Notes under the pieces: model-generated
Told to the model about the DNA's origin: nothing
Databases searched by the model: none
What the model saw: the letters and a program-made list of their open reading frames with translations, nothing else
Part shown: positions 1 to 64,000 of the stretch, in pieces
How the letters are laid out: each line of letters starts with the position of its first letter
How positions within the stretch are numbered: the stretch's first letter is position 1
Position numbers and translations under genes: made by a program
Virus record (IMG/VR): IMGVR_UViG_3300037427_004270
DNA: 64,000 nucleotides
Origin: a virus
Strand: one strand, 5' to 3'

Positions 1-570
1 GTTCATCATCTCTTTGAAGCCGCCGGCCATGCCTGACAAGAAACTCTCTGTTCCTTCTTGGGTTGAAAAGACTTTTGCCATTCTTCCGACTACTGTGTTG
101 TTGATATCTCTTTCTATACCGAGAATGCCAGACATAGTGTCAAGAGTGCTTTCTGCTGCCGCTTTTCCGTCCTCTCTCTGATCTCTCGTGTTTTTCTGTG
201 AGGATAAAACAGCTGCTGATGCTTTGGCTTTTCCTGCTATCAGATCTCTTTGTTTTCTAAGGTCTGCTATCTCTTCCTTACTTAGCTTTGACATAACCTC
301 TCGGCTAGCCAACTGAGCGTCAAAAGCCTGAAGCTTTAACTGTTCTTCTTGCAGTATCTTTTCGTTGTCCTGAAGTTGTTGGTCTGATATCTCTGCCTTT
401 AGTTGTTGTACTTTTAGTTCGGCTTGAGAACGTTCGTATGCCGTTGCCGCAGTATCGGCTATATCCTTTTGAATCTGTAGCTGTGCCTGCAATTGTGCTG
501 TGTTTTGCTTATTGAGCTCAAATGCTTCTGCTATTTGTTCTTTTGTGGGTGGTGTGTTCTCTTCTGCCAA
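1..570 (-). CDS. Probable tail tape measure protein, N-terminal part (runs off the window edge)
   Basis: Not in the ORF track. Read by hand from TTG at 570, preceded by AGGAG; open for 190 codons to position 1 (MAEENTPPTKEQIAEAFELNKQNTAQLQAQLQIQK...). Q/E/A/K-rich helical composition and position after the tube and chaperone genes fit a tape measure protein. Confidence 0.6.
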   Translation of the reverse strand, partial: MAEENTPPTKEQIAEAFELNKQNTAQLQAQLQIQKDIADTAATAYERSQAELKVQQLKAEISDQQLQDNEKILQEEQLKLQAFDAQLASREVMSKLSKEEIADLRKQRDLIAGKAKASAAVLSSQKNTRDQREDGKAAAESTLDTMSGILGIERDINNTVVGRMAKVFSTQEGTESFLSGMAGGFKEMMN

Positions 571-582
571 TTCTTATAGCTC

Positions 583-906
583 CTATTTGAAAGGCCAAGT
601 AATGCCAGTAGAGCGTTCGAATTTATCTATGGCAGATTTAAGCTTGAACTTACTTCGATATGTTTGAGGGTTATCGAGGCCATATTTCTTATAATTTTGA
701 AGATATCTCTTCTCTCTTCCCAAAACTCTTGAGAAGTCCTTTATTTGACTTTTCGTTCCCTTGATGGTCATTGGAACCCTTGGTCCACCGAACATATAGT
801 TCATGATACTCTTGATACCGAAGCCAAATGATTTCAACCAACTCTCGTTCATATCATCAGTTTTAGTTAAGTCAATTTCAATAGTTGTTAATTCTTCATT
901 TTCCAT
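583..906 (-). CDS. Hypothetical phage protein (107 aa)
   Basis: Compact ORF co-oriented in the tail operon, with the upstream CTATTTA motif at 927-933; its TAG overlaps the next RBS. Confidence 0.75.
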   Translation of the reverse strand: MENEELTTIEIDLTKTDDMNESWLKSFGFGIKSIMNYMFGGPRVPMTIKGTKSQIKDFSRVLGREKRYLQNYKKYGLDNPQTYRSKFKLKSAIDKFERSTGITWPFK

Positions 907-926
907 AGCAAAACCCTCGTTCTAAG

Positions 927-933
927 TAAATAG
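927..933 (-). promoter_or_regulatory. CTANTTA upstream motif (candidate late promoter)
   Basis: ACTATTTAC on the coding strand 21 nt before the ATG at 906; the same motif recurs in other intergenic gaps. Confidence 0.5.
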
Positions 934-944
934 TCGCATATTAA

Positions 945-979
945 AAAATAAAAGCCATGCTTTATCATCGCATGGCTTT
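945..979 (-). terminator. Intrinsic terminator overlapping the stop codon of the chaperone extension ORF
   Basis: 10-bp stem AAAGCCATGC (951-960) / GCATGGCTTT (970-979), 9-nt loop containing the TGA at 965-967, T-rich tail on the minus strand. Confidence 0.6.
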
Positions 980-1147
980 TTTCTTTTCTTCGTTCTCCAT
1001 CTTTATTTGTTTCACCAGTCTGTCCAAAAACCATCTTCGCAATTGTACCGGCAAATTATATGCCTCGGAGAAGCTCCAATTTCCATAATATTTCAAGTGA
1101 AATATTTCTTCGTATACAGTTTCAGCATACTCAGAGTTCAGGCCAAA
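965..1147 (-). CDS. Tail assembly chaperone C-terminal extension frame (GT-like, probably reached by frameshift)
   Basis: Protein-like stretch FFGLNSEYAETVYEEIFHLKYYGNWSFSEAYNLPVQLRRWFLDRLVKQIK in the +1 frame; it has no ATG of its own downstream of the T7 run. Confidence 0.6.
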   Translation of the reverse strand, partial: FGLNSEYAETVYEEIFHLKYYGNWSFSEAYNLPVQLRRWFLDRLVKQIKMENEEKKKAMR

Positions 1148-1991
1148 AAAAGTTGGCGGTAACAGGCACCTCCAGGGCCTGCTCATGACCGCACGAAGAG
1201 CATTGAAACTCTTGTGACATGTCAATATTTGGTGCTAGTAGTGGATAGATTTTCCTTAACAGACGAGAATCTCTGGCTGGCATCATCTCAACAAAAGATT
1301 CTACATCTTGTCTGGATGTCGAACCATTAACAGAGACAATGATCGTCTTCAAGAGATCTGTCAAGTTTGTATCTGGAAGTTTGTGTTTCTTTTTGTTTGC
1401 TTTGTTCTGCTCTATAAGCTTTTCATCTTTACCGGTGAGCAGTCTGACTTTCACTGTTGCTTCTGAACGTGCCAGCTTTATAGAGTACGTTCCATCATTA
1501 TTATATGATACCCCCTCTAAGCCGCTCAGAGCCTCTCCCTTCAACAAAGGCTTTGGGCCGCATGTTGACAGGTCGAAAGTGTGCTCCTGCATTTTAAGGC
1601 AAGCTGGGCACGTCACAGAGGTATCATAGTCCTCACCGTAACCAGTTATTCTTGCTGCAACGAATAGAGCGTTCTTATCGCCAACCAAAAGGTCGTTTAC
1701 ATTTACTGTTTTATCTAAGATAATATTCTGAAGCATTCTATCAAGGGCGATGCCTTTTCTAAGAAGACTTTCTGATGTTAATATATCTTCTTCCTTTGCT
1801 GTCATGTATTTTATTTCTACTGTTTCTTTTCCGCGCAAAGGATGTCCCTCTGGGTAGAACTCACCTCTTGATGGCAGGTCTACTATTTCAGTGGGAACGG
1901 AAAAGCTTAATTTGTCTTGTGTCTCAACAAGCGAAGGGGCATCCGCAGCATCGCTGGGAGCCCCCACTCTGTCTTCATTATTTCTCGCCAT
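1131..1991 (-). CDS. Tail/baseplate-hub assembly chaperone (T4 gp26-like)
   Basis: Motifs VDLPSRGEFYP, IKYMTAKEEDIL, DLLVGDKNALFVAARITGYG, two CxxC pairs (CPAC, CSSC), FFWP end; directly downstream of the tube gene. Confidence 0.75.
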   Translation of the reverse strand: MARNNEDRVGAPSDAADAPSLVETQDKLSFSVPTEIVDLPSRGEFYPEGHPLRGKETVEIKYMTAKEEDILTSESLLRKGIALDRMLQNIILDKTVNVNDLLVGDKNALFVAARITGYGEDYDTSVTCPACLKMQEHTFDLSTCGPKPLLKGEALSGLEGVSYNNDGTYSIKLARSEATVKVRLLTGKDEKLIEQNKANKKKHKLPDTNLTDLLKTIIVSVNGSTSRQDVESFVEMMPARDSRLLRKIYPLLAPNIDMSQEFQCSSCGHEQALEVPVTANFFWPEL

Positions 1992-2010
1992 TTAAACCTC
2001 TTAATAAATA

Positions 2011-2616
2011 TTAAGGCTTGAAGAATGCGTTTACACCGTCATAGTTGGTAACGCTATTTGCGTCGCCTCTGTTTGATGGCGTGTTTTCGCTTACAGCCGC
2101 ATCACCTGCTGCTGCAGTCTTCAAGGTTGCATAATCATATCTTAACGTAAGTTCGAGATTTGTTAAGTCATCAGACTCATAATCTAGCGTTCCCCAGTTA
2201 ATATCTTTAATGAATGCATTTCTCAAAGTCCATTCTTCTGTTGGCTGACCGTCAGCATCGATTTGAGTAATCTTTATTTCGCCCATAGCAGCAACTGACT
2301 TTTCCTTCGAAACACTTGTGGTGTCTCCTTGAGTTGGAACGTCGTAACCGTGGTTGCGAAGCATATTAGCCAAAAGGCCTGCTGCGTTTGGAGAAACTGG
2401 GTCAACTAACGTAACTGAGAGCGGTTCCCATGTAACTCTTCCTGGGTAATAGAACGTATGGTTGAGGTATTGGTGTTGTGCCTCTCCCACTGTTGCTCTT
2501 GGCTTATCTGTTTTCTTGATAAGCCATTCGGTGTTTTTTCCGTCCATGCCACCGATAGACATGAGAAACCTATAATTTCTCTTAGGTGCGTTATCTTTAC
2601 TTGCCCAAAATGTCAT
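2011..2616 (-). CDS. gp19: Tail tube protein (T4 gp19-like)
   Basis: PKRNYRFL, FYYPGRVTWEPLSVTLVDP, EEWTLRNAFI..INWGTLDY, LTLRYD motifs; follows the sheath gene. Confidence 0.9.
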   Translation of the reverse strand: MTFWASKDNAPKRNYRFLMSIGGMDGKNTEWLIKKTDKPRATVGEAQHQYLNHTFYYPGRVTWEPLSVTLVDPVSPNAAGLLANMLRNHGYDVPTQGDTTSVSKEKSVAAMGEIKITQIDADGQPTEEWTLRNAFIKDINWGTLDYESDDLTNLELTLRYDYATLKTAAAGDAAVSENTPSNRGDANSVTNYDGVNAFFKP

Positions 2617-2648
2617 TTTGTAGTTCTCCTATAAAGTGTATTTATCTC

Positions 2649-2655
2649 TAACTAG
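2649..2655 (-). promoter_or_regulatory. CTANTTA motif variant (CTAGTTA) upstream of the tube gene
   Basis: Lies in the 52-nt sheath-tube gap, ahead of the AGGAG RBS. Confidence 0.35.
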
Positions 2656-2668
2656 GTCACTTCCTCGA

Positions 2669-5542
2669 TTAATCATCGAAGGAAGCGCCACTTCTTTGAA
2701 TAACAAAGTCAATAGCAATGAACTCGACGGCTCTAGTAGGCTTCAACATAACCTTTGCATAAAGGATGTTTCTGTCTACCAAGTCTGGAGTTGTTGTTGT
2801 TTCATCCAAGACGACTCGGAAGTCTTCTAGGCCAAAACGCTGTTTGATATCGTCCAAGAAAGGTACTGCTTGGTTCGTAAAACGTTCCCAAGTAACTTTC
2901 GTGTTTGGATCAAACAGAAGTCTCGCTGCAATGTTGGAGATGCCCTTCTTAACGTGAATCATCAACCTACGAACATTAATTCTGTCGAGAGCGGATGGGG
3001 TCACTTGTAAGGTCTTCTGACCAAACATGACAATCCCTTCTGCTGGAAACTTTGCAATGGGGTTAACATTTCTTTCGTACAACTTATCTCTGTTGCGCTT
3101 TGTCAATGTTTCCCTAACGCCAGTAATGCTAATGCCTGCAGCGCCTTGATCTAAGCCACCTCTGGTAAAACCAGCAGGAGCAAACCAAGGAGCGTCGTTA
3201 GCGTCAACCGAGGAGAAGGTTCCAATAGCTGCGACTGATGGGGGTACCCAAATGCCGCCGCCTTCGTTTGTTTGAACCCAAGGATAGAAAGTACAAGCAT
3301 AGCTTGAGTTAATTCCTCGTGTCTTCAAGGCGCTCAAAGTAGTTGAAACACTTCCTAAGCGGTTTGCTTCTGTTGCGGAGCTTTCGTGTGCGGCGATATA
3401 ACCGTTTTCTAAGTCAACAACAGCTAGAGCATCAGCTCTCTCTTCGCAGACCTGAATGATTCTATCGGTAACAGTAGTATTTGTGATACCAGGAGCTGAA
3501 AGAGCATTCATCTCAACAACTTCTGGATCTTGCACTGTGTCGATAGCGCGGGTCATCGTGTGTTTTGCATAATTTGTTTTTTCTGTTCCCGAACCCAACG
3601 TGGTGTTGGAGAATGGGTCTTTTTTCTTAACGTTGACGCCATCAAAGCCACCTGCCAATGGCAAGGTGAATGAGTCAAAGCCTGCATCAAGAACGTGGTT
3701 ATAAGCTGCAGAGCCAGTCACGCCAGGGCCTGCCGCCGTAAGGGACGATCCCGCTTTACGGCTACCTGCTTGATAGAGAGCGTCTGCTTCTACACCCGAA
3801 GAACTAGATACATACTTTACATCATCCAAGGAAAACTTAACAGAGTATTGAGTCTTGTTGGCCACTGGGTTGTGCGTATCATAAGAGGTTGGCAACATCT
3901 TCAAGATGTCAAGGTTACTCTTGTCAAAATCATTAGTGCTCTTCATCGTAGAGTCAAAGCCAAAATATGCTGCCTTTGCATTTCCCGCTGAAAGTCCGTC
4001 CGAGGAGCTAACTCTGAGTGCCATAGAAGGAGCAGCAAGTTGAAGGGATGCCCAGGATACTTTCGCGCCTGCGTTTGTAGCATAGTTGGTTGACAACGTA
4101 ATGTTAACGCCTGCGGAACCTGTGTTTCCTGTACCAAAGTGAGAGCCTGTTATGTAGTCTGTTGGCACAACGCCATCAAAAAGTGAGCCTGTGATGCCCA
4201 AGTTTGTGATGCGAGAGCCAGATATGTGGGAGTGTCCCAAAAAGCCGAAAGGAAGAAGCTTCTCATCAGCCGCCGCTTTTTCGACTGCATCTGAAACTTT
4301 AACGCGAATATATTGTGAAACGTTTGTGTGATTGCCGTATTCCTTGAAGCGGCGTTCGGTAGCATCCCACTCCTTGTATACGTCTCCGATCTTCCTGGAG
4401 ATAAAATTGTCAGAATTGGGGTCCAAGTTACAGTTAGTGTAACTTTCTAAGATTGTTGGGTTGCCGTCGTAGTCTTCCATGCTTCTAACCAAGACGCTAA
4501 AAGTGCCGTACTTGTTGAACCTGTTCGTTGAAGGTTTAATATCCGAAATAGAAATTTTAACTTTTCTTTGGATCTCTTCACCGCCATCTAGGGCATGAAA
4601 TTTAAATAAGGTGTTCATATTAGCAGGATCGAAGCTGCCAGTGCTTACTGACATATCCTGTGAGATGATCCATCCTGTCTGAGCAGTTTTATATCCTGTT
4701 CTGTGCCCATGCCCATTTTCAATCGTCGTGATGAAGGCATAAGAAGACGCAGGGTTTCCGGCTGCTGCGAATGCATCCTCTACTGCTCTATCGAATGTTT
4801 GTCCCAACCAATATTTCTTTCTGTCGGCAACTGCAAGAGCGTCCGAGTCAAGAGAAGTTGGGTTTGTGTTGAAGACGTTTCTAATATATTTTTCGTCTCC
4901 AGCTCCCTGAAAATTGAATGAGGCAGTGATAACGCTGTTGGTGCCGTCTTCGACAACAACCTTGAATTCGTCTCTGTTGGTTGACTTCGCCAAGTGAAGA
5001 ATGCCTTTGTCTGCTGGGATGGCTGTCCCCAAGGCGTCAGTGCCTTGAAGTCGAACACTACCTTGGTTGGTATACCAAACTGCAGCCAAAGTTCCCGTCA
5101 TGTTAAGCGAAGCACTAGGGATAATAAAAAGTCCCATTGCGCCACCGTGATTAGCCTTAGTAGCGTTTGGTGTGTTGGTGGTATCCCAACCTGCGGCACC
5201 CGCTGTGGTTGCCTGTGGGTGCTGAACACCCAAAAGTCTTACGATGCTCAAGCCAGCAGAGTTTGCCAACCAAGCCTTCGCAGCTAAAGTACTATACATT
5301 GGAGAGGTCTTGTTGCCGTTTCTCCATACATCGTCACTGTTACCGCCAGTGATAACGTCACCGAATAACATTGAATATTCTAATTGAGAGTTGACCTTTA
5401 CTGGTCGCATGCCAGGGCCTCGGTCTGTTCTTCCGATAAGAACAGGGCCAACTGGGGCTGCCTCTCTAGGGAGACGAGAGTTATCTATCTCATCTAAAAA
5501 TACGCCTGGTGATACAAATCTAAACTTTCGAACGTTTGCCAT
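2669..5542 (-). CDS. gp18: Contractile tail sheath protein (T4 gp18-like, 957 aa)
   Basis: FVSPGV N-terminus; C-terminal WFAPAGFTRG, RDKLYERNVNPIAKFP, FGQKTLQ..SALDRINVRRL, PTRAVEFI. Confidence 0.95.
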   Translation of the reverse strand: MANVRKFRFVSPGVFLDEIDNSRLPREAAPVGPVLIGRTDRGPGMRPVKVNSQLEYSMLFGDVITGGNSDDVWRNGNKTSPMYSTLAAKAWLANSAGLSIVRLLGVQHPQATTAGAAGWDTTNTPNATKANHGGAMGLFIIPSASLNMTGTLAAVWYTNQGSVRLQGTDALGTAIPADKGILHLAKSTNRDEFKVVVEDGTNSVITASFNFQGAGDEKYIRNVFNTNPTSLDSDALAVADRKKYWLGQTFDRAVEDAFAAAGNPASSYAFITTIENGHGHRTGYKTAQTGWIISQDMSVSTGSFDPANMNTLFKFHALDGGEEIQRKVKISISDIKPSTNRFNKYGTFSVLVRSMEDYDGNPTILESYTNCNLDPNSDNFISRKIGDVYKEWDATERRFKEYGNHTNVSQYIRVKVSDAVEKAAADEKLLPFGFLGHSHISGSRITNLGITGSLFDGVVPTDYITGSHFGTGNTGSAGVNITLSTNYATNAGAKVSWASLQLAAPSMALRVSSSDGLSAGNAKAAYFGFDSTMKSTNDFDKSNLDILKMLPTSYDTHNPVANKTQYSVKFSLDDVKYVSSSSGVEADALYQAGSRKAGSSLTAAGPGVTGSAAYNHVLDAGFDSFTLPLAGGFDGVNVKKKDPFSNTTLGSGTEKTNYAKHTMTRAIDTVQDPEVVEMNALSAPGITNTTVTDRIIQVCEERADALAVVDLENGYIAAHESSATEANRLGSVSTTLSALKTRGINSSYACTFYPWVQTNEGGGIWVPPSVAAIGTFSSVDANDAPWFAPAGFTRGGLDQGAAGISITGVRETLTKRNRDKLYERNVNPIAKFPAEGIVMFGQKTLQVTPSALDRINVRRLMIHVKKGISNIAARLLFDPNTKVTWERFTNQAVPFLDDIKQRFGLEDFRVVLDETTTTPDLVDRNILYAKVMLKPTRAVEFIAIDFVIQRSGASFDD

Positions 5543-5605
5543 TATAAAGTCTCCTCAAGGAATCTCCTTTATTGTCACAAAAAAATAAAGGGCTTTTACA
5601 TGTAA

Positions 5606-5612
5606 TAAGTAG
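5606..5612 (-). promoter_or_regulatory. CTANTTA motif variant (CTACTTA) upstream of the sheath gene
   Basis: ACTACTTATTAC in the gap before the sheath gene; flanks resemble ACTATTTATTAC at 18942-18953. Confidence 0.45.
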
Positions 5613-5649
5613 TCTAAGATATTCCCAAATGCTCGCTGCAGCGCAAAAA

Positions 5650-6471
5650 TCAAAGTTTTTTGTCAATATCTTCTTCTAAAATTGCTCTTTCTCTACCAAT
5701 TTTAATTTCCACAGCGTTTTGATACTTTGCTATTTTTGGGCGATTATCAGAATCAACTTCTGTGAACGTGTAGCCAATAACTTGGAAATCTATGTTAGTG
5801 ACATAGACCCTTTCGCCCTCGCCAATGTTTGAAATATTATTCTCATATGAAAAGTTCTGATCATAAAACGCTTCATATGCATGGCCGTCATGCTCAACAT
5901 AAAAGCTGTTTAAATTTCCGGGTCGAACCAAGAAAGGTTGAGACATTTTATTCATGTGTTGTTGGTATTCTGTCCTAAGAGTTACCTTGTAGTTCACAAG
6001 CATATAGACGGGAGCAGGTATTGCGAGAGTCTCGTAGACAACCCTGTCATTCTTTCCCCTCATATTAACTTGGTTTGTTTTTGATAGTGCCTTAGCAGAA
6101 GCAAACTCACTCGTCTTGTCTTGTTTGATTCTTTTGTGAATATTGTACGCGCCACCCTGAACCTTGTCGTAAGGCATAATAAGAGACTGAAGTCTGCCTC
6201 TTCTTTGAAGATCTTTTTGGATAGATGTCCTCTCAACTGTTATGAGTGGATAAATGAGTGCTCCCTCGCTATCTCTCAGATCTTTATTGTTCTTTACTTG
6301 ATATGCCCTCTCTGCAGTTACCCACAGAACTGGAACTTTCTTAAAGCCCTTGTTTGTGTCTACATGTATATCCATAGATTTATCAACCCACTGATAGAAG
6401 GCATAGTCTATTGTTTCTAGAGTCGATGGCTCTATTAATGGAATATCTTCAATGTCTTTTTCTTTTGCCAT
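5650..6471 (-). CDS. Tail completion/terminator protein (gp15-like)
   Basis: LETIDYAFYQW, KVPVLWVTAER, LIYPLITVER, YKVTLRTEYQQHMN; position between neck and sheath genes. Confidence 0.65.
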   Translation of the reverse strand: MAKEKDIEDIPLIEPSTLETIDYAFYQWVDKSMDIHVDTNKGFKKVPVLWVTAERAYQVKNNKDLRDSEGALIYPLITVERTSIQKDLQRRGRLQSLIMPYDKVQGGAYNIHKRIKQDKTSEFASAKALSKTNQVNMRGKNDRVVYETLAIPAPVYMLVNYKVTLRTEYQQHMNKMSQPFLVRPGNLNSFYVEHDGHAYEAFYDQNFSYENNISNIGEGERVYVTNIDFQVIGYTFTEVDSDNRPKIAKYQNAVEIKIGRERAILEEDIDKKL

Positions 6472-6474
6472 ATT

Positions 6475-7908
6475 TTATAACCCGCCAAATACCGATGGGA
6501 ACCAAACCCCGTTTTCGTTGAAGTAGTGTTTGTTTGCTCTAACAAACGGGCCAATACTTCCTGAACTGCCCGTATTACTAATATAAATAGCTCTGCCAGA
6601 GTAAGAAGCCGAGTTTGCGTTGAAGTTAGTCAATATAGCGCGGTCTTCTTGGTTGTTTCCGTTTAGGTGCAGAATGTCATGAAGATCCGGCTTGGATACA
6701 CTGGCAGTATTCGCAACCGATGTATTAAGGCTGCTAAAGGAGGAAGGAAACCAGACTCCATTTTCGTTGAAATAAAATTTTCTCGGTATCGTAAACGGAC
6801 CCACTGGACTCGATGCTGTATTAGCAAGGTAAATTATCTTACTAGAATAAGAGCTCGCGCTGACATTATAAAGAGTCAACAATGCGCGGTGGTTGCCGCC
6901 TGCTCCGTCGTCACTAAGAACAAGAATGCCGTTCCCCGTAGTGATAACTGTACTTGTTCCTCCGCCAGAACCCAGTGCTGACCAAGAGCCGTTCTGATAA
7001 AACTGAAAAACATTATCTGTAGTGTTGTATATCATTGTCCCGTTAGCGTTACTGATACTGTTTCGCTGCGTTGTTGTCATTCTGGGAATAACAACTCCTC
7101 CGGTTGTTGAGCTGATATTAAGCGTACTTCCGTCAAAAGTTAAATTGGCCTCGCCCTGCAGCGTCGATGAATTAACTCCTGTGAGAATTCTATTATCAGC
7201 ACCATTGTTGAAAGTCAGGCTGCCGCCGCCTGAGCCTGTTGTTTCCGCCACCATCTTGCCGACATATAGGAAGCCCCTAGCGTGTGTTGGTATACGACTT
7301 GCTTGATAGTCCTGAAGGAATACGATACCACTGTAATAATCTATTTGCCAGTCTGTTTCATCAAGAGAAGTAATTTCATTCGTGGCGTCAGTTGGATCTC
7401 CCTTGTACAGTTTAAGATAATAAGGGTTTGCACCTTCGTTTGAAAAGCTGGGTGGTATTAGTTGCACCTTTCCCAAAGTCTCATAAACTGTTTTATCATC
7501 ATCGAAATATCCGTTTCCGGCCTTGGAGTTGCTCGAAAGAGATTCATAGTTCCCGGTCATCACAAGTTTGTATCCATGTGTACCTGCAGAAGTTGCCTCG
7601 TCGCCACCACCGAAGCCGACATTACCAAACGAGCCTGTGTTCGCATCGTATGATGTTCCGGAAATTGCCTCCACTTTGAAGTTGACATATTCAACAGTTG
7701 CGCTTGCCCCTGCTGATGCACTTTGCAAGGCATATAAGGTGAGAGAAGGGTTCTCCGGTATAGTTTCGCCAAAGATAGTTTGAGAAGAAACTTGAATATT
7801 GCTAGGTATAGATTCTTGTGCGTCTGACTTTAGGTTTGAGGTGTGAGCTCTTCCTAGTAATTTCTTTTGTGAGAACAGAGTTGCAGTTAAATTAGTTTTT
7901 CCGGCCAT
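6475..7908 (-). CDS. Virion structural/fibre protein (477 aa) with two copies of the shared YF.ENG.W C-terminal module
   Basis: Fibre-type segments NNGADNRILT..LTFDGS and PRMTTTQRN..IYNTT..FQFY..GSW; ends in two copies of YFNENGVWFPS. Confidence 0.6.
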   Translation of the reverse strand: MAGKTNLTATLFSQKKLLGRAHTSNLKSDAQESIPSNIQVSSQTIFGETIPENPSLTLYALQSASAGASATVEYVNFKVEAISGTSYDANTGSFGNVGFGGGDEATSAGTHGYKLVMTGNYESLSSNSKAGNGYFDDDKTVYETLGKVQLIPPSFSNEGANPYYLKLYKGDPTDATNEITSLDETDWQIDYYSGIVFLQDYQASRIPTHARGFLYVGKMVAETTGSGGGSLTFNNGADNRILTGVNSSTLQGEANLTFDGSTLNISSTTGGVVIPRMTTTQRNSISNANGTMIYNTTDNVFQFYQNGSWSALGSGGGTSTVITTGNGILVLSDDGAGGNHRALLTLYNVSASSYSSKIIYLANTASSPVGPFTIPRKFYFNENGVWFPSSFSSLNTSVANTASVSKPDLHDILHLNGNNQEDRAILTNFNANSASYSGRAIYISNTGSSGSIGPFVRANKHYFNENGVWFPSVFGGL

Positions 7909-7915
7909 GTCTTAA

Positions 7916-10900
7916 TTATGATCCATATGTAAAAGATATTCTAGATAAATAGCCTGTCCAGTCTTTGTGGGCAGTTATTCTTACTAATAAATAGTCTGCA
8001 TTTCCTCCTGAAGTGCCTTCTAGAGTTGCTGTACGAAAGTTTATTCCGTATGAAGTGCCGCTACCGTCCACTGTCTGGTCCACATCGGCACCGCCGCCAT
8101 TGTACCCACCGGAGCCATCTGTGGCAATATTTTCCGACAAAGATGCTGGCCTTGCCATGTCTAGCCAGCCTGAATCTCCTGGTATTTTCACTTCCAGGTG
8201 AAAGTTCTTGCTTGCACCAAGAGAGCCTGTGTTGAATGCCCCACCTTTCGATATGAGGTTTGCATCTCCGCGCAAGGTTACAGTTGCCAAAGATACGTCG
8301 CCAACCTGGTTTGATCGAAAGTATCTGTAATATTCTCTTGTTGCAGCTGTTAGTGTTGAATAGTTCGGGTTTCCTGTGGGTGCCTGCAATGCTCCGCCAT
8401 CATTAGCGCAGCGGAAGTCTCCAGACAAGCCACCAGTGAGAGGGGACATCAGTTTATCATTATATATTAACATCCCATTTGAATAAGTCGCATTGCCTCC
8501 GGCGTCATTAATGCTGACCGTTGAGCTCCATGCGTTACCCGCATTAGTCACACTGTTTTGTGTCGCGTAACTACCAGACTGTAGCCTGTAGACCTCGCCA
8601 TCAAAATGTTCAGTGGAGTTCAAGTCTGAACTTTGGCTTCCACTGAAAACTAAAAAGCTGTGCTTGCTTAATGTTGAAGTAGTGAGGTTTGACTTTAGGG
8701 GGTGCTTAACTCTGGACGAGACAGATGCAGTATGAGCTGTTGTTGCATGTGCACCGACCAATGAAGCCGACGGGTCGAACGTTATTGTTCCGGTGATCTG
8801 AAGTACTTGGTCTTGTGAGTTCGCAGTTGTTGCTAAAGCTGGCAAGGCTTTTGTTGCACCAGAGGTTGTGCCTGTGGAAGCAAGCCCTGAGCCGAAAGTT
8901 CCGATATGTGAAACAGTTGTGTTTGTTGTGGTGGGAAACGAAATACCATCAGAAGATCTGTAATATACATTCTTATATACGTTCGAAGCTGCATAGGTAA
9001 ACGAAGCAGAACAATCAACAAAGTACCTCACTCCAGACAAGGAATAGAATACGCTACCCGAAAAGTTTGTTAAATTTGTAGCAGCAGCAGATAAGGCGTT
9101 GCTATCAGGGTCATTAACCCACTCTACATAATTTGTAATAGTCTGACTAATACCAGATCCAGTATGAACAACCCTTGCATAATTCCAGCCATTTCTCTGG
9201 TCTGCTGCTCCAACTTGATATTTTCCTGTTCTGTAGATTTTTGTATAATCTGGCAAACTATTGCCCGAATACAACCCTGGCTTATAAATACTCAGACTAA
9301 CAAAACCTGAGCTGTTTGCATTTAATTCGCTGTCTGTTCCTGAGCCTGGGTTTCCTGACCCGACACTGGCACTGGCTAGGTCTATCGTATGAACAACCGC
9401 ACCGTTCACTTCCAGTTTCAAACTTCCGGTTGCAGCATTCTTAAAAGAGTTCGCAACATAACTTGTTCCATTTGCAGATATATCTTCATTGAGTTCGCCG
9501 TCTATAACTGTGGTGCCATCAAAGACACCAGCAATGTCGCCACTATCAAGAAAGTTACCGTTAAGATCAACAGCAGAGTTTCCAGTGTTTGTTGATACAT
9601 TTGTGTATCCAGTGACGCCCTTTGAAGACCCAAAAGAAAGCTTAACGTCTGTGCCCGAATCATTGATGTCAATGTCGTCAAGGGCAGGGGCCTCAGTAGG
9701 GGCTGTTCCCGTACCTGCGCCGAAGGCTACAACAATGTCATCGACATAGCCGGTCCAAGATGTGTCTGCCTCTATTTTTAAAACAACATCGTCGCCATTC
9801 CCAACACCCTTTGTTCCGAAAGTTACATAGTTGGTAGCATCAACTGAGTTGTCAAAAGCAAGAACATATGCTCCCGAACCTGCCGAAGTCTGATCATAAG
9901 TAAAAGCGGCAGCAACGTCCATGAAGCCAGTTGATCCTGGAATCTTAATGAATGCCCTAATTCTACCTGAGTTAAGTGCTGTTCCTGCTGGGACTATGGT
10001 CGTTCCACTGCCCTCGATTGTCAAGGTGATGTCTCTCTTGGTTGCTCCAGTAGAGTTACGGAAGTACCTAAAGAATGTTCTAGTTCCTGACTCTCCGGAA
10101 TAGTTTGGGTTTCCAGCTGGTGCCAGTCCGAATGGACCTCCTTCAGAGTTGTCTCGGAAATCCCCACTCTGAATTGTGTTCAGTGGAGAATATAGCCTTG
10201 CACTGTATAGTTGCAGGCCGTCGGAATGTGTACCTGATGCGGTCATGTGAGTTTGCGAGTTCCATGTGCCACTATCTACATCGGATTGAGAATCATAAGA
10301 ACCAGAGAACAAGCGATAAGTTTCTTCTTTAAACCGCTCTCTTAGTGCTGTTGAGTTTCCAGACGGGTTATAAATTAAGATACCAGTAGAGCTTGCAGAA
10401 CCACCGTTGGACAAGTCCGATTTCAATGGGTGTGCAACATTCACAGAAGATTGAATGGAGCCACTCAATGATTGTGTGCTAGTTGTTGCACTTCCTGTTA
10501 TCTTCAGTACCTTTGTCTCGTCTTCTCCCGCGCCAAAGTTTAGCTCAGGAAAAGCTTGTGCGGATATAGAACAGTTGGTGGTAGTAAAAGATATATTCTG
10601 TGATGTGTATACATTCCTATATGCATTGCTAACCTCGACAATATAGTTCGCTGATGCGCTTTTAAAATACTGTACCCCTGAGAGATATTTGCCGCCAAGT
10701 CCTGTCTCGTTTGCAAAACGAGCGTTGCTAGCTGCCAAAGCATTTGAGTTGTTGTCGTTAACCCACTGCACAAAGTTTGTTGTTTTGCTGCCCCATGAAC
10801 CTGAGTGTTTTACCTGTGCATAGTTTAGGCCATTCCTTTGGTCTGCTGTGTGCACTCGATATTTTGCAGTCCTGTGTTGGAAAATACTAAAGGCATTCTG

Positions 10901-13900
10901 ACTTCTGTCTTCTGCTGATGCAGTTACTGATACGTTTATAAACCCTGAACCGTCTCCATTGACGTGAGTTCCTGCTCCAGAGCCTGGATTTCCGGAACCA
11001 ATTGCTGAGGACGTTAAGTTGATGCTATGCTCAAGAGTTCCGTTAACATAAAGCTCTAGAATTCCTACCTCTGCGTTCCCGAAAGAATCTACTGGGTAAT
11101 TGTTTACAGCGTTGTCGTAGGTGTCTGCAGTGACGTGAAAGTTGACAATGCCCTCTATATTGGAAGCTCCGTTGTAAGTTCCTCGGCGGAAGTCATCTCC
11201 AGATGTTGCAGATTCATATGTGCCGGTGACATTTAATGCAGAAAATGAACCTATAGAGGATACGTTCGTATATCCCGAAATTGCATTAGAGGAGCCAAAA
11301 GATAATTTTGAGGAAACGCCTGCCCCAGTTGAAGCATTTATTCTACTGACATCAGGTGCTGGGGATGGTGCTAAGATTTTTAATATCTCGTTAAACCTAT
11401 CGACTGCAGTGCCGACTGGGGTTGTGGATATAAAGTCCGTAAAAAGGCCGTCGGTGTATGTGCCGTCTTCAGCTGTACCAATGTTTCCGGAACCACTAGC
11501 TGCACTACCAGAAGCTGCAGAGATCGTTACCTGTCCGGATGATCCAGTAACCAAAGATATGTTAGACCCTGCTCTAAGATAAGCAGTGCCATCTCTAAGT
11601 TTTGTCAAAGAGCCTGTTATCGAAGTGGAAATCATGTTTCCAATTGTTATATTGTTTGTAGTTACACTTCCATTGTCTGTAACTTGATCAAGAGTGGATG
11701 CGGTGGATATGCCTGTTAGATTTGAGCCGTCGCCATAAAAAGCAGAGGCAGAAATGTTTACGGATGCCGATAAGTTTCCTGTGATTGTGGCATTACCAGT
11801 ATGACTCCCGTCCCATTCTGCAGTGACGCCTGTTAGATTTGATCCGTCGCCATAAAAGGCGGATGCTGATATATTTGCCGAGGCAGAAATTCCTGCAACA
11901 GATAATGTCCCTGTTGTAGTGGCTCCTCTGGCTACCACAGTAGAGAGAGTGTCTGTTTCGGCGTAATAACTGGCAGTAGAAGCAAGAGCAACTGCGCCTG
12001 CAACATTGCTTCCAGTGATATAAGATGCAGTAAATGCACTTGCAACCGTTCCAACAACATTGGAAGCACTTATCGAATTGGCGAGGCCTGCAGTCGTTGC
12101 AAAAGAGGCGGTGATACCTGTCAAGTTTGAGCCGTCTCCGTAAAAAGCGGAACCAGATACATTCCCTGTGATTGTGGCATTGCCAGTGTGGGTACCATCC
12201 CACTCTGCAGTGACGCCTGTTAGATTTGATCCGTCGCCATAAAAGGCGGATGCTGATATATTCACAGATGCTGAAATGCCTCCTACAGACAAGGTTCCTG
12301 TTGTCTGGGGGTTTCTTGAGACTACAGTATGGAGAGTGTCTGTTTCGACATAATAACTAGCAGTAGAGGCAAGGGCCACTGGGCCAACAACGTTGCTGCC
12401 AGTAACAAAAGAAGCAGTAAACGCACTTGCCACTGTTCCATCAATATTGGAAGCACTCACTGAGTTGGCTAGCCCTGCCATCTTTGCATAAGAGGCAGTG
12501 AGTATAAAAGATGCTGTTTGTGCATTTGTTGCATTTGCTGCACTTGCAACTGTGCCAGAGATGTTTGAAGCAAGAACATAGCTCGCAGTTAACGCAGTCA
12601 CAACATAAGATGCAGTTTGTGCATTAATAGCGTTTGTGGCGTTTGCCACTGTTCCGAAGACTTTGCTCCCAGTAATAAAGGAGGCGGTAAATGCATTCGC
12701 GACTGTACCGACAACGTTGCTGCCTGTAATAAACGAAGCAGTAAACGCACTTGCCACTGTTCCGACGACGTTCGAGGCGCTTACTGAATTAGCGAGCTGT
12801 GCGGTCGTTGCAAAAGAGGCAGTCTGTGCGTTAACTGCGTTTGTCGCATTTGCAACTGTTCCGACAATGTTACCTGCTGTTATGTTTGTTAAGTTCGCGC
12901 CTGATCCATAAAATGCGGAAGCAGATATGTTTAACGATGCTGACAGAGAGCCTTGTATAGTCGCGTTGCCAACATGACTTCCATCCCACTCTGCAGTGAC
13001 TCCAGTAATGCCAGAACCATCGCCGACAAAAGCAGATGCTGAGATATGGCCAGAAGCGGATAAGTTTGCTGTTACAGCTAGACTACCAGTGATGGAGGCA
13101 CTCCCGACGTGGCTACCATCCCACTCTGCGGTGACTCCAGTGATATTTGCACCATCGCCGTAAAATGCTGATGCTGAGATATTTGCTGATGCTGAGATGC
13201 CTCCCACCGACAAAGTTGCCGTTGTGGTTGCCCCTCTTGCAGCCACAGTGGAGAGAGTGTCTGTTTCGGCGTAATAACTGGCAGTGGATGCCAGTGCAAC
13301 TGCTCCGGTGACATTGCTTCCCAGAATATAAGAAGCAGTATGGGCCAAAGAAGCAGTATGAGCCAAAGAAGCAGTATGAGCCAAAGAAGCAGTGTGTGCG
13401 TTGTCTATTGTGCCAGTGAGTGTCGTAGTGGATGCAATTGTTATCTCATTTGCATTGGAAGTTATGGTTACGTTGTTCCCTTCCTTAAAAGACTTAAATT
13501 GTAGCTCTGATCCCACTTTTTTGGCAAATGCGCCTTCTCCAGAGCCCAAATTCTTTACTGTGTTCTTTTCGCCCTCTACTTTTTGGATAAAAGACGCATT
13601 TTCGCATGCAGTAAGTGAATTTTCGTCTATTTCGTCGCCTGCAGGGACTTTCTTCTTACTTAAAGTGAAAACTCCCTGTCTAGCCCTGATACACTCTGCT
13701 ATAATTTCGTATTTGTTGTTTACTTGTCCAAATAATAGCCTTGGGCTCTTCAAAATGGTGATTTCGTACAGAATATTGCCATATAAAAGGTAATCGCCCT
13801 CTCTTACAAACAAATTCTGGTCTTCAGTGAGTCTTTTCTTGTGAAACTTGACACTTATCTTAGATGTTTTGTCTAAGCCGAGGTAAGTTGTCTCTGTATC

Positions 13901-14758
13901 TGAACCTAACCACTCTACAGCGGCAAAAATCCTCATAGGAGGAAGAAAAGTCTTATCAATGCTCTCGCCGTATAGGTTATGGTAGTTGCTGTGCTTGATG
14001 CTGACAGGAAAATATACAACCTGCTGGCCAATGACCCTTTCTAGGACTTCATCACCAACTTGCTTTGTTAAATCTCTCTCTTTTTTACCAGTGAACAGTG
14101 GTGGTGGAGGACTATCCTGAGTTGTATACTCGTTATGCTTCACCTGATCATCTTTGCAGATAGCTCCGTTAACATCTCCTGAGCTTTCAACTATATTTAT
14201 CTCGTTAACCGGGTCGTATGCATCAGCAATCAGCCTCGGGTCTTCCTCTTCTGATGCCACATAGTCCTGCTTTGGAAATGTGCCGTCCCTAGCTCTTACG
14301 CATTTCGCAGCTATTTCAATTTTTTCGTCTACTTGCCCGAACAATAGCCTTGGCTGTTGAAGTGTGACTACTTCGTAGTATTGATCTCCATAATAGACAT
14401 AATCCCCTTCGCGCACAAACAGGTTCTTGTCTTCGGTCAACCTTCTTTTTTGAAAATGTACTGTAATAGACGACTTTTTCTCTATTCCAAAAGAGTCTGT
14501 CGTTGTTTCTTCGCCGTTCCACTCTACATAAGCATCTATTTTAACGGGCGGCAGAAAGTTTTTATCTATGGCTTCCCCATAGAGATCATGAAAGTTAGTG
14601 TGCTTAACACTGATGGGATAATATACTAAAGCGGATTTAACAACTCTTTCAGAAATTTCATCTGAAACTTGTTTTGCTAAGTCTTTTTCTTTCTTTCCCG
14701 TAAAAAGCGGAGGGGGCGGAGCTTTCGGACGGTTCCAGACATTATCGTTATCTGACAT
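7916..14758 (-). CDS. 2280-aa fusion: two tandem head-closure (gp14-like) domains, an SAS/TAS-repeat fibre shaft and two tandem ~550-590-aa domains
   Basis: Duplicated PPPLFTGKKE...LYGE.IDK.FLPP...RLTED.NLFVREGDY...LFGQ domain; repeated SASAFYGDGSNLTG; duplicated KLSFGSS...DQRNG.NYA.V.H...GDFR...WTGY domain; follows the neck gene. Confidence 0.75.
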   Translation of the reverse strand: MSDNDNVWNRPKAPPPPLFTGKKEKDLAKQVSDEISERVVKSALVYYPISVKHTNFHDLYGEAIDKNFLPPVKIDAYVEWNGEETTTDSFGIEKKSSITVHFQKRRLTEDKNLFVREGDYVYYGDQYYEVVTLQQPRLLFGQVDEKIEIAAKCVRARDGTFPKQDYVASEEEDPRLIADAYDPVNEINIVESSGDVNGAICKDDQVKHNEYTTQDSPPPPLFTGKKERDLTKQVGDEVLERVIGQQVVYFPVSIKHSNYHNLYGESIDKTFLPPMRIFAAVEWLGSDTETTYLGLDKTSKISVKFHKKRLTEDQNLFVREGDYLLYGNILYEITILKSPRLLFGQVNNKYEIIAECIRARQGVFTLSKKKVPAGDEIDENSLTACENASFIQKVEGEKNTVKNLGSGEGAFAKKVGSELQFKSFKEGNNVTITSNANEITIASTTTLTGTIDNAHTASLAHTASLAHTASLAHTASYILGSNVTGAVALASTASYYAETDTLSTVAARGATTTATLSVGGISASANISASAFYGDGANITGVTAEWDGSHVGSASITGSLAVTANLSASGHISASAFVGDGSGITGVTAEWDGSHVGNATIQGSLSASLNISASAFYGSGANLTNITAGNIVGTVANATNAVNAQTASFATTAQLANSVSASNVVGTVASAFTASFITGSNVVGTVANAFTASFITGSKVFGTVANATNAINAQTASYVVTALTASYVLASNISGTVASAANATNAQTASFILTASYAKMAGLANSVSASNIDGTVASAFTASFVTGSNVVGPVALASTASYYVETDTLHTVVSRNPQTTGTLSVGGISASVNISASAFYGDGSNLTGVTAEWDGTHTGNATITGNVSGSAFYGDGSNLTGITASFATTAGLANSISASNVVGTVASAFTASYITGSNVAGAVALASTASYYAETDTLSTVVARGATTTGTLSVAGISASANISASAFYGDGSNLTGVTAEWDGSHTGNATITGNLSASVNISASAFYGDGSNLTGISTASTLDQVTDNGSVTTNNITIGNMISTSITGSLTKLRDGTAYLRAGSNISLVTGSSGQVTISAASGSAASGSGNIGTAEDGTYTDGLFTDFISTTPVGTAVDRFNEILKILAPSPAPDVSRINASTGAGVSSKLSFGSSNAISGYTNVSSIGSFSALNVTGTYESATSGDDFRRGTYNGASNIEGIVNFHVTADTYDNAVNNYPVDSFGNAEVGILELYVNGTLEHSINLTSSAIGSGNPGSGAGTHVNGDGSGFINVSVTASAEDRSQNAFSIFQHRTAKYRVHTADQRNGLNYAQVKHSGSWGSKTTNFVQWVNDNNSNALAASNARFANETGLGGKYLSGVQYFKSASANYIVEVSNAYRNVYTSQNISFTTTNCSISAQAFPELNFGAGEDETKVLKITGSATTSTQSLSGSIQSSVNVAHPLKSDLSNGGSASSTGILIYNPSGNSTALRERFKEETYRLFSGSYDSQSDVDSGTWNSQTHMTASGTHSDGLQLYSARLYSPLNTIQSGDFRDNSEGGPFGLAPAGNPNYSGESGTRTFFRYFRNSTGATKRDITLTIEGSGTTIVPAGTALNSGRIRAFIKIPGSTGFMDVAAAFTYDQTSAGSGAYVLAFDNSVDATNYVTFGTKGVGNGDDVVLKIEADTSWTGYVDDIVVAFGAGTGTAPTEAPALDDIDINDSGTDVKLSFGSSKGVTGYTNVSTNTGNSAVDLNGNFLDSGDIAGVFDGTTVIDGELNEDISANGTSYVANSFKNAATGSLKLEVNGAVVHTIDLASASVGSGNPGSGTDSELNANSSGFVSLSIYKPGLYSGNSLPDYTKIYRTGKYQVGAADQRNGWNYARVVHTGSGISQTITNYVEWVNDPDSNALSAAATNLTNFSGSVFYSLSGVRYFVDCSASFTYAASNVYKNVYYRSSDGISFPTTTNTTVSHIGTFGSGLASTGTTSGATKALPALATTANSQDQVLQITGTITFDPSASLVGAHATTAHTASVSSRVKHPLKSNLTTSTLSKHSFLVFSGSQSSDLNSTEHFDGEVYRLQSGSYATQNSVTNAGNAWSSTVSINDAGGNATYSNGMLIYNDKLMSPLTGGLSGDFRCANDGGALQAPTGNPNYSTLTAATREYYRYFRSNQVGDVSLATVTLRGDANLISKGGAFNTGSLGASKNFHLEVKIPGDSGWLDMARPASLSENIATDGSGGYNGGGADVDQTVDGSGTSYGINFRTATLEGTSGGNADYLLVRITAHKDWTGYLSRISFTYGS
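13331..13400. repeat. 18-nt tandem repeat (~4 copies) encoding AHTASL
   Basis: AGAAGCAGTATG(A/G)GCCAA units seen directly at 13331, 13349, 13367 and a partial unit at 13385. Confidence 0.9.
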
Positions 14759-14767
14759 TCATCTCTC

Positions 14768-16030
14768 CTATCCCATAAGAATAACTAATGGAACCTTCTG
14801 GTGAATTCTATTTGCATTATCAACAAGATCTGCATCACCTTCCATCAACTTGGCGTATGTTAGTTCGTCAAGAACAGTCTTGAGTTCATCTCTCAAGGTT
14901 GTTTGTTCTTCTCTTGCCTGAGTCGCTAACTGCTCTCCATTGAGGGTTACTGAATCTCCCGGAATTGGAAGTGTTGCAAACTTGCTTCTTATGAGGCCCA
15001 AAGTCTCTTTACATAATGATAGAGCGAACCTTCTTATCCATTGCTTGCCGATAGCGTTTATATTATCATAAGGCAAGTTGCCAAAAGGAATTGTGTTTAT
15101 ATTGTTAATTCCGGCGACGCCAATAGATCTATCGGAGTCCTCTTGCCAAGAATCTGAAGGGATGGTAAACTCAAACCATATCTTATTATAGATGTTTGCT
15201 TCCGGAATAGGGAACAATCTTATCTTGTTGTTTCTTAACTCGTAGGAGTAATGGCTGGTTCTTGTGTATAGACTGTCTTCATACGCCATTGCTTGTAGTT
15301 TATTTTGCCAAGGTGGTATAACCTCGTATGTAGAATCGTCTGCATATTGCCCATAAGTTGACATATTGCCAACCACGCCGAGGCCGCCATAGTAGCCATA
15401 AAAGCGCCACATGGTTTTTGGAGTCTTGTAAAAGACTTTCTTTACAAGTATCTTGTTCTTATTTGTTCCGGTTAAAGAGCCGCTAAAAGCTGGCATTGCG
15501 GAAACAATAGTTTGTAAATCATAGTCTTGTTTGCCTGTCTTAACATCTATTGAAGCGGAGTATGTAGTTTGGTTTCCGCCGACGCCAGCATCTTCGGAGA
15601 TGCCATCTGCAACACGCCTTGCATAACTAAAATCAAAGGAAGGGTATTTTAACGAAACGTGCGAGCCGCTAAGGGACGAAGAGAGTTGACCGGACATTAT
15701 ATTGCCTTTGTGGTCAAAAGCTCCTGTGGTGTTCCCCAGGACGTCAGAGAGTATGTTTTTACTTTGATGTATGTTAACAAGGTAACTGTACTCTAAAACA
15801 GCCTCTTCGTAAGCCGCATATACTGTGTCTTCTTTTATTTCTAAGTCGAGGACGTCTCCCCCAAGTTTTTTATAAACATAGTTAACTTGGGCAGAAGCTC
15901 CGGATAAAAACTCAGCGTTCCCTGAATATACGCCATATGGCAAAGCAGCGTCAACGTTACCGATTGTTCCTGTGGCTGGCAGGGTTGATGCGTTAGTGGT
16001 GCTTTTTGGGTTTAAATTTGGTAAAGACAT
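14768..16030 (-). CDS. Neck/head-tail adaptor protein (T4 gp13-like)
   Basis: Start moved to MSLPNL at 16030 (GGAGG RBS; the tracked 16117 start runs through the terminator). Motifs YKKLGGDVLDLE, AYEEAVLEYSY, WIRRFAL.L.KETLG.IRSKF..PIPG..VTLNG; follows the MCP. Confidence 0.8.
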   Translation of the reverse strand: MSLPNLNPKSTTNASTLPATGTIGNVDAALPYGVYSGNAEFLSGASAQVNYVYKKLGGDVLDLEIKEDTVYAAYEEAVLEYSYLVNIHQSKNILSDVLGNTTGAFDHKGNIMSGQLSSSLSGSHVSLKYPSFDFSYARRVADGISEDAGVGGNQTTYSASIDVKTGKQDYDLQTIVSAMPAFSGSLTGTNKNKILVKKVFYKTPKTMWRFYGYYGGLGVVGNMSTYGQYADDSTYEVIPPWQNKLQAMAYEDSLYTRTSHYSYELRNNKIRLFPIPEANIYNKIWFEFTIPSDSWQEDSDRSIGVAGINNINTIPFGNLPYDNINAIGKQWIRRFALSLCKETLGLIRSKFATLPIPGDSVTLNGEQLATQAREEQTTLRDELKTVLDELTYAKLMEGDADLVDNANRIHQKVPLVILMG

Positions 16031-16058
16031 ACATGTTTCCTCCGAGTGTCCAACATTA

Positions 16059-16065
16059 TAAATAG
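16059..16065 (-). promoter_or_regulatory. CTATTTA motif upstream of the neck gene
   Basis: ACTATTTATA between the MCP terminator and the GGAGG RBS. Confidence 0.5.
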
Positions 16066-16085
16066 TAAGAAAACACCGTAAATTG

Positions 16086-16114
16086 AAAAAAGAAACGCCC
16101 TCACAGGGAGGGCG
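16086..16114 (-). terminator. Intrinsic terminator after the major capsid gene
   Basis: Minus strand CGCCCTC-CCTGT-GAGGGCG followed by TTTCTTTTTT. Confidence 0.85.
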
Positions 16115-16144
16115 CATCTATTAGTCATGTTTTAGGTTAGTATA

Positions 16145-17833
16145 TTAGCCCTGCATATCAGAGATAATAACCAAGCCGTACATGTCAGGACGTACCATTT
16201 TCTTAGCGTAACGAGTCATTACGCCTTTTCTTGGTACGAAGTCTTCAGGACCAAAAATGGTCGGTGTGACTTGCAATGGAACGTAAGGAGCATAAACATA
16301 TCCACTTTCGAGGAAGCTGCTACCTTTACGGCCAACTAATACAACGTTACGTGGGAAGTATGGGTCAACATAAACTTCCAACTTACCGCTCAAACTACCG
16401 ACGTTAACTGCACCAGTGGTACCTTTGTCGTCGTCATGAGTAACCTTAGCTTTGAAGCCAGCGGTGAATTCAAGCAAGTTAGCTGCTTCTGGGGATACAA
16501 CGATGAAGTTGGCTCCGCCGCGCAACGTTTTGCGGTGAATCTGTGCTGAAACGTCATTGATGGTTTCGAGAAGAGTCTCGTACCATTCGCTAACAGTACC
16601 AGTGAAGTCTGCACCGAGCAAGGATTCGTTCGCGCTAGTGCTGATTTGCAAACCAGTTTCGCGGTTCAAGAACTTACCTGGGCGACGTGACCAGTAATAG
16701 GTTGATGCGGTTGCACCGTTGATCAAGTCATTCAAGATTTCCTGATCGAGTTCAAGAGCAATGTGCTCGGAAAGAACGTTTGTTAATTCAACTTCAGCGT
16801 CTAAGTTGTGATAAGCGTTCAAGTCTTGTCCTAATTCAGGAGTCCACTTTGCTTTCAACTTCTTAGTAACTGCAGTAACAGCAATGCTATCAACGTTGAT
16901 GTTGATCTCAGGGATGTTACCATCGTTCTCTAAGCCCCATTCAGCTGCACCAACAACAGAACCGATAGCACGAGGGCCAGCGTTGAAGTTGTCAACCAAA
17001 GGATAGCTCAAAGTACCAGCAATGTTTGCTGCACCGATGTTTGCGCTCATACCAGAGAACATGATGTCAAGGTTGTTGCCACTAAGCGTAGTCAAACGAC
17101 GAACTTGGTTAGCACCAGACAAATGACCTGCAGTAGTAGGCGTAAACACGATTTGAGTCAAGTTTTCTAAGTTAATTTCATCTCTAAAGGATGTGATAGC
17201 GATTCTCAACTGCTGACACTTAGTAGTGCTAGCTGCAACCAAGTCAGGGTCATGACGAATAGCTTTCAATGAAACTTCGTTCATGCTGCCTGGAGCAACA
17301 GAAGCAGACAACTGAGTACCCGTTCTGATTGCGTTCAAAGACTGCGAACCAGTAGGTGAACTGTAAGAGTTGTTCAAGTTGTAGAAACCACCAGATGCTT
17401 CAGTAAGAGCAGCATTGGCAAGACCACCAGTAATTTGCTGGCCGAGGGTTCCGCCGCCATAAACTGATTTATCAGCAACACCACCACCACGAGTCTTGTC
17501 TAACTTGAAATCCAAGAAGAAGATAAGACCAGATGGAAGGCTCATAGGCTGAACACTTACCAGTTCATTTGCGATTAAGTTACCGAATACACGACGAACG
17601 ATAGGAAATGCAACGGATGCAAAACCTTCAACATCGGCACCAGCCATGGATGAAGCTTCACGGAGAAGTTCTTTTGCTTGGTTTTCGAGCAAGCGGCTCA
17701 TATAATTTTTTGATTGTGAGGAAGTAAGACCTTCGAGAAGACCAGTATTTTCCCACTTATTCAGTAATGCAGCGCCTTCACCAGAGAGGTCACGCTCTAC
17801 AATACCTTCAGTTAATTTTTCAATAACAGACAT
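16145..17833 (-). CDS. gp23: Major capsid protein (T4 gp23-like)
   Basis: LLNKWENTGLLEG, AFPIVRRVFGNLIANELVSVQPMSLPSGLIFFLD, TKKLKAKWTPELGQDLNAYH, GYVYAPYVPL, GVMTRYA. Confidence 0.97.
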   Translation of the reverse strand: MSVIEKLTEGIVERDLSGEGAALLNKWENTGLLEGLTSSQSKNYMSRLLENQAKELLREASSMAGADVEGFASVAFPIVRRVFGNLIANELVSVQPMSLPSGLIFFLDFKLDKTRGGGVADKSVYGGGTLGQQITGGLANAALTEASGGFYNLNNSYSSPTGSQSLNAIRTGTQLSASVAPGSMNEVSLKAIRHDPDLVAASTTKCQQLRIAITSFRDEINLENLTQIVFTPTTAGHLSGANQVRRLTTLSGNNLDIMFSGMSANIGAANIAGTLSYPLVDNFNAGPRAIGSVVGAAEWGLENDGNIPEININVDSIAVTAVTKKLKAKWTPELGQDLNAYHNLDAEVELTNVLSEHIALELDQEILNDLINGATASTYYWSRRPGKFLNRETGLQISTSANESLLGADFTGTVSEWYETLLETINDVSAQIHRKTLRGGANFIVVSPEAANLLEFTAGFKAKVTHDDDKGTTGAVNVGSLSGKLEVYVDPYFPRNVVLVGRKGSSFLESGYVYAPYVPLQVTPTIFGPEDFVPRKGVMTRYAKKMVRPDMYGLVIISDMQG

Positions 17834-17850
17834 AGTATGTTACTCCTTGT

Positions 17851-18897
17851 TTATTTATTTTTTATTCCGGCTAATAATTTCCATCTATTAGCGACAGGAT
17901 CAGTTTTAGTTTCTTGCGTTTTTCGAGACACTATTAAAGAACTCGGCTTGCTAACAACTTCGCTCAGTGATTCTGGGCCTTTAGAATTGGAGGCTCCCAC
18001 TGCGCTTTGAAGTGTCTCAAAGACCATTTTTGCTTGTTCGGGTGTTTTTGTCTCTTCAATTGCACCAACTATTCTGTCCTTTTGTCGCTCATTCAAGGAG
18101 CTGACCTTCAAGACTTTGTTGGTATAAAGTAGCTTTGCGTTTTGCAAAGCAAGAGCATCGAAATGCTCACTCAAAGACTGGATAGTCTCTGTTAATTTGT
18201 TATTTTGACCTTCCAACTTCTCATTGGCCGTTTTGAGAGTTTCGTTGTTACGGTTCAAAATATCAAAAGCTTGTTGCAGGGTATCGACGTCTTCTTTCAA
18301 GTCTTCTTTAACTGTTGGCTTTGCAGCTTCTTCAGCGACTTTTTCTTCGTCTTCTTCTCTTTCCTGCTGTAATTCTTTTGCCTTAGCTAATGGTTCTGTT
18401 TCTTCCATTGCAGGCATCTCATGTTGCTCTGTCTTATCTTCTGTGACTTCAACTTCTGGGCCTTCGCCCTCATTAAGAGCAGATAAAATAGTATTTATTA
18501 GGTCTTCTTCCAGTTCTTCGTCTTCATCTTCAATAGGAAGCTCAGGTGCCATATCTAGTTCTGGCTCTAACTCGGAAGGTTCTATCTCGCCATCCATATC
18601 GGCAGCTGCAGCAATTGCTGGTAGGGTTATTTCAATCTCTTCGTCTTCTTCTGGACATCCACACATCTCTTTGTCGGCCACTTCGCCGTCCAATGCTCCA
18701 ACTGGAATGCTGTTTACAACATCTGAGGATGGGGAAGGACTCACTGAATCCATAGGGTCTTGTTCGTTGAGCAATGAGTCTACGGCTTGTTTAACTTCAT
18801 CTGAGTATTTTTCAACGATGGCAGTCTGAGCGTTCTTCATTGCTGCTTCTTTAAGTGCCTTTGCGTCTACTATTGCTTCTTCTAAAAGGTTCGACAT
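17851..18897 (-). CDS. Prohead core/scaffolding protein
   Basis: MSNLLEEAIVDAKALKEAA start, acidic middle, coiled coil, NAKLLYTN, C-terminal RWKLLAGIK; immediately upstream of the MCP. Confidence 0.8.
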   Translation of the reverse strand: MSNLLEEAIVDAKALKEAAMKNAQTAIVEKYSDEVKQAVDSLLNEQDPMDSVSPSPSSDVVNSIPVGALDGEVADKEMCGCPEEDEEIEITLPAIAAAADMDGEIEPSELEPELDMAPELPIEDEDEELEEDLINTILSALNEGEGPEVEVTEDKTEQHEMPAMEETEPLAKAKELQQEREEDEEKVAEEAAKPTVKEDLKEDVDTLQQAFDILNRNNETLKTANEKLEGQNNKLTETIQSLSEHFDALALQNAKLLYTNKVLKVSSLNERQKDRIVGAIEETKTPEQAKMVFETLQSAVGASNSKGPESLSEVVSKPSSLIVSRKTQETKTDPVANRWKLLAGIKNK

Positions 18898-18945
18898 GTT
18901 TTAAACTCCATTAATAATGAAAAGGGATTACTCCCCTACAAGTAA

Positions 18946-18952
18946 TAAATAG
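18946..18952 (-). promoter_or_regulatory. CTATTTA motif upstream of scaffold/MCP
   Basis: ACTATTTATTAC downstream of the 18986-19014 terminator and about 50 nt before the ATG. Confidence 0.55.
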
Positions 18953-18985
18953 TTGTTTATTGGTCAAAAGTCATTTTTCAGAAAT

Positions 18986-19014
18986 AAAAAAAGCCCGGCA
19001 CATTGGCCGGGCTT
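18986..19014 (-). terminator. Intrinsic terminator after the 2965-aa gene
   Basis: Stem AAGCCCGGC (18991-18999) / GCCGGGCTT (19006-19014) with a T7 tail on the minus strand. Confidence 0.85.
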
Positions 19015-19047
19015 GGTAAAATAGTATATTATGCTACTATTGGAGCA

Positions 19048-22000
19048 TTATAAGTCTGATGCAAATGGGGATGGATACCATTCACCATTCTCACAGAAGT
19101 ACCATTTATTGACATTTCCAAATGTTTGTTGCGTAATCGCATCTGCACTTGCCCAGCTTGAGCCGGAGACAATATAGATCATCGAACCGTTGTATGCACC
19201 TGGAGCTGCTGCCATTGTGTCCAAAACATTAACATCAGAAGCGTTGTCCTGACGGAAGTGTGTAAGACTCAAAAGACCAGTAACCGTAGTAACATCAGTT
19301 CTAGCATTACCAAGAGCTGAGTCACCCTGGACAGTCAATGTGCTTATCGTTGAGCCACTTGCATAAATGTGTGATGCTGACAAAGGAGCTGAAGTAAAAC
19401 TTACATTTCCTGTTGCGCCACCCAAAGATGCACTTGTTGTGAGGCCGAACTGAAAGCGGTCTGCTGACTCGTCCCAGATAAACAATGCGTCAACTGCTGT
19501 GCCTCTCTTCATGACAAGGCCAGTATCGTTGACGTTGGTCGCGCCATTGTCTGTATCACCACTACCACTGTTCAGCATAATCAAGTTATCGTAGAACGTT
19601 GTATTGGATGATGAGACATAAGTAACAGAGCCCTGTACAGTCAAGTTTCCACCAACAGTCAAGCCAGTGTTCAAAGACAAGGAGTCATCTGAAGCATTGT
19701 GCGTGATAGTTGTTGGGGAACCAGCACCGAAGCTAAGAACTGCGCCGTCACTTAACAATTTAAGGTCGTCACCAATAACAGCGTCTAATGCAACAGACAA
19801 ACCGCCGTCGGTCTGCAAAGAGCCGTCAGTTGTTGAAGTTGCGTTAGTTGTATCATCAGTCTTTAATACGCCAGAGAAAGTACCAGTAGTACCTGCAACT
19901 GTTGTAAACGTACCTGCCGCTGCAGAAGCTGCACCGATAACAGTGCCGTCAATCGCACCAGAGTCAATGTCAACGTTAGTTGAATTGTAGTTGGCATGAT
20001 CAACGTTTGAGCCCAACGTTCCAAGATTGGAAGTCGTTGCAGTCAAGGTTGTGACAGTTGCCGCTGCAGCACTTGCTGCACCGATGGTAGTACCGTCGAT
20101 TGCGCCACCGTTGATGTCAACAGTAGTCAAAGTAGACGTGCCAGTTGCAGTGATCGCATCAATGTAACCGTGGTCAATATGAGCTTCGGCCCACTGCTTT
20201 GCAGATGTACCCAAGTCGCTTGTGCTATCCAAAATAGGAATCAAGTCACTATCAAACTGACCAGTTACAGTAACGCTGTCTGTGGTAGCGTTACCTAAGT
20301 CAACGTCACCAGTTGCAGACAATGTTGTTGCAGTCAAAGCTTGAACAGCAGTTGTACCAGCGGAGACACTTAGGCCACCTTTGGTCACTGCCAAAGCATT
20401 GTTTGCAGTCAACGTGCTCTCAACGTGCATCGTGCCGCCGACTGACGCATTGCCAGAACCAGAGACAGTGCCCATAACAGTTAAGTTATTACCCAGGCTT
20501 GTTGCACCAGCAATTTGCAGTGTGCTAGAACCAGAGATGGTTGTAAACTTTGCAGTTGTTGCAGAGTTTGCACCGATAGCAGTACCGTCGATAGCACCAC
20601 CGTTGATGTCAACAGTAGTCAAAGTAGACGTGCCAGTTGCAGTGATCGCATCAATGTAACCGTGGTCAATATGAGCTTCGGCCCACTGCTTTGCAGTTGT
20701 ACCTAAGTCTCTCGCACTGTCAGTTGATGGAATCAAATCACTATCAAATTGTCCTGTTGCGGTGATGGTGTCCGTGGTTGCGTTACCTAAGTCAACGTCA
20801 CCAGTTGCAGACAAGGTTGTTACAGTTGCTGCTGCTGCAGAGTTTGCACCAATAACAGCTCCATCAATAGCACCGGAGTCAATGTTGACGTTAGTCATTG
20901 CTTCATCAGAGAAGTTAACAGCACCAGCCTGCTCGTAAGCACCGAGCTTAGTAACAGTCAAAGTATTATTAACTTGATCAAAAGTAATACCACTATCGTA
21001 GTAAAGGTTTGCAGATGAAGCTGCAGAGGCAGAAACCAATGCGAACGTCAATGTATCACCCGCCTCAACGCCGTCAGTTTGAGCAACACTCGCACCTACG
21101 CCTGTCAAGTTGGAGCCGTCACCATGAAAGGTTTTGGCATGCATTGCGGAAGCAGACAGTGGAGCTGAGTCAAAAGCTAAGTTTCCAGTCTGAGTTCCTA
21201 ACGAGCCCGACTTTAATGTTGCAATTTGGAAACGGTCTGCTGACTCGTCCCAGAACATTGCTGCATCAGTTGCCGCGCCGCGCTTCATGATGAGGCCAAT
21301 ATCATTGATGTTGGTCGCACCATTATCTGCATCACTACTGCCACTGTTCAAGACAATCAAGCTGTCATTAAGAACAGTGTTGGAAGAAGACACATAAGTT
21401 ACAGAGCCTTGCACAGTTAAGCTTCCGCCAACAGTCAAGCCAGTGTTCAAAGACAAGGAGTCATCTGAAGCATTGTGCGTGATAGTTGTTGGGGAACCAG
21501 TACCGAAACTAAGAACTGCACCGTCACTTAACAACTTGAGGTCGTCACCAATAACAGCGTCTAGCGCAACAGACAAACCACCGTCGGTCTGCAAAGAGCC
21601 GTCAGTTGTTGAAGTTGCATTAGTTGTGTCGTCAGTCTTCAAGATACCAGAGAAAGTACCTGTAGTACCTGCAACTGTTGTAAACGTACCTGCTGCTGCA
21701 CTTGCTGCACCGATGATAGTACCGTCGATAGCGCCAGAGTCAATGTCAACGTTAGTTGAATTGTAGTTAGCGTGATCAACGTTTGAGCCCAACGTTCCAA
21801 GATTGGAAGTCGTTGCAGTCAAGGTTGTGACAGTTGCCGCTGCTGCAGAAGCTGCACCGATGGTAGTACCGTCGATAGCACCACCGTTGATGTCAACAGT
21901 AGTCAACGTGGACGTGCCAGTTGCTGTGATGTCATCAATGTAACCATGATCAACATGAGCTTCTGCCCATTGCTTGGCAGATGTACCCAAGTCTCTTGCA

Positions 22001-25000
22001 CTGTCGGTTGATGGGATCAAGTCGCTATCAAACTGACCAGTCACAGTAACTGTGTCTGTGGTAGCATTACCCAAGTCAACGTCACCAGTAGCAGACAACG
22101 TTGTTGCAGTCAAAGCTTGTACAGCAGTTGTGCCAGCAGAAACCGTTAAGCCTCCCTTGGTCACTGCCAAAGCGTTGTTTGCAGTCAATGTGCTTTCAAC
22201 ATGCATTGTGCCACCAACTGATGCATTGCCAGAACCAGAAACAGTTCCCTTGACAGTTAGGTTGTTACCTAAGCTAGTTGCACCAGCGATGCCTAGAGTA
22301 CCAGAACCAGAAAGGTTGGTACCAGTCAAAGCTGCGAATGTACCTGCTGCTGCAGAGTTTGCACCGATGATAGTGCCGTCGATAGCGCCAGAGTCAATGT
22401 CAACGTTAGTTGAATTGTAGTTAGCGTGATCAACGTTTGAGCCCAACGTTCCAAGATTGGAAGTCGTTGCAGTCAAGGTTGTGACAGTAGCTGCAGCAGC
22501 ACTTGCTGCACCGATGGTAGTACCGTCGATAGCACCGCCATTAATGTCAACAGTAGTCAACGTGGACGTGCCAGTTGCTGTGATGTCATCAATGTAACCA
22601 TGATCAACATGAGCTTCAGCAAACTGCAAAGCAGATGTACCCAAGTCTCTTGCACTGTCGGTTGATGGAACAATGTCGCTGTCAAAGCGGCCTGTTGCAG
22701 TGATCGTATCAGAGGTAGCGTTACCTAAGTCAACGTCACCAGTTGCAGACAAAGCTGCGACAGTAGTTGAACCAGCAGAGACAACCAAGTTGCCGAGAGT
22801 AACAGTCAAGTTACCTGCTTCAACCTCTACGTTGTCTTCAACAGTCATGGTTGATCCGAATGCTGCGCCACCTTGTACAGACAAAGTGCCAGAGCCGGAC
22901 ATGTTACCAGCAACATTAAGTGTGCCAGAGCCAGACATGTTGCCTTCAACAGACAAGTTATTACCCAAGCTTGTTGCACCTGCAATTTGTAATGTGCTAG
23001 AGCCAGAGATGGTTGTAAACTTCGCAGTTGTTGCAGAGTTCGCACCGATAGCAGTACCGTCGATAGCACCAGAGTCAATGTTAACATTGGTCATAGCTTC
23101 GTCGGAAAAGTTAACAGCACCAGCCTGCTCGTAAGCACCAAGCTTAGTTGTAGTCAAGGTGTTTGTATTATTGTTGTACAGAAGTTGTCCGTCAGTCAAA
23201 ATACTTGCACCAGAGCCTGCTGCGGTAGTACTACCAAGAAGGTAAACAGTCGCATCATTATCACCACCATCAGCGGTAGTAATTGTGTCTGCGGAGATAC
23301 CTGTCAAGTTAGAACCGTCACCAGTAAAGAACTGTGCATGTACATGGGAAGCAGACAGTGGAGCTGAGTCAAAGCTCAAGTTTCCAGTCTGAGTTCCTAA
23401 CGAGCCCGACTTTAATGTTGCAATTTGGAAACGGTCTGCTGACTCGTCCCAGAACATTGCTGCATCAGTTGCTGCTCCACGCTTCATGATAAGACCAACA
23501 TCGTTGATGTTAGTTGCGCCGTTATCTGAATCACTACTACCACTGTTCAAGACAATCAAGCTGTCATTGAGTACAGTGTTAGAAGAAGAAACATAAGTCA
23601 CAGAACCTTGTACGGTTAAGCTTCCACCAACAGTCAAACCAGTGTTCAGAGATAATGAATCATCTGAAGCGTTGTGTGTAATAGTTGTTGGAGAACCAGT
23701 ACCGAAACTAAGAACTGCACCGTCACTTAACAACTTGAGGTCATTCCCGAGAACTGCATCTTTAACAACAGATAGGCCACCATCGGTCTGCAAAGAACCG
23801 TCGGTAGTAGTAGTTGCTTCAGTTGTGTCATCAGTCTTTAAGACGCCAGAGTAAGTACCTGTCGTACCCGCAACTGTTGTAAACGTACCTGCCGCTGCAG
23901 AGGCTGCACCGATAACAGTGCCGTCAATCGCACCAGAGTCAATGTCAACGTTAGTTGAATTGTAGTTGGCATGATCAACGTTTGAGCCCAACGTTCCAAG
24001 ATTGGAAGTCGTTGCAGTCAAGGTTGTGACAGTTGCCGCTGCTGCAGAAGCTGCACCGATAACAGTGCCGTCAATCGCACCAGAGTCAATGTCAACGTTA
24101 GTTGAATTGTAGTTGGCATGATCAACGTTTGAACCCAACGTTCCAAGGTTGGAAGTCGTTGCAGTCAATGTTGTGACAGTTGCCGCTGCAGCACTTGCTG
24201 CACCGATGGTAGTACCATCAATCGCGCCGCCATTAATGTCAACAGTGGTCAACGTGGACGTGCCAGTTGCAGTGATTGCATCAATGTAACCATGATCAAC
24301 GTGAGCTTCGGCCCACTGCTTTGCAGATGTACCCAAGTCGCTTGTGCTATCTAAAATAGGAATCAAGTCACTATCAAACTGACCAGTTACAGTAACGCTG
24401 TCTGTGGTAGCATTACCTAAGTCAACATCGCCCGTAGCAGACAAAGCTGCGACAGTAGTTGAACCAGCAGAGACAACCAAGTTGCCGAGAGTAACTGTTA
24501 AGTTACCTGCTTCAACTTCTACATTATCTTCAACAGTCAGGGTTGAACCCAAAGCTGCAGCACCTTGTACAGACAAAGTACCAGAACCAGACATGTTGCC
24601 AGCAATATTCATGTTGCCAGAACCAGAGATAGCCCCTTCGACTGACAAGTTGTTACCCAAGCTTGTTGCACCTGCAATTTGCAATGTGCTAGAGCCAGAG
24701 ATGGTTGTAAACTTTGCAGTTGTTGCAGAGTTTGCACCGATGGCAGTACCATCAATCGCGCCGCCATTGATGTCAACAGTAGTCAACGTGGATGTACCAG
24801 TTGCAGTGATTGCATCAATATAGCCATGATCAATGTGAGCTTCGGCCCACTGCTTTGCAGTTGTACCCAAGTCTCTTGCACTGTCAGTTGACGGAATCAA
24901 GTCACTATCGAACTGGCCAGTTACAGTAACTGTATCAGAAGTAGCATTACCCAAGTCAACGTCACCAGTTGCAGACAAAGCTGCGACAGTGGTTGAGCCA

Positions 25001-27945
25001 GCAGAGACGACCAAGTTACCGAGAGTAACAGTCAAGTTACCCGCTTCAACTTCTACATTATCTTCAACAGTTAAGGTAGAACCCAAAGCTGCGCCGCCTT
25101 GTACAGACAAGGTGCCTGAACCAGACATGTTACCAGCTACGTTAAGAGTTCCTGATCCGGAAATATTTCCTTCAACAGAAAGGTTGTTACCCAAGCTTGT
25201 TGCACCTGCAATCTGCAATGTACTAGAGCCAGAGATGGTTGTAAACTTTGCAGTTGTTGCAGAGTTCGCACCGATGGCGGTACCATCAATAGCGCCGGAG
25301 TCAATGTTGACGTTGGTCATTGCTTCATCAGAGAAGTCAACCGCGCCAGCTTGCTCATAAGCACCAAGCTTAGTTGTAGTCAAGGTATTCGTATTGTTGT
25401 TATATACGAGCTGCCCGTCAGTCAAGATACTTGCACCAGCGCCTGCTGCAGTGGTACTACCAAGAAGGTAAACAGTCGCATCGTTATCGCCACCGTCAGC
25501 GGTAGTAATTGTGTCTGCGGAAATACCTGTCAAGCTAGAACCGTCGCCATGGAATGTCTGAGCATGCATTTGAGAAGCAGACAATGGAGCTGAGTCAAAA
25601 GCTAAGTTTCCAGTCTGAGTTCCTAACGAGCCCGACTTTAATGTTGCAATTTGGAAACGGTCTGCTGACTCGTCCCAGAACATTGCTGCATCAGTTGCCG
25701 CGCCGCGCTTCATGATGAGGCCAATATCATTGATGTTGGTCGCACCATTATCTGCGTCACTACTGCCACTATTCAAGACAATCAAGCTGTCATTAAGAAC
25801 AGTGTTAGAAGAAGACACATAAGTTACAGAACCTTGTACGGTCAAGCTTCCGCCAACAGTCAAGCCAGTGTTCAGAGACAAAGAGTCATCTGAAGCATTA
25901 TGCGTGATAGTTGTTGGTGAACCTGTACCGAAGCTAAGAACTGCGCCGTCACTTAACAACTTGAGGTCGTCACCGATAACAGCATCTAATGCAACAGATA
26001 AACCACCGTCGGTCTGCAAAGAGCCGTCAGTTGTTGAGGTTGCGTTAGTTGTGTCATCAGTCTTCAAGATGCCAGAGAAAGTACCAGTAGTACCTGCAAC
26101 AGTTGTGAATGTACCTGCTGCTGCACTTGCTGCACCAATGGTAGTACCATCAATCGCACCAGAGTCAATGTCAACGTTAGTTGAATTGTAGTTAGCGTGA
26201 TCAACGTTTGAACCCAACGTTCCAAGATTGGAAGTCGTTGCAGTCAAGGTTGTGACAGTTGCCGCTGCAGCACTTGCTGCACCGATGGTAGTACCGTCGA
26301 TAGCACCGCCATTAATGTCAACAGTGGTCAGCGTGGACGTGCCAGTTGCTGTGATGTCATCAATGTAACCATGATCAACATGAGCTTCAGCAAACTGCAA
26401 AGCAGATGTACCCAAGTCTCTTGCACTATCAGTTGATGGAACAATGTCGCTGTCAAAGCGGCCTGTTGCAGTGATCGTATCAGAGGTAGCGTTACCTAAG
26501 TCAACGTCACCAGTTGCAGACAATGTTGTTGCAGTCAAAGCTTGAACAGCAGTTGTACCAGCGGAGACAGTCAAGCCACCTTTGGTAACAGCCATAGCAT
26601 TGTTCGCAGTCAACGTGCTCTCAACGTGCATCGTGCCGCCGACTGACGCATTGCCAGAACCAGAGACAGTGCCCATAACAGTTAAGTTACTACCCAAGCT
26701 TGTTGCACCAGCAATTTGCAGTGTGCTAGAGCCAGAGATGGTTGTAAACTTTGCAGTTGTTGCAGAGTTTGCACCGATAGCAGTACCATCAATTGCACCA
26801 CCGTTGATGTCAACAGTAGTCAATGTGGACGTGCCAGTTGCAGTGATTGCATCAATGTAACCGTGATCAACATGAGCTTCGGCCCACTGCTTTGCAGATG
26901 TACCTAAGTCTCTTGCACTATCAGTTGATGGCACCAAGTCACTATCAAATTGGCCTGTTGCCGTGATAGTGTCTGTGGTAGCATTACCCAAGTCAACGTC
27001 ACCAGTTGCAGACAATGTTGTCACAGTTGCCGCAGCAGGAGTTGTCCCACCAAGGACTGCATCAACAGTACCACCGTTAATATCGGCAGTAGTTGCAACC
27101 AAGCTAGCTGCAGTAGTTACACCAGCAGCACTAACGCTAAGCTTATCAGTACCGTCTGTTTGCTCAACATTAAACAATTGAGCTGTTTGGCTACCAACGC
27201 CTTTAACATTCAAAGTGATCTCGTCAGTAGTGTCACCGGTGATTGTGGCACCAGCAGCAACGACCAGTTGATCATTTGCAGTCAAAGTTGTGAATGTACC
27301 AGCAGCAGGAGTTGCTGCACCAACAGTTGTACCATCAATTGCGCCGCCGTTGATGTCAACAGTAGTCAAGGTAGACGTGCCAGTCGCAGTGATGTTATCA
27401 ATGTGACCAGTGTCAATATGAGCTTCGGCAAACTGTAAAGCAGATGTACCTAAGTCTCTTGCACTATCGGTTGATGGAACAATGTCACTGTCAAAGCGAC
27501 CTGTTGCGGTGATGGTGTCAGAGGTAGCATTACCTAAGTCAACATCGCCTGTAGCAGAAATATTCACAGTTCTAAACGTAGAACTTGCTGGGTTATATGA
27601 AATAGAACCCGAATGAATATACTGAGTTTCAGAGCCGCCAGAGGCAGAGACAAACGTTAAATGTAAATAATTGTCTGTGTCTGCTGGGCTAGTAGAAGCA
27701 TTTTCCACTGAGCCTCCAACGCCTGATAAATTAGAACCGTTACCATAAAAATATGATGCCGATATCTTTCCGCTAGCAGACAATGATAAGCCTGTAGCGT
27801 TGTTGTCTCCGCCTGCAGCGGAAGACGAAATAGTTAATGAGCCACTAAAATAGTGAGCACCATTATCCAGAGAACGAAATTTGGTGTCTTTCCAATTCGC
27901 TCCAGAGCCGGATATAACGGCTATACCTCTTGGATCAATAGGCAT
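19048..27945 (-). CDS. Giant repetitive fibre/decoration protein (2965 aa)
   Basis: T/G/A/S/D-rich; built from shuffled modules (9x GDVDLGNAT..., 4x LKTDDTT...FWDESADRFQ); ends in the shared WYFCENGEWYPSPF module. Confidence 0.85.
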   Translation of the reverse strand: MPIDPRGIAVISGSGANWKDTKFRSLDNGAHYFSGSLTISSSAAGGDNNATGLSLSASGKISASYFYGNGSNLSGVGGSVENASTSPADTDNYLHLTFVSASGGSETQYIHSGSISYNPASSTFRTVNISATGDVDLGNATSDTITATGRFDSDIVPSTDSARDLGTSALQFAEAHIDTGHIDNITATGTSTLTTVDINGGAIDGTTVGAATPAAGTFTTLTANDQLVVAAGATITGDTTDEITLNVKGVGSQTAQLFNVEQTDGTDKLSVSAAGVTTAASLVATTADINGGTVDAVLGGTTPAAATVTTLSATGDVDLGNATTDTITATGQFDSDLVPSTDSARDLGTSAKQWAEAHVDHGYIDAITATGTSTLTTVDINGGAIDGTAIGANSATTAKFTTISGSSTLQIAGATSLGSNLTVMGTVSGSGNASVGGTMHVESTLTANNAMAVTKGGLTVSAGTTAVQALTATTLSATGDVDLGNATSDTITATGRFDSDIVPSTDSARDLGTSALQFAEAHVDHGYIDDITATGTSTLTTVDINGGAIDGTTIGAASAAAATVTTLTATTSNLGTLGSNVDHANYNSTNVDIDSGAIDGTTIGAASAAAGTFTTVAGTTGTFSGILKTDDTTNATSTTDGSLQTDGGLSVALDAVIGDDLKLLSDGAVLSFGTGSPTTITHNASDDSLSLNTGLTVGGSLTVQGSVTYVSSSNTVLNDSLIVLNSGSSDADNGATNINDIGLIMKRGAATDAAMFWDESADRFQIATLKSGSLGTQTGNLAFDSAPLSASQMHAQTFHGDGSSLTGISADTITTADGGDNDATVYLLGSTTAAGAGASILTDGQLVYNNNTNTLTTTKLGAYEQAGAVDFSDEAMTNVNIDSGAIDGTAIGANSATTAKFTTISGSSTLQIAGATSLGNNLSVEGNISGSGTLNVAGNMSGSGTLSVQGGAALGSTLTVEDNVEVEAGNLTVTLGNLVVSAGSTTVAALSATGDVDLGNATSDTVTVTGQFDSDLIPSTDSARDLGTTAKQWAEAHIDHGYIDAITATGTSTLTTVDINGGAIDGTAIGANSATTAKFTTISGSSTLQIAGATSLGNNLSVEGAISGSGNMNIAGNMSGSGTLSVQGAAALGSTLTVEDNVEVEAGNLTVTLGNLVVSAGSTTVAALSATGDVDLGNATTDSVTVTGQFDSDLIPILDSTSDLGTSAKQWAEAHVDHGYIDAITATGTSTLTTVDINGGAIDGTTIGAASAAAATVTTLTATTSNLGTLGSNVDHANYNSTNVDIDSGAIDGTVIGAASAAAATVTTLTATTSNLGTLGSNVDHANYNSTNVDIDSGAIDGTVIGAASAAAGTFTTVAGTTGTYSGVLKTDDTTEATTTTDGSLQTDGGLSVVKDAVLGNDLKLLSDGAVLSFGTGSPTTITHNASDDSLSLNTGLTVGGSLTVQGSVTYVSSSNTVLNDSLIVLNSGSSDSDNGATNINDVGLIMKRGAATDAAMFWDESADRFQIATLKSGSLGTQTGNLSFDSAPLSASHVHAQFFTGDGSNLTGISADTITTADGGDNDATVYLLGSTTAAGSGASILTDGQLLYNNNTNTLTTTKLGAYEQAGAVNFSDEAMTNVNIDSGAIDGTAIGANSATTAKFTTISGSSTLQIAGATSLGNNLSVEGNMSGSGTLNVAGNMSGSGTLSVQGGAAFGSTMTVEDNVEVEAGNLTVTLGNLVVSAGSTTVAALSATGDVDLGNATSDTITATGRFDSDIVPSTDSARDLGTSALQFAEAHVDHGYIDDITATGTSTLTTVDINGGAIDGTTIGAASAAAATVTTLTATTSNLGTLGSNVDHANYNSTNVDIDSGAIDGTIIGANSAAAGTFAALTGTNLSGSGTLGIAGATSLGNNLTVKGTVSGSGNASVGGTMHVESTLTANNALAVTKGGLTVSAGTTAVQALTATTLSATGDVDLGNATTDTVTVTGQFDSDLIPSTDSARDLGTSAKQWAEAHVDHGYIDDITATGTSTLTTVDINGGAIDGTTIGAASAAAATVTTLTATTSNLGTLGSNVDHANYNSTNVDIDSGAIDGTIIGAASAAAGTFTTVAGTTGTFSGILKTDDTTNATSTTDGSLQTDGGLSVALDAVIGDDLKLLSDGAVLSFGTGSPTTITHNASDDSLSLNTGLTVGGSLTVQGSVTYVSSSNTVLNDSLIVLNSGSSDADNGATNINDIGLIMKRGAATDAAMFWDESADRFQIATLKSGSLGTQTGNLAFDSAPLSASAMHAKTFHGDGSNLTGVGASVAQTDGVEAGDTLTFALVSASAASSANLYYDSGITFDQVNNTLTVTKLGAYEQAGAVNFSDEAMTNVNIDSGAIDGAVIGANSAAAATVTTLSATGDVDLGNATTDTITATGQFDSDLIPSTDSARDLGTTAKQWAEAHIDHGYIDAITATGTSTLTTVDINGGAIDGTAIGANSATTAKFTTISGSSTLQIAGATSLGNNLTVMGTVSGSGNASVGGTMHVESTLTANNALAVTKGGLSVSAGTTAVQALTATTLSATGDVDLGNATTDSVTVTGQFDSDLIPILDSTSDLGTSAKQWAEAHIDHGYIDAITATGTSTLTTVDINGGAIDGTTIGAASAAAATVTTLTATTSNLGTLGSNVDHANYNSTNVDIDSGAIDGTVIGAASAAAGTFTTVAGTTGTFSGVLKTDDTTNATSTTDGSLQTDGGLSVALDAVIGDDLKLLSDGAVLSFGAGSPTTITHNASDDSLSLNTGLTVGGNLTVQGSVTYVSSSNTTFYDNLIMLNSGSGDTDNGATNVNDTGLVMKRGTAVDALFIWDESADRFQFGLTTSASLGGATGNVSFTSAPLSASHIYASGSTISTLTVQGDSALGNARTDVTTVTGLLSLTHFRQDNASDVNVLDTMAAAPGAYNGSMIYIVSGSSWASADAITQQTFGNVNKWYFCENGEWYPSPFASDL
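19400..27560. repeat. Dispersed near-identical intragenic repeat modules within the giant fibre gene
   Basis: Long nucleotide blocks such as AAGTCAACGTCACCAGT(T/A)GCAGACAA and TGCAAAGA(G/A)CCGTC recur many times; differences are mostly at synonymous positions. Confidence 0.9.
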
Positions 27946-27958
27946 ATTTTTTCCCTCC

Positions 27959-27982
27959 TTCTTCGTCGAATATCACGAAGAA
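27959..27982 (-). promoter_or_regulatory. 5' UTR hairpin abutting the SD of the 2965-aa gene
   Basis: mRNA UUCUUCGU-GAUAUUCG-ACGAAGAA directly followed by GGAGGG-AAAAAAU-AUG. Confidence 0.65.
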
Positions 27983-28015
27983 ATAAATTAAAAGTTTACT
28001 AATGTTTCCCATCTA

Positions 28016-28453
28016 TTAACTTAGATGAAAGAACATGTCAGGTACCCACGCACTATTGCGCGAAAAATACCATTTGTGGCCTTGCGAGAAAGCCTGAGCT
28101 GCGTCATTGCTGACTGCGACAGAACCTCCATTGGCAATTGCACCTTTCGTAAGGCCAGTTGAATTTAGATATATAACGTGTCCATTGTAATCTTCTGGCG
28201 CTGCAGCCAGAGTATTTAAAATACCAATATCATTTTCAGAACCTGAAGCATATACTGGAATTCTAAAGACGCCATGAACCTTCGTCACATCGTTAACGTT
28301 GTTTGTCTTTCTACCTAACATCGTACTACCAGAGATGGCCAATGCTTTATTGGACCCTCCCGCAGAAATGATAGCCGAACCATCGTCCAAAAACCTATGG
28401 ACATTGGTCGGTGATGAACCGGTAGTGACTTGCAACCCTCTTCTTCCTACCAT
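28016..28453 (-). CDS. 145-aa protein made only of the N- and C-terminal modules shared with the 370-aa and 2965-aa proteins
   Basis: LQVTTGS..DDGS N-terminus and ILNTLAAAPEDYNG...KWYFSRNSAW C-terminus; strong GGAGGG RBS. Confidence 0.8.
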   Translation of the reverse strand: MVGRRGLQVTTGSSPTNVHRFLDDGSAIISAGGSNKALAISGSTMLGRKTNNVNDVTKVHGVFRIPVYASGSENDIGILNTLAAAPEDYNGHVIYLNSTGLTKGAIANGGSVAVSNDAAQAFSQGHKWYFSRNSAWVPDMFFHLS

Positions 28454-28467
28454 ATTATTTTCCCTCC

Positions 28468-28491
28468 TTCTTTGTCAAATATCACAAAGAA
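28468..28491 (-). promoter_or_regulatory. 5' UTR hairpin abutting the SD of the 145-aa gene (covarying copy of 27959-27982)
   Basis: mRNA UUCUUUGU-GAUAUUUG-ACAAAGAA followed by GGAGGG-AAAAUAAU-AUG. Confidence 0.65.
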
Positions 28492-28745
28492 ATTAAAAGT
28501 TTCTTTTTTTACGAATGAGGCGTATATTAAAGGTGAGTTTCCGCAACAAGTATATAAAATTGGCAACTCTTACCTCCCGAAAAAGGTTTCTTAATAAAAC
28601 GCCCTTCTTCACAAGCATCCCTTCTCAAACGTGGGGCTTGATATTAGTATTTAGTGAGAAAAGTGTGGTTTATTGCCTGTTTGCTTCAAGTTCTCTGAAA
28701 AAAGTTCCTGCACGTTTTTTATCAAATATTTTATGCAGATCCAAT

Positions 28746-28769
28746 AAAAAACCCGGCGCGGGGCCGGGT
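28746..28769 (-). terminator. Intrinsic terminator after the four-paralog cluster
   Basis: Minus strand ACCCGGC-CCCGC-GCCGGGT followed by TTTTT. Confidence 0.8.
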
Positions 28770-28797
28770 CTTGAAAGTATGTTGTGCGAGCGTGTTA

Positions 28798-29880
28798 TTA
28801 GCTTACATCTTTTGTGAAAAACTCAAAGCCATCAATTAGCGCATCGTGACACAAATAGTCGTCATCATGGGTTATAGCATGAGCCGTATAATAGCCACAG
28901 TCTTGAGATTTCAAGGTTGAGTTTGAACTATCCCATTGTCTATAGTAAGAATCAGTAGTCGCTATTGAAATGGTTGTCTGCTTTGTCCATGTTTCGTTAC
29001 TGAGAGTTTCTCCAATAGGTGCGGTATAGATCTCAACCTTATCGGCACTAGCTTGTGGTGTCACATCCATCCGAACATGATACCATGTGTTGAACGAGCC
29101 TGAAAATATAGTCTCATGAAGACTGTTGGTACCCGAACTAATGCCGTGAGAAATATCATTTGTTTTATGAGCGTGGAATTTCAAGCGAGGAACCCTTGCA
29201 CCGACTTTGCCAGCTTCACTGGTTCCGCCCTGAGCGCCGTCGCTGTCGTCTCTCAAGGTTGAGAGCGTCAAGCAATATCCCGTCATTCTTGGGTTGTAAT
29301 CGCCACCAGAGCCATAGAAAGCATCTACAGCGTCTTCGGTAGCGTCATTAAAATAAGACGCACTTAGAGAGCCTGTTCCTGAACTTACATAGTCTCCCTG
29401 CTGGGCGGTGCCTGGGCCGATGCCCTTGACGAACAGGCCAATTTCTGAGCCTTGATTTCTCTCGGAGTTGGCGACTATTGAGGAGTTGTCGTTGCCCAGT
29501 CTCAAGAAAGCTCGAATACTGTAGGCAATTGTAGTACCTTCCGCAGGAGTTGCGTCAACTGGAAAGTCGCTTCCTGAGTCTGAGCCCGTTGTTATAAACG
29601 CCGCCATAATGCATGCGTTGTGATAGCTATTGTTGGAATGAATGCTGGCCTGGCCATACATATATCCAGTGCAATAATCTCCCGCAGAAGCTGGTGCTGT
29701 GCCGGACAAGAAGGAGTGTGGGACGATAGAGCCAAAAGCTGCTTCGCCACCGCTGGTAGCTGCCCATGGGCCACCATTGCCGTAGGCCAAGAGGGACATG
29801 AAACGTTCCCCCCCTTCGAACTCGCCGGAATTGCCGCCGTACATGCCGGCATATCTAAAGTTTGAACGTGAAATTCCCAT
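28798..29880 (-). CDS. Putative beta-sandwich (lectin/ConA-like) virion protein, family A copy 2
   Basis: Highly similar to 31018-32106; SFNTWYHVRMDVTP..DKVEIYTAP core. Confidence 0.7.
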   Translation of the reverse strand: MGISRSNFRYAGMYGGNSGEFEGGERFMSLLAYGNGGPWAATSGGEAAFGSIVPHSFLSGTAPASAGDYCTGYMYGQASIHSNNSYHNACIMAAFITTGSDSGSDFPVDATPAEGTTIAYSIRAFLRLGNDNSSIVANSERNQGSEIGLFVKGIGPGTAQQGDYVSSGTGSLSASYFNDATEDAVDAFYGSGGDYNPRMTGYCLTLSTLRDDSDGAQGGTSEAGKVGARVPRLKFHAHKTNDISHGISSGTNSLHETIFSGSFNTWYHVRMDVTPQASADKVEIYTAPIGETLSNETWTKQTTISIATTDSYYRQWDSSNSTLKSQDCGYYTAHAITHDDDYLCHDALIDGFEFFTKDVS

Positions 29881-29895
29881 TTTATTTTTCTCCTA

Positions 29896-30996
29896 TTAGC
29901 TTGATATATTTTTTGAATACACAGTTAGTGCATCTAAGTATGCGTCGTGGTTTCTGGACCGGGTGCTAAGGGTTGAGCCATTTTGATCTCTCCACGCCTG
30001 CACACAATAACCCAAACCCCTGTGGTTTTGGGCATGCTGACGAGTGACGTAATGACAAGTTCCAGCAAAACGATATTGAGTTGCTCTTTTTGTCCATGTT
30101 TCCGAACCTATCGTGTCGGTTGCGGGTGCTGTGTAAATTTCAATTTTGTCTGTTCCTGGTAAGGGCGTAATGTCCATCCTTATGCGATACCACGCATTGA
30201 ATGCGTATGAGCCTTGGCACTTGTGAACTCTTGGTCGTTGAAACGTGTTCCCAGCGGCGGCTTCGTTCGCATGAGGGCCAGTACTAATGAAAAGAAGTCT
30301 TACCACGCCAACATTCCCCCTGTTGGTATCTTTAACGCTTGAGCCATCACCATCGGAGTCAATATCGTCGTTGCCCCAAGAGTAATGCTTCATACTAGAA
30401 AGCCAGAGAGTGTACCCGTTTATTAAGGTGCCGTAAGTATCCGTCTTGGAGTACACTGCATATCCATAATCATCACCATCGGCATCGGTGGTGTATCTAG
30501 CTGTGGTGGATGGCGTTCTAGCTCCAAAGAACAGACCCACTGCAGTGCCGCTTGACGTATATTGACTCACTGATGCTGTGTAGAGACAGCCCAATCTGAC
30601 TGTGGCTCTCATAGAGACAGCAGTTGCTTGGCTGCGCTTTCCTGTTGAGTTTGCAAAGCTTGCTGCTGCGCTCCAAGCTGAACCACTGTTTGGGTCTAGT
30701 CTTGGCCCCAAGGATCTAGTTCCCAAGAAACCCATGCCATACCAACCTCTATTGTAGTTGTTCACTGAGTAATTGTATTGGCTGAAGATCCACCCTCTTG
30801 CATAATCTCCGCAAGTGGTTATTGCGCCAGATAACGTGGAATGGGGAACTGACATTCCCTCTGCAGCATATCCGCCGTTAGTACCACTTTCGCTGCCATT
30901 GCCGCGAGCCATGTTGTGGGCAGCCATTCTCACGTTGCCGTCGGTGGCGTCGTTGAGGGTCGTATACCCTAGAAAATTAAAATCCTGTTTTGCCAT
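29896..30996 (-). CDS. Putative beta-sandwich virion protein, family B copy 2
   Basis: Highly similar to 32122-33195; FNAWYRIRMDITP..DKIEIYTAP core. Confidence 0.7.
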   Translation of the reverse strand: MAKQDFNFLGYTTLNDATDGNVRMAAHNMARGNGSESGTNGGYAAEGMSVPHSTLSGAITTCGDYARGWIFSQYNYSVNNYNRGWYGMGFLGTRSLGPRLDPNSGSAWSAAASFANSTGKRSQATAVSMRATVRLGCLYTASVSQYTSSGTAVGLFFGARTPSTTARYTTDADGDDYGYAVYSKTDTYGTLINGYTLWLSSMKHYSWGNDDIDSDGDGSSVKDTNRGNVGVVRLLFISTGPHANEAAAGNTFQRPRVHKCQGSYAFNAWYRIRMDITPLPGTDKIEIYTAPATDTIGSETWTKRATQYRFAGTCHYVTRQHAQNHRGLGYCVQAWRDQNGSTLSTRSRNHDAYLDALTVYSKNISS

Positions 30997-31017
30997 CTCT
31001 TGTTCCTCTCTTTGTTA

Positions 31018-32106
31018 TTAAGTCAAATCTTTCGTAAAAAACTCAAAACCATCTATTAATGCATCGTGAGCCAAATAATCATCATCGTGAGTTTTACAGT
31101 GAGCCGCGAAAAAGCCACAGTCTTGTTGTTTGGAAGTAGAATCTGTTGAATCCCAGCTTCTGTAATATTCGTCTGTGGCGTATATACGCACTGTCTCTCG
31201 CTTTGTCCATGTCTCGCTACCCAGGGCGTTTGCAATAGGGGCCGTATAAATTTCTACCTTGTCATGCCCCGATATTGGTGTTACGTCCATTCGAACATGA
31301 TACCAGGTATTAAAAGAACCTGAAAAGATTTCAACATGCTTGCTGTTAACGCCTGGTAAGACGCTGTGGTTGATATTATTCGTTCGGTGGGCGTGGAACT
31401 TCAGGCGTGGAATTCTTGCACCTTTTACGCCAGCTTCACTGGTTCCGCCAGTTGTTCCGTCGCTGTCGTCTCTCAAGGTTGACAAGGAGAGATAATACCC
31501 AGACATTCTTGGGTTGTAACTGCCGCCAGACGCATAGAAAGGATCGGTGGCATCTTCGTCAGCGTCGTGATAATAAGACGCACTTAGAGAGCCTGTTGGT
31601 GAGGCTGTATAGTCATTCTGTTGGTTTGTTCCTGGGCCGATGCCCTTGACGAAGATACCGATTTCTGAGCCTTGATTTCTCTCGTGGTTGGCGTTTATTG
31701 AGGAGTTGTCGTTGCCCAGTCTCAAGAAAGCTCGAATACTGTAGGCAGTTCTGGTCCCTTCATTTGGAACTGTGTCCACTGGAAAGTCGCTTCCTGAGTC
31801 TGAGCCCGTTGTTACGAATGCTGCCACGAGGTGTGCCCTATGGTAGCTATTATTCGAAGGGTGACTGGCTTGTCCGTACATATAACCAAGGCAAAAGTCC
31901 CCCGCAGAGGCTGGTGCGGTGCCAGACAAGAAGGAATGTGGAACGACAGAGCCAAAAGCTGCTTCGCCGCCGCCCTCGTTGTTGTTGGCCCAACCAGCGC
32001 CTTGGTGTTGGCTTGCCAGTGCTGCCCATCGCTGAGCTGCATCGGTCGTGCCCGTACTGCCTATCCATGAGCCTGCGTATCTAAAATTTGAACGTGAAAT
32101 TGCCAT
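31018..32106 (-). CDS. Putative beta-sandwich virion protein, family A copy 1
   Basis: MAISRSNFRYAG start matches 28798-29880; long identical stretches. Confidence 0.7.
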   Translation of the reverse strand: MAISRSNFRYAGSWIGSTGTTDAAQRWAALASQHQGAGWANNNEGGGEAAFGSVVPHSFLSGTAPASAGDFCLGYMYGQASHPSNNSYHRAHLVAAFVTTGSDSGSDFPVDTVPNEGTRTAYSIRAFLRLGNDNSSINANHERNQGSEIGIFVKGIGPGTNQQNDYTASPTGSLSASYYHDADEDATDPFYASGGSYNPRMSGYYLSLSTLRDDSDGTTGGTSEAGVKGARIPRLKFHAHRTNNINHSVLPGVNSKHVEIFSGSFNTWYHVRMDVTPISGHDKVEIYTAPIANALGSETWTKRETVRIYATDEYYRSWDSTDSTSKQQDCGFFAAHCKTHDDDYLAHDALIDGFEFFTKDLT

Positions 32107-32121
32107 GTTACTTTTCTCCTA

Positions 32122-33195
32122 TTATACTATCTTTGAATATACCACCAAGCCATCAATGAAGGCGTCGTGGTTCTTATCTACTGCCGTTGCATTGGTGTCT
32201 CGCCAAGCAGAAACACAATATCCTATACCTTTGCGGTCAGCATTGACCCTGGGTAAATAGTGGCTGGTTCCCGCGAAACGATACTGGGTTGCAACTTTCG
32301 TCCAGGTTTCCGAGCCTACCGTATCGGTTGCTGGTGCTGTATATATTTCAATCTTGTCTGTTCCCGGAAATGGAGTAATATCCATTCTTATTCTATACCA
32401 TTTGTTGTACTGGTATGTTCCTTGACACTTGTGAAATCTCGACCTGGCTGCGCCAGCACTGCTGCCGCCGTTGGTAGCATACTGTTGTGAGCCAAACAGG
32501 AGTCTCACTGTTTGAGCTCCTCTATTGGAATCTGAAACACTCGTACCGTCACCATCGGAGTCAATATCGCTGTTTCCCCAAGAGTAATGTTTCAGACTAG
32601 AGAGCATAAGAGTGTATCCTTGAAATTGGGTGCCATAGGCTGTAGTCTTATTGATAACCGTTCCAGCATAATCATCGCCATCGGAGTCATCTGTGTATTG
32701 AGTTGTCTGGGATGGCATGGTCGCATTGGTAAAGACGCCAATCGACGTTCCAAATGATGCCGAGTCTGCTGATCCGGTGTTGTCTGCTCCCAATCTGACC
32801 GTTGCTCTTATAGAGACAGCGGTGGCCGTTGTGCGTTTTCCTGATGAGTTTGCAAAGTTTGCTGATGCGCTCCAAGCAGAGCCGCTAGCTGGGTCCAGCC
32901 TTGCTCCCAATGATCTAGTTCCCAAGAAACCCATGCCATACCAACCTACATTGTAGTTGTTTGTTGAGTATCTGTTGGCGCTGAAAAGCCATGCTCTTGC
33001 ATAGTCTCCGCAAGTGGTTATTGAAGCACTGAGAGAGCTATGCAACTGAGACTGTCCTTCTGCTGCGTATCCGCCGTTGGTACTTCCGCCAGCGCCGTTG
33101 CCAGCTGCAATATCATATGCTATTTTTCTCACGCCGCCGTCGGTAGTGTCATTGCTTGTTCTATAACCTAGAAATCTAAAATCCTGTTTTGCCAT
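32122..33195 (-). CDS. Putative beta-sandwich virion protein, family B copy 1
   Basis: MAKQDF start and the 5' UTR (AAGAGAGGAACAAGAGATG) match 29896-30996. Confidence 0.7.
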   Translation of the reverse strand: MAKQDFRFLGYRTSNDTTDGGVRKIAYDIAAGNGAGGSTNGGYAAEGQSQLHSSLSASITTCGDYARAWLFSANRYSTNNYNVGWYGMGFLGTRSLGARLDPASGSAWSASANFANSSGKRTTATAVSIRATVRLGADNTGSADSASFGTSIGVFTNATMPSQTTQYTDDSDGDDYAGTVINKTTAYGTQFQGYTLMLSSLKHYSWGNSDIDSDGDGTSVSDSNRGAQTVRLLFGSQQYATNGGSSAGAARSRFHKCQGTYQYNKWYRIRMDITPFPGTDKIEIYTAPATDTVGSETWTKVATQYRFAGTSHYLPRVNADRKGIGYCVSAWRDTNATAVDKNHDAFIDGLVVYSKIV

Positions 33196-33220
33196 CTCTT
33201 GTTCCTCTCTTTAAAAGATT

Positions 33221-34333
33221 TTAACTGTTATCCCATCCTGCGGCGGTTTCGCCTATTGATGAACTAAACTCCAAATCTCCGCCTGACCACGTTACCGATG
33301 TCGCTGACGGGATATTATAATCTGTGTTTCCTGCTACCCAGTTTGCCTCAATTCTCTTGTGAGTGTTGTAAGTCCAAGTAGGTTCAGCTATATCAGTGGT
33401 GCCCCAGCCATGGCCAGTCTCACCCATTGACGCGCTAAATTCTAACTCGCTGCCGCCGAAAGTAGGTGCGCTTGTTGCATGGATGTCCCAGTCGGTATCC
33501 CCTGCATTAAAACTGATAGGTCCAATTCTCTTATGAGAACCATAAGTCCAAGTAGGTTCAGCGGGGTCTGTTGCACCGTATCCTTGGCCTGATTCGCCCA
33601 TTGCACTGCTAAACTCCAAATCTCCGCCTGCCCACGTTACCGATGTCGTTGACGGGATATTATAATCTGTGTTTCCTGCTACCCAGTTTGCCTCAATTCT
33701 CTTGTGAGTATTGTAAGTCCAGGTAGGTTCAGCTACATCAGTGGTGCCCCAGCCTTGGCCAGTCTCGCCCATTGATGAACTAAATTCTAGCTCACTGCCA
33801 CCGAAAGTAGGTGCGCTTGTTGCATGGATGTCCCAGTCGGTATCTCCTGCATTAAAAAGTGTATATAATTGTCTGGTGAATGTTCTCGGAACTGTTACTA
33901 AATTGTCAGTAAACCAGTTGCCATTTCTGCAGTAATACATCGTTGCGCCTTTGGCAAAATATTGAGCTGCATCATTACTAACAGCAACAGAGCCGCCGTT
34001 GGCAATTGCCCCTTTGGTCAGGCCCTTTGAGCTATTCATGTAAAAAACATATCCATTGTAGTTAGATGGGGTGCCTGCTAAGGTGTTTAAGATTGATATG
34101 TCGCCTTCCGAACTGCTCTCGTATAAAGGAATACGAAACATGCCACTAACAATGGCTCCTTGGCCAGTTAAGGCGTTCTGGTTAGTGCCGCCGTCAAATT
34201 CTACTGAAGCTGAAATTTCAACTACTCTGTTGTCGCCTCCTGCCGCAAGGACAAGAGAGCCATCATCTTTCATGATGTGAACCGAAGTACCGGAGCCTGT
34301 GGTTACTTGTAGTGTTGTTTTCTTATATCCCAT
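33221..34333 (-). CDS. 370-aa protein: shared N/C modules plus a C-terminal array of 57-58-aa repeats
   Basis: First ~150 aa parallel the 145-aa protein; then AG.TD..I...S.T..G..LEFS.SMGE.G.G...TD.AEPTWTY..HKRI repeated in ABAB order. Confidence 0.8.
   Translation of the reverse strand: MGYKKTTLQVTTGSGTSVHIMKDDGSLVLAAGGDNRVVEISASVEFDGGTNQNALTGQGAIVSGMFRIPLYESSSEGDISILNTLAGTPSNYNGYVFYMNSSKGLTKGAIANGGSVAVSNDAAQYFAKGATMYYCRNGNWFTDNLVTVPRTFTRQLYTLFNAGDTDWDIHATSAPTFGGSELEFSSSMGETGQGWGTTDVAEPTWTYNTHKRIEANWVAGNTDYNIPSTTSVTWAGGDLEFSSAMGESGQGYGATDPAEPTWTYGSHKRIGPISFNAGDTDWDIHATSAPTFGGSELEFSASMGETGHGWGTTDIAEPTWTYNTHKRIEANWVAGNTDYNIPSATSVTWSGGDLEFSSSIGETAAGWDNS
33230..33860. repeat. 345-nt higher-order direct repeat (two A+B units)
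   Basis: TCCCAGTCGG(T)ATC recurs at 33486 and 33831 (offset 345 nt = 115 aa). Confidence 0.9.
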
Positions 34334-34389
34334 GCTTCCATTCCTCCAGGGCGCGTTTGAACGAGAACCTACCTCGCATAGTTACAAGT

Positions 34390-34396
34390 TAAATAG
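34390..34396 (-). promoter_or_regulatory. CTATTTA motif upstream of the 370-aa gene
   Basis: ACTATTTAAC in the 93-nt gap, about 57 nt before the ATG. Confidence 0.5.
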
Positions 34397-34426
34397 TAGG
34401 AAACAAGGTACAATTCCTTATTTTTT

Positions 34427-37417
34427 TTAGCCGCAATGATAAGTGCAGCCCACAAAGGCTGCGCGGTAGGTCGATCCGTCATGAGAGATCTCAACACATT
34501 CGTAACTGCTGGAATTTAAGTCAAAGTCACAATCTTGTGTTATCTTTGCAACAGTGTAGTTGTGAAGCAAGTCATCATCTTGTTTCATGCCGTATCCCGG
34601 AATTTCACAAGTGGTGATATAATCTCCATTCTCTAGGTTGCCATTGATGTTGCTAATCCAAACACCGCCCTCGCCGAGTGAGTTGATATAAAGTCTATTA
34701 TCAGAAGAATCGCTCTTCTCCATGATAGTGGTATAGATGCCATGCTTGTAAGTTCTTGTAGCTTCATTCTCGTCTTCTGAGTCTGACACAACACCGAAAA
34801 CAGATTTCTGGTTTCTAGCCGTTGCAAGCTTTACTTTTGGAATTGCCTCATTGATAGATATGTTTGAGTTGGCAGGTGTTAGGTTCGAGTACGTCCCGTC
34901 ACTAATAACAATCTTGCCAACGCTTGAGGAGAGAGATGTGTAAGAAGTTGAGTCAGATGGTGTGCACCTGTGTTGGCCTGTAAAGGTAATGTTGTTTACA
35001 TCAGCACCATCATCTAGATATCCTTTCGAGGAACCATTGAAAGAGAAGTTCAAATTCTCCGCTGTAGAATGCCAAAGCGTCCAAGTGTCGTCATTTCCAG
35101 ACTGAATTATTGATAATCCACCAAGGTTTGCGGCATCAGCACCCTGCTTGACCTGTAGCATTCCCTCATCGGTTTGATAGTCGATGCCCACATATACCCT
35201 TCCGGAGTCCACAATTCCCATTCTTAGGGTGCCTGCGACGTTGTAGTCCGTGTTGTCTGGCTTAGTGTAGAAGTACATATTTGCACCCTTGTCACTGGAG
35301 CCCATTGTTTCTCCTGCCGTTGCAACGATATATGCAGCAGGATCACCACCGTCGATGCCGCCATCGGTGGTGTCCCATCCTATTCTACCAAGCTCGTCTC
35401 CGAGGGTAGTCGTAGCATCACTACGAACTAAAGTCAGTCGTCCACCAGAGGAATTATCTATTTGTAAATCTACTTGTGGACTGTCTGTTCCTATGCCTAT
35501 TTTGCCGTCATTCTTGATCCTCATCCGCTCGGTATTATTCGTGCCGAAGTAAAGATCGTAGTTAGCCGATACATTCAGATAAGTGTTGCCGTCGGTATTT
35601 ATAGAATTGCCGTCAATGTGCATATTGGTGCTACTGTCTGTTATTTTTACTCCGGCGTTGGCCAAAGTAAGGCTTCCAATGTCACCAACTGTAGCGTTCT
35701 TTGTGACATGCAACTGCGTTCCTACTGCGACACCACTATCGTTGATGTGCAAAGAATCTGCTGCAGCATCTCTGTCTATCCTGAAAATGTTCGTATCTGA
35801 AGTACTATTATTTCTCATTCCGACATTCAGCATGCCGTTACCAAATCCAGATGCAGCATCGCCGTCATAATCCATGAACGCGCCGTAATTCATTACCTGG
35901 CTATCATCAGTATCTTCTGCAAATTCAAGTCTTGCTGAAAAGTTAGAAGCTGCTGCTGCATCTGCGCCTAGACGAAGTGAGACTGTTCCGCCGTCTGCGT
36001 CTCCCTCGATTGATAAGTTTGCAGCCGGAGTGGTTGTGCCTATGCCAACCCTGTTATTCGAGGAGTCCACATGAAGGGTGTCTGTATCAACTGTGAGTCC
36101 TGTGGAAACAATAGTGCCATCTACATCTAGTTCATGAGCCGGGGAACCTACTCCGTTAATTCCCACCCTGCCCGTAGAGGCGTCACATATGAATAGCGGG
36201 TTGCCTTGGTTGGAGCCGTTACCCTTGACAACAAAGTCAACATTGTTACCACCATCATTGATAGTAACTTCATGAGGAGCAGATCCTTTCTCCTCCATCG
36301 TGACCATTGCTTTGCCGCCGGCTTTGAGGATTATCTTGTCATCGGCGAAGTTGATGAGTGTGTTAGTATCTCCATTGTGGTAGATGTACTGATCGAGCAC
36401 AAGATCGCCGGCGATGGTGGCAGTTCCAGATTCAAGCTTCAACACTTCATCGTTTGCATTTCCGCAATGAACTCTTACTTCCTCATCCATGAGTCGTATT
36501 TTTGTGGTGGTGCTGCTATCTGTTTTTCGCCTAATTACGTCTACATATGCATCATCAAACTCTAAGCCGTTTCCCTTCCCATAGTATGCTGATGCTGAAA
36601 CTGGCGCAGTAGAATAGAGCGCATATGGAGCTGGAGTGAATTCGATGGCATCGATTGCTAGATCGCTTCTATAACCGCCAGTGGTGTACCCATTGATGCG
36701 GATGTGCAGAGCAGAGCCCAAATACGAAGTTAGGTCCACTTCTCCCCTCTTCCAGGCATCACCCTGATTGGCTTGCTGTTCTCCAGAAATTGAAGATACT
36801 GCAGAAGGTGAACCATCTGCATCTTTAGTTATTGTCATTCCCGTCCAAGAAGAGCCGTCTGTACTCGCAGAGATATGAAGGCTGCCCATATCGTCACCAT
36901 GCATGTGATAATAAAAAGACATTTTACCAATTTCAGAAGCTTCTGCTGCTGTAAAGCTTCTCTGCATGACATAAAATACGTTTGACCCATCATTATTCGC
37001 GGTTTGGGCGGCGGAAGCCTCGGCAAAAACGTAGTTGCTACCGGAGTGTGGTCCGGTGGGTCCGGTGGTGCCAGATGGTGTACCGCCGTCGCTGGTCTGC
37101 CACTCGTAGCCGTTTGCTATAGTTTGCCCAGTCTTTGAGCCTGCACCGTTAGTCCAAGTGCCATTCGATGATGGGTTTCCTGGTGATACCAGATCTGCTG
37201 TCAGGCCATCAAAGCTTTCTCGGTAAAGTGTTGTGCTGGTGTTATATGCAGTTGGTGGCATTCCCTTAATGCGACCAATAATTTCCTGAGAGCCTGTCAT
37301 GGCGATTACATCAGTGCCATCATTGCCGATTTTAATACTGCCAGAAGCATACATGACGAAGCCGTAATTACCGCTGCCGTCCTTGTAGCCTAGAGCCCTA
37401 TTTCTGTTTCCCGACAT
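34427..37417 (-). CDS. Fibre protein with an N-terminal MAM domain and a C-terminal chaperone/autoprotease-like domain (996 aa)
   Basis: MAM motifs W...GGTPS..TGP....GSNYVFAEAS, SFYYHMHG..MGSL, W....VDL, DLAIDAI; repeated RVGIGT.TP fibre motifs; C-terminal FTGQH...GEG.VW...GDYITT...GYGMKQ...GCTYHCG. Confidence 0.8.
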   Translation of the reverse strand: MSGNRNRALGYKDGSGNYGFVMYASGSIKIGNDGTDVIAMTGSQEIIGRIKGMPPTAYNTSTTLYRESFDGLTADLVSPGNPSSNGTWTNGAGSKTGQTIANGYEWQTSDGGTPSGTTGPTGPHSGSNYVFAEASAAQTANNDGSNVFYVMQRSFTAAEASEIGKMSFYYHMHGDDMGSLHISASTDGSSWTGMTITKDADGSPSAVSSISGEQQANQGDAWKRGEVDLTSYLGSALHIRINGYTTGGYRSDLAIDAIEFTPAPYALYSTAPVSASAYYGKGNGLEFDDAYVDVIRRKTDSSTTTKIRLMDEEVRVHCGNANDEVLKLESGTATIAGDLVLDQYIYHNGDTNTLINFADDKIILKAGGKAMVTMEEKGSAPHEVTINDGGNNVDFVVKGNGSNQGNPLFICDASTGRVGINGVGSPAHELDVDGTIVSTGLTVDTDTLHVDSSNNRVGIGTTTPAANLSIEGDADGGTVSLRLGADAAAASNFSARLEFAEDTDDSQVMNYGAFMDYDGDAASGFGNGMLNVGMRNNSTSDTNIFRIDRDAAADSLHINDSGVAVGTQLHVTKNATVGDIGSLTLANAGVKITDSSTNMHIDGNSINTDGNTYLNVSANYDLYFGTNNTERMRIKNDGKIGIGTDSPQVDLQIDNSSGGRLTLVRSDATTTLGDELGRIGWDTTDGGIDGGDPAAYIVATAGETMGSSDKGANMYFYTKPDNTDYNVAGTLRMGIVDSGRVYVGIDYQTDEGMLQVKQGADAANLGGLSIIQSGNDDTWTLWHSTAENLNFSFNGSSKGYLDDGADVNNITFTGQHRCTPSDSTSYTSLSSSVGKIVISDGTYSNLTPANSNISINEAIPKVKLATARNQKSVFGVVSDSEDENEATRTYKHGIYTTIMEKSDSSDNRLYINSLGEGGVWISNINGNLENGDYITTCEIPGYGMKQDDDLLHNYTVAKITQDCDFDLNSSSYECVEISHDGSTYRAAFVGCTYHCG

Positions 37418-37833
37418 TAACCAACTCCAGCAGAACCAGACCAGTTTGTATGAAGCTCATCTGTCGGAATGGAGGTCAGTCCAGCAACGATATCGACGGA
37501 ATCAGTTACCGCAGAGCCGTGAGAAAGAAGGAAGATATCCTTAACCTTTATCTCCATTCTCGACATATCTGTGGGGGTAGTGTTCCCCTTATGTACGGTA
37601 AAATAGTTTGTGCCCTCGACTCCGGCCTTGGAAAAACCAACTCTTATGTTTTGGTTGGAGCGGTTAATAACCGTGAACCATCGAGTGACATGTGGGAAAG
37701 ATATTTGAGTGGCATCACCATTGCTCGCCTCTACATCCACACTGCCTGTTGCAAACGGAATACCAGATACCTGATATGCTGCCGTTGTCTTTAGGCCATT
37801 TTGGTGTTTAAATTGTTTTGGATCATATGACAT
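37417..37833 (-). CDS. Hypothetical structural protein (138 aa)
   Basis: AYQVSGIPFATGS, ISFPHVTRWFTVIN; beta-rich; coupled to the next gene (TAATG overlap). Confidence 0.7.
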   Translation of the reverse strand: MSYDPKQFKHQNGLKTTAAYQVSGIPFATGSVDVEASNGDATQISFPHVTRWFTVINRSNQNIRVGFSKAGVEGTNYFTVHKGNTTPTDMSRMEIKVKDIFLLSHGSAVTDSVDIVAGLTSIPTDELHTNWSGSAGVG

Positions 37834-37838
37834 TGTTT

Positions 37839-38048
37839 TTACCTCGCAAGTTCTTTCTTTTTCTTCTTCTGAGCATCTCTAATGGCTTTTTGCTTTGCTA
37901 ATCTCTTAACATCAGAAGGTTTTTTATAAAATCTTTTTTGTTTCACTGCATCAACAATCTTTGACTTTTTTGTCTTTTTCATGAACCTCTTAATAAGAGC
38001 CTCTACGCTCTCTCCTTTACGCAGCTTTACACTAAAGTTTTGAGACAT
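37839..38048 (-). CDS. rpsU: Phage-encoded ribosomal protein bS21
   Basis: 69 aa, basic; V..RKGESVEALIKRF.KK...........RFYKKPS.VKR matches the bS21 pattern (V...E..E.ALRRFK...........Y.KPS..R). Confidence 0.85.
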   Translation of the reverse strand: MSQNFSVKLRKGESVEALIKRFMKKTKKSKIVDAVKQKRFYKKPSDVKRLAKQKAIRDAQKKKKKELAR

Positions 38049-38049
38049 C

Positions 38050-38448
38050 CTATACCAACTTTCTCCAGTTAGGGTTTACAAAAGAACTAATGTCTACACC
38101 AGTATCACTCGGATCAACATCCGAAAGTGCATTTCCAGCGCCAGCCTGTGGGCTTCTCGCTGCAGGAGCAGGCGTTGTTCCCTCAAAAATATTAACACCA
38201 TTGAATCTCTCTGAGCCCATAGACTCTAACATCTTCTCCCTGACTTCTTTCATCTTCTTTTTTTCGACTCTAGGTAGAGCTTTTTGCTCTTTTATCTCTT
38301 TTGGCTCTTGTGTCTTTTCGCTGGGAGTTTCTATTCCTTCGGAAATCTGCTGCACTACTTTTGTCAACAAACCCTCTTCTAGAAGCATCTCGCTTATACA
38401 CTCTTTAATAATTGGCTTTAAAACCTCTGTCAACTTCTTCTTATTCAT
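38050..38448 (-). CDS. Hypothetical head-region protein
   Basis: Start moved to MNKKKLTEVLKPIIKEC at 38448, overlapping the upstream stop; FEGTTP, DTGVDIS motifs. Confidence 0.7.
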   Translation of the reverse strand: MNKKKLTEVLKPIIKECISEMLLEEGLLTKVVQQISEGIETPSEKTQEPKEIKEQKALPRVEKKKMKEVREKMLESMGSERFNGVNIFEGTTPAPAARSPQAGAGNALSDVDPSDTGVDISSFVNPNWRKLV

Positions 38449-38710
38449 TGATCGCACCCATATCCCCAAGGCCGTCTTCTAGTTCTGGTGTTGGTTCTTC
38501 TTTTCTAGCTATTGACTTCAGGCCTCTATATAGGTCTTCGCATTCTTGTTCAGATGGTAAAACCGGAGGCTCTCTAAGTAGGCCCTGTGCTACGGTCGCG
38601 AGCATGCCTTTTACGCTATCTAAAGATGCGTCGTTTTCGGTAATTTCGGAAGAGAAGTTCTCTACCTCTTCTTTTATGATTTGTTTTAATCTGCCCTTAG
38701 TTATTTTCAT
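38441..38710 (-). CDS. Small acidic protein with an MKITKGRLKQIIKEE N-terminus (probable head-internal/core protein)
   Basis: Overlaps the protease stop codon; basic amphipathic start ending in I-K-E, then an acidic body. Confidence 0.65.
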   Translation of the reverse strand: MKITKGRLKQIIKEEVENFSSEITENDASLDSVKGMLATVAQGLLREPPVLPSEQECEDLYRGLKSIARKEEPTPELEDGLGDMGAINE

Positions 38711-39329
38711 TTCTGTGTCTCCATAAGATATTGTTTAAGCTTCTAAAAACATTGTCTTGTTTGTTATAAACGTTTGTCTCTTTCGATTCCTTCATCATCA
38801 TAAAAGCTCCTGGCGTTGATGGCTCGGAAACGAAGTCAAAGCAAATAAGTTGGAAGTCGTCTTGGACTTGTGAGATAGGGCCGTCTGGGGATTGTACCGT
38901 AGTGACAGAGCCCATTCCTCTCGATGAAATACCCATCTTACATTCAGCGGCAACGAGGGACTTTAAAATCTTTCCAGATGGTGTGTCAAGAACTTTTACC
39001 TTGCCCATAACGGCGTCGCCGTCCCACCAAACAGAAGTCACCATATGAGATACATTTGCGAGGTTTACAATGGATGAGTCTGGGTGGTCTAATTCTCCCA
39101 AAGCTCTATTATCCTCTACCACTCTTTGGTAGTTTTCCATTTCTCTTTTCAGAACTTCTTCTGAATATACACGGTTGTTTCCGTTCTTCACGTTACACTT
39201 TTGCATAATGCCGACCAAATACAGGGCACCATGCTCTTTCATGTCTCTCTTCTCTGCCTCGGTCAACATGTCAGCGCATGTGTTACCGTCGCAAAGTTCA
39301 TAATATTCTCGAAGTAAATACTTAGTCAT
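38697..39329 (-). CDS. gp21: Prohead core protease (T4 gp21-like)
   Basis: GIMQ....KNGNNRVY, ALGELDHP, NVSH, GISSRGMGS, FDFVSEPSTPGA. Confidence 0.93.
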   Translation of the reverse strand: MTKYLLREYYELCDGNTCADMLTEAEKRDMKEHGALYLVGIMQKCNVKNGNNRVYSEEVLKREMENYQRVVEDNRALGELDHPDSSIVNLANVSHMVTSVWWDGDAVMGKVKVLDTPSGKILKSLVAAECKMGISSRGMGSVTTVQSPDGPISQVQDDFQLICFDFVSEPSTPGAFMMMKESKETNVYNKQDNVFRSLNNILWRHRNENN

Positions 39330-39339
39330 ATCTTATCCT

Positions 39340-39366
39340 CTCAAAGACGGGCACGACCCGTCCGAG
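39340..39366 (-). promoter_or_regulatory. Hairpin just upstream of, and partly pairing with, the protease RBS
   Basis: mRNA CUC-GGACGGG-UCGUG-CCCGUCU-UU-GAG, then AGGA-UAAGAU-AUG. Confidence 0.5.
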
Positions 39367-39429
39367 TTAGCAGCCCTTTCTGCACCTACGAACTGGTTGT
39401 AACATCCATTTCTGGTTCCACATGTTCAT
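39367..39429 (-). CDS. Candidate 20-aa mini-ORF MNMWNQKWMLQPVRRCRKGC
   Basis: Read by hand; overlaps the 3' end of 39386-39706 in another frame; its TAA ends immediately before the hairpin. Confidence 0.35.
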   Translation of the reverse strand: MNMWNQKWMLQPVRRCRKGC

Positions 39430-39706
39430 GTCTTATACCCCAATCGCCAACAAGTTGGCTCAGAAAATAACTCGTCCCAGAGGATAAACAGCCTAATAAA
39501 AAAGCTGTTATGGCACCTCTGTCAAACATAAATAGTGAAGTGAAAGGGGAAAATGCCCACAAAAGAACGCCAACCCAGAAACCTAAACACATTGGACAGT
39601 GAAAGAATGAATTTTTTGGCCTAACCTTGTTAAATACTCGACCATAAGCCAGGATCATCGTCAAGCCATAGGCTGACAACACAAAGTACAATAATTCATC
39701 GAACAC
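39386..39706 (-). CDS. Small membrane protein with a CPMC.GFW motif (DUF1360-like)
   Basis: Three hydrophobic segments; FFHCPMCLGFWVG; GTG start overlapping the upstream TAG. Confidence 0.6.
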   Translation of the reverse strand: MFDELLYFVLSAYGLTMILAYGRVFNKVRPKNSFFHCPMCLGFWVGVLLWAFSPFTSLFMFDRGAITAFLLGCLSSGTSYFLSQLVGDWGIRHEHVEPEMDVTTSS

Positions 39707-40254
39707 TAATAGTATCCTCTGATATACCTTCTTGATCTACTCGGCTCGATAGAACCTTTCTTCTCTCCGTGTTTTACATCGCCTAGCTCTGTAGAATCTT
39801 CAGCGTCGGGTGATGTCATCTTGTCTATTTCCTGATTTCTGTAGCTCTGGTCGTAAGCGAAATATGGTTGCTCTTCTTCCATGAATTTAGCAACAGATAA
39901 CATAGCAAAGTTTTCAGCGGCATAATTTTCAATGTTCGACTCCGGGTATGTCGCTTCCATTGAGCCATACACATTTCCGCCTTGGACGCTCTCTGGAATT
40001 ACTACGCCATGCCTAAAAAGATAGTCGAACATTCTAGACTGTGCAGCATACACGCTATCGTTGAGAGACTCTTTAGCAAATGCAACGATCTTCTTTTTCT
40101 CTGGCATGATAACAATGTCCATATCAATGTGGTCAAATATCATGACATTTCCGTCGATGCTTCTTCGGGCCTTCAATTTAAAAGTTAGACCCTCGTCCGT
40201 ATTCTGCACTCTTGAGTTTTGTCCGTCTTTGTCGAATTTTACTTTAATTGGCAT
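39706..40254 (-). CDS. Hypothetical protein
   Basis: Likely start MPIKVKF at 40254, overlapping the upstream stop; LKARRSIDGNVMIFDH.D.DIV, VQGGNVYGSME. Confidence 0.7.
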   Translation of the reverse strand: MPIKVKFDKDGQNSRVQNTDEGLTFKLKARRSIDGNVMIFDHIDMDIVIMPEKKKIVAFAKESLNDSVYAAQSRMFDYLFRHGVVIPESVQGGNVYGSMEATYPESNIENYAAENFAMLSVAKFMEEEQPYFAYDQSYRNQEIDKMTSPDAEDSTELGDVKHGEKKGSIEPSRSRRYIRGYY

Positions 40255-41062
40255 TTTGCTTCTCACTTAGCATCTCTTGGACTTCTAAGATCGTCATCAA
40301 TGCTTTTTCGTCAATTTCTTTCTTTTTGTAGCTCTCTAGGATATCTACGACGTCGGACATCATCTTCGATACTTTCTCGTCGAGTGAACTCTTGCTTCTC
40401 TCAACTAGGGAACTTTTCAAGTTTGCCAACTCCTCGTTCAAGTGAATTTTGAACTCTAGGCCGTTGTCGATAAATGAAAGGATATACTTGCTCAATAGCT
40501 CTTTCTGTTCTTCAAGCAAATTTTCTGAATATTTCTGATTGAACTTCTTTACAAATAAGTTAAAGGAAAGCTCGTCAATATGCTTCATCTTGTTTGGGTC
40601 TTCTTGACTCTTTGCGGTCATGCCTTCAATAAGAACTTTCTTTACCTTATACTTCTCTTGTGCTGCAGCTTTGTCACTAAACATAGTTGAAACGCTAGCA
40701 AGGCTCTTATAAGACGGTACGAAATTTCCGTAAAAGCTTCTATCCAAATTCTTGTTGATGAAGTTTATTAAACTCGTCTTTTGTTCGAAAAGCTTTTCCT
40801 TGTTCAAGGCAGAGTGCGCTCTGCAGTTTTCTTCAATAATGAAGTCTGCTTCGTCGCTTTCAATCTCTTTAGCGTCCAATACGCTCTTGTATAGGCTTAA
40901 CTCCTTGTGGAGTTCTGTGCCTGTTTTAAAGTGTTCCTGCAAGGCTCTTTTGATAGTATCTCTTTTGTCGAGGTCTTTGCTTATCATAGCATTGGTCATC
41001 TCGACTACAAGTGATTCGTACAAAAAGCCAGTATTTCTTTTCTTATTATGCTTCTTGCTCAT
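40244..41062 (-). CDS. Hypothetical helical protein downstream of the portal
   Basis: KHNKKRNTGFLYESL start; all-helical; overlaps the portal stop. Confidence 0.75.
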   Translation of the reverse strand: MSKKHNKKRNTGFLYESLVVEMTNAMISKDLDKRDTIKRALQEHFKTGTELHKELSLYKSVLDAKEIESDEADFIIEENCRAHSALNKEKLFEQKTSLINFINKNLDRSFYGNFVPSYKSLASVSTMFSDKAAAQEKYKVKKVLIEGMTAKSQEDPNKMKHIDELSFNLFVKKFNQKYSENLLEEQKELLSKYILSFIDNGLEFKIHLNEELANLKSSLVERSKSSLDEKVSKMMSDVVDILESYKKKEIDEKALMTILEVQEMLSEKQNAN

Positions 41063-43019
41063 CTTTGTTTATCTCCATCAAGCTGGAAATCAGTGACTTG
41101 ACTTCCTTCGCAGAACCAAAAAGTACCTGCTCTTGTTTGTTATAAGTAGTTTCTTTTCCCTCTGGAAGACCTATGGCCGCACGATCTAATCCAATTTTAC
41201 CGGGGAACACATTTCTTTTTGAACTAGAAGCTAGCTCTCCCGATGCTCTTGCTTTCAGAGACTTTTGTCTTGCAGCGTTTACTTTTCCATTCGGGTTGCT
41301 TCGGTATGTCTTGCCTTTCCAGCCTGGCCTTGTGTACTTCTGGCCTGGTACAATACCGTCTGTGTTCTGCTCTGTTTCTGCAACTGGCTCATCTCCACCA
41401 AGATCCGCATCTGGGGCTGGGGCGTCTGGGCTTGTAATAAGCATACTGTCGTCTTCAGGTGGTGTGTCTGTACCGGCTGTGTCGCCAGTAAGATCATCTA
41501 AGTCTGGGCCTGCATCACCACCAAGATCATCGTCTCCCTCAAAGCCGCCGCCGCCAGCTTGAAATCCTTCTGATGGTTCTCCTTCGGCCACTGCAGCAAG
41601 AGCCGCTTCGAACTTCTTATCGTGAAATGTCTCTCTCTGAAGTCTAATAATCTCATCATCGGTAAGGCCAAACAACTTAGTTGCAATCCAGCGTTTACTA
41701 AAAAGTCCCTCTCCTGCCTGTGCAGCAACATCAAACTTTGTTCTCCAGTGTTCCAGTTCTTGCAGTTCAGCGATCTTGGAAGGGTTGTTTAGTGATAAAG
41801 TAAAATTCAACAAGTCTTCCCCTCGGAAGCCGAGCGTAAACAAGTGAATAATTCCTATCTTCTCAAGTTCAGAAACAACAGAACGCTGAAGTCTCTGGAT
41901 GGTTCTCGCAAAGCGAACGTCTTTTTGTGCCAACGTTGTTTTATCTTCTCCTGAGTTTTCATCTCTAGAGAGGTAAGACTGTGGGATCTTCAATGCTGAG
42001 AATAGTTTATCTCTCAGGTACTTAACATCATCAATGTCTCCCGTAAAAGTTCCTCCTGGCAATGATTCAATCTTTGAGGTTGAGTCTCCTCTAGTTGGCA
42101 GAAAGTAATCTTCCTCGACAGACAATGGGTTGTATCGCAAGTCAACCCTGCCAGTGGTGGTATCAACAACTTGGTTCCGCTTCATGGATGTGATGACTTT
42201 TTGCATATACTGTTCCACATCTTGAGGAGCAATGTTTCCGACATCAATATAAAACACACGGCGTTCTGGTGAACGGACGATGCGATATGCCATCATAGCG
42301 TCTTCTAATAAAGTTAACTGTCTCCAAATTCTTCTAGCTGGTTCTAGTACGGATGTGCCGTATGGAGAATACTTATCGTTTCCAAGAATGCGGAAGTGGG
42401 CAACCTGCCAGTTTTCGAAAGTTAAGCCGCCAGAGTTCCACTGAAATTGTACATAGTTGGGGTTTGTTGGGTCTTCTCCTTCTAGTCTCTCTACTTCATG
42501 AGAAGGTAAGCCCACACAACTTTTTACACCCTCTACTTCATCAATGTCCAAGTAAAGAAAATAATCTCCGTACTTACACATGCTTCGGCACCAACCAAAC
42601 AAGTTAAATTCCACATTCATAATATTGTGATATAAGTTTTTAAGCAAACTGCGTATCTCTTCGTTCTCACAATTTACCCGAAGCATATCCTCAAGAGTGG
42701 TATGCGTCGTCATCTCGTCTGCATAGATGTCCATCGCGGAGGCAATCTCCGGCACATATTCCATCTGATCGAAGTCTGAATATCTTTCTGCTCTATTCTG
42801 GTTCGAGAAAGATTCTTGGTTGTACTTTAGAAGAGGGTTTTCAATGCTCTTCTTGAATGTCATGCCTTGGGCCGAGCGAAACTTGTATTTGTCTAAGTCT
42901 CTTCTTCTTTGTTGCCGATATGTCTGGGCTCTTCTACCCGTAACTGGACCTGATAAAAGTCTGGTCAGCTTTTTAAATAATGATGATTGTGCGTTTCTAG
43001 GGTTGTTATTGTTGGGCAT
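41046..43019 (-). CDS. gp20: Portal protein (T4 gp20-like) with an extended acidic C-terminus
   Basis: RYSDFDQM...EIASAMDIYADE, PYGTSVLEPARRIWRQL, RSPERRVFYIDVGN, EEDYFLP.RG, LFSALKIP. Confidence 0.95.
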   Translation of the reverse strand: MPNNNNPRNAQSSLFKKLTRLLSGPVTGRRAQTYRQQRRRDLDKYKFRSAQGMTFKKSIENPLLKYNQESFSNQNRAERYSDFDQMEYVPEIASAMDIYADEMTTHTTLEDMLRVNCENEEIRSLLKNLYHNIMNVEFNLFGWCRSMCKYGDYFLYLDIDEVEGVKSCVGLPSHEVERLEGEDPTNPNYVQFQWNSGGLTFENWQVAHFRILGNDKYSPYGTSVLEPARRIWRQLTLLEDAMMAYRIVRSPERRVFYIDVGNIAPQDVEQYMQKVITSMKRNQVVDTTTGRVDLRYNPLSVEEDYFLPTRGDSTSKIESLPGGTFTGDIDDVKYLRDKLFSALKIPQSYLSRDENSGEDKTTLAQKDVRFARTIQRLQRSVVSELEKIGIIHLFTLGFRGEDLLNFTLSLNNPSKIAELQELEHWRTKFDVAAQAGEGLFSKRWIATKLFGLTDDEIIRLQRETFHDKKFEAALAAVAEGEPSEGFQAGGGGFEGDDDLGGDAGPDLDDLTGDTAGTDTPPEDDSMLITSPDAPAPDADLGGDEPVAETEQNTDGIVPGQKYTRPGWKGKTYRSNPNGKVNAARQKSLKARASGELASSSKRNVFPGKIGLDRAAIGLPEGKETTYNKQEQVLFGSAKEVKSLISSLMEINKDEQEA

Positions 43020-43022
43020 GCT

Positions 43023-44615
43023 CTATCCTTTAATAAGCCAAGAGAATTCTCTGTAGTTGTCTTGTTCGGTTTTGCGTCGTAAGTTCTTCTCGTGGTCTAG
43101 CTTACTATTATAACCTATTTGTCCTGGAATTTTAGTGTTCATTTTTGTATTTGACATAATCATTGCGTCCAAACAGGCTCTATTGTATTCCTCTGCTCTC
43201 TTGTTGGCCACCAGTGCGGTGTCCCTTACCCAGCAGGCAATTGCCAAAGACATAACAAGGTCATCATTATATCCCCTCATGGCTTGAGGTCTTCCATTTT
43301 GCCAAACAAAAGTCCTAATTTCGTCCACCAGGCGGTTGGAGCTAACATTAAGTAGTTTATTGCGAATGAATTCTTCTAACTTTGCGATGATAAGTGGGCG
43401 AGTTTTCATTGATGTAGTGAACCCAGGTACAGCATTTGACTTATTTTCTCCCATCAAGGGATCAATGTACTCGTGACTGCCCTTGAGGGAGTAATACAAA
43501 TTACTATAGCTCATCTCTATAAGCTTCTCTAGGACGTTAAAACCAATGTTATTGTTCTCGACGACAAGCATGGCTCCGCCATACTCATTCCCGGTGGTGT
43601 ACAGTAACTGAGAAAACATCTCTAGGTTTGGCTTTCCTTTATATTCTGCAACTACCTCCATGTTGTCCACGTCGATCACATGAAAGACGGAGAAATCTTT
43701 GCCATCGCCACGGGCGACATCGGCTACGACAAGGTATTTTGAGCTGTTGTTTCTTTCTTTCCATATCCACAAATTGCGGTCAAAGCCAGTCCTGTGCTTC
43801 GGCTCTGTAACTTTTTGCTCTATTCTCTCTATATCATCTGGGTGTATAACTGTTTCTCCCGATGCGAGAAAAGAACATTCCAATTCCTGAGCTATGTCTC
43901 TCCGTGGCATGTTTCTGGTTTCTTTCTTAAACCATCCTGCATCTCTATCCGGATGCTCATCCCATTTTAACTTTGTCGGAAAGAAGTCGTTGTTCTTGTT
44001 TTCTGAATCTGTGTATGTTTTGTGGAACCAGTTTCCCACACCATTTGGTGTTGATAGGGCGATGCAGCGACCACCAGTAGAGAGAGTAGGATAAAGACCC
44101 ATCCAGAGCTCCTCTAAGCCCTCCACATGGGCGGCCTCGTCAATAACGAGCAGAGACAAGGCTTCCGAACGTCCGGCGTCTCCGGAGGTCGAGGAGGCCT
44201 TTATTTGGGAACCGTTTGCAAGTTCAAAAGACTGCCTGTTATCTATCTCTATTTTTGCAGTAACAAGCCACTCTGGTAAGTTCTTGATAATGTTCTTGAC
44301 TTTTTTAACCAGATTGACTGCAGTTGATAATTTTGTAGCGATAATGAGAACATTCTTCTCCTTATGGAAAAGCATGAGCCACGCGACATATGCTGCAGTT
44401 ACTGTCGAAATACCCAACTGTCGTGCTTTGAGAATAACGTTGAAGCGATAGTCATCAAAGTCTTGCAAAAGCTGGGTCTGAAAGTCATAAGTCTTGAAAA
44501 GAAGTTGACCTTTCATTGGGTGTGTTATTTTTGCGTAGTTGTTCGTAAAGTATACAGGATCTCTCCCGCACTTCACAATCTCTTTCATTAGAGATTTCTT
44601 ATCTAGTGAAACCAT
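43023..44615 (-). CDS. gp17: Terminase large subunit (T4 gp17-like)
   Basis: ILKARQLGIST (Walker A), LLVIDEAAH (Walker B), LSTPNG, nuclease ADVARGDG.D and GYNDDLVM. Confidence 0.95.
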   Translation of the reverse strand: MVSLDKKSLMKEIVKCGRDPVYFTNNYAKITHPMKGQLLFKTYDFQTQLLQDFDDYRFNVILKARQLGISTVTAAYVAWLMLFHKEKNVLIIATKLSTAVNLVKKVKNIIKNLPEWLVTAKIEIDNRQSFELANGSQIKASSTSGDAGRSEALSLLVIDEAAHVEGLEELWMGLYPTLSTGGRCIALSTPNGVGNWFHKTYTDSENKNNDFFPTKLKWDEHPDRDAGWFKKETRNMPRRDIAQELECSFLASGETVIHPDDIERIEQKVTEPKHRTGFDRNLWIWKERNNSSKYLVVADVARGDGKDFSVFHVIDVDNMEVVAEYKGKPNLEMFSQLLYTTGNEYGGAMLVVENNNIGFNVLEKLIEMSYSNLYYSLKGSHEYIDPLMGENKSNAVPGFTTSMKTRPLIIAKLEEFIRNKLLNVSSNRLVDEIRTFVWQNGRPQAMRGYNDDLVMSLAIACWVRDTALVANKRAEEYNRACLDAMIMSNTKMNTKIPGQIGYNSKLDHEKNLRRKTEQDNYREFSWLIKG

Positions 44616-44622
44616 AAAAGTC

Positions 44623-44817
44623 CTATCTTTTGGCTTTGCGACTCTCTCTTACTTCCAAAACCAAACCACGAAGGCCTTTAAGTAGCTTAGATGCGTCTAG
44701 ACACTTCTTCCGAAGGCGTACTCCCGCTGCACCTACGCCACGATCAAATTTCTCGGCGTCTTTTTGTGCACCCTGCAAGAGTTCTACAATTTCATTCAAT
44801 TCATCAAGTGTCAACAT
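44623..44817 (-). CDS. Histone H1-like protein, Hc1 family core
   Basis: DAEKFDRGVGAAGVRLRK...DASKLLKGLR..V.E.R matches the Hc1 core pattern (D..KF..GN.AAG.R.RK....K..K..R). Confidence 0.65.
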   Translation of the reverse strand: MLTLDELNEIVELLQGAQKDAEKFDRGVGAAGVRLRKKCLDASKLLKGLRGLVLEVRESRKAKR

Positions 44818-45202
44818 CTTTAGTTACCCCATTAGGACGCCAGCCATCAAGCCATCTTTCTTCCCTGTCTTCGACATATTGTATATAACATTCTTGACAA
44901 CAAGAATATTTATTCAAAAACAGATTGTCGCCCTTAGAGAGCGAAAAACAGCCGCATGCCTCGCATTTCCTGCTTTGTCTATTAATAAATAGATTTGAGG
45001 ATACAAAAAACCCTTCATGCTTTTCCTTAACTTCTTTATCTTTTCTTGTTTTTTCTCTTTGGTAAACTTTTTTCATTTGCTCAAGGTACTGAGCCTCTTT
45101 TTTGGCATCCCAACCTGCTTTTGGGTTGGTCACAGATTCTTCCCCATACTTCTCTGAAATTGCTTTTTCGTAGTGGGCTATGTCAACGTCTTTCTTATTC
45201 AT
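44804..45202 (-). CDS. Hypothetical protein with a Cys cluster (possible Zn-binding)
   Basis: CEACG...CCQEC; EKAISEKYGEE...NPK..W; ends WLDGWRP. Confidence 0.7.
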   Translation of the reverse strand: MNKKDVDIAHYEKAISEKYGEESVTNPKAGWDAKKEAQYLEQMKKVYQREKTRKDKEVKEKHEGFFVSSNLFINRQSRKCEACGCFSLSKGDNLFLNKYSCCQECYIQYVEDREERWLDGWRPNGVTKDVDT

Positions 45203-45359
45203 CTTGAGTTCCCTCTCTCTGGTTCTGTAGCAGAGACAAGTCTCCCCTTAAATCCGACAGTTGGTCCGATGCTGAGCTAAGTTGCCATTTCAAGCGATCA
45301 ATCAAGTTTTCTAGGCCGCTAATTCTTTTTTCCAAAATATCAATTTTGTCCTGAGTCAT
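45195..45359 (-). CDS. Small coiled-coil protein (54 aa; below the ORF-track cutoff)
   Basis: Read by hand: MTQDKIDILEKRISGLENLIDRLKWQLSSASDQLSDLRGDLSLLQNQREGTQDE; fills the gap exactly and overlaps both neighbours. Confidence 0.6.
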   Translation of the reverse strand: MTQDKIDILEKRISGLENLIDRLKWQLSSASDQLSDLRGDLSLLQNQREGTQDE

Positions 45360-45792
45360 TTGTTATTTGTACCGCCGCATAAAATATAGTAACAGAGAGG
45401 ATAATACCACTCAAAGTTCCAGTAACAAACCATACCGGACCCATTGCTGGTGGTTCCTTTTTTAACAGTTCGTTTAATCTAACTATCTCTTTCTCTTGCA
45501 AATCGACAAGTATCTTGTTTTGTTGAACATCTGTTCTCAAGATTGCCTCTGATGTCATTTTTTCAAGATTGCACTTGTTAATTTGTTTACTCTTCTCGTT
45601 TTCGATAAGCAGGTTGCATTTTGACTTTTCGAATTCCTTATCTGCTACGATCTTAGCGGCAGTTGTTGGGTCCATCAAAACGCCAGTAAATGGTGCAGGA
45701 TCATCTTTGTGAAGCGGCTCTACCCTCTTCTCTGTCGCATAAGATGACGAAGCTTGTAAAGCAAGCAATAGAATAACAGCAATAAACCTCAA
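45340..45792 (-). CDS. Exported protein with a signal peptide, coiled coil and C-terminal TM segment (spanin-like candidate)
   Basis: MRFIAVILLLALQASSSYA signal; WFVTGTLSGIILSVTIFYAAV TM segment. Confidence 0.6.
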   Translation of the reverse strand: MRFIAVILLLALQASSSYATEKRVEPLHKDDPAPFTGVLMDPTTAAKIVADKEFEKSKCNLLIENEKSKQINKCNLEKMTSEAILRTDVQQNKILVDLQEKEIVRLNELLKKEPPAMGPVWFVTGTLSGIILSVTIFYAAVQITNDSGQN

Positions 45793-46143
45793 CTAAAACC
45801 TCTCTTTTATCTTCCTAGCTAACTCATCTATATCTTCCTGAAGTTCTTCTTCGAGATTGTCCCTCTCGTTCTCAAGAGCCCTTATGTCTTTTCTTATAGA
45901 CTTTTGTCTCTCTTCTTCTTTTTCGAGTGTTGCAAGGGCGCTTCTGCTCACCTCTTCAATGGCGTCTTTGTTTGCTTTGTGAGACTCCTCAAGAGCTTTC
46001 TTATAATCTTCTCTCGTCTGCTGCATAGAACCAAGAAGGGCAGCTATCTTGGAGCGGTAAAAAAAAGCACATACCAGCAACAGAACAACTACTGCTGGTA
46101 TTTTCCAATGGTGCTTTAAAAATAAAATTACCCTGCCTAACAT
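45793..46143 (-). CDS. N-terminal TM plus coiled-coil protein (i-spanin-like candidate)
   Basis: Start moved to MLGRVILFLK at 46143 (TGATG overlap with the holin-like gene); IPAVVVLLLVCAFFY TM segment followed by a charged coiled coil. Confidence 0.55.
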   Translation of the reverse strand: MLGRVILFLKHHWKIPAVVVLLLVCAFFYRSKIAALLGSMQQTREDYKKALEESHKANKDAIEEVSRSALATLEKEEERQKSIRKDIRALENERDNLEEELQEDIDELARKIKERF

Positions 46144-46382
46144 CACGCGCTTTTCCAAGCAACGGCTAAGTCTACTGCTGCTTGGCCACCAATGTAAACA
46201 AGCGAAATAGCTACCCAGTCGGACGACTGTAGGCCGCCTGTGTACAGAAGGGCAGAGCCAGTAAGCCATACCAAAAGTTTTCTGGATGTTACTTTGCTAA
46301 TAATTTTATCAAGTGCTCCGCCTTTTGGCAGGGCTTTGTTCACCAACTTAGCGGGTGAGTCTGTCTTTTTTCTAGTTGCCAT
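46143..46382 (-). CDS. Holin-like small membrane protein
   Basis: 79 aa; basic N-terminus, SRKLLVW motif, two hydrophobic segments, GGAG RBS. Confidence 0.55.
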   Translation of the reverse strand: MATRKKTDSPAKLVNKALPKGGALDKIISKVTSRKLLVWLTGSALLYTGGLQSSDWVAISLVYIGGQAAVDLAVAWKSA

Positions 46383-46391
46383 ATTGTCTCC

Positions 46392-49300
46392 TTAGCATCT
46401 AACTTTTGCATATCCATTTTCTTTGGATATATCTAGTGTCATATCAACGCAGTCTTTCAAGCTATCTAGATGAGAAATAAGGAACACTGTCTTAAACTGA
46501 GTCTTCACCATGTCTATAATTCTGATGAAGCCTTCCATGTTCTCTTCGTCTAAAGCCGTCCCTGGTTCATCCAGGATGAAAATATCTCCCTTTGGCAAGG
46601 ACGAGACATTGAGCAATGCAAGTCTTATCGCCATAGAAGCTAACGTCTTTTCCGCGCCCGAACAGTTGTCGATAGGGCGTGGCTCATATGTTGGGTGCTT
46701 GATGTAAATGTCGAGCTTATTTTCGTCGTTTTCAAAAAACACCTCAAAGTCAACTACGTTTGCAAGAACTTTTGAAACTTCCTCATTGATGATGGGGAGC
46801 TTGTTCTTGATAATATTATATGAGATACCATTCGTACTCATACTTTTCATAAACAAGTCATACGCAGAAAATTGTTTTCTACTGTCTGCCAGTTTTTCTT
46901 TCTGCTCAGTAAACATAACAGCTCTTTCCTCATATGAGCCCAACTCTTTGTGAAGAGATATCAAGCTATCCTGACATTCCTCAATAAGCGCGTCAAAACG
47001 TTCTGACATGATTATAGCACCATTCTCTCTACTTTTAAGTGAATTCAAGCTATCAACCATCTTTTTGTTTTTATTATATATTTCAACATCCTCTTCTAGT
47101 TTGCTAATGTGTTCCATCAGCTCTTTACTTTCGAGTTCCTGTTTAACGATGTTATCAGAATATTCAGATACGTTTTTCTGAAGTTTTTCCAACTTCTTTA
47201 CGTCCTTGTCATGTTCCTTTACAATCTTGCTAGCCTTTTCTGCTTCGCATGCTTTTTGTTTCTTTGCTTTGCTTGCTATAAGTTCTTGGAATGTTTCAAT
47301 TTGTCTTTCGAACTCACTCTTGTGATCTAGTTCTGCGCCGCACTCTGGACACTTTATCGTGTCGCTAGCGTTTTCTTGTTCTTCCAGAACTTTCTCAAGT
47401 TGCTTTTGCAACGAAAGAATATCTCCCTTTAGCTCCTCTGCTCGCGAAACTTTTCTCCTCATTTCAAAAGCATCGACACTATCTGTTTTTTCTTCTAAAA
47501 CAACAATGTCTTTGAGGACACCTTCCTTGTCTAAACGCAGATTGCTTATCTCCTTCTCAAGATATAATAGATCATCACTTTTTTCTTTGAGTACGCCAAG
47601 AACGTTAGAGATGTTCATGAGGCTTGCGGGGACGCTCTCTATCTCTCTGCGAATCTCTAAAATTTGCTTGTTAGTCTTTTCTTTCTTTTTTGTCAGACTC
47701 TTACATCTTTTATCTTGCTCTGATATCCGCTGCCTGACATCAGCTAGTGCTTCTCTGGACTGTTCTATCTCGGCGTCATAGTCAACGTTTTCCATAGTCT
47801 TGAGGTACCCCAAGAGTTCCTTTGCTTCATCCTTAGCGTGACGATACTTCATATCAAAAAGCTCAAGATCCAAAAACTTAGCTAGAATTTCTTTTCTTTT
47901 TGTATTTCCTTCCTCAACAAAGGCTAGTGAGCCCATCTGAGAAGCATACGATGTTAAAAGAAAATCATCCACTGAGCCAAAGCTTTTTCTGATGGCTTTG
48001 TCAGTTTGGTTTCTAGTGATCCCGTTTAATGACTGCTCTTCCCCAGAAGCCAAGTCTACTTTGCTAAAATCTAAAATAACTCTTGCCTCTTTGGACTCTT
48101 TGCCGTATAGACGTTTAGTATACTTTTCTGTCCTTCTTCTGATCTTGTATTTGTTGTGGCCAACCGTTAAGCTTACAATACCTTCGGCATTGTCTTCGTT
48201 TTGGTTAACAACGTTAATATTCTTTCTGCTGCTCTTGCTAGTTGAATTATATAATGTATAAATAAAGCTATCAAAAATAGAAGACTTGCCAGAAAAGTTC
48301 TTTCCGAAAATTCCTACAACACCACTAAGTTTATCAAAGTTTATCTTGTTGCCCTTACCGTAGTTAAAATAATTCTTCCACTCGAAGCTATCGATCTTCC
48401 ACCGAACATTGCGACTGATGTCTTCATTTTCTTCCACAATAGTATTAAACTTTTTATTAAGCTCATATACCTTTTTTAAGGTTTCTTCGTCGGTAGTATA
48501 ATCCTCAAGATACTTTGATATAAACTTTTCTTGCACAGCGATGTCTCTCATGTTTTCATCTTCTGCAAAAATATTTCTATCGTCGTCCTGATATGATCCC
48601 CTAGAGGCGTCATTAAAGACAATGCTCTCTGGCTTGAAGCGAGAACGCGCTACATCAAGGGCCTTTCTCATAATGTCGATAGGCAATCTCGTCTTCGATT
48701 GTACTCGTAAGCGAGCGCCTTCTGGAACTTTTACTTTAGCTGGTATCTTTCCTCTTGCTGTCAGAGACAAAGTTACAAATGGCTTGGGGTTCGAAAACGC
48801 CATGTGTTTGCAAGTAAAGTCATCTTTTCCTTTGATGTTCCAAAGCAAATATCCTTTATCGTTAGTCTCTCCAAAGTTCTGCTGCACTGTAGATCCCGCA
48901 TACCTAACACGACCCTCCATATCTAAAATCTGGTTTGTCTTGTGGATGTCTCCCAACATAGCATAGTCATACGGAGCGAACTCTGCAATATCTATGTCCC
49001 CATGTTCCATTTGCCAACCCAAATCTGTGCGGCAGCCTGAAACTGAGCCGTGGAAGAGGCAAATGTTCACAGTGTCATTGCTTGCTGGAACTTGCCATGC
49101 ATCTCTGTCAAACACAGATAAAACACTCAAAGAAATATTTTCCGGCAGCACAATCTCTTCGTAGTCTCTATAGACGAATAAGTTTTCGTGCTTGAGAGCT
49201 GCAGCGATGGGAGAAACAGCATCCATGCGAAAGCTATTCTTTAGGTTGCCGTCATGATTGCCAAGAATGACGTGAGTTGGTGCGATGTCTGCCAAGTTGT

Positions 49301-49496
49301 TGAGGAACTCTCTGCACATCTCGACATACTCTGGGCTGATCTGTGTCTTTGTGTGGGCAATATCGCCACAGTGAACGATGTAATCTACCTTTTCTTTTCG
49401 CAAAGACTCATACATCTCTTCAAAAACTTGTCTATATTCTTTATGATATTTTAAATTGCGGATGTGTGTATCCGCAAAATGTGCAATTTTAACCAT
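46392..49496 (-). CDS. Fused Mre11/SbcD nuclease - Rad50/SbcC ATPase (T4 gp47-gp46-like)
   Basis: HFADTH, HCGD, LGNHD, LFHG, LGDIH phosphoesterase motifs; Walker A GKNFSGKSS; zinc hook CPECG; signature CSGAEK; Walker B FILDEP; ISH. Confidence 0.93.
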   Translation of the reverse strand: MVKIAHFADTHIRNLKYHKEYRQVFEEMYESLRKEKVDYIVHCGDIAHTKTQISPEYVEMCREFLNNLADIAPTHVILGNHDGNLKNSFRMDAVSPIAAALKHENLFVYRDYEEIVLPENISLSVLSVFDRDAWQVPASNDTVNICLFHGSVSGCRTDLGWQMEHGDIDIAEFAPYDYAMLGDIHKTNQILDMEGRVRYAGSTVQQNFGETNDKGYLLWNIKGKDDFTCKHMAFSNPKPFVTLSLTARGKIPAKVKVPEGARLRVQSKTRLPIDIMRKALDVARSRFKPESIVFNDASRGSYQDDDRNIFAEDENMRDIAVQEKFISKYLEDYTTDEETLKKVYELNKKFNTIVEENEDISRNVRWKIDSFEWKNYFNYGKGNKINFDKLSGVVGIFGKNFSGKSSIFDSFIYTLYNSTSKSSRKNINVVNQNEDNAEGIVSLTVGHNKYKIRRRTEKYTKRLYGKESKEARVILDFSKVDLASGEEQSLNGITRNQTDKAIRKSFGSVDDFLLTSYASQMGSLAFVEEGNTKRKEILAKFLDLELFDMKYRHAKDEAKELLGYLKTMENVDYDAEIEQSREALADVRQRISEQDKRCKSLTKKKEKTNKQILEIRREIESVPASLMNISNVLGVLKEKSDDLLYLEKEISNLRLDKEGVLKDIVVLEEKTDSVDAFEMRRKVSRAEELKGDILSLQKQLEKVLEEQENASDTIKCPECGAELDHKSEFERQIETFQELIASKAKKQKACEAEKASKIVKEHDKDVKKLEKLQKNVSEYSDNIVKQELESKELMEHISKLEEDVEIYNKNKKMVDSLNSLKSRENGAIIMSERFDALIEECQDSLISLHKELGSYEERAVMFTEQKEKLADSRKQFSAYDLFMKSMSTNGISYNIIKNKLPIINEEVSKVLANVVDFEVFFENDENKLDIYIKHPTYEPRPIDNCSGAEKTLASMAIRLALLNVSSLPKGDIFILDEPGTALDEENMEGFIRIIDMVKTQFKTVFLISHLDSLKDCVDMTLDISKENGYAKVRC

Positions 49497-49500
49497 TCAT

Positions 49501-50463
49501 CTATCCTCTTAGTGTGGAGATTTTCTCCCGAAGCAAACCCGTGGTATTACTAATAAGCTTCGCTTTTTGTTTCCTACTATTAAACTCTTCCTTCGTCATG
49601 CATCCAACATCTTCAAAGCCGGAAACATCGATCTTAAAAACCTCTATACCATATGATAACATATTTTTGATGATTTTTATAGTCTTTTTTTCGGCATCGG
49701 CGTCGAGAGCCATGTACACTGGGGAGTCGTTTTCTACGATCTTTTGAAAGACTGGACTCTTTTCTGTTAATGTCGATCCCAACAAAGGTATTGCATTTCC
49801 TGCCTTTATAGCATCGAACACTCCTTCTACCAAGGTAATATCCTCGTGCCAGTCAACAAAAAGTTCGTTAAACACAAGCTTTTTGTTCGTTGGGGGATTT
49901 TTATACTTTATCCAGTCTCCGCTGTAAGTTCTCGCAACGAAAAAGTCTACAAGACCTTCCGTGTTAAATGATGGTATGATTATGCGACCTTCGTATTCTC
50001 CTGTGTCACAGTACCCAATCTTCCATCTTAATATATCTTCCTGGGTTATGCCTCTTTGTTTCAAGTAGTTTATTGCAGCAAACGACGTTGGCTTTCTTTT
50101 CCTGTTCGCCAATGGAGCATACTCAGTGGGCAAATTGATATTTTCTTCTTGCTCTTCTTCTTGCTCTTTCCCCATGATAATATCTTTAAGGGAGCGAGGC
50201 ACCTCTGACATATCGTGTTCGTTTTCGAATTCTTGCCACTTGGTCTTTTGGGAGAATGAGCCCCAGCGTCGGACAAGATGATATAAGCTCTTTCCCCGAT
50301 AATCACATATCCAACACTTAAACATATCCAAAGAAAGGTTCACCGACAGCTTCTTTTTGTGGTGTTTGCAAGAAGGGCAGTAAAACAAACTCTCCTCGCC
50401 GGAGTTGTAATAAGACCCTAATATCTCTTTTAGAATTTTAATTTTTTCACTTTTTACAAGCAA
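49501..50463 (-). CDS. DNA primase (Zn-binding domain plus TOPRIM)
   Basis: CPSCKHH...CWIC Zn finger; GRIIIP; VEGVFDA and LDAD TOPRIM motifs. Start moved to TTG at 50463 behind GGAG. Confidence 0.9.
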   Translation of the reverse strand: MLVKSEKIKILKEILGSYYNSGEESLFYCPSCKHHKKKLSVNLSLDMFKCWICDYRGKSLYHLVRRWGSFSQKTKWQEFENEHDMSEVPRSLKDIIMGKEQEEEQEENINLPTEYAPLANRKRKPTSFAAINYLKQRGITQEDILRWKIGYCDTGEYEGRIIIPSFNTEGLVDFFVARTYSGDWIKYKNPPTNKKLVFNELFVDWHEDITLVEGVFDAIKAGNAIPLLGSTLTEKSPVFQKIVENDSPVYMALDADAEKKTIKIIKNMLSYGIEVFKIDVSGFEDVGCMTKEEFNSRKQKAKLISNTTGLLREKISTLRG

Positions 50464-50471
50464 ATTATCTC

Positions 50472-51209
50472 CTACTCTTGGATAATTAAGTTTTTGCAAA
50501 TATCTTTTTTATAGTTCGAGAGGCTATCAATTAGTTCTCTTTTTACCTTAAAGTTGTGACCATTATTTTTGAGTACGAGCTCTTTGTCCACTCCGTAATT
50601 TATAGTCAACATGTCTCTATGTCCCTCAATAGGCTTCAGGCCCTTGTGTAGGCCGTGTGTCATCCCCACGAACACTTGCCCCTTTGGTCCAACAATACGC
50701 CTCTCTAAGCCTGGGTATTGTTTTTTAACATCCCTATCTGTCTTTCTATACATGGTTAGATCATCCAAATAGACATCGTTGCTTCCCTCTATGTAGGTAA
50801 AGGGGCCGTTCTTTTCTGTAACCTCGTTTAGGTAAATAAAAATCTTTAAAAAGTTTCCAGAAGTTTTTTCGAGAGTTCCGAGGTTCTTATCTCTGTGAAA
50901 GAGTGCCACTCCCTCGGCGGGTTGTTTGGTGAATTTTGTTCTTCTTAGATTTCCCGATCCTAAATAAAAGGGCCTGCCAGAAAAAAACAAAGAAGGAATC
51001 TCAAGAAAGTCATCTCTTAGGGCTAATTCCATACACTCATCTATCAGCCACGGTTGTGCTATTTTAGTATAATGCTTATCTTTTTGCGATAGTCCTTTTT
51101 TTTGCTTTTCTCTTTTCGAGATTATCTCAACAAGCTTATCTATGATCTTGTCTTCAACTTTAATATCGGAATATGCATATCCGTGTTTTTTAAACTTTTC
51201 TATATCCAT
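50472..51209 (-). CDS. 2OG-Fe(II) oxygenase, PhyH family
   Basis: FHRD, KIFIYLNEVTEKNGPFTYIEGS, G.KGQVFV..T.GLHKG, R.ML. Confidence 0.8.
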   Translation of the reverse strand: MDIEKFKKHGYAYSDIKVEDKIIDKLVEIISKREKQKKGLSQKDKHYTKIAQPWLIDECMELALRDDFLEIPSLFFSGRPFYLGSGNLRRTKFTKQPAEGVALFHRDKNLGTLEKTSGNFLKIFIYLNEVTEKNGPFTYIEGSNDVYLDDLTMYRKTDRDVKKQYPGLERRIVGPKGQVFVGMTHGLHKGLKPIEGHRDMLTINYGVDKELVLKNNGHNFKVKRELIDSLSNYKKDICKNLIIQE

Positions 51210-51210
51210 A

Positions 51211-51732
51211 TTAATTTTCTTTCTCCAAAAACACTTTTCCAGCCCTTGCTATAACAATGCTGTCAGCTCTATCATAGACCCCTGGCTTGAAATTACCAAA
51301 CTTTGTATATTCTACCACGAACGTAGGCTCATTGTCAAGCAAAAAGTTAACAACCTTCTCTTTTGCGTTTTCGCCACGCAACACCTTGATACCACAGGAC
51401 TTTCTAGCAGAAGAAGCAGAAAGGTACTCTGGTTTTATATTTAAGTTCTCAAAAACCATCCACGAAACGATCCCATTAAATCTACTGAGAGTGGATAGCG
51501 TTTTTGCCGAAGAAAAGCCACTTCGAAAAGATTGTAACGACTGCTCCACAAAAACGTGCTTGATGTCTTTTGTCTTGACCAGTTCTTTTATCTTCTCGTG
51601 GACAAATTTAGCCTTCTCGAAGATGTCTTTGAACTTTCTTGTGTCCCAAGCATCATTGCAAATTATGTTTCCGCTATCATCCAAAACTGTTGCTCCGGTG
51701 ATGCTCGTGCTAATATCTAAACCTAAAATCAT
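51211..51732 (-). CDS. ruvC: RuvC-like Holliday junction resolvase
   Basis: ILGLDISTSITG, VFVEQ, L.RFNG, DRADSIVIA acidic residues. Confidence 0.88.
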   Translation of the reverse strand: MILGLDISTSITGATVLDDSGNIICNDAWDTRKFKDIFEKAKFVHEKIKELVKTKDIKHVFVEQSLQSFRSGFSSAKTLSTLSRFNGIVSWMVFENLNIKPEYLSASSARKSCGIKVLRGENAKEKVVNFLLDNEPTFVVEYTKFGNFKPGVYDRADSIVIARAGKVFLEKEN

Positions 51733-52793
51733 AAATCTAACTTTAGTTTAAAAGTATAACCGTCTTTTTGCCTTTTTTTAATAGGGGTGGCTAATTTTCC
51801 TATTGCCACCAAGTTTTCATCTTCGTCGTAAATTCCAATAGATGATATGTAAGTTGTTTTTTCGAAAGATCCGCTTGCCCCATGAGGACTATATGTTAAG
51901 TTCTTTAAAGAGCGGGTGCTATTCTCCACATAAGAAACAGAGCTTGTATGTTGTAATGTCGTTTGGCCTCTTGTGATCGCCGTCTTGTTTGAAGAACAAT
52001 TGAGCTCTCCCTTTGGGGCATTCACATACATGGTCATGGTGGGGATGTCTTCTGTGCCATCAAACTCCAACTCGAAAGCTGTTTTTGTAGGATTGATTTT
52101 TGCACCAAAGTATTTCCACTTAGGGTTATCGGTGTTACCAGAGCCGTACTCGTCCGTAGAGGGCGATAAGCCCCAGGCCCCAGATAGGTATAGGAAACCT
52201 TCGTTATAGAGCGCAACGCCAGCCACAGAGCCCGAGCCGGTGCTTCCACGAGGGCCTACTTGGACAAGTTCTCCGTTTCCGTGAACATCGTGAAGTTCTC
52301 CCACCAAACTGCCCGTCATATAGATGCGACACTTAATGCTTCGTTTTTTGATTTTAGAACCAAAATGAACTGATGGTATGGATACCAAACTGTGGCTTGT
52401 GCTTCTCTTTGCTCCGTGAGCAGTAGAGGAGAATTGATATCTTGGACTCAAAGAATTATAAGAATCTAGTGCTGTCCTTAGACTGTCTATCCTAGTTGTC
52501 GTTCCCGAGTTTAAGTCAAAACGATAACTTGCACTCATAGGATATGAGCCTGTTATAGTGTCCCCATATTGCATAGCTGCATACGAGGCACTGGTTGTCG
52601 TCTTAAATGCATACTGACTGGAGTTTTTGTATATAAAGGGCTGTGCCGAGGCCACAGTTTCATTAAGATAGATGAAGCTTGACGTCGTGTTGTTGATAAA
52701 CACTTTGCCCTTATGAACCCACACACGGTGATGAGGATGGGTTCTAAGTCTGTTTATCGCTACTTCATTGTTCCGGAACTTATAGAGCGTCAT
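51729..52793 (-). CDS. Putative baseplate/tail-collar structural protein
   Basis: C-terminal YISSIGIYDEDENLVAIGKLATPIKK...FKLKLDL, paralogous to 52803-53843. Confidence 0.6.
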   Translation of the reverse strand: MTLYKFRNNEVAINRLRTHPHHRVWVHKGKVFINNTTSSFIYLNETVASAQPFIYKNSSQYAFKTTTSASYAAMQYGDTITGSYPMSASYRFDLNSGTTTRIDSLRTALDSYNSLSPRYQFSSTAHGAKRSTSHSLVSIPSVHFGSKIKKRSIKCRIYMTGSLVGELHDVHGNGELVQVGPRGSTGSGSVAGVALYNEGFLYLSGAWGLSPSTDEYGSGNTDNPKWKYFGAKINPTKTAFELEFDGTEDIPTMTMYVNAPKGELNCSSNKTAITRGQTTLQHTSSVSYVENSTRSLKNLTYSPHGASGSFEKTTYISSIGIYDEDENLVAIGKLATPIKKRQKDGYTFKLKLDL

Positions 52794-52802
52794 AAGGCCC
52801 TC

Positions 52803-53843
52803 CTAGTAATCTAGTCTGACTCTTAGGATAAGCTCGTTAGTTGGATCTTTCTTGATGGGTTCCGATAACTTTGCCACTGCCAAAAGTTCGTTATCTGCGG
52901 AATACAAACCAACAGTAGTGATGTACGACGTAGGATTGTCGCTAGCCTCGTTCTTGACCCTAATCTTACTTCCATTCAAGTAAGTCGGGTTAGAGGAGTA
53001 GTTGTATTCATTGTTTCCAATGCGGCAGAAATAAACAGTAGAGTTGAGCTCAGTCGTATTATTAAACTGAACATTTTCAATTCTGTTTCTTAACGCTGTG
53101 GCATTGTTCGTAATGCTCGACGAAACAATGGCCTGGTTGCTTGTTTTAGAACCGGAATACGCTGTTTGAAGTTTTCCTAGCGAACTCACAAATACACTCG
53201 ATGTAACAACTGCGATTCCCGCTTGATAGTAAAACAAGCCAACAGGAGTACCATAGCTGGTACCACTTGCAACAGAGGAGGTATAAAGCAAGCCATATTC
53301 TCCAGCAGGAGAGTTGATCTTGTAACTTGATGCTGCATTTGCATCGTAAAGCGTAACGGAGCCAGTAAAAGGGGAGGCATAAGCGGCTGTGCCAAATTTA
53401 AGCTGAACTGAGCCTTTCTTTACTTCATCTTTTGTGAGAAGTCTCGCAAAGTTTAGAAAGAACGCTGACTTTATTTTTGAGCCTCCAGTGAAGTCTCCGT
53501 CGGCATCAAACTCTCTGATGGAACCTGTATGATCATATCCGGCAAGAACTTGTGCCATTTGATTATAGACTTCCATCTTCTTGTCTCCGTCTACCATGTT
53601 GGTAGAGCCGGAAAGAGCTGATGTTGCGGTGAACCCACATGTAATATCGAAAATGTGGTTTGATGAAGAGCTCAAATATGGATAGTCATAGACTGACTGG
53701 AACATATTGTGAGAATAGTTTTTGATATTGTTGTCTGCGTATGTCCCCGAAACAATGCTGCCCGTAACGGGGATGCTCTCGTGCAAGAGAGTTCTCGTTG
53801 AAGCGACGTCATTGTTTAAAAGAGGTTTATAAATTGTTGCCAT
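52803..53843 (-). CDS. Putative baseplate/tail-collar structural protein
   Basis: YFCRIGNNEYNYSSNPT, YITTVGLYSADNELLAVAKLSEPIKK...RVRLDY. Confidence 0.6.
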   Translation of the reverse strand: MATIYKPLLNNDVASTRTLLHESIPVTGSIVSGTYADNNIKNYSHNMFQSVYDYPYLSSSSNHIFDITCGFTATSALSGSTNMVDGDKKMEVYNQMAQVLAGYDHTGSIREFDADGDFTGGSKIKSAFFLNFARLLTKDEVKKGSVQLKFGTAAYASPFTGSVTLYDANAASSYKINSPAGEYGLLYTSSVASGTSYGTPVGLFYYQAGIAVVTSSVFVSSLGKLQTAYSGSKTSNQAIVSSSITNNATALRNRIENVQFNNTTELNSTVYFCRIGNNEYNYSSNPTYLNGSKIRVKNEASDNPTSYITTVGLYSADNELLAVAKLSEPIKKDPTNELILRVRLDY

Positions 53844-53859
53844 GTCTTTTACCTATCCC

Positions 53860-54783
53860 TTATATCTTTTTAATTAATCTTACTGGGATATCCAAAGAAT
53901 ACCCTGTTGTTGCGCCATGAACTCGCAAAATAGTATCAATGTATCTGCAACTGGTTGGGCCTGAACCCACGTTTACTGTTCCACCTAACTCTGTAAAGAG
54001 ATAGTTGCTACTTTCCAAGTCCTGCGTTGCTTTGAGCTTTGTCATTATCGTTGTTCCGCGAGGACCAGCAATCACATGGCCACTTTCGGTGTTTGTGTCC
54101 TTGGCGATAATCTGATTCACCATAGACTTGTGAGAGTTTTCAGTTACCAAGTAGTTGGCGATCTTATCGTCATCAACGAAGTTTGGCTCCAATAGCACAT
54201 TGTCAGGCTGGCGAACAGACATAAGTCTATTGTCCATCTCTAGGCTATACTGAGTCTCTCTCAAGTCTCCATCAATATCGTTGGTGTAAGAAATTTCTGT
54301 AGTGTCCAAACCCTGATCGAGTCTAATGACTCCTTCGCCTGGTGTGGATGTTCCGTTCAAGAGTCCAGTTGTTCCAGTGACTGCTTTTTGGGTAGCGTCG
54401 TCAACTGACAATAAATAATGGTTTGTTGCAGTCATTGCAGTTCCATTTTTTTGAAGTGGGGTTTGGCCACTAGGACTTCCTTCTTGAAGCTTGATGATAG
54501 GAAGGTACTTTAAGGTGTTCCTAGCAATACTTACAAGCTTGCTTTTCATGCTGGAAGCGTTGTTGGTAAAAGCCTCTAGAACTGGTGTTCTCAGCACGTT
54601 CAAATCATAGTAAGCACTGCCACTTGAGTGCGAACCATTGTAGTTCTCGTAGTTTATCTCGTCATCGCCGAGAGCGAACTTGGCAATCTTAAAGGAGCCG
54701 TCTCCCTTTGCCAGTCTGTATCTGCCAGTGTCGGTGAGCACCGCATCTAAAATAATATCACCCGAATTGTCTAAAAAGCCCAT
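53860..54783 (-). CDS. Putative tail/baseplate structural protein
   Basis: N-terminal DAVLTDTGRYRLAKG...KFALGDDEINY resembles the tail-collar fibre N-terminus; upstream CTATTTA and GGAGG. Confidence 0.6.
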   Translation of the reverse strand: MGFLDNSGDIILDAVLTDTGRYRLAKGDGSFKIAKFALGDDEINYENYNGSHSSGSAYYDLNVLRTPVLEAFTNNASSMKSKLVSIARNTLKYLPIIKLQEGSPSGQTPLQKNGTAMTATNHYLLSVDDATQKAVTGTTGLLNGTSTPGEGVIRLDQGLDTTEISYTNDIDGDLRETQYSLEMDNRLMSVRQPDNVLLEPNFVDDDKIANYLVTENSHKSMVNQIIAKDTNTESGHVIAGPRGTTIMTKLKATQDLESSNYLFTELGGTVNVGSGPTSCRYIDTILRVHGATTGYSLDIPVRLIKKI

Positions 54784-54801
54784 TGTAGTACCTCCACCAC
54801 A

Positions 54802-54808
54802 TAAATAG
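54802..54808 (-). promoter_or_regulatory. CTATTTA motif upstream of 53860-54783
   Basis: ACTATTTATG just before the GGAGG RBS. Confidence 0.5.
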
Positions 54809-54832
54809 TATGTGATATTAGGAAATCACCTT

Positions 54833-57529
54833 TTACGTGTTCCCTATAAACGATTTTGTAAAACTAAAATTAAAATCTATCTTTTTGCCCGAAGATTTTG
54901 ACGTTAGTCTAAGTTTAAATTTCTTGCCCCAAAGAGACTCTATTCCGGTATCTAGTCCTGGCTCGTATGATGTCTTTGTTGCATCATATGCGCTGTTAAG
55001 AGTCAAAGACTCGTCTTTCTTCTTCAATGGAAGAAACTTTGTCTCTGGTGTTATTCTCAAGAATCTCTTCATGTTTCTCTTTGTTTCTCTGGTTTCCTTT
55101 ATCTCATTTGGAAATTCATAAACTCTGATATTTGGGAACACATTGAAAGACTTTACAATCTCCACTTCGTAAACTGCGGATGGGTTTGATATGTTCCCAT
55201 GGTTATCCATGCAGCGGAATGTATAATAATATTTTGTGTTTGGAGCGATCCCATCTTTATATGAGGTTCCCGTAGTTCTGGTTATTCTACTACCTGCAAA
55301 ATCTTTGTAACTCTTTGGCGGCGTAGAGGTTCGATATACTTCAAAGAGTACTGATCTACCATCATACTCATATTCTAATAAATTTTTAAATTTTTCTTCA
55401 TCACTTTTTATTCGGAAGTCTTCTGCGCTGATAGTCGGGTCTGGAATTCTTCTTCCATATATGCCTGATATTTTCAATATCCTGTCTCTCTCTGTCTCGT
55501 CAAAAAAGGTAGGCTCCATGAGTGCCTTGCCTGATGAGTCGTTCATCAAAAACAAAACATCATTCTCATTACCCATGTACGGAGCAATAGTGACGTCAGG
55601 TGGCATTGGCGGCTTGCTTACAATGTATATTCCATCTTGTCTAAATACTTCTGTTTCCAGAACCAAAGAGTGCGTACCCGTTGACGGTAAAAGTATTTCA
55701 TATGCGAATACTTTATAGTTGTATGTCTTTGCAATATTTACTTGAGTATCTACAAAGCTTATTGGAGCGCCCTCGGAGTCGTTTAAGAAAAAGAAGTTTT
55801 GAATTGGCTCATCACTTCCTTCTTCGTATTTCGACACCTTGAACACAATTGTTTCTTTGTGTTGTTCTCTCGTTCTCGTGATCGTTGACAGATCTGCCAA
55901 ATATGATCCTTCTCTATAGCTAGACACTTCAGAAGAGCTCATTTTCGATAATTTCTCACTAAGTGCTTTTTGTTCTTTAAAGTACTGTATCTCTTGTTCC
56001 ACAAGACTCTCGTCTAGGCCGGCCCTCGTTTCTAAGAACTCTTCAAGTGTCAGGCTCAAAACTTCGCTTGGCATCTCTGCACGAGAAACGCCTTCCGACC
56101 AAAAGCTGATGGAGTTCTTATTGTTGTATGTATTTTTGCCCAGAAAAGACGCAGGAGCCAGTGGTACGCCCCAAAGACGGACTGGGCTTCCTTCTTGGTC
56201 CTGTCCTACGATTTCTCCTTCTTCGCTTGTTCTTTCTGCAAGGTAAGTGAGGAAACGAGTTTCCATTTCATTTTTCAGCAAAACGCTTGCAAGAGTTTTT
56301 TCAACTTTTCTTTTTGTGTTTTTTGCTCTAAAAGAAGACAGCTCGATATTAACATAAACAGGGAAGTGTTTTTTCAAAAAGTTTTTGTCGCTTTGTGCTT
56401 TTATAAAACTTTGGTGGAAAAAATAATTCTTATTTGCCTGGGCTATGTCTCCCAACATATCGTCTCCATATTGTAGTGAAGAGAAGAGGTCTTGGTAATA
56501 TATCGAAACAGAACCTCCGGCCAATTGACTTTTCTCTGCTCTAGAACTCAGGTTTCCAAAGTATGTTCTTGGCGCTCTTGGTAAGATGTTATCATAAGAA
56601 AGGCAAGCGGTGGATACAGCATTGAGTGATGTAGACTTTGGCCCCAGGTTAATAAAATTACTGAAAGATGGCAGGGATGCCTCCATGGGCTCTTTCGCTA
56701 AAACATAGTCTTCGAATTCATACGAAGCATAATTGTAAGCGACGTCGAACTCCGCATATCCGCTACTTAACGTATTTCCATATGCCTCTATGTCGTTGTT
56801 GTCTACATATTTCCTCACCTCGTACTCTTCTATTTCAGCGGTGCCGTCTTCGTCAGCGGAAGGTGCAGTTTTTTTAGCGTCTTCTGCTGACTTTTGCTTC
56901 GCATTCTCTTCTGACGGTGAGGTACCTTGACCACCTTGTGTTATTGAGGTGTGATAAGTTTTGCTATAACAATCCAGAAGCGAGGCTCTCTCAGCGTCTG
57001 TCAATTGTTCATCGTTGACAATTCTTGTTATCTCAACGACTCTTTGTATTTCTGGGCTGTTTTGAGCAATCTCTTCTGCCTCTTCTATATCCACATCTCC
57101 CGTATTTGCGTCGAGATATTCATCCATAGTTGCGCCTGCACCATCGGTACCAAGACCTGCTATTCCCCCGAGGTTGCCGCCAGCATAGCTTCCTTCTTCA
57201 GGCTCGTCATCTTCTCCTGTTACAATTTCTGCAATGGCTGCCATAGTAGAGTTTTCAGTAGTCTGCGTTACAAAAATAACAACAGTCTCTTCTTCTTCGG
57301 CTTCCTTTGCCTTCTGTGCTGCTTCGTCTGCTTTTCTCTGGGCCTCTGCTTCCTGTCTTTGCCTCTCAGCTTCTAAAAGAGCGGCCTGGGCTGCAGCTGC
57401 GCCGGTGTCTGCTGTCCCTGTCACGTTGCCGCCCCTACTTCTTCCGCCGCGACTGTTGCTGCTGCTTGAAGAACTGCTGTTGCCAGAAGAGTTGTTGTTT
57501 CCGTTGTTATATACTAACGTAAGTGGCAT
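54833..57529 (-). CDS. Large hypothetical protein (898 aa); low-complexity N-terminus, FN3-like C-terminal strands
   Basis: N/S tract, RGG, A/E/Q/K helix, acidic linker; FEVYR...YKD.IAPNTKYYY.FR..D..GN.S and FVD.QV..KTY.YKV are FN3-like. Confidence 0.7.
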   Translation of the reverse strand: MPLTLVYNNGNNNSSGNSSSSSSSNSRGGRSRGGNVTGTADTGAAAAQAALLEAERQRQEAEAQRKADEAAQKAKEAEEEETVVIFVTQTTENSTMAAIAEIVTGEDDEPEEGSYAGGNLGGIAGLGTDGAGATMDEYLDANTGDVDIEEAEEIAQNSPEIQRVVEITRIVNDEQLTDAERASLLDCYSKTYHTSITQGGQGTSPSEENAKQKSAEDAKKTAPSADEDGTAEIEEYEVRKYVDNNDIEAYGNTLSSGYAEFDVAYNYASYEFEDYVLAKEPMEASLPSFSNFINLGPKSTSLNAVSTACLSYDNILPRAPRTYFGNLSSRAEKSQLAGGSVSIYYQDLFSSLQYGDDMLGDIAQANKNYFFHQSFIKAQSDKNFLKKHFPVYVNIELSSFRAKNTKRKVEKTLASVLLKNEMETRFLTYLAERTSEEGEIVGQDQEGSPVRLWGVPLAPASFLGKNTYNNKNSISFWSEGVSRAEMPSEVLSLTLEEFLETRAGLDESLVEQEIQYFKEQKALSEKLSKMSSSEVSSYREGSYLADLSTITRTREQHKETIVFKVSKYEEGSDEPIQNFFFLNDSEGAPISFVDTQVNIAKTYNYKVFAYEILLPSTGTHSLVLETEVFRQDGIYIVSKPPMPPDVTIAPYMGNENDVLFLMNDSSGKALMEPTFFDETERDRILKISGIYGRRIPDPTISAEDFRIKSDEEKFKNLLEYEYDGRSVLFEVYRTSTPPKSYKDFAGSRITRTTGTSYKDGIAPNTKYYYTFRCMDNHGNISNPSAVYEVEIVKSFNVFPNIRVYEFPNEIKETRETKRNMKRFLRITPETKFLPLKKKDESLTLNSAYDATKTSYEPGLDTGIESLWGKKFKLRLTSKSSGKKIDFNFSFTKSFIGNT

Positions 57530-60500
57530 CAGGAATTACCTCCGTAAGTAATAGCTCTGCGTCTCATTGCACCGAACATGCCGCCGCTGCGACCCTGGTT
57601 TGTTTGTGCTCCCTCTCTCGCAACTCTCGATATTTGCTTAAAGGTGTTTTCAATATAGTCGAGAACGAAATACTCTTCAGTAGGCACTGCATCGAGGCCT
57701 TCACGAGCATCATAACCAAGAAGACTGTTCTCATATGGTGTTATTCTGCACAGCAATTTCCCATTTGGGGTGCCGGCCAAGTTTTCATAACTTAAATCCT
57801 TGAAAACTGGGGCTTGGTATTCGTGTGTACCTTCGTCATTCTTTTGAAAGCCTGACAGGAACTGAACTCTCTGTATCTGCTTCATAAACAACTCATAGAA
57901 AAATCTAGCATCATATACTTCGTCAACGCTGCTCTCAAAGTTGTCTGCCATTCTCCGGACGTATGAGTTGCTATCTAGGTCAAATTGTGTACTTGTCTTT
58001 GTCAAATAAAGTAAGACACACTTTATATGAGTTGGAAAAGAGTTGAACTCTTCCTCTGTGAAGGTTCTCTCCTCTCCTTTGAAATTTCTTAATTTTAGCT
58101 TATTTGAGTCAGGAAGAACTCCTGCCTCTACTATGGGGTTCTTTAGGTTAAGGTCTGACATCTCTCCGTCAACCAAACCGTTAAGAAAATTGTTCATTGT
58201 TTCTCTTGATATTTCTGCCCCTTGGGAGTTAGCTGGTCCGTCTTCTAAGCTTGCCGCTAGTTTTGCTTGGTTTTCGCCAATAGGGAGCGTTACCCTGTGT
58301 TCGACGTCCAAATTACTTAGTGACATTAGTGATGCGCCATACTTTTTCATAAAGTCATCCAACACAGTCCGTTCATCGACTGATGAATCTTCCATATACA
58401 TTTGTGCTCTTTCTTCTGAGATTCTCTCGTCATTGTCTTCATCAGGCTGCTCTAAGAACTCATCAATAATATACTTTTTGTCACCCACACACATCTGAGT
58501 CGGCGTCAAAAAAGTCGGCGTGGTGTCGTTTTCTTCTAGAGTGATGCCAGTCAGTATCTCTTTGCCTCCTGAAGTTATCACGCTCGGAAGAAGATTTCTT
58601 TTTTGGCCAAATAGACTTTTTAATTCTGAATTTATAATTTTGCTAGAATATAAGTATGAGGACAACTCAAGAAGACATTGGGACTGTGGGTCGTAATAAG
58701 TTCCTGGAAAATATTGTGCTCTCAACTTCTTTGCACTGTCTCTGTTTATGTGTTCCGAAAATGTATATTCAAACTTTGTTGTCTTTTCATAATCACCAGT
58801 ACCAGAGCTTGGGCTCGTTTTACCCACTTGTCCTCCCGATTTTCCTCCTACCATATTACGACCGAACAATGCCAGCTTTTCCTCATAAAAACCTGCGGCT
58901 TGTTCTGCCAAAAACTTGACAATATTTAGACCATGAGGGGTTCCAGAGGATGGGTGACACACTCTCAATAGAGGAAGTATATAATCACCCAAATCGATAT
59001 CGAGGACAGAACTGTTTTCCTGTATGACCCTTACTATTTCTGTGGGCATTGTTTGCCAAGGTGGTAATTCTGTAGAACTAGCCCACCATGCTTCTGCTAC
59101 GTTCAAGAGTCCAGCGACGAAGAGGCCGGTGGCTGGGTCTATCGTCTGACCTTGAGTCTCTACAAAAGAGATATATTTGTCAAAGTCTCCTATCTTGCTC
59201 CTGACTTCTTCCAGTTTTCTTGCGAAATATTCTGCTGAGTCGTCTTTTATGCTGACTTCTACACGATAAGAATATGCTCCTGCTTTCTGAAATGATACTT
59301 GCTTGTCGCAAAAACAATACGCCTTGTGTGTCGTTGTACTTGTTGAGATATTTCTGCTGTGTGCAGAGATTGATTCAGCGTCTGCCACTTCTACTTCCAT
59401 GACGTTTTCCGGCTTAACAGAATCGTCAAACTTTCGAAAAACAACATTGCTTGAAAAGTCATTACTTAATTCTACTGGAGTTATTCTTTGTCTAGTTATT
59501 TTAATAGAAGATACTTTTGCGGTGTTTACCACTCCCGTTCTTGGCTGTTCTCCTTTGTATTGTTCTATAAATTTGCTTTCGTCAAAAAAGAACATTCCCC
59601 GAACTTCGCCGTCATGCTCCTCCGAAATAAAAAGAGGTGAAAAGTAGGAAGCAAAGCTCCTCTCTTTTTGATATAGACTATCGGCATGGACTGTCTTTGC
59701 TTTTGACGTTTTATTGAAGACTCTGGAGTTTTTAAGTGTTCTAAGTATTTTATCCACAACCAACTCATCAGTAACTATAGTATCCATAATTGGTGGTGCT
59801 GTGGGTGTTGAGCGTGAATAATTAGTTATCTTGCCATTCCTAATAAAATATTTGCTTCTCTGAGTTCCCACAAAACTTTGAATGTTTTGTTGATCTGTCA
59901 TAGAGAAATACACGTCCTTGTCAAAGCCTGTCGTCAGTACAACATATGCTGACATTTCTTCATTTCGTTCCATCAAGTCAAGCATGTTTATTGCGCCTAG
60001 AGACATGCTCTTTACAAGCTCAAAAGGATTGAACGTCACCTTGTAATAAACACTACACTTGGTTTTTGACTGTTTGTTCATCACCTCTTCTGAGATTGCG
60101 TTATAGCTTTTTATTGATGAGTCTAGGTACACTCTCCTTACAATATCTTCTGTCCCTTGGTTAGTTTTCAAACAAAGTTTGACATCAACAAATGCACTTT
60201 TCTTATATATGCTGTCCCCCAACCACCCAAAGGAAGGAGATAGAACACCTTGGCCATCTTTTATAATTGCGTATGTGTCTTCGACAAAATAACAAATTTC
60301 AATGTCTGTATTCCTAACATTAATGTTTTTAATAGTGGGAGATGGTAAAACAATAGATGGGGCTGGTTCTATTCGTGCTGCTTCTGCTGCTTTAGTTGCG
60401 GCATCGGCATCGGCCTGTGCTGCTGCTGCTGCGGCTGCCTGTTGAGCTGCAGCATCGGCGGCTTTTTGAGCTGCTGCTGCGGCTGCCTGTTGAGCTGCAG

Positions 60501-60711
60501 CATCGGCGGCTTTTTGAGCTGCTGCTGCAGCGGCTTTTTGGGCTGCAGCGTCGGCGGCTTTTTGAGCTGCTGCTGCTGCGGCGGCTTTTTGAGCTGCTGC
60601 TGCTGCGGCTTGTTGGGCTGCAGTCCCAGACTGTATCATTGTCGTGCTCGCGGTCTGTGTGCCCCCAGTGGCGCGTCCGGTTACTCGTCCTCTATAGTTT
60701 CTCGTAGCCAT
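57529..60711 (-). CDS. Large hypothetical protein (1060 aa) with an N-terminal Ala-rich repeat
   Basis: Long ORF coupled to both neighbours by stop/start overlaps. Confidence 0.75.
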   Translation of the reverse strand: MATRNYRGRVTGRATGGTQTASTTMIQSGTAAQQAAAAAAQKAAAAAAAQKAADAAAQKAAAAAAQKAADAAAQQAAAAAAQKAADAAAQQAAAAAAAQADADAATKAAEAARIEPAPSIVLPSPTIKNINVRNTDIEICYFVEDTYAIIKDGQGVLSPSFGWLGDSIYKKSAFVDVKLCLKTNQGTEDIVRRVYLDSSIKSYNAISEEVMNKQSKTKCSVYYKVTFNPFELVKSMSLGAINMLDLMERNEEMSAYVVLTTGFDKDVYFSMTDQQNIQSFVGTQRSKYFIRNGKITNYSRSTPTAPPIMDTIVTDELVVDKILRTLKNSRVFNKTSKAKTVHADSLYQKERSFASYFSPLFISEEHDGEVRGMFFFDESKFIEQYKGEQPRTGVVNTAKVSSIKITRQRITPVELSNDFSSNVVFRKFDDSVKPENVMEVEVADAESISAHSRNISTSTTTHKAYCFCDKQVSFQKAGAYSYRVEVSIKDDSAEYFARKLEEVRSKIGDFDKYISFVETQGQTIDPATGLFVAGLLNVAEAWWASSTELPPWQTMPTEIVRVIQENSSVLDIDLGDYILPLLRVCHPSSGTPHGLNIVKFLAEQAAGFYEEKLALFGRNMVGGKSGGQVGKTSPSSGTGDYEKTTKFEYTFSEHINRDSAKKLRAQYFPGTYYDPQSQCLLELSSYLYSSKIINSELKSLFGQKRNLLPSVITSGGKEILTGITLEENDTTPTFLTPTQMCVGDKKYIIDEFLEQPDEDNDERISEERAQMYMEDSSVDERTVLDDFMKKYGASLMSLSNLDVEHRVTLPIGENQAKLAASLEDGPANSQGAEISRETMNNFLNGLVDGEMSDLNLKNPIVEAGVLPDSNKLKLRNFKGEERTFTEEEFNSFPTHIKCVLLYLTKTSTQFDLDSNSYVRRMADNFESSVDEVYDARFFYELFMKQIQRVQFLSGFQKNDEGTHEYQAPVFKDLSYENLAGTPNGKLLCRITPYENSLLGYDAREGLDAVPTEEYFVLDYIENTFKQISRVAREGAQTNQGRSGGMFGAMRRRAITYGGNS
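60373..60624. repeat. Imperfect tandem repeat encoding (AAAAAAQKAADAAAQ)n
   Basis: Recurrent GCGGCTTTTTGAGCTGC and GCGGCTGCCTGTTGAGCTGCAGCATCG blocks. Confidence 0.85.
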
Positions 60712-61850
60712 TATTCTGTATCTCCTTCATCACATGGCTCGCCAGTGGGGTTAGAGACTTCGTAAATATCTTCCTGTGAAACGTCACTTTCTTCGGAACC
60801 AGCTTTGGCAGTCGCTTCAATATTCCTCAAAGGTATCTGAGCTATTTCGTCCATGGTCAGAGTGGCAAATTTGCTTGTCTCGTAGTCTCTACTTGCCTCT
60901 GATGTGTTATCTTCAATCAGGATATTGCTGTTTCTTCCTCTCAAGTTTCCTTTACCGCCAAGCCTTGAACCTGCAAACGAACTCTTAACAACATCTCTTG
61001 GTATCTGGCTATCTGTCTCTATGTTCAAAAAGTATGATGCATATGAGGGGTCTGTTCTCATATCATTTATTATATCCCGACCATCACCGAGTAAAATGTC
61101 GTCAACAATGCCTTCGCTTTTTTTCTCAAAAAACAATGGCCTGAGCTCTTCTCTATAGTGTTTGTCTGAGGATGTTCCTTGGATATTATTATCTTCCACT
61201 TCTTCTATCTCGAAAAGCTCAATGTCAAAATTATCAAAAGACTCTGGAGAGTTTGCCTCTCCGATGTTTATCACCAGCTCACCAGATGACATATCAAGAG
61301 TGAGTGCGGTACCGTCTGGAAATATCTTTCCGTAAAGGTTGGCCATGCGGTCTGGCACTTCGACTGGCTTAACGGAACAAGTTAAATCTTGAAGGTTTAT
61401 TTGTGGTATGTTTTCTGATTCGATTGTTTCTTTTGTGCCAGATGATACTTTCCACACCACTTGGCTGCTTTGTGCGTTTGAGGATATGCTTCCCCTGGCA
61501 ACGTACACGTCCCACGAAGGCTGATAGTCTGTCAGTGGGTCTGAGTTTCCTATTCTGTTAGTTAGCAATCCTCTTTTCTCGTCTGAAACCTGTCTTGCTG
61601 TTGTTCTAAGTTTTACTTTTCTATCCGAGCCTACCCTAGAGGATAGTGGCTTTATCCTTGTGCTTCTCTTTATTCTAGTGTTTGCGGAAGAGGGATTTTC
61701 GGAGAAGCCGGCATGGTTCGTATCATATAATATATCATCATCAAAAAATGCATAATGAGCTGCCTTCAGCTTTCCAGAAGAATATAGGTGCCTGCCGAAC
61801 TTAGTTAAAGTTAGCTCAATAACTTGCTCTTTTCTGTCGAAAAATGTCAT
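60711..61850 (-). CDS. Hypothetical structural protein (379 aa)
   Basis: N-terminal LTLTKFGRHLYSSG...YAFFDDDILYD parallels the N-terminus of 53860-54783. Confidence 0.7.
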   Translation of the reverse strand: MTFFDRKEQVIELTLTKFGRHLYSSGKLKAAHYAFFDDDILYDTNHAGFSENPSSANTRIKRSTRIKPLSSRVGSDRKVKLRTTARQVSDEKRGLLTNRIGNSDPLTDYQPSWDVYVARGSISSNAQSSQVVWKVSSGTKETIESENIPQINLQDLTCSVKPVEVPDRMANLYGKIFPDGTALTLDMSSGELVINIGEANSPESFDNFDIELFEIEEVEDNNIQGTSSDKHYREELRPLFFEKKSEGIVDDILLGDGRDIINDMRTDPSYASYFLNIETDSQIPRDVVKSSFAGSRLGGKGNLRGRNSNILIEDNTSEASRDYETSKFATLTMDEIAQIPLRNIEATAKAGSEESDVSQEDIYEVSNPTGEPCDEGDTE

Positions 61851-64000
61851 TTACGTTTTCCTCTAACCGACCACGAGAACCTGTGCCCTAATATATTTAC
61901 CATCTGCTTTAGGTTTTTAGCCTGTCGTTTTGTCATCCTCTGCCTAAAGGGACTGATAGAAGACAATACTCTTGCCGACTTTCTCCCTAAGCCTGTGATC
62001 TTACCTCTCTTCGAGTTTGTTAATTTTGTATTTCTTCTTGCTCTTCTTTTGCGCTTTCTCTTCATAGCTCGCCTGCTGGCTCTTTTTTTCTTCCCTGCTG
62101 CCCTTATTCTGCGTATACGCGCAATTCTCGCCATGATTCTGCGTCGTCGTCTTTTGGCATATGCTGCTTCACTGTCTAGTGGCAATCTGCTAAGAAGGTC
62201 ATTTAGTCTTTTTAATTCTGCATCGTTTAATTCTGGTGGTTCTCCCAGTGTATCATCTATGTCTTCGCTTGTAAAGGTAGTTGTGCCTAAAAGAGTGTTT
62301 AGTGCTCTCGTCCTATCTTCGCTAGTAATCGTAGGCGTTCTGCCGTCAACAGAAACCTTTGACGACATATTGATTGTTGCGTCCACCTTGGCAGTCTCCA
62401 GTAAAGAAAAATAATCATATGGCCAGTTGTAGGATCTGTTTTCGTTAATTCTTAACTTCGCGTCGCCAGCGAATGAAACTAAAAAGTTGTTATCATCTCT
62501 GGAGTCTGCTGTCGTTCTAAAGTAATTCTTCTTTGCTTTTTTCTTTACTTTAAAAATAGCGAACTTCAGGCCTTCCGGCGGGCGTCCACCAAAGACTCCG
62601 AAAAAGTCCTTAATAGAAACTTTGAGTCTATCTTCAAAAAGTTCCCCATCCATGTTCCTTGCTATCTTCGGAGACAAGCCTTGCCAGATGTCTGAAAGGT
62701 CTTCCCTATCAAATGTGTGATCCACCTTAACAAAGAACATTGCAAATTTTTGTCTTATCTTGTTACCATAGCTCAAGAAGTCTAGTCTTGGCGGTAGATG
62801 ATACTTCTTCATATCCGCTATCATATCGGGAATCCTGTATATTCCGTCGTCACTTTCTCCGAACTTCATACTTCTTTTGATGCTGTTCGTCGTGAGCTTA
62901 ATAGGGGAGAATTTTTCTCTATCAAGAAAAGACTTTCCTGTTGTGTAATTTCTTCTTTCAATATATGGCAAAATCAATAATGCTTCCTCAACGGTCTTGG
63001 ACTCTGCCAGTTTACTTACTCTCTTTGTCTCCGGCTCAAAACCAACAACATCGACAAGAGAGCCTGTGGTTGCCCCATATGCCCCTTGAGAAAAACTGTC
63101 TCGAACAGTGAGAGACGGCAGCACCTCTTCTGAGTATGTTCCGTAGTTTGTCCACTGTGTTTTTGGCTTCTCATATGACAGAGAAGTCATGTTGAAAGAA
63201 GATTCTACGGCTGTGTTGTGAGAGGTATATTTTGATGAGTATGCCGAGTCGTTGTCTCTACTGTCTAATACCGGACTTTCATACTTAGTTGATATAACCC
63301 ACCTTGCATTGTCTTGATTTCCCTTTTCTAAATCGAATGAGGTGATGTTCCCCTCACTATCAAACTTTGTGCTACCTGGGTCTACTGTCACTCCGAAAAG
63401 ATCTAGGGAAGAGCTCAGAGTCATCTTCGATTTCTCCTGGGTGGTTGTTAGGTTTTTGTATCTTCTCTTTCTTCCCGAATGAGTAGCAACCCTGTCTTTG
63501 CTTATCGTTAAGATATTCTCAACAGTTGCGCTCTCAAAAATCTCTCGTATTGTCGGCCTTACTGAAGTTGTGGGCTTATATTTAATACGAGCAATTGCCT
63601 CTCCGTAAAAGTGAGGAGGAGTATAAGCAACATAACCTGGGTCCATGACCCTATCAACACCTAGACCAAAAAGTTTTCCATGCTGCTTGTTGACAAAAGC
63701 TCCCTGGTGGGAGGCTGAACCTGAGATTGTCTTGTTTGCAAAAGTCACTGCGTTTTGGTTCCCAAGGTTTCCAACAGAAGTTGATTGAGCCAAGGCACCG
63801 GTGAACATCATAATACAGTTCGAAGTGTTGCTCGTAATCATTGTGGTTGAAGCATCCCCAGCTCCAGAGGGGGCTGACATGTAGTAACTTTCACCTGCGG
63901 TCACTGTGCCAAAGGTGTTATCGACCCCCGAACCGTGACCAGTGAAGATAAAGAGATTGTGATCTGAGTTATTAGGGTTTCCTCCGTACAAAAGCTTCAC
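61847..64000 (-). CDS. C-terminal part of a large hypothetical protein (5' truncated) with an Arg/Lys-rich tail
   Basis: Open to the window edge; YTPPHFYGEAIAR, YNWPYDYFSLLE motifs; tail KRRRRRIMARIARIRRIRAAGKKKRASRRAMKRKRKRRARR. Confidence 0.75.
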   Translation of the reverse strand: MKLLYGGNPNNSDHNLFIFTGHGSGVDNTFGTVTAGESYYMSAPSGAGDASTTMITSNTSNCIMMFTGALAQSTSVGNLGNQNAVTFANKTISGSASHQGAFVNKQHGKLFGLGVDRVMDPGYVAYTPPHFYGEAIARIKYKPTTSVRPTIREIFESATVENILTISKDRVATHSGRKRRYKNLTTTQEKSKMTLSSSLDLFGVTVDPGSTKFDSEGNITSFDLEKGNQDNARWVISTKYESPVLDSRDNDSAYSSKYTSHNTAVESSFNMTSLSYEKPKTQWTNYGTYSEEVLPSLTVRDSFSQGAYGATTGSLVDVVGFEPETKRVSKLAESKTVEEALLILPYIERRNYTTGKSFLDREKFSPIKLTTNSIKRSMKFGESDDGIYRIPDMIADMKKYHLPPRLDFLSYGNKIRQKFAMFFVKVDHTFDREDLSDIWQGLSPKIARNMDGELFEDRLKVSIKDFFGVFGGRPPEGLKFAIFKVKKKAKKNYFRTTADSRDDNNFLVSFAGDAKLRINENRSYNWPYDYFSLLETAKVDATINMSSKVSVDGRTPTITSEDRTRALNTLLGTTTFTSEDIDDTLGEPPELNDAELKRLNDLLSRLPLDSEAAYAKRRRRRIMARIARIRRIRAAGKKKRASRRAMKRKRKRRARRNTKLTNSKRGKITGLGRKSARVLSSISPFRQRMTKRQAKNLKQMVNILGHRFSWSVRGKRK

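Follow-up and report, generated by a model that had tools for sequence, protein, structure and literature searches.

Fibres built of modules, with conserved ends for attachment, are standard among phages. In T4 fibritin (wac), an N-terminal neck anchor is followed by a coiled-coil shaft and a C-terminal foldon, and phi29 gp8.5 and T4 Hoc are examples of head fibre or decoration proteins. The proteins that make up the head fibres of the flagellotropic phages 7-7-1 and phiCbK are still unidentified (PMC12796354). The adenovirus fibre combines an N-terminal capsid-docking tail, a shaft with variable repeat numbers and a C-terminal globular trimerisation domain, and tandem short and long fibre genes are found in HAdV-F40/41, aviadenoviruses and atadenoviruses (PMC8156859).

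The window analysed here, i.e., the whole stretch of 64 kb, comes from an uncultured marine T4-like phage, and terminase, portal, protease, MCP, sheath and tube genes were identified in it. On its minus strand, a small paralog of 145 aa (o145, P0002; 28016..28453) lies next to a giant fibre gene of 2965 aa (P0001; 19048..27945), with both ORFs being as given in the initial annotation. These genes probably belong to a modular virion fibre family of a distant T4-like myophage, with an N-terminal tag (N-module), a variable shaft and a C-terminal cap (C-module). As in adenoviruses, adjacent paralogs of unequal length with shared ends are both retained. However, the length ratio (145 versus 2965 aa) is far more extreme, the window proteins gave no match to the Pfam adenovirus fibre, and the phage C-module had no fold match in PDB and is predicted to be a small alpha/beta domain, whereas the adenovirus knob is a beta-sandwich and the shaft a triple beta-spiral. 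The Av_adeno_fibre profile matched L011_451 at E 0.016, which is below the cut-off and no evidence of membership. The resemblance to the adenovirus fibre is an analogy, not membership.

The likeness to T4 fibritin would lie in a short N-terminal region for attachment and a small folding nucleus at the C-terminus, with a variable or dispensable shaft separating them, again in a T4-like phage and with the C-module also occurring on a neck protein. The shafts of the family, however, consist of Gly/Ser/Thr/Ala-rich repeats and not of a heptad coiled coil, the C-module has ~80 aa against 27 aa in the foldon, the genes are placed between protease and scaffold and not after the neck genes, and no fibritin family match was obtained for the window proteins in Pfam-A, PHROGs or PDB sequence searches. 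As for head fibres and Hoc, the genes are found among head genes and long, flexible products are predicted; the Ig-like He_PIG cargo of the relative P0030 also recalls Hoc, with capsid binding here being putative, but the searches revealed no homology with either gp8.5 or Hoc. The Chlorovirus glycoprotein repeat PF06598 matched giant residues 1539-1553 at 17.8 bits, under the 27-bit cut-off, and this match covers only a 15-aa shaft motif (GDGSNLTG) and not the conserved ends. The motif F/Y-x-G-D-G-S-x-L-T-G occurs in both the giant and o2280 and gives a match under the cut-off in either, and PF06598 is listed in the precomputed annotation of two C-module proteins of 909-915 aa.

Module architecture of the small, giant and cargo-bearing proteins

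The shared C-module was confirmed, with o145 residues 26-141 and giant residues 2858-2961 being 35% identical (pairwise E 3e-15) and ~85 aa being common to both proteins. This module of ~80 aa follows the pattern ...D..xL..LA...YNGxMIYL...KWYFCENGxW.PSPF and forms the last ~85 aa of the giant (19051..19305, minus strand; ...YNGSMIYI...KWYFCENGEWYPSPF; C-module HMM i-E 7e-30). In o145, the N-module (residues 1-25) is followed, almost without a gap, by the C-module region (residues 26-145), which is equivalent to giant residues 2858-2965. The N-module is a tag of ~25-30 aa with the consensus M-V-x-[RK]-R-G-[LI]-[QA]-V-x-[TS]-G-S...V-[HF]-x-[FL]-x-D-[DN]-G, and in the giant it takes up approximately residues 1-30 (27856..27945, minus strand; MPIDPRGIAVISGSG...LDNGA). 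It had been described as the weaker of the two matches, and the pairwise comparison of o145 with the giant was indeed not significant (E about 6 versus 3e-15 for the C-module). Nevertheless, an HMM derived from 14 homologous N-termini, with the giant left out, matched giant residues 5-16 with an i-E of 9e-5, the top score among all window proteins, and direct alignment of a 359-aa homologue from L011 to giant residues 6-79 gave 38% identity (E 7e-5). The common N-module is further supported by P0017 (586 aa), P0019 (359 aa) and P0031 (451 aa), which have both modules at intermediate lengths.

The giant corresponds to the small gene with its two modules separated by ~2800 aa of repeats, as had been proposed. 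Motif mapping resolved this shaft into 11 'A' units and 4 'G-B' units (~240 aa each), arranged in super-repeats, whereas self-BLAST of the giant was uninformative. The units are rich in G/S/T/A/D and without heptads, and the 'G-B' unit weakly matches a protein annotated as virion structural in Flavobacterium phage immuto; this match and the sub-threshold PF06598 match speak for a fibre-like shaft. At the DNA level, the repeats are 80-95% identical, with spacings of 1776, 2199 and 2226 nt. Since the exact giant sequence was recorded on one contig only, compared with three contigs for the identical o145, and its repeats are so similar, the repeat order could hold assembly errors. Co-assembly of one giant chain with two small chains, the shaft being looped out, was considered and rejected, because the super-repeats are direct and not palindromic.

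The third version of the gene, o370 (P0004; 33221..34333, minus strand), contains the small unit (residues 1-145) followed by four appended repeats of ~55 aa, as the initial annotation had it, and shows 56% identity with o145 across 141 aa (E 4e-44). The family also differs in cargo as suggested, since the o370-type relative P0030 carries an Ig-like He_PIG domain (E 2e-17) after the small unit, where o370 has its repeats; no Ig domain was detected by Pfam in the family proteins of the window. The C-module is not terminal in o370-type proteins, and P0018 and P0020 have ~540 aa ahead of an internal N-module, so the polarity is uncertain. The fourth C-module protein of the window, o477 (P0003; 6475-7908, minus strand), lies within the neck/tail gene block, adjoining a gp15-like gene and the sheath gene; it has no N-module and ends in two tandem C-modules (6481..6924, minus strand; HMM i-E 7e-20 and 2e-24). 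PF26696 is listed in the precomputed annotation of o477-like proteins. An Hc2-like neck protein (L011_266 / L012_264) likewise lacks the N-module and ends in the C-module. Because the C-module occurs on proteins without the N-module, it is more likely to be a terminal domain for folding or trimerisation, or a knob, than an anchor, and the single shared anchor claimed earlier is possible for the N-module only.

In the AF2 model of o145, residues 62-140 were confident, with the C-module reaching a pLDDT of ~90 in two independent runs and its flanks being disordered. For o370, the C-module part alone was confident, and the appended repeats had a pLDDT of ~25. The C-module model of o145 is alpha/beta, with helices at residues 73-84, 86-89 and 116-121, and the small unit showed strands and short helices only. 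As modelled, the C-module is an autonomous, independently folding domain. It has no significant fold neighbour (Foldseek against PDB, best E 3.9; VIA-align wide, best Z 2.9), with collagen XV/XVIII trimerisation domains at Z 2.8-2.9 being within noise and no more than a lead. PDB sequence searches gave no meaningful match, and no Pfam-A or PHROGs family, including fibritin and tail-fibre families, was found for P0001, P0002 and P0004 at E<=0.01. DUF7274 had two matches inside C-modules at E 0.09-0.18 only, and the ESM-Atlas feature search scored <=0.89, with the PF26209 and DUF2793 clusters serving as leads only.

Leaders and transcription boundaries of the gene pair

The leader of the giant (27946..28000, minus strand) consists of a AAACTTTTAATTT box, a hairpin of 9 bp with an 8-nt loop (27958-27983), GGAGGG and the ATG, and that of o145 (28454..28505, minus strand) contains the same box, a hairpin at 28467-28492, GGAGGG and the ATG. 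In both genes, the 9-bp hairpin abuts the GGAGGG ribosome-binding site. The ~55 nt before the two ATGs align with one 4-nt indel and few substitutions, and the leader core GACRAAGAAGGAGGGAAAA has exactly two copies in 64 kb, where 0.1 would be expected, in agreement with the duplication reported earlier. The o145 leader is identical in L017 and L018, except for one base between GGAGGG and the ATG in L017, whereas the small genes of the diverged pairs in L010 and L004 have a different, unstructured leader. On these alignments, only this phage and its close relatives have the identical leader. A hairpin before the ribosome-binding site that would be unique to o145 and the giant was considered and rejected, as several other window genes have similarly stable ones. 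With the duplication limited to one lineage and comparable hairpins elsewhere in the window, the co-ordinated translation proposed for the pair was not upheld.

An intrinsic terminator at 28750..28765 (minus strand) ends the upstream paralog cassette, and a strong one at 18991..19014 (minus strand; 9 bp, 7 GC, T-run) is located directly after the giant gene. The spacer of 70 nt between o145 and the giant contains no terminator, and the two predicted terminators bracket o145 and the giant as a single unit. Rfam contains no family for the leader or the intergenic region, and the 295-nt region upstream of o145 has no unusual structure (z -0.28). A plus-strand ORF at 28515-28817 showed no conservation in L017/L018 and, by this comparison, is taken as spurious.

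Recurrence of the pair, selection and gene position

The IMG/VR scan with a single protein returned no matches, and the scan with the family alignment recovered the relatives; among 50,697 GenBank phages, tblastn detected no family member in cultured phages for o145 or P0017. Contig L010 harbors a small and giant pair of 136 aa and 2346 aa, whose shaft repeats are unrelated to those of the window and whose termini are conserved, and L004 shows the same arrangement. From the sequences compared, one new observation here is this recurrence of the pair in a diverged phage with a completely different shaft. Other combinations include tandem genes of 451 aa and 359 aa in L011, and genes of 134 aa (L013) and 111 aa (L015) each accompanied by an o370-type gene. 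In the giant of L018, the first ~76 aa are conserved and followed directly by the module found at window residues 775-891, with the identity to the window giant collapsing past the N-module. As far as these alignments indicate, the shaft is reshuffled even among close relatives.

The dN/dS of o145 ranges from 0.057 to 0.064 at a dS of 0.43 (window versus L017/L018), that of the small gene between L004 and L010 is 0.079, and P0024-P0026 are intact full-length variants. By these estimates, strong purifying selection acts on the small gene. Values of 0.06-0.08 in two lineages, together with the intact variants, largely exclude the decaying fragment that the initial annotation had named as an alternative. 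The N-module signatures are lineage-specific and shared across phages (small, LQV...DDG versus long, [IL]AV...LDN), so the duplication is older than the split of the window phage from L010. As judged from their sequences, both paralogs are old genes that are conserved separately.

The gene order of the window is portal, protease, o139 and o138, family genes, scaffold and MCP, and the partial contigs L010, L011, L012 and L013 are consistent with this synteny. Wherever contig flanks are visible, the N-tag genes sit between the prohead protease and scaffold/MCP, and the small and giant adjacency is kept immediately upstream of the scaffold-like gene and MCP. The N-tag gene of L013 directly follows an o138-like gene. 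A scaffold-like gene is directly downstream of the N-tag genes in the window, L010, L011 and L012, with a nuclease gene intervening in L011 and L012. This position agrees with the capsid appendages proposed earlier, but position does not settle head versus neck or tail. In this phage group, o996, a fibre-like gene with a MAM domain, is placed in the head block too, so the head-block position of the family genes is only circumstantial for their location on the virion.

Proposed organisation of the fibre family and alternatives

Beyond the computed module homology, gene pair, selection, shaft variability and gene position, we infer presence in the virion, a docking site, a polarity and a trimeric state. 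The N-tag would dock each member at one common particle site, and the C-module would nucleate folding or trimerisation and form a terminal knob. Between these ends, the shaft would be replaceable, being absent in o145, present in the 359-586-aa proteins of relatives and extended to ~2800 aa of recombining repeats in the giant; in o370-type proteins, the shaft would be absent and adhesion-like cargo would follow the C-module. The N-tag common to the small and giant paralogs makes it most likely that both are placed at sites of one kind, and the virion would bear short knobs and very long fibres. Taking the length per residue in T4 and adenovirus fibres as a guide, we estimate that the giant fibre would be roughly 150-250 nm long. 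A wider reading is possible but rather doubtful: an undescribed fibre platform of marine T4-like phages, in which one site, possibly on the capsid or its vertices, would be shared at a controlled ratio by o145 knobs, o370 cargo subunits and giant fibres longer than the tail, in the manner of short and long adenovirus fibres, with the C-module as a new autonomous trimerisation domain capping any shaft and with shaft length tuned rapidly by repeat recombination.

If the fibre organisation is true, abundant uncultured marine T4-like phages would use a fibre architecture so far described for adenoviruses (tail, variable shaft, trimerising knob, tandem short and long genes), built from domains absent in Pfam, PHROGs and PDB. 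The natural series from 134 to 2965 aa with common ends would be useful for fibre length setting and evolution, the C-module would be a candidate portable folding or trimerisation domain, and the N-tag plus C-module would be a marker for annotating anonymous virion genes in viromes. No basic concept is changed by the short and giant pair.

Phage receptor-binding tips are usually C-terminal, as is the C-module in most architectures, and fast-varying shafts and cargo are typical of host-range proteins. The family might accordingly be read as tail or baseplate receptor-binding fibres, with the N-tag on the baseplate and the C-module as the tip, a reading also favoured by the position of o477, with its two C-modules, in the neck/tail block. 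We consider this unlikely, as the N-tag genes are not found among baseplate genes but between the prohead protease and scaffold/MCP, and the C-module is fused to the neck (Hc2-like) domain too. The tight linkage and co-transcription of o145 with the giant (70-nt spacer, flanking terminators only), the conservation of the pair in L010 and L004 and the identical leader on both genes in this phage would also fit o145 being an assembly factor for the giant and not a virion part, which would co-oligomerise transiently with the nascent giant termini, template registration and then be released. This is quite improbable, however, given that small units are also found beside shaftless o370-type genes (L013, L015) and that the small unit forms the base of cargo-bearing proteins, which argues for a stable structural element; to our knowledge, no known fibre chaperone is a shortened copy of the fibre that it serves. 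The pair would have no biological meaning if the small gene were left over, and decaying, after a partial duplication of the giant, or if the giant were an assembly artefact of collapsed and expanded repeats. A tandem duplication is clear from the duplicated leader, and the giant is highly repetitive with its exact sequence on one contig, yet both versions are very improbable in view of the low dN/dS in two lineages, the intact variants of the small gene, the small-type and long-type signatures that predate the divergence from L010, and the independent contig with a 2346-aa giant and different repeats.

Shared ends and variable interiors

The small gene o145 (145 aa, 28016-28453, minus strand; P0002) and the giant gene (2965 aa, 19048-27945, minus strand; P0001) are adjacent ORFs, as described in the initial annotation. 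Their C-modules, belonging to a domain of about 80-85 aa common to the family, align between giant residues 2858-2961 and o145 residues 26-141 at 35% identity (E 3e-15), and o145 can in effect be read as the giant minus residues ~30-2857. The N-modules, which comprise the first ~25-30 aa, gave a pairwise E of about 6, below significance alone. Nevertheless, their homology is real, since a profile built from 14 homologous N-termini, with the giant left out, scored giant residues 5-16 at an i-E of 9e-5 in the same terminal position, a match surpassed nowhere else in the giant or in the remaining window proteins, and since a 359-aa homologue from contig L011 directly matches giant residues 6-79 (E 7e-5) as well as the giant C-terminus (E 7e-18). 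The 370-aa gene (o370, P0004, 33221-34333, minus strand) was likewise confirmed as a third version, with 56% identity to o145 across 141 residues followed by four appended repeat units of ~55 aa.

The giant shaft contains 11 copies of an ~80-aa unit (ATGDVDLGNAT...DSxxDLG...AEAH[IV]D), four copies of an ~240-aa unit (TDGSLQTDGGLSV...LNSGS...MKRG...WDESADRFQ) and several linker modules, in an order known from one assembly, with super-repeats that are 80-95% identical in nucleotide sequence and spaced 1776, 2199 and 2226 nt apart. The ~240-aa unit gave a weak match (E 2e-4) to a protein of Flavobacterium phage immuto annotated as a virion structural protein, and the GDGSNLTG motif gave a sub-threshold match to a Chlorovirus glycoprotein repeat. 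The giant of contig L010 conserves the N- and C-modules and carries shaft repeats unrelated to those of the window (...DLNELSAATVAV.ADSIAIIDADD...). In the close relative L018, whose o145 is 95% identical to that of the window, the first ~76 residues of the giant are conserved and lead directly into a module found at window residues 775-891, and the nucleotide alignment collapses past the N-module; the shaft is thus reshuffled over a short time scale with the ends kept constant.

The wider family and a proposed role of the C-module

An exhaustive search of 1.84 billion representative proteins revealed only 16 relatives of o145, in none of which the N- or C-modules belonged to a Pfam or PHROG family, and searches of o145 and P0017 against GenBank phages found no members from cultured phages. 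The architectures of the relatives are those of the window genes, namely small units (P0007, P0012 and P0029), proteins with N-module, shaft and C-module of intermediate length (P0019, 359 aa; P0031, 451 aa; P0017, 586 aa), giants (P0023, 2346 aa) and small units with C-terminal cargo (P0006, P0008, P0009, P0013, P0014 and P0030), the cargo of P0030 being an Ig-like domain of the He_PIG type (E 2e-17). Paralogs that differ in length lie in tandem in several other contigs, with 136 aa and 2346 aa in L010 (a 119-kb IMG/VR contig), the same arrangement in L004, 451 and 359 aa in L011, and an o370-type gene paired with one of 134 aa in L013 and of 111 aa in L015.

The initial annotation had named relaxed dN/dS as the mark of a small gene decaying as a fragment, and this possibility was refuted. 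Between window o145 and its close variants in L017 and L018 there are 34 synonymous changes against 8-9 non-synonymous ones (dS 0.43, dN/dS 0.057-0.064), the small genes of L004 and L010 gave a dN/dS of 0.079, and the full-length variants P0024-P0026 are intact. Moreover, small-type N-modules (RRGLQV..GS..VH.F.DDG) are closer to each other across phages than to the long type of their own phage (PRG[IL]AVI.GS...LDN), so the small/long duplication is older than the split of these phages, and both copies have been retained.

AlphaFold2 predicts the C-module confidently (pLDDT about 90) in both o145 and o370, as a small alpha/beta domain whose helices span 73-84, 86-89 and 116-121 and whose strands span 93-96, 127-132 and 135-138 (o145 numbering), while the monomer models gave no confident fold for the N-terminal 60 residues or the appended repeats. 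Structure and PDB sequence searches found no solved structure matching the C-module. Its profile detected five copies in four window proteins, one each in o145, the giant and o370 and two in o477 (P0003, 6475-7908, minus strand). The o477 family is PF26696 by precomputed annotation, and the motif IPRMTTTQRNSISNANGTMIYNTTDNVFQFYQNGSW preceding its two C-modules looks like a compact C-module core (IP..., NGxMIY, FYxNGxW).

The C-module also occurs C-terminally in proteins without an N-module, so that the common anchor proposed earlier could only be the N-module. The most telling is L011_266, a 266-aa protein (L011 10926-11726; also L012_264), whose last ~56 residues are C-module. Its first 161 residues share 57% identity with both members of the tandem domain pair at the N-terminus of o2280 and weakly match the PHROG 'head closure Hc2' (E 0.0014-0.014). 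An additional anchor would be superfluous in a neck-ring protein, and in P0030 the He_PIG cargo comes after the C-module. The simplest reading compatible with all architectures would make the C-module a domain for folding, oligomerisation or a knob, placed at or near the terminus, with the short N-module as the attachment tag. In the window, o2280 (7916-14758, minus strand, 2280 aa) begins with two ~150-aa tandem domains, the Hc2-like part at 13658-14758, followed by ~1900 aa of fibre-like repeats, and in L011 and L012 this neck domain is fused straight to the C-module instead, so that the neck protein of this phage group bears variable appendages.

The best-supported model is a modular fibre family, in which an attachment tag would be followed by a replaceable shaft, a C-terminal cap and, optionally, cargo. 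Among known designs the adenovirus fibre comes nearest, with its N-terminal tail, variable-repeat shaft and trimerising C-terminal knob, and two fibre genes of unequal length are found in enteric human, avian and lizard adenoviruses (PMC8156859). Among phages the best parallel is T4 fibritin, which has an anchor, a shaft that can be dispensed with and a foldon. The window family is related to neither by sequence or fold, so these likenesses are analogies of mechanism and not memberships; it represents a so far uncharacterised variant of a well-known virion-protein type. The polarity proposed here is tentative, as the N-module of P0018 and P0020 is internal, behind ~540 residues.

These ~540 extra N-terminal residues are fused in frame and contain repeats like 'SSSSGI...IYIA' with a weak Kelch match. 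In L001, the frame stays open for 58 codons (1330-1503) ahead of the start codon of the 586-aa gene and still encodes the domain end WGLSGSCSQQ, which suggests recent domain loss or a fusion of two genes.

Duplicated leaders and the transcription unit

The leaders of o145 and the giant align from AAACTTTTAATTT through the ATG, and the window contains exactly two copies of their 19-nt core, where 0.1 would be expected, so the shared 5' UTR element is a real duplication. Both form a 9-bp stem with an 8-nt loop, the 3' end of the stem reaching the first G of GGAGGG. Across four leaders (window small, window giant and the giants of L017 and L018), pairing is kept in 97.8% of cells; double compensatory changes (U-A to C-G) affect two of the nine pairs, one pair changes to G-U and five of eight loop positions vary. 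Although the sample is small, this pattern supports selection on the stem. The stem is probably functional, most likely as a 5' stabiliser or translation-tuning element.

Unrelated hairpins end 0-3 nt ahead of the ribosome-binding site in other family genes, including L014 (GTCCC-TGTGT-GGGAC), the L013 small gene (8 bp), the 451-aa gene of L011 (5 bp) and the L004 and L010 giants (4-5 bp), but no upstream hairpin was found for the small genes of L004 and L010 or the 359-aa genes. In addition, o145 and the giant rank just 6th and 7th among 39 window genes in upstream folding energy. The duplicated leader is thus a lineage-specific by-product of tandem duplication rather than a conserved regulatory link, and the duplication behind the co-ordinated translation suggested earlier was seen only in this phage and its close relatives. 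Terminators at 28750-28765 and 18991-19014 bracket the two genes and none was found between them, so that they are at least partly co-transcribed.

The 295-nt non-coding stretch between the upstream terminator and o145 (28454-28748, minus strand) shares 92-97% identity with L017/L018 and so equals or exceeds in conservation the coding sequence of o145, where synonymous sites differ by ~33%. No Rfam match was obtained, the folding energy is ordinary (z -0.28), and the opposite-strand ORF is not conserved; the stretch is probably promoter or regulatory DNA.

Genomic setting and possible location in the virion

Every long ORF in the window is encoded on the minus strand, and together they identify a distant T4-like myophage, with a large terminase (43023-44615), T4-type portal (41046-43019), prohead protease (38697-39329), gp23-type major capsid protein (MCP, 16145-17833), tail sheath (2669-5542), tube (2011-2616) and baseplate hub (1131-1991). 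The MCP is at most ~46% identical to those of GenBank phages, the nearest being Flavobacterium phage immuto, Rhodothermus RM378 and uncultured huge phages, and no GenBank phage is close at the nucleotide level. Proteins identical to those of the window were found on marine metagenome contigs, the largest of 184,686 bp.

The transcription order is portal, three small genes, protease, o139, o138, o996, o370, four ~360-aa paralogs, terminator, o145, giant, terminator, a 348-aa scaffold-like protein, MCP, a gp13-like protein (14768-16117), o2280, o477, a gp15-like protein and sheath. In every contig showing flanks, family genes come after the portal-protease-o139-o138 block and before the scaffold-like gene and MCP. 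This position favours the head or neck as the fibre location; by sequence, the capsid placement of the initial annotation, the collar and the tail would all be compatible. Overall, the observation of the initial annotation was confirmed and its interpretation is supported in part. In other phages, head fibres have yet to be assigned to proteins (PMC12796354).

In the lineage with one mid-size fibre, an SNase-like (staphylococcal-nuclease-like) gene separates the fibre from the scaffold/MCP genes (L001 3402-3938, L005 2383-2892, L011 5879-6421); it is missing from this position in the window. The fibre-like block inserted between the prohead protease and scaffold begins with o996 (34427-37417, minus strand, 996 aa), in which Pfam recognises a MAM domain (E 9.5e-10) and PHROG gives a weak tail-fibre match. 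The four ~360-aa paralogs (28798-33195, minus strand), directly upstream of o145, match neither Pfam nor PHROG families and alternate A-B-A-B, with 71% and 65% identity inside each pair and ~30% across pairs. Their region shares 50-70% nucleotide identity with L017/L018, and is thus far more diverged than o145.

Follow-up and report, generated by a model that had tools for sequence, protein, structure and literature searches.

INTRODUCTION

T4-type phages carry mobile regulatory cassettes, called PeSL and PmSL (Arbiol et al. 2010, PMC2839356; Comeau et al. 2014, PMC4122927). In PeSL, the stem-loop lies in or upstream of a promoter belonging to the cassette, either a strong sigma-70-like early promoter or a Mot-box middle promoter, and acts as terminator or attenuator. 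These cassettes reach dozens of copies, lie in hyperplastic regions and precede ORFans.

Hairpins located near a ribosome-binding site (RBS) can play quite different roles. The ompA-type hairpins and the processed T4 gene 32 leader are 5′ stabilisers, and such classical stabilisers must sit within a few nucleotides of the 5′ end. In fourU thermometers of the agsA type, a U run pairs with the purines of the Shine-Dalgarno sequence (SD) by U-G and U-A pairs. For T4 genes e, 49 and I-TevI, the known arrangement is that of a promoter within a hairpin. Double changes in palindromes can also arise by template-switch mutation without any selection on RNA, as known from T4 quasipalindrome studies. Finally, the gene 43 operator of T4 and RB69 is a large-loop hairpin just 5′ of the RBS or overlapping it (PMC3014915). 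It occurs once, on the gene that encodes the RNA-binding protein itself, and its loop is conserved between relatives.

Here we describe a pair of hairpin leaders of a marine phage and compare them with these systems.

RESULTS

The phage and the two-gene unit

The window (the whole 64,000-nt stretch of DNA analysed) belongs to an uncultured marine phage which, from its gene content, is distantly T4-like, a placement based on the Gp23 capsid protein and the tail sheath. Nearest capsid matches, all below 46% identity, are found in uncultured huge phages, Flavobacterium ‘immuto’ phages and Rhodothermus RM378. GGAG-type SD sequences precede most window genes. A tRNA search found none, and comparison of the phage ribosomal protein bS21 with genome contigs for a host gave one distant, uninformative match. 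The relevant features are the following.

2669..5542, tail sheath
16145..17833, Gp23 major capsid protein
18985..19014, minus strand, intrinsic terminator after the giant gene, with an 8-bp GC-rich stem (19014..18991) and a U run; downstream boundary of the two-gene unit
19048..27945, minus strand, 2965-aa giant fibre-like gene, second cistron, repeat-rich, with N- and C-termini related to the 145-aa protein
28016..28453, minus strand, 145-aa gene, first cistron, a mini-fibre made of the N- and C-terminal modules of the fibre-like family
28750..28765, minus strand, intrinsic terminator following the 360-aa gene located upstream; it bounds the two-gene unit on this side
37839..38048, ribosomal protein bS21 (PF01165)

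All genes around the locus are on the minus strand. The 145-aa and 2965-aa ORFs follow each other head to tail with a gap of 70 nt, and about 250 nt of non-coding DNA separate the upstream terminator from the first leader (cassette B below). Since terminators are present on both sides, the two genes constitute one two-cistron unit with the same cassette 5′ of each cistron, in support of the original prediction that two paralogous virion genes share the element. The 145-aa protein matched no Pfam family. Its AF2 model is of low confidence (pLDDT 54) and had no match among PDB folds, RNA-binding-like ones included.

Two copies of one hairpin leader

On the minus strand, both genes are headed by the same hairpin leader, in which AAACUUUUAAUU, stem, loop, GGAGGG, an A-rich spacer of 7-8 nt and AUG succeed each other in this order. 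Their positions are the following.

27946..27997, minus strand, leader cassette A, 5′ of the 2965-aa gene
27997..27986, minus strand, cassette A motif AAACTTTTAATT, equivalent to the AAACUUUUAAUU motif
27982..27975, minus strand, cassette A 5′ arm TTCTTCGT
27974..27967, minus strand, cassette A loop GATATTCG (also given as GAUAUUCG), 8 nt
27966..27959, minus strand, cassette A 3′ arm ACGAAGAA
27983..27975 with 27966..27958, minus strand, cassette A 9-bp stem
27958..27953, minus strand, cassette A SD GGAGGG
then, minus strand, cassette A spacer AAAAAAU and ATG at 27945..27943
28454..28502, minus strand, leader cassette B, 5′ of the 145-aa gene
28502..28491, minus strand, cassette B motif AAACUUUUAAUU, overlapping the first stem U by one nt
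28491..28484, minus strand, cassette B 5′ arm TTCTTTGT
28483..28476, minus strand, cassette B loop GATATTTG (also given as GAUAUUUG), 8 nt
28475..28468, minus strand, cassette B 3′ arm ACAAAGAA
28492..28484 with 28475..28467, minus strand, cassette B 9-bp stem
28467..28462, minus strand, cassette B SD GGAGGG
then, minus strand, cassette B spacer AAAAUAAU and ATG at 28453..28451

The stem common to A and B is UUCUU(C/U)GU paired with AC(G/A)AAGAA, closing the 8-nt loop GAUAUU(C/U)G. It is AU-rich and is followed 3′ by GGAGGGAAAA. In both copies, ViennaRNA adds a ninth base pair, U-G, with the first G of the SD, so that the 9-bp helix ends on the first G of the extended SD AAGGAGGG, 7-8 nt long. 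The hairpin leader element is real: a duplicated sense-strand hairpin flush with the SD, as originally predicted, is confirmed on the minus strand. The extension of the stem into the SD by U-G pairs is also found in silico, as this ninth pair and as pairing of CUUUU or UUU with GAGGG or GAG. On the other hand, the inner GA/U(C/U) pair proposed beyond a bulged G is not predicted in A, and B gets a different single pair.

Aligned, the two leaders have 48 identical positions, three substitutions, a 4-nt indel (ATTT), which had been read as a 3-nt (UAU) difference, and a 1-nt indel in the spacer. The shared leader covers about 55 bases, and the 60 nt flanking it on each side cannot be aligned between A and B. 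Two of the three substitutions affect both sides of one pair, which is the compensatory C-G to U-A swap noticed earlier, and 9/9 pairs are kept in both copies. We regard the third as a change in the loop. When three substitutions are simulated under neutrality, a double compensatory change without any broken pair occurs with P ~0.007. The 12-mer AAACUUUUAAUU is found in exact form at A and B only in the window, where a degenerate 30-nt pattern that spans the stem, the loop and the SD has 2 matches, against 0 in 100 shuffles. In Logan contigs from four independent marine runs, both leaders are recovered with their own unique flanks and 0 differences; the duplication is therefore not an assembly artefact. 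All assembled contig pieces over the leaders in these runs are identical, with no microdiversity and no A/B deletion joint.

Folding energy by itself gives a different picture. Centroid energies (ViennaRNA) are -10.0 kcal/mol for A and -8.5 kcal/mol for B, with z = -1.2 and -2.6 relative to dinucleotide shuffles, and are thus unremarkable. The window contains 15 perfect 8-bp hairpins versus 9.2 +/- 3.4 in shuffles, no excess over chance. With both measures ordinary, the hairpin taken alone would carry no weight as evidence. It is its placement, its duplication with sharp boundaries and the compensatory pair that go beyond chance.

A pseudoknot between the loop AUAUU and AAUAU at the start codon was considered and set aside: it would consist of 5 A-U pairs only and has no consistent counterpart in relatives.

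Relatives and turnover of the hairpin

Public data contain nine homologues of the 145-aa protein, at 54-85% identity, the closest, and the likeliest to share the window hairpin, being P0002, P0003 and P0007 on ENA contigs (73-85% identity). The leader DNA of relatives was taken from JGI contigs of marine metagenomes. Both genes have orthologues, with their order unchanged, at three loci, L001, L002 and L003. Comparison of the window with L001 and L003 gives about 95% identity for the opening 50 nt of the giant gene and a conserved GGAGGG-AA(A/U)AAAAU-AUG segment. The tract 5′ of the SD, however, exists in three states: the window hairpin, an unrelated UUCGGU-CUUU-ACCGAA hairpin in L001 and no hairpin in L003. 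L001 and L003 differ there by a 16-nt indel composed of a loop and an inverted copy of the flanking ATTCGG. Hairpins unrelated to the window type are likewise found in L002 and in L007-L012. In L001, the two leaders are dissimilar and carry two different hairpins, and the two leaders of L002 are likewise dissimilar.

As L001 and L002 carry both genes behind dissimilar leaders, the gene duplication is old and the identity of the window leaders recent. The divergence of the pre-SD tracts of relatives also indicates that the near-identity of A and B reflects recent copying and not ancient conservation. The alignments show that a ~37-nt tract, delimited by AAAC and GGAGGG as older anchors, was copied from leader to leader recently in the window lineage. 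The translation-initiation region is now the same for both cistrons. Since its close relative L003 has none, the hairpin is dispensable at least in L003.

The main competing explanation of these observations lies at the DNA level. The hairpin would have a mutational origin and little or no RNA function, either as a PeSL-like recombination or conversion patch or as a template-switch palindrome, and would be at most a weak intercistronic attenuator. The recent copying with sharp boundaries between short anchors is in line with this, as are the rapid turnover of hairpins, with one relative lacking any, and the 16-nt indel between L001 and L003, whose inverted ATTCGG is a signature of template switching or slippage. 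Double changes that look compensatory could likewise come from template switching in the absence of selection. Moreover, intergenic DNA represents 2.1% of the window but holds 7/14 distinct perfect 8-bp hairpins, making hairpins a general feature of the spacers of this phage. T4-type PeSL cassettes, which combine AT-rich tract, stem-loop, SD and ATG, are also known to recombine (PMC2839356, PMC4122927). Against such an origin, the two cassettes share no promoter of sigma-70 type, no U run follows the hairpin, which consequently cannot be an intrinsic terminator, and the recently copied cassette is present in only two copies in 64 kb, with no recombinant A/B joint in the four runs. Together with the distribution of hairpins in the gene family, presented below, these points lead us to regard a purely DNA-level origin as rather unlikely. 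An intrinsic terminator is in any case ruled out by the AU-rich stem and missing U run, the terminator scan reporting only 28765..28750.

The same relatives bear on the earlier proposal of a protein-bound translational operator of MS2 or gp43 type. In that model, hairpin and SD would be bound by a protein of the phage, be it the shared fibre module or some other factor, and both cistrons would thereby be co-regulated. Identical cassettes on paralogous genes would indeed give co-regulation, the anatomy resembles that of the T4 gene 43 operator, with a large-loop hairpin beside or overlapping the RBS, and hairpins specific to each lineage could mean co-evolution with a lineage-specific binder. 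Yet neither the stems nor the loops, which a sequence-specific binder should hold constant in the loop and upper stem, are conserved even in close relatives, while the gp43 operators of T4 and RB69 keep their loop; L001 displays two different hairpins on its leaders and L003 none; the window has no third cassette copy; and the 145-aa protein belongs to no known RNA-binding family or fold. We consider a dedicated operator distinctly unlikely.

Searches in other collections did not extend this set. In the viral contig collection, the exact cassette pattern gave 0 matches and the 145-aa protein 0 relatives; family N-terminal alignments yielded no more there than a duplicate entry of L007 and L014, which is a spurious match to a repeat, and the L009 N-terminus only an internal repeat, L015. 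Among GenBank phages, the locus had no near match, the 145-aa protein no tblastn match, and the cassette only chance partial matches (E >= 1). No Rfam covariance model matched the window at its gathering score, and between 27000 and 30000 the only match with E < 1 was a chance snoRNA match located elsewhere than the cassettes.

Hairpins abutting the SD in the gene family

Whether an SD-abutting hairpin is a trait of the gene family was examined on 15 family leaders from about nine independent lineages, including distant giants that share the N-terminal module only. As controls served 50 other leaders of the window and of the relatives' loci. The minimum free energy of the 32 nt ending at the first G of the SD has a median of -6.9 kcal/mol in the family against -1.4 kcal/mol in the 50 controls (Mann-Whitney p = 1e-4). 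A hairpin of -3 kcal/mol or stronger located at most 3 nt from the SD is present in 11/15 family leaders and in 5/50 controls. Counted by lineage under the same criterion, the proportions are 6/9 and 5/50 (Fisher p = 7e-4), a comparison in which the majority of controls lack non-coding space that could hold a hairpin. A non-coding spacer of at least 35 nt precedes just six non-family genes of the window, and against these the difference in SD-abutting hairpins (6/9 versus 2/6) is not significant (p = 0.23).

Among family leaders, the hairpins found within 3 nt of the SD belong to six unrelated types. Two of the hairpin lineages provide a double compensatory change each, U-A to C-G between L008 and L011 and A-U to G-C between L005 and L007. 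With the swap in the window, covariation support amounts to one double change in each of three hairpin lineages; as read from these alignments it is thin, and shuffle controls are powerless at 2-4 sequences per lineage. Several pairs in the L008/L011 and L005/L007 hairpins are G-U, hence possible on the sense strand only, which favours RNA over a DNA palindrome. The recurrence of six unrelated hairpins at one place together with these sense-only G-U pairs points to selection on the RNA fold and speaks against a DNA-level origin.

Accessibility of the SD

In the folding models, the hairpin does not hide the SD. This is relevant to an RNA thermometer, also proposed at the outset, or more generally to an SD-sequestering switch of fourU type, in which the U tract (CUUUU/UUU) would pair with GAGGG, extend the helix over the SD and melt with heat. 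Minimum free energy structures of both copies do pair CUUUU or UUU with the SD, and in leader A the SD core is predicted to be unpaired with a probability that increases from ~0.06 at 4 °C to ~0.5 at 37 °C. Such melting is, however, displayed in silico by any U-rich, AT-rich leader. The cost of opening the SD is that of ordinary leaders, 1.78 kcal/mol for the family against 1.88 kcal/mol for the 50 controls at 37 °C and 3.11 against 2.72 kcal/mol at 15 °C (p > 0.5). In addition, the 4-nt indel shifts the register of pairing between U tract and SD from A to B, relatives have no comparable U tract, and structures involving the purine-rich coding start compete in copy B. A temperature switch is thus very unlikely in our view.

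With loops that are not conserved, ordinary SD accessibility and no Rfam match, both the operator and the thermometer readings are left unsupported. The part of the original interpretation that stands is the sense-strand hairpin abutting the SD, common to two paralogous virion genes and preserved by a compensatory change.

Promoter signals around the cassettes

A sigma-70 scan of the cassettes returned a single consensus match, TTGACA-18-TATGGT, in copy B only; it runs into the ATG and would start transcription inside the gene. Copy A has TCGACG in place of TTGACA.

A promoter could alternatively be lodged in the hairpin. Read-through RNA would then fold the hairpin, whereas RNA from a late promoter overlapping the 5′ arm would start inside the hairpin and lack it. 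The 5′ arm with the upstream U tract, TTTATTTCTTCG, does resemble TTWATWACTTGT, a promoter-like motif of four late spacers, with three mismatches, but three mismatches in 12 are at chance level, since up to two mismatches already give 31 matches for 28 expected. The hairpin not lying over the SD, its removal would unmask nothing. This arrangement therefore appears highly improbable.

Another candidate late promoter, TAATATAC, was discarded: near matches are everywhere, and one of its copies is located 5′ of the giant-gene terminator.

A shared promoter-like motif, T(A/T)TTTATTAC(T/A)TGT, is followed by a hairpin 0-6 nt downstream in the spacers of the sheath, scaffold and 370-aa fibre-family genes. 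These three other late spacers suggest that 5′ hairpins are a habit of the late mRNAs of this phage. The two-gene unit has its own motif.

28557..28546, promoter-like motif of the 145-aa/giant unit

A transcript starting there would place hairpin B about 45 nt inside the 5′ UTR, and 5′ protection would then operate only after processing.

DISCUSSION

By analogy of architecture, the PeSL cassettes of T4-type phages come closest among named systems. Both concern T4-like phages and a short, repeated, intergenic AT-rich tract with stem-loop, SD and ATG; both involve copying or recombination from leader to leader with sharp boundaries, and direct repeats around a small ORF. The differences are nevertheless substantial. 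None of the early or middle promoters proper to PeSL is recognisable in the window cassettes. Instead of being placed in or before a promoter and terminating or attenuating transcription, the window hairpin is in direct contact with the SD; it is AU-rich and lacks a U run. Finally, where PeSL are numerous and precede ORFans, the window has 2 copies in 64 kb, in front of late virion genes.

Classical 5′ stabilisers share with the window element a stable local hairpin upstream of a long SD, in a configuration where the RBS is not occluded. The effect expected from such a hairpin is more abundant and longer-lived mRNA, with initiation unimpaired. The classical examples are at the mRNA 5′ end, whereas copy A of the window is intercistronic. 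Judged by analogy, the element would act more like a 5′ stabiliser hairpin combined with a strong-RBS leader than like PeSL. Resemblances to the two remaining systems are more limited. The gene 43 operator has in common with the window a T4-like phage and a large-loop hairpin just 5′ of or overlapping the RBS, but the products headed by the window cassettes are fibre-like and the loops unconserved. As in fourU elements, U-G and U-A pairing between the U run of the window and the purines of the SD is possible, but here the main helix stands beside the SD, and occlusion and temperature dependence are no greater than in controls.

The SD-flush anatomy, the family-wide occurrence of unrelated hairpins and the ordinary SD accessibility are best accommodated by a cis-acting structural leader module that would set the same strong start site for both cistrons and probably protect the mRNA. 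We would give this reading a probability of roughly 45%. The element looks like a generic expression-setting leader structure rather than a specific protein switch or a thermometer. The module before both late cistrons consists of the A/U-rich tract, the 9-bp hairpin ending on the first G of the extended SD, the A-rich 7-8-nt spacer and the AUG. It would act by its shape and not by its sequence, as a locally stable structure bordering the RBS on its 5′ side. In this position it could shield the message from 5′-end-dependent decay, possibly once the neighbouring A/U-rich tract on its 5′ side has been cleaved, and may fix a defined, strong and equal start-site context for both genes. Consistent with this, a study of synthetic libraries reported more transcript and a higher protein yield when a stem-loop was placed upstream of a 6-8-nt SD (PMC12743556). 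Unrelated hairpins give relatives an equivalent layout, so that what seems to be required is some hairpin at this place and not one particular hairpin.

If the structural leader module is the right reading, the locus would be a compact natural case of two cistrons tuned alike by copying a structured tract of ~37 nt. One of these cistrons is a 9-kb ORF, which needs a long-lived and well-loaded mRNA. It would also mean that selection can keep a hairpin against the SD while the sequence of this hairpin turns over, and would extend the PeSL concept of mobile cassettes to a form that lacks a promoter and serves late genes. Only a demonstrated connection with the phage bS21 or with a specific binding partner would make the mechanism a new one.

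Concerning bS21, it has been proposed that the phage-encoded protein selects phage transcripts (PMC9723584). The hairpin and the maximal SD could then be a recognition feature for ribosomes carrying the phage's own bS21: the SD-abutting fold would dock at the site of bS21 on the 30S platform, and fibre messages would be preferred late in infection. Such a role, which we hold to be most improbable, would if true supply the missing mRNA-side determinant of transcript selection by bS21. In the window, the bS21 gene lies in the head module, about 10 kb upstream of the cassettes, and the head module is likewise its place in other bS21 phages (PMC9723584).

Hairpins before Shine-Dalgarno sequences in the window and its relatives

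The window has 14 distinct hairpins with a perfect 8-bp stem. Seven of these fall in intergenic DNA, which makes up 2.1% of the window, and clear terminators are among the seven:

977..953, clear terminator
19014..18991, clear terminator

Besides the cassette (hairpin, Shine-Dalgarno sequence (SD) and AUG) that precedes the 145-aa gene and, as a near-identical copy, the 2965-aa giant gene, two further genes are preceded by a hairpin ending 0-2 nt before the SD, unrelated in sequence to that of the cassette:

7916..14758, - strand, other giant gene (2280 aa), hairpin of -7.6 kcal/mol
53860..54783, - strand, 307-aa gene, hairpin of -7.0 kcal/mol

Among relatives, a 16-nt indel makes or removes an SD-abutting hairpin in the close relative L001 (3380-3411) versus L003 (285-307), another close relative lacking it. 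A loop and the adjoining ATTCGG, copied in inverted orientation, make up the indel, which is bounded by TTCGG and TTTGG; this configuration is a template-switch or slippage signature. In three distant relatives, the ORF upstream of the fibre-family ORF (the family of the 145-aa protein) is longer than 550 aa and in frame with it; with no stop on the way, it crosses a hairpin of 10 bp, then the SD and the AUG, and continues into the fibre-family ORF:

L005, 3940-4003, hairpin, SD and AUG read through
L007, 3920-4003, the same
L010, 3923-4006, the same

Either the two ORFs are fused into one giant ORF that has an internal start site, or a stop codon has been lost; in the relative L006 this hairpin lies in non-coding DNA.

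A promoter-like motif and the spacer upstream of the 145-aa gene

A promoter-like motif, T(A/T)TTTATTAC(T/A)TGT, is present in four of the nine long non-coding spacers of the window, upstream of the sheath gene, the scaffold gene, the two-cistron 145-aa/giant unit and a 370-aa fibre-family gene:

5609..5598, - strand, motif copy
18949..18938, - strand, motif copy
28557..28546, - strand, motif copy
34395..34384, - strand, motif copy

In three of these four spacers a stable hairpin begins 0-6 nt downstream. With up to two mismatches, matches over the whole window are at chance level; only the placement of the motif is striking, not its total count.

The 344-nt spacer upstream of the 145-aa gene also contains a small basic ORF, whose TAA stop falls within the AAACTTTTAATT motif of the 145-aa gene leader:

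28493..28618, - strand, 41-aa ORF

It is probably spurious, because its SD is poor and it is not conserved in L001.

Occurrence and the bS21 gene

Four marine metagenome studies yielded contig pieces that match the window with 100% identity over 27700..28800, so this strain of the phage is widespread. In one run, a diverged L001-like relative was found alongside it.

The phage encodes a ribosomal protein:

37839..38048, - strand, bS21, 69 aa (PF01165, E = 4e-11)

The gene belongs to the head module, where it has the prohead-protease region on one side and the fibre/lectin block on the other, the same context as that described for bS21 phages (PMC9723584). Despite phage-encoded bS21, nearly all genes of the phage carry GGAG-type SDs.
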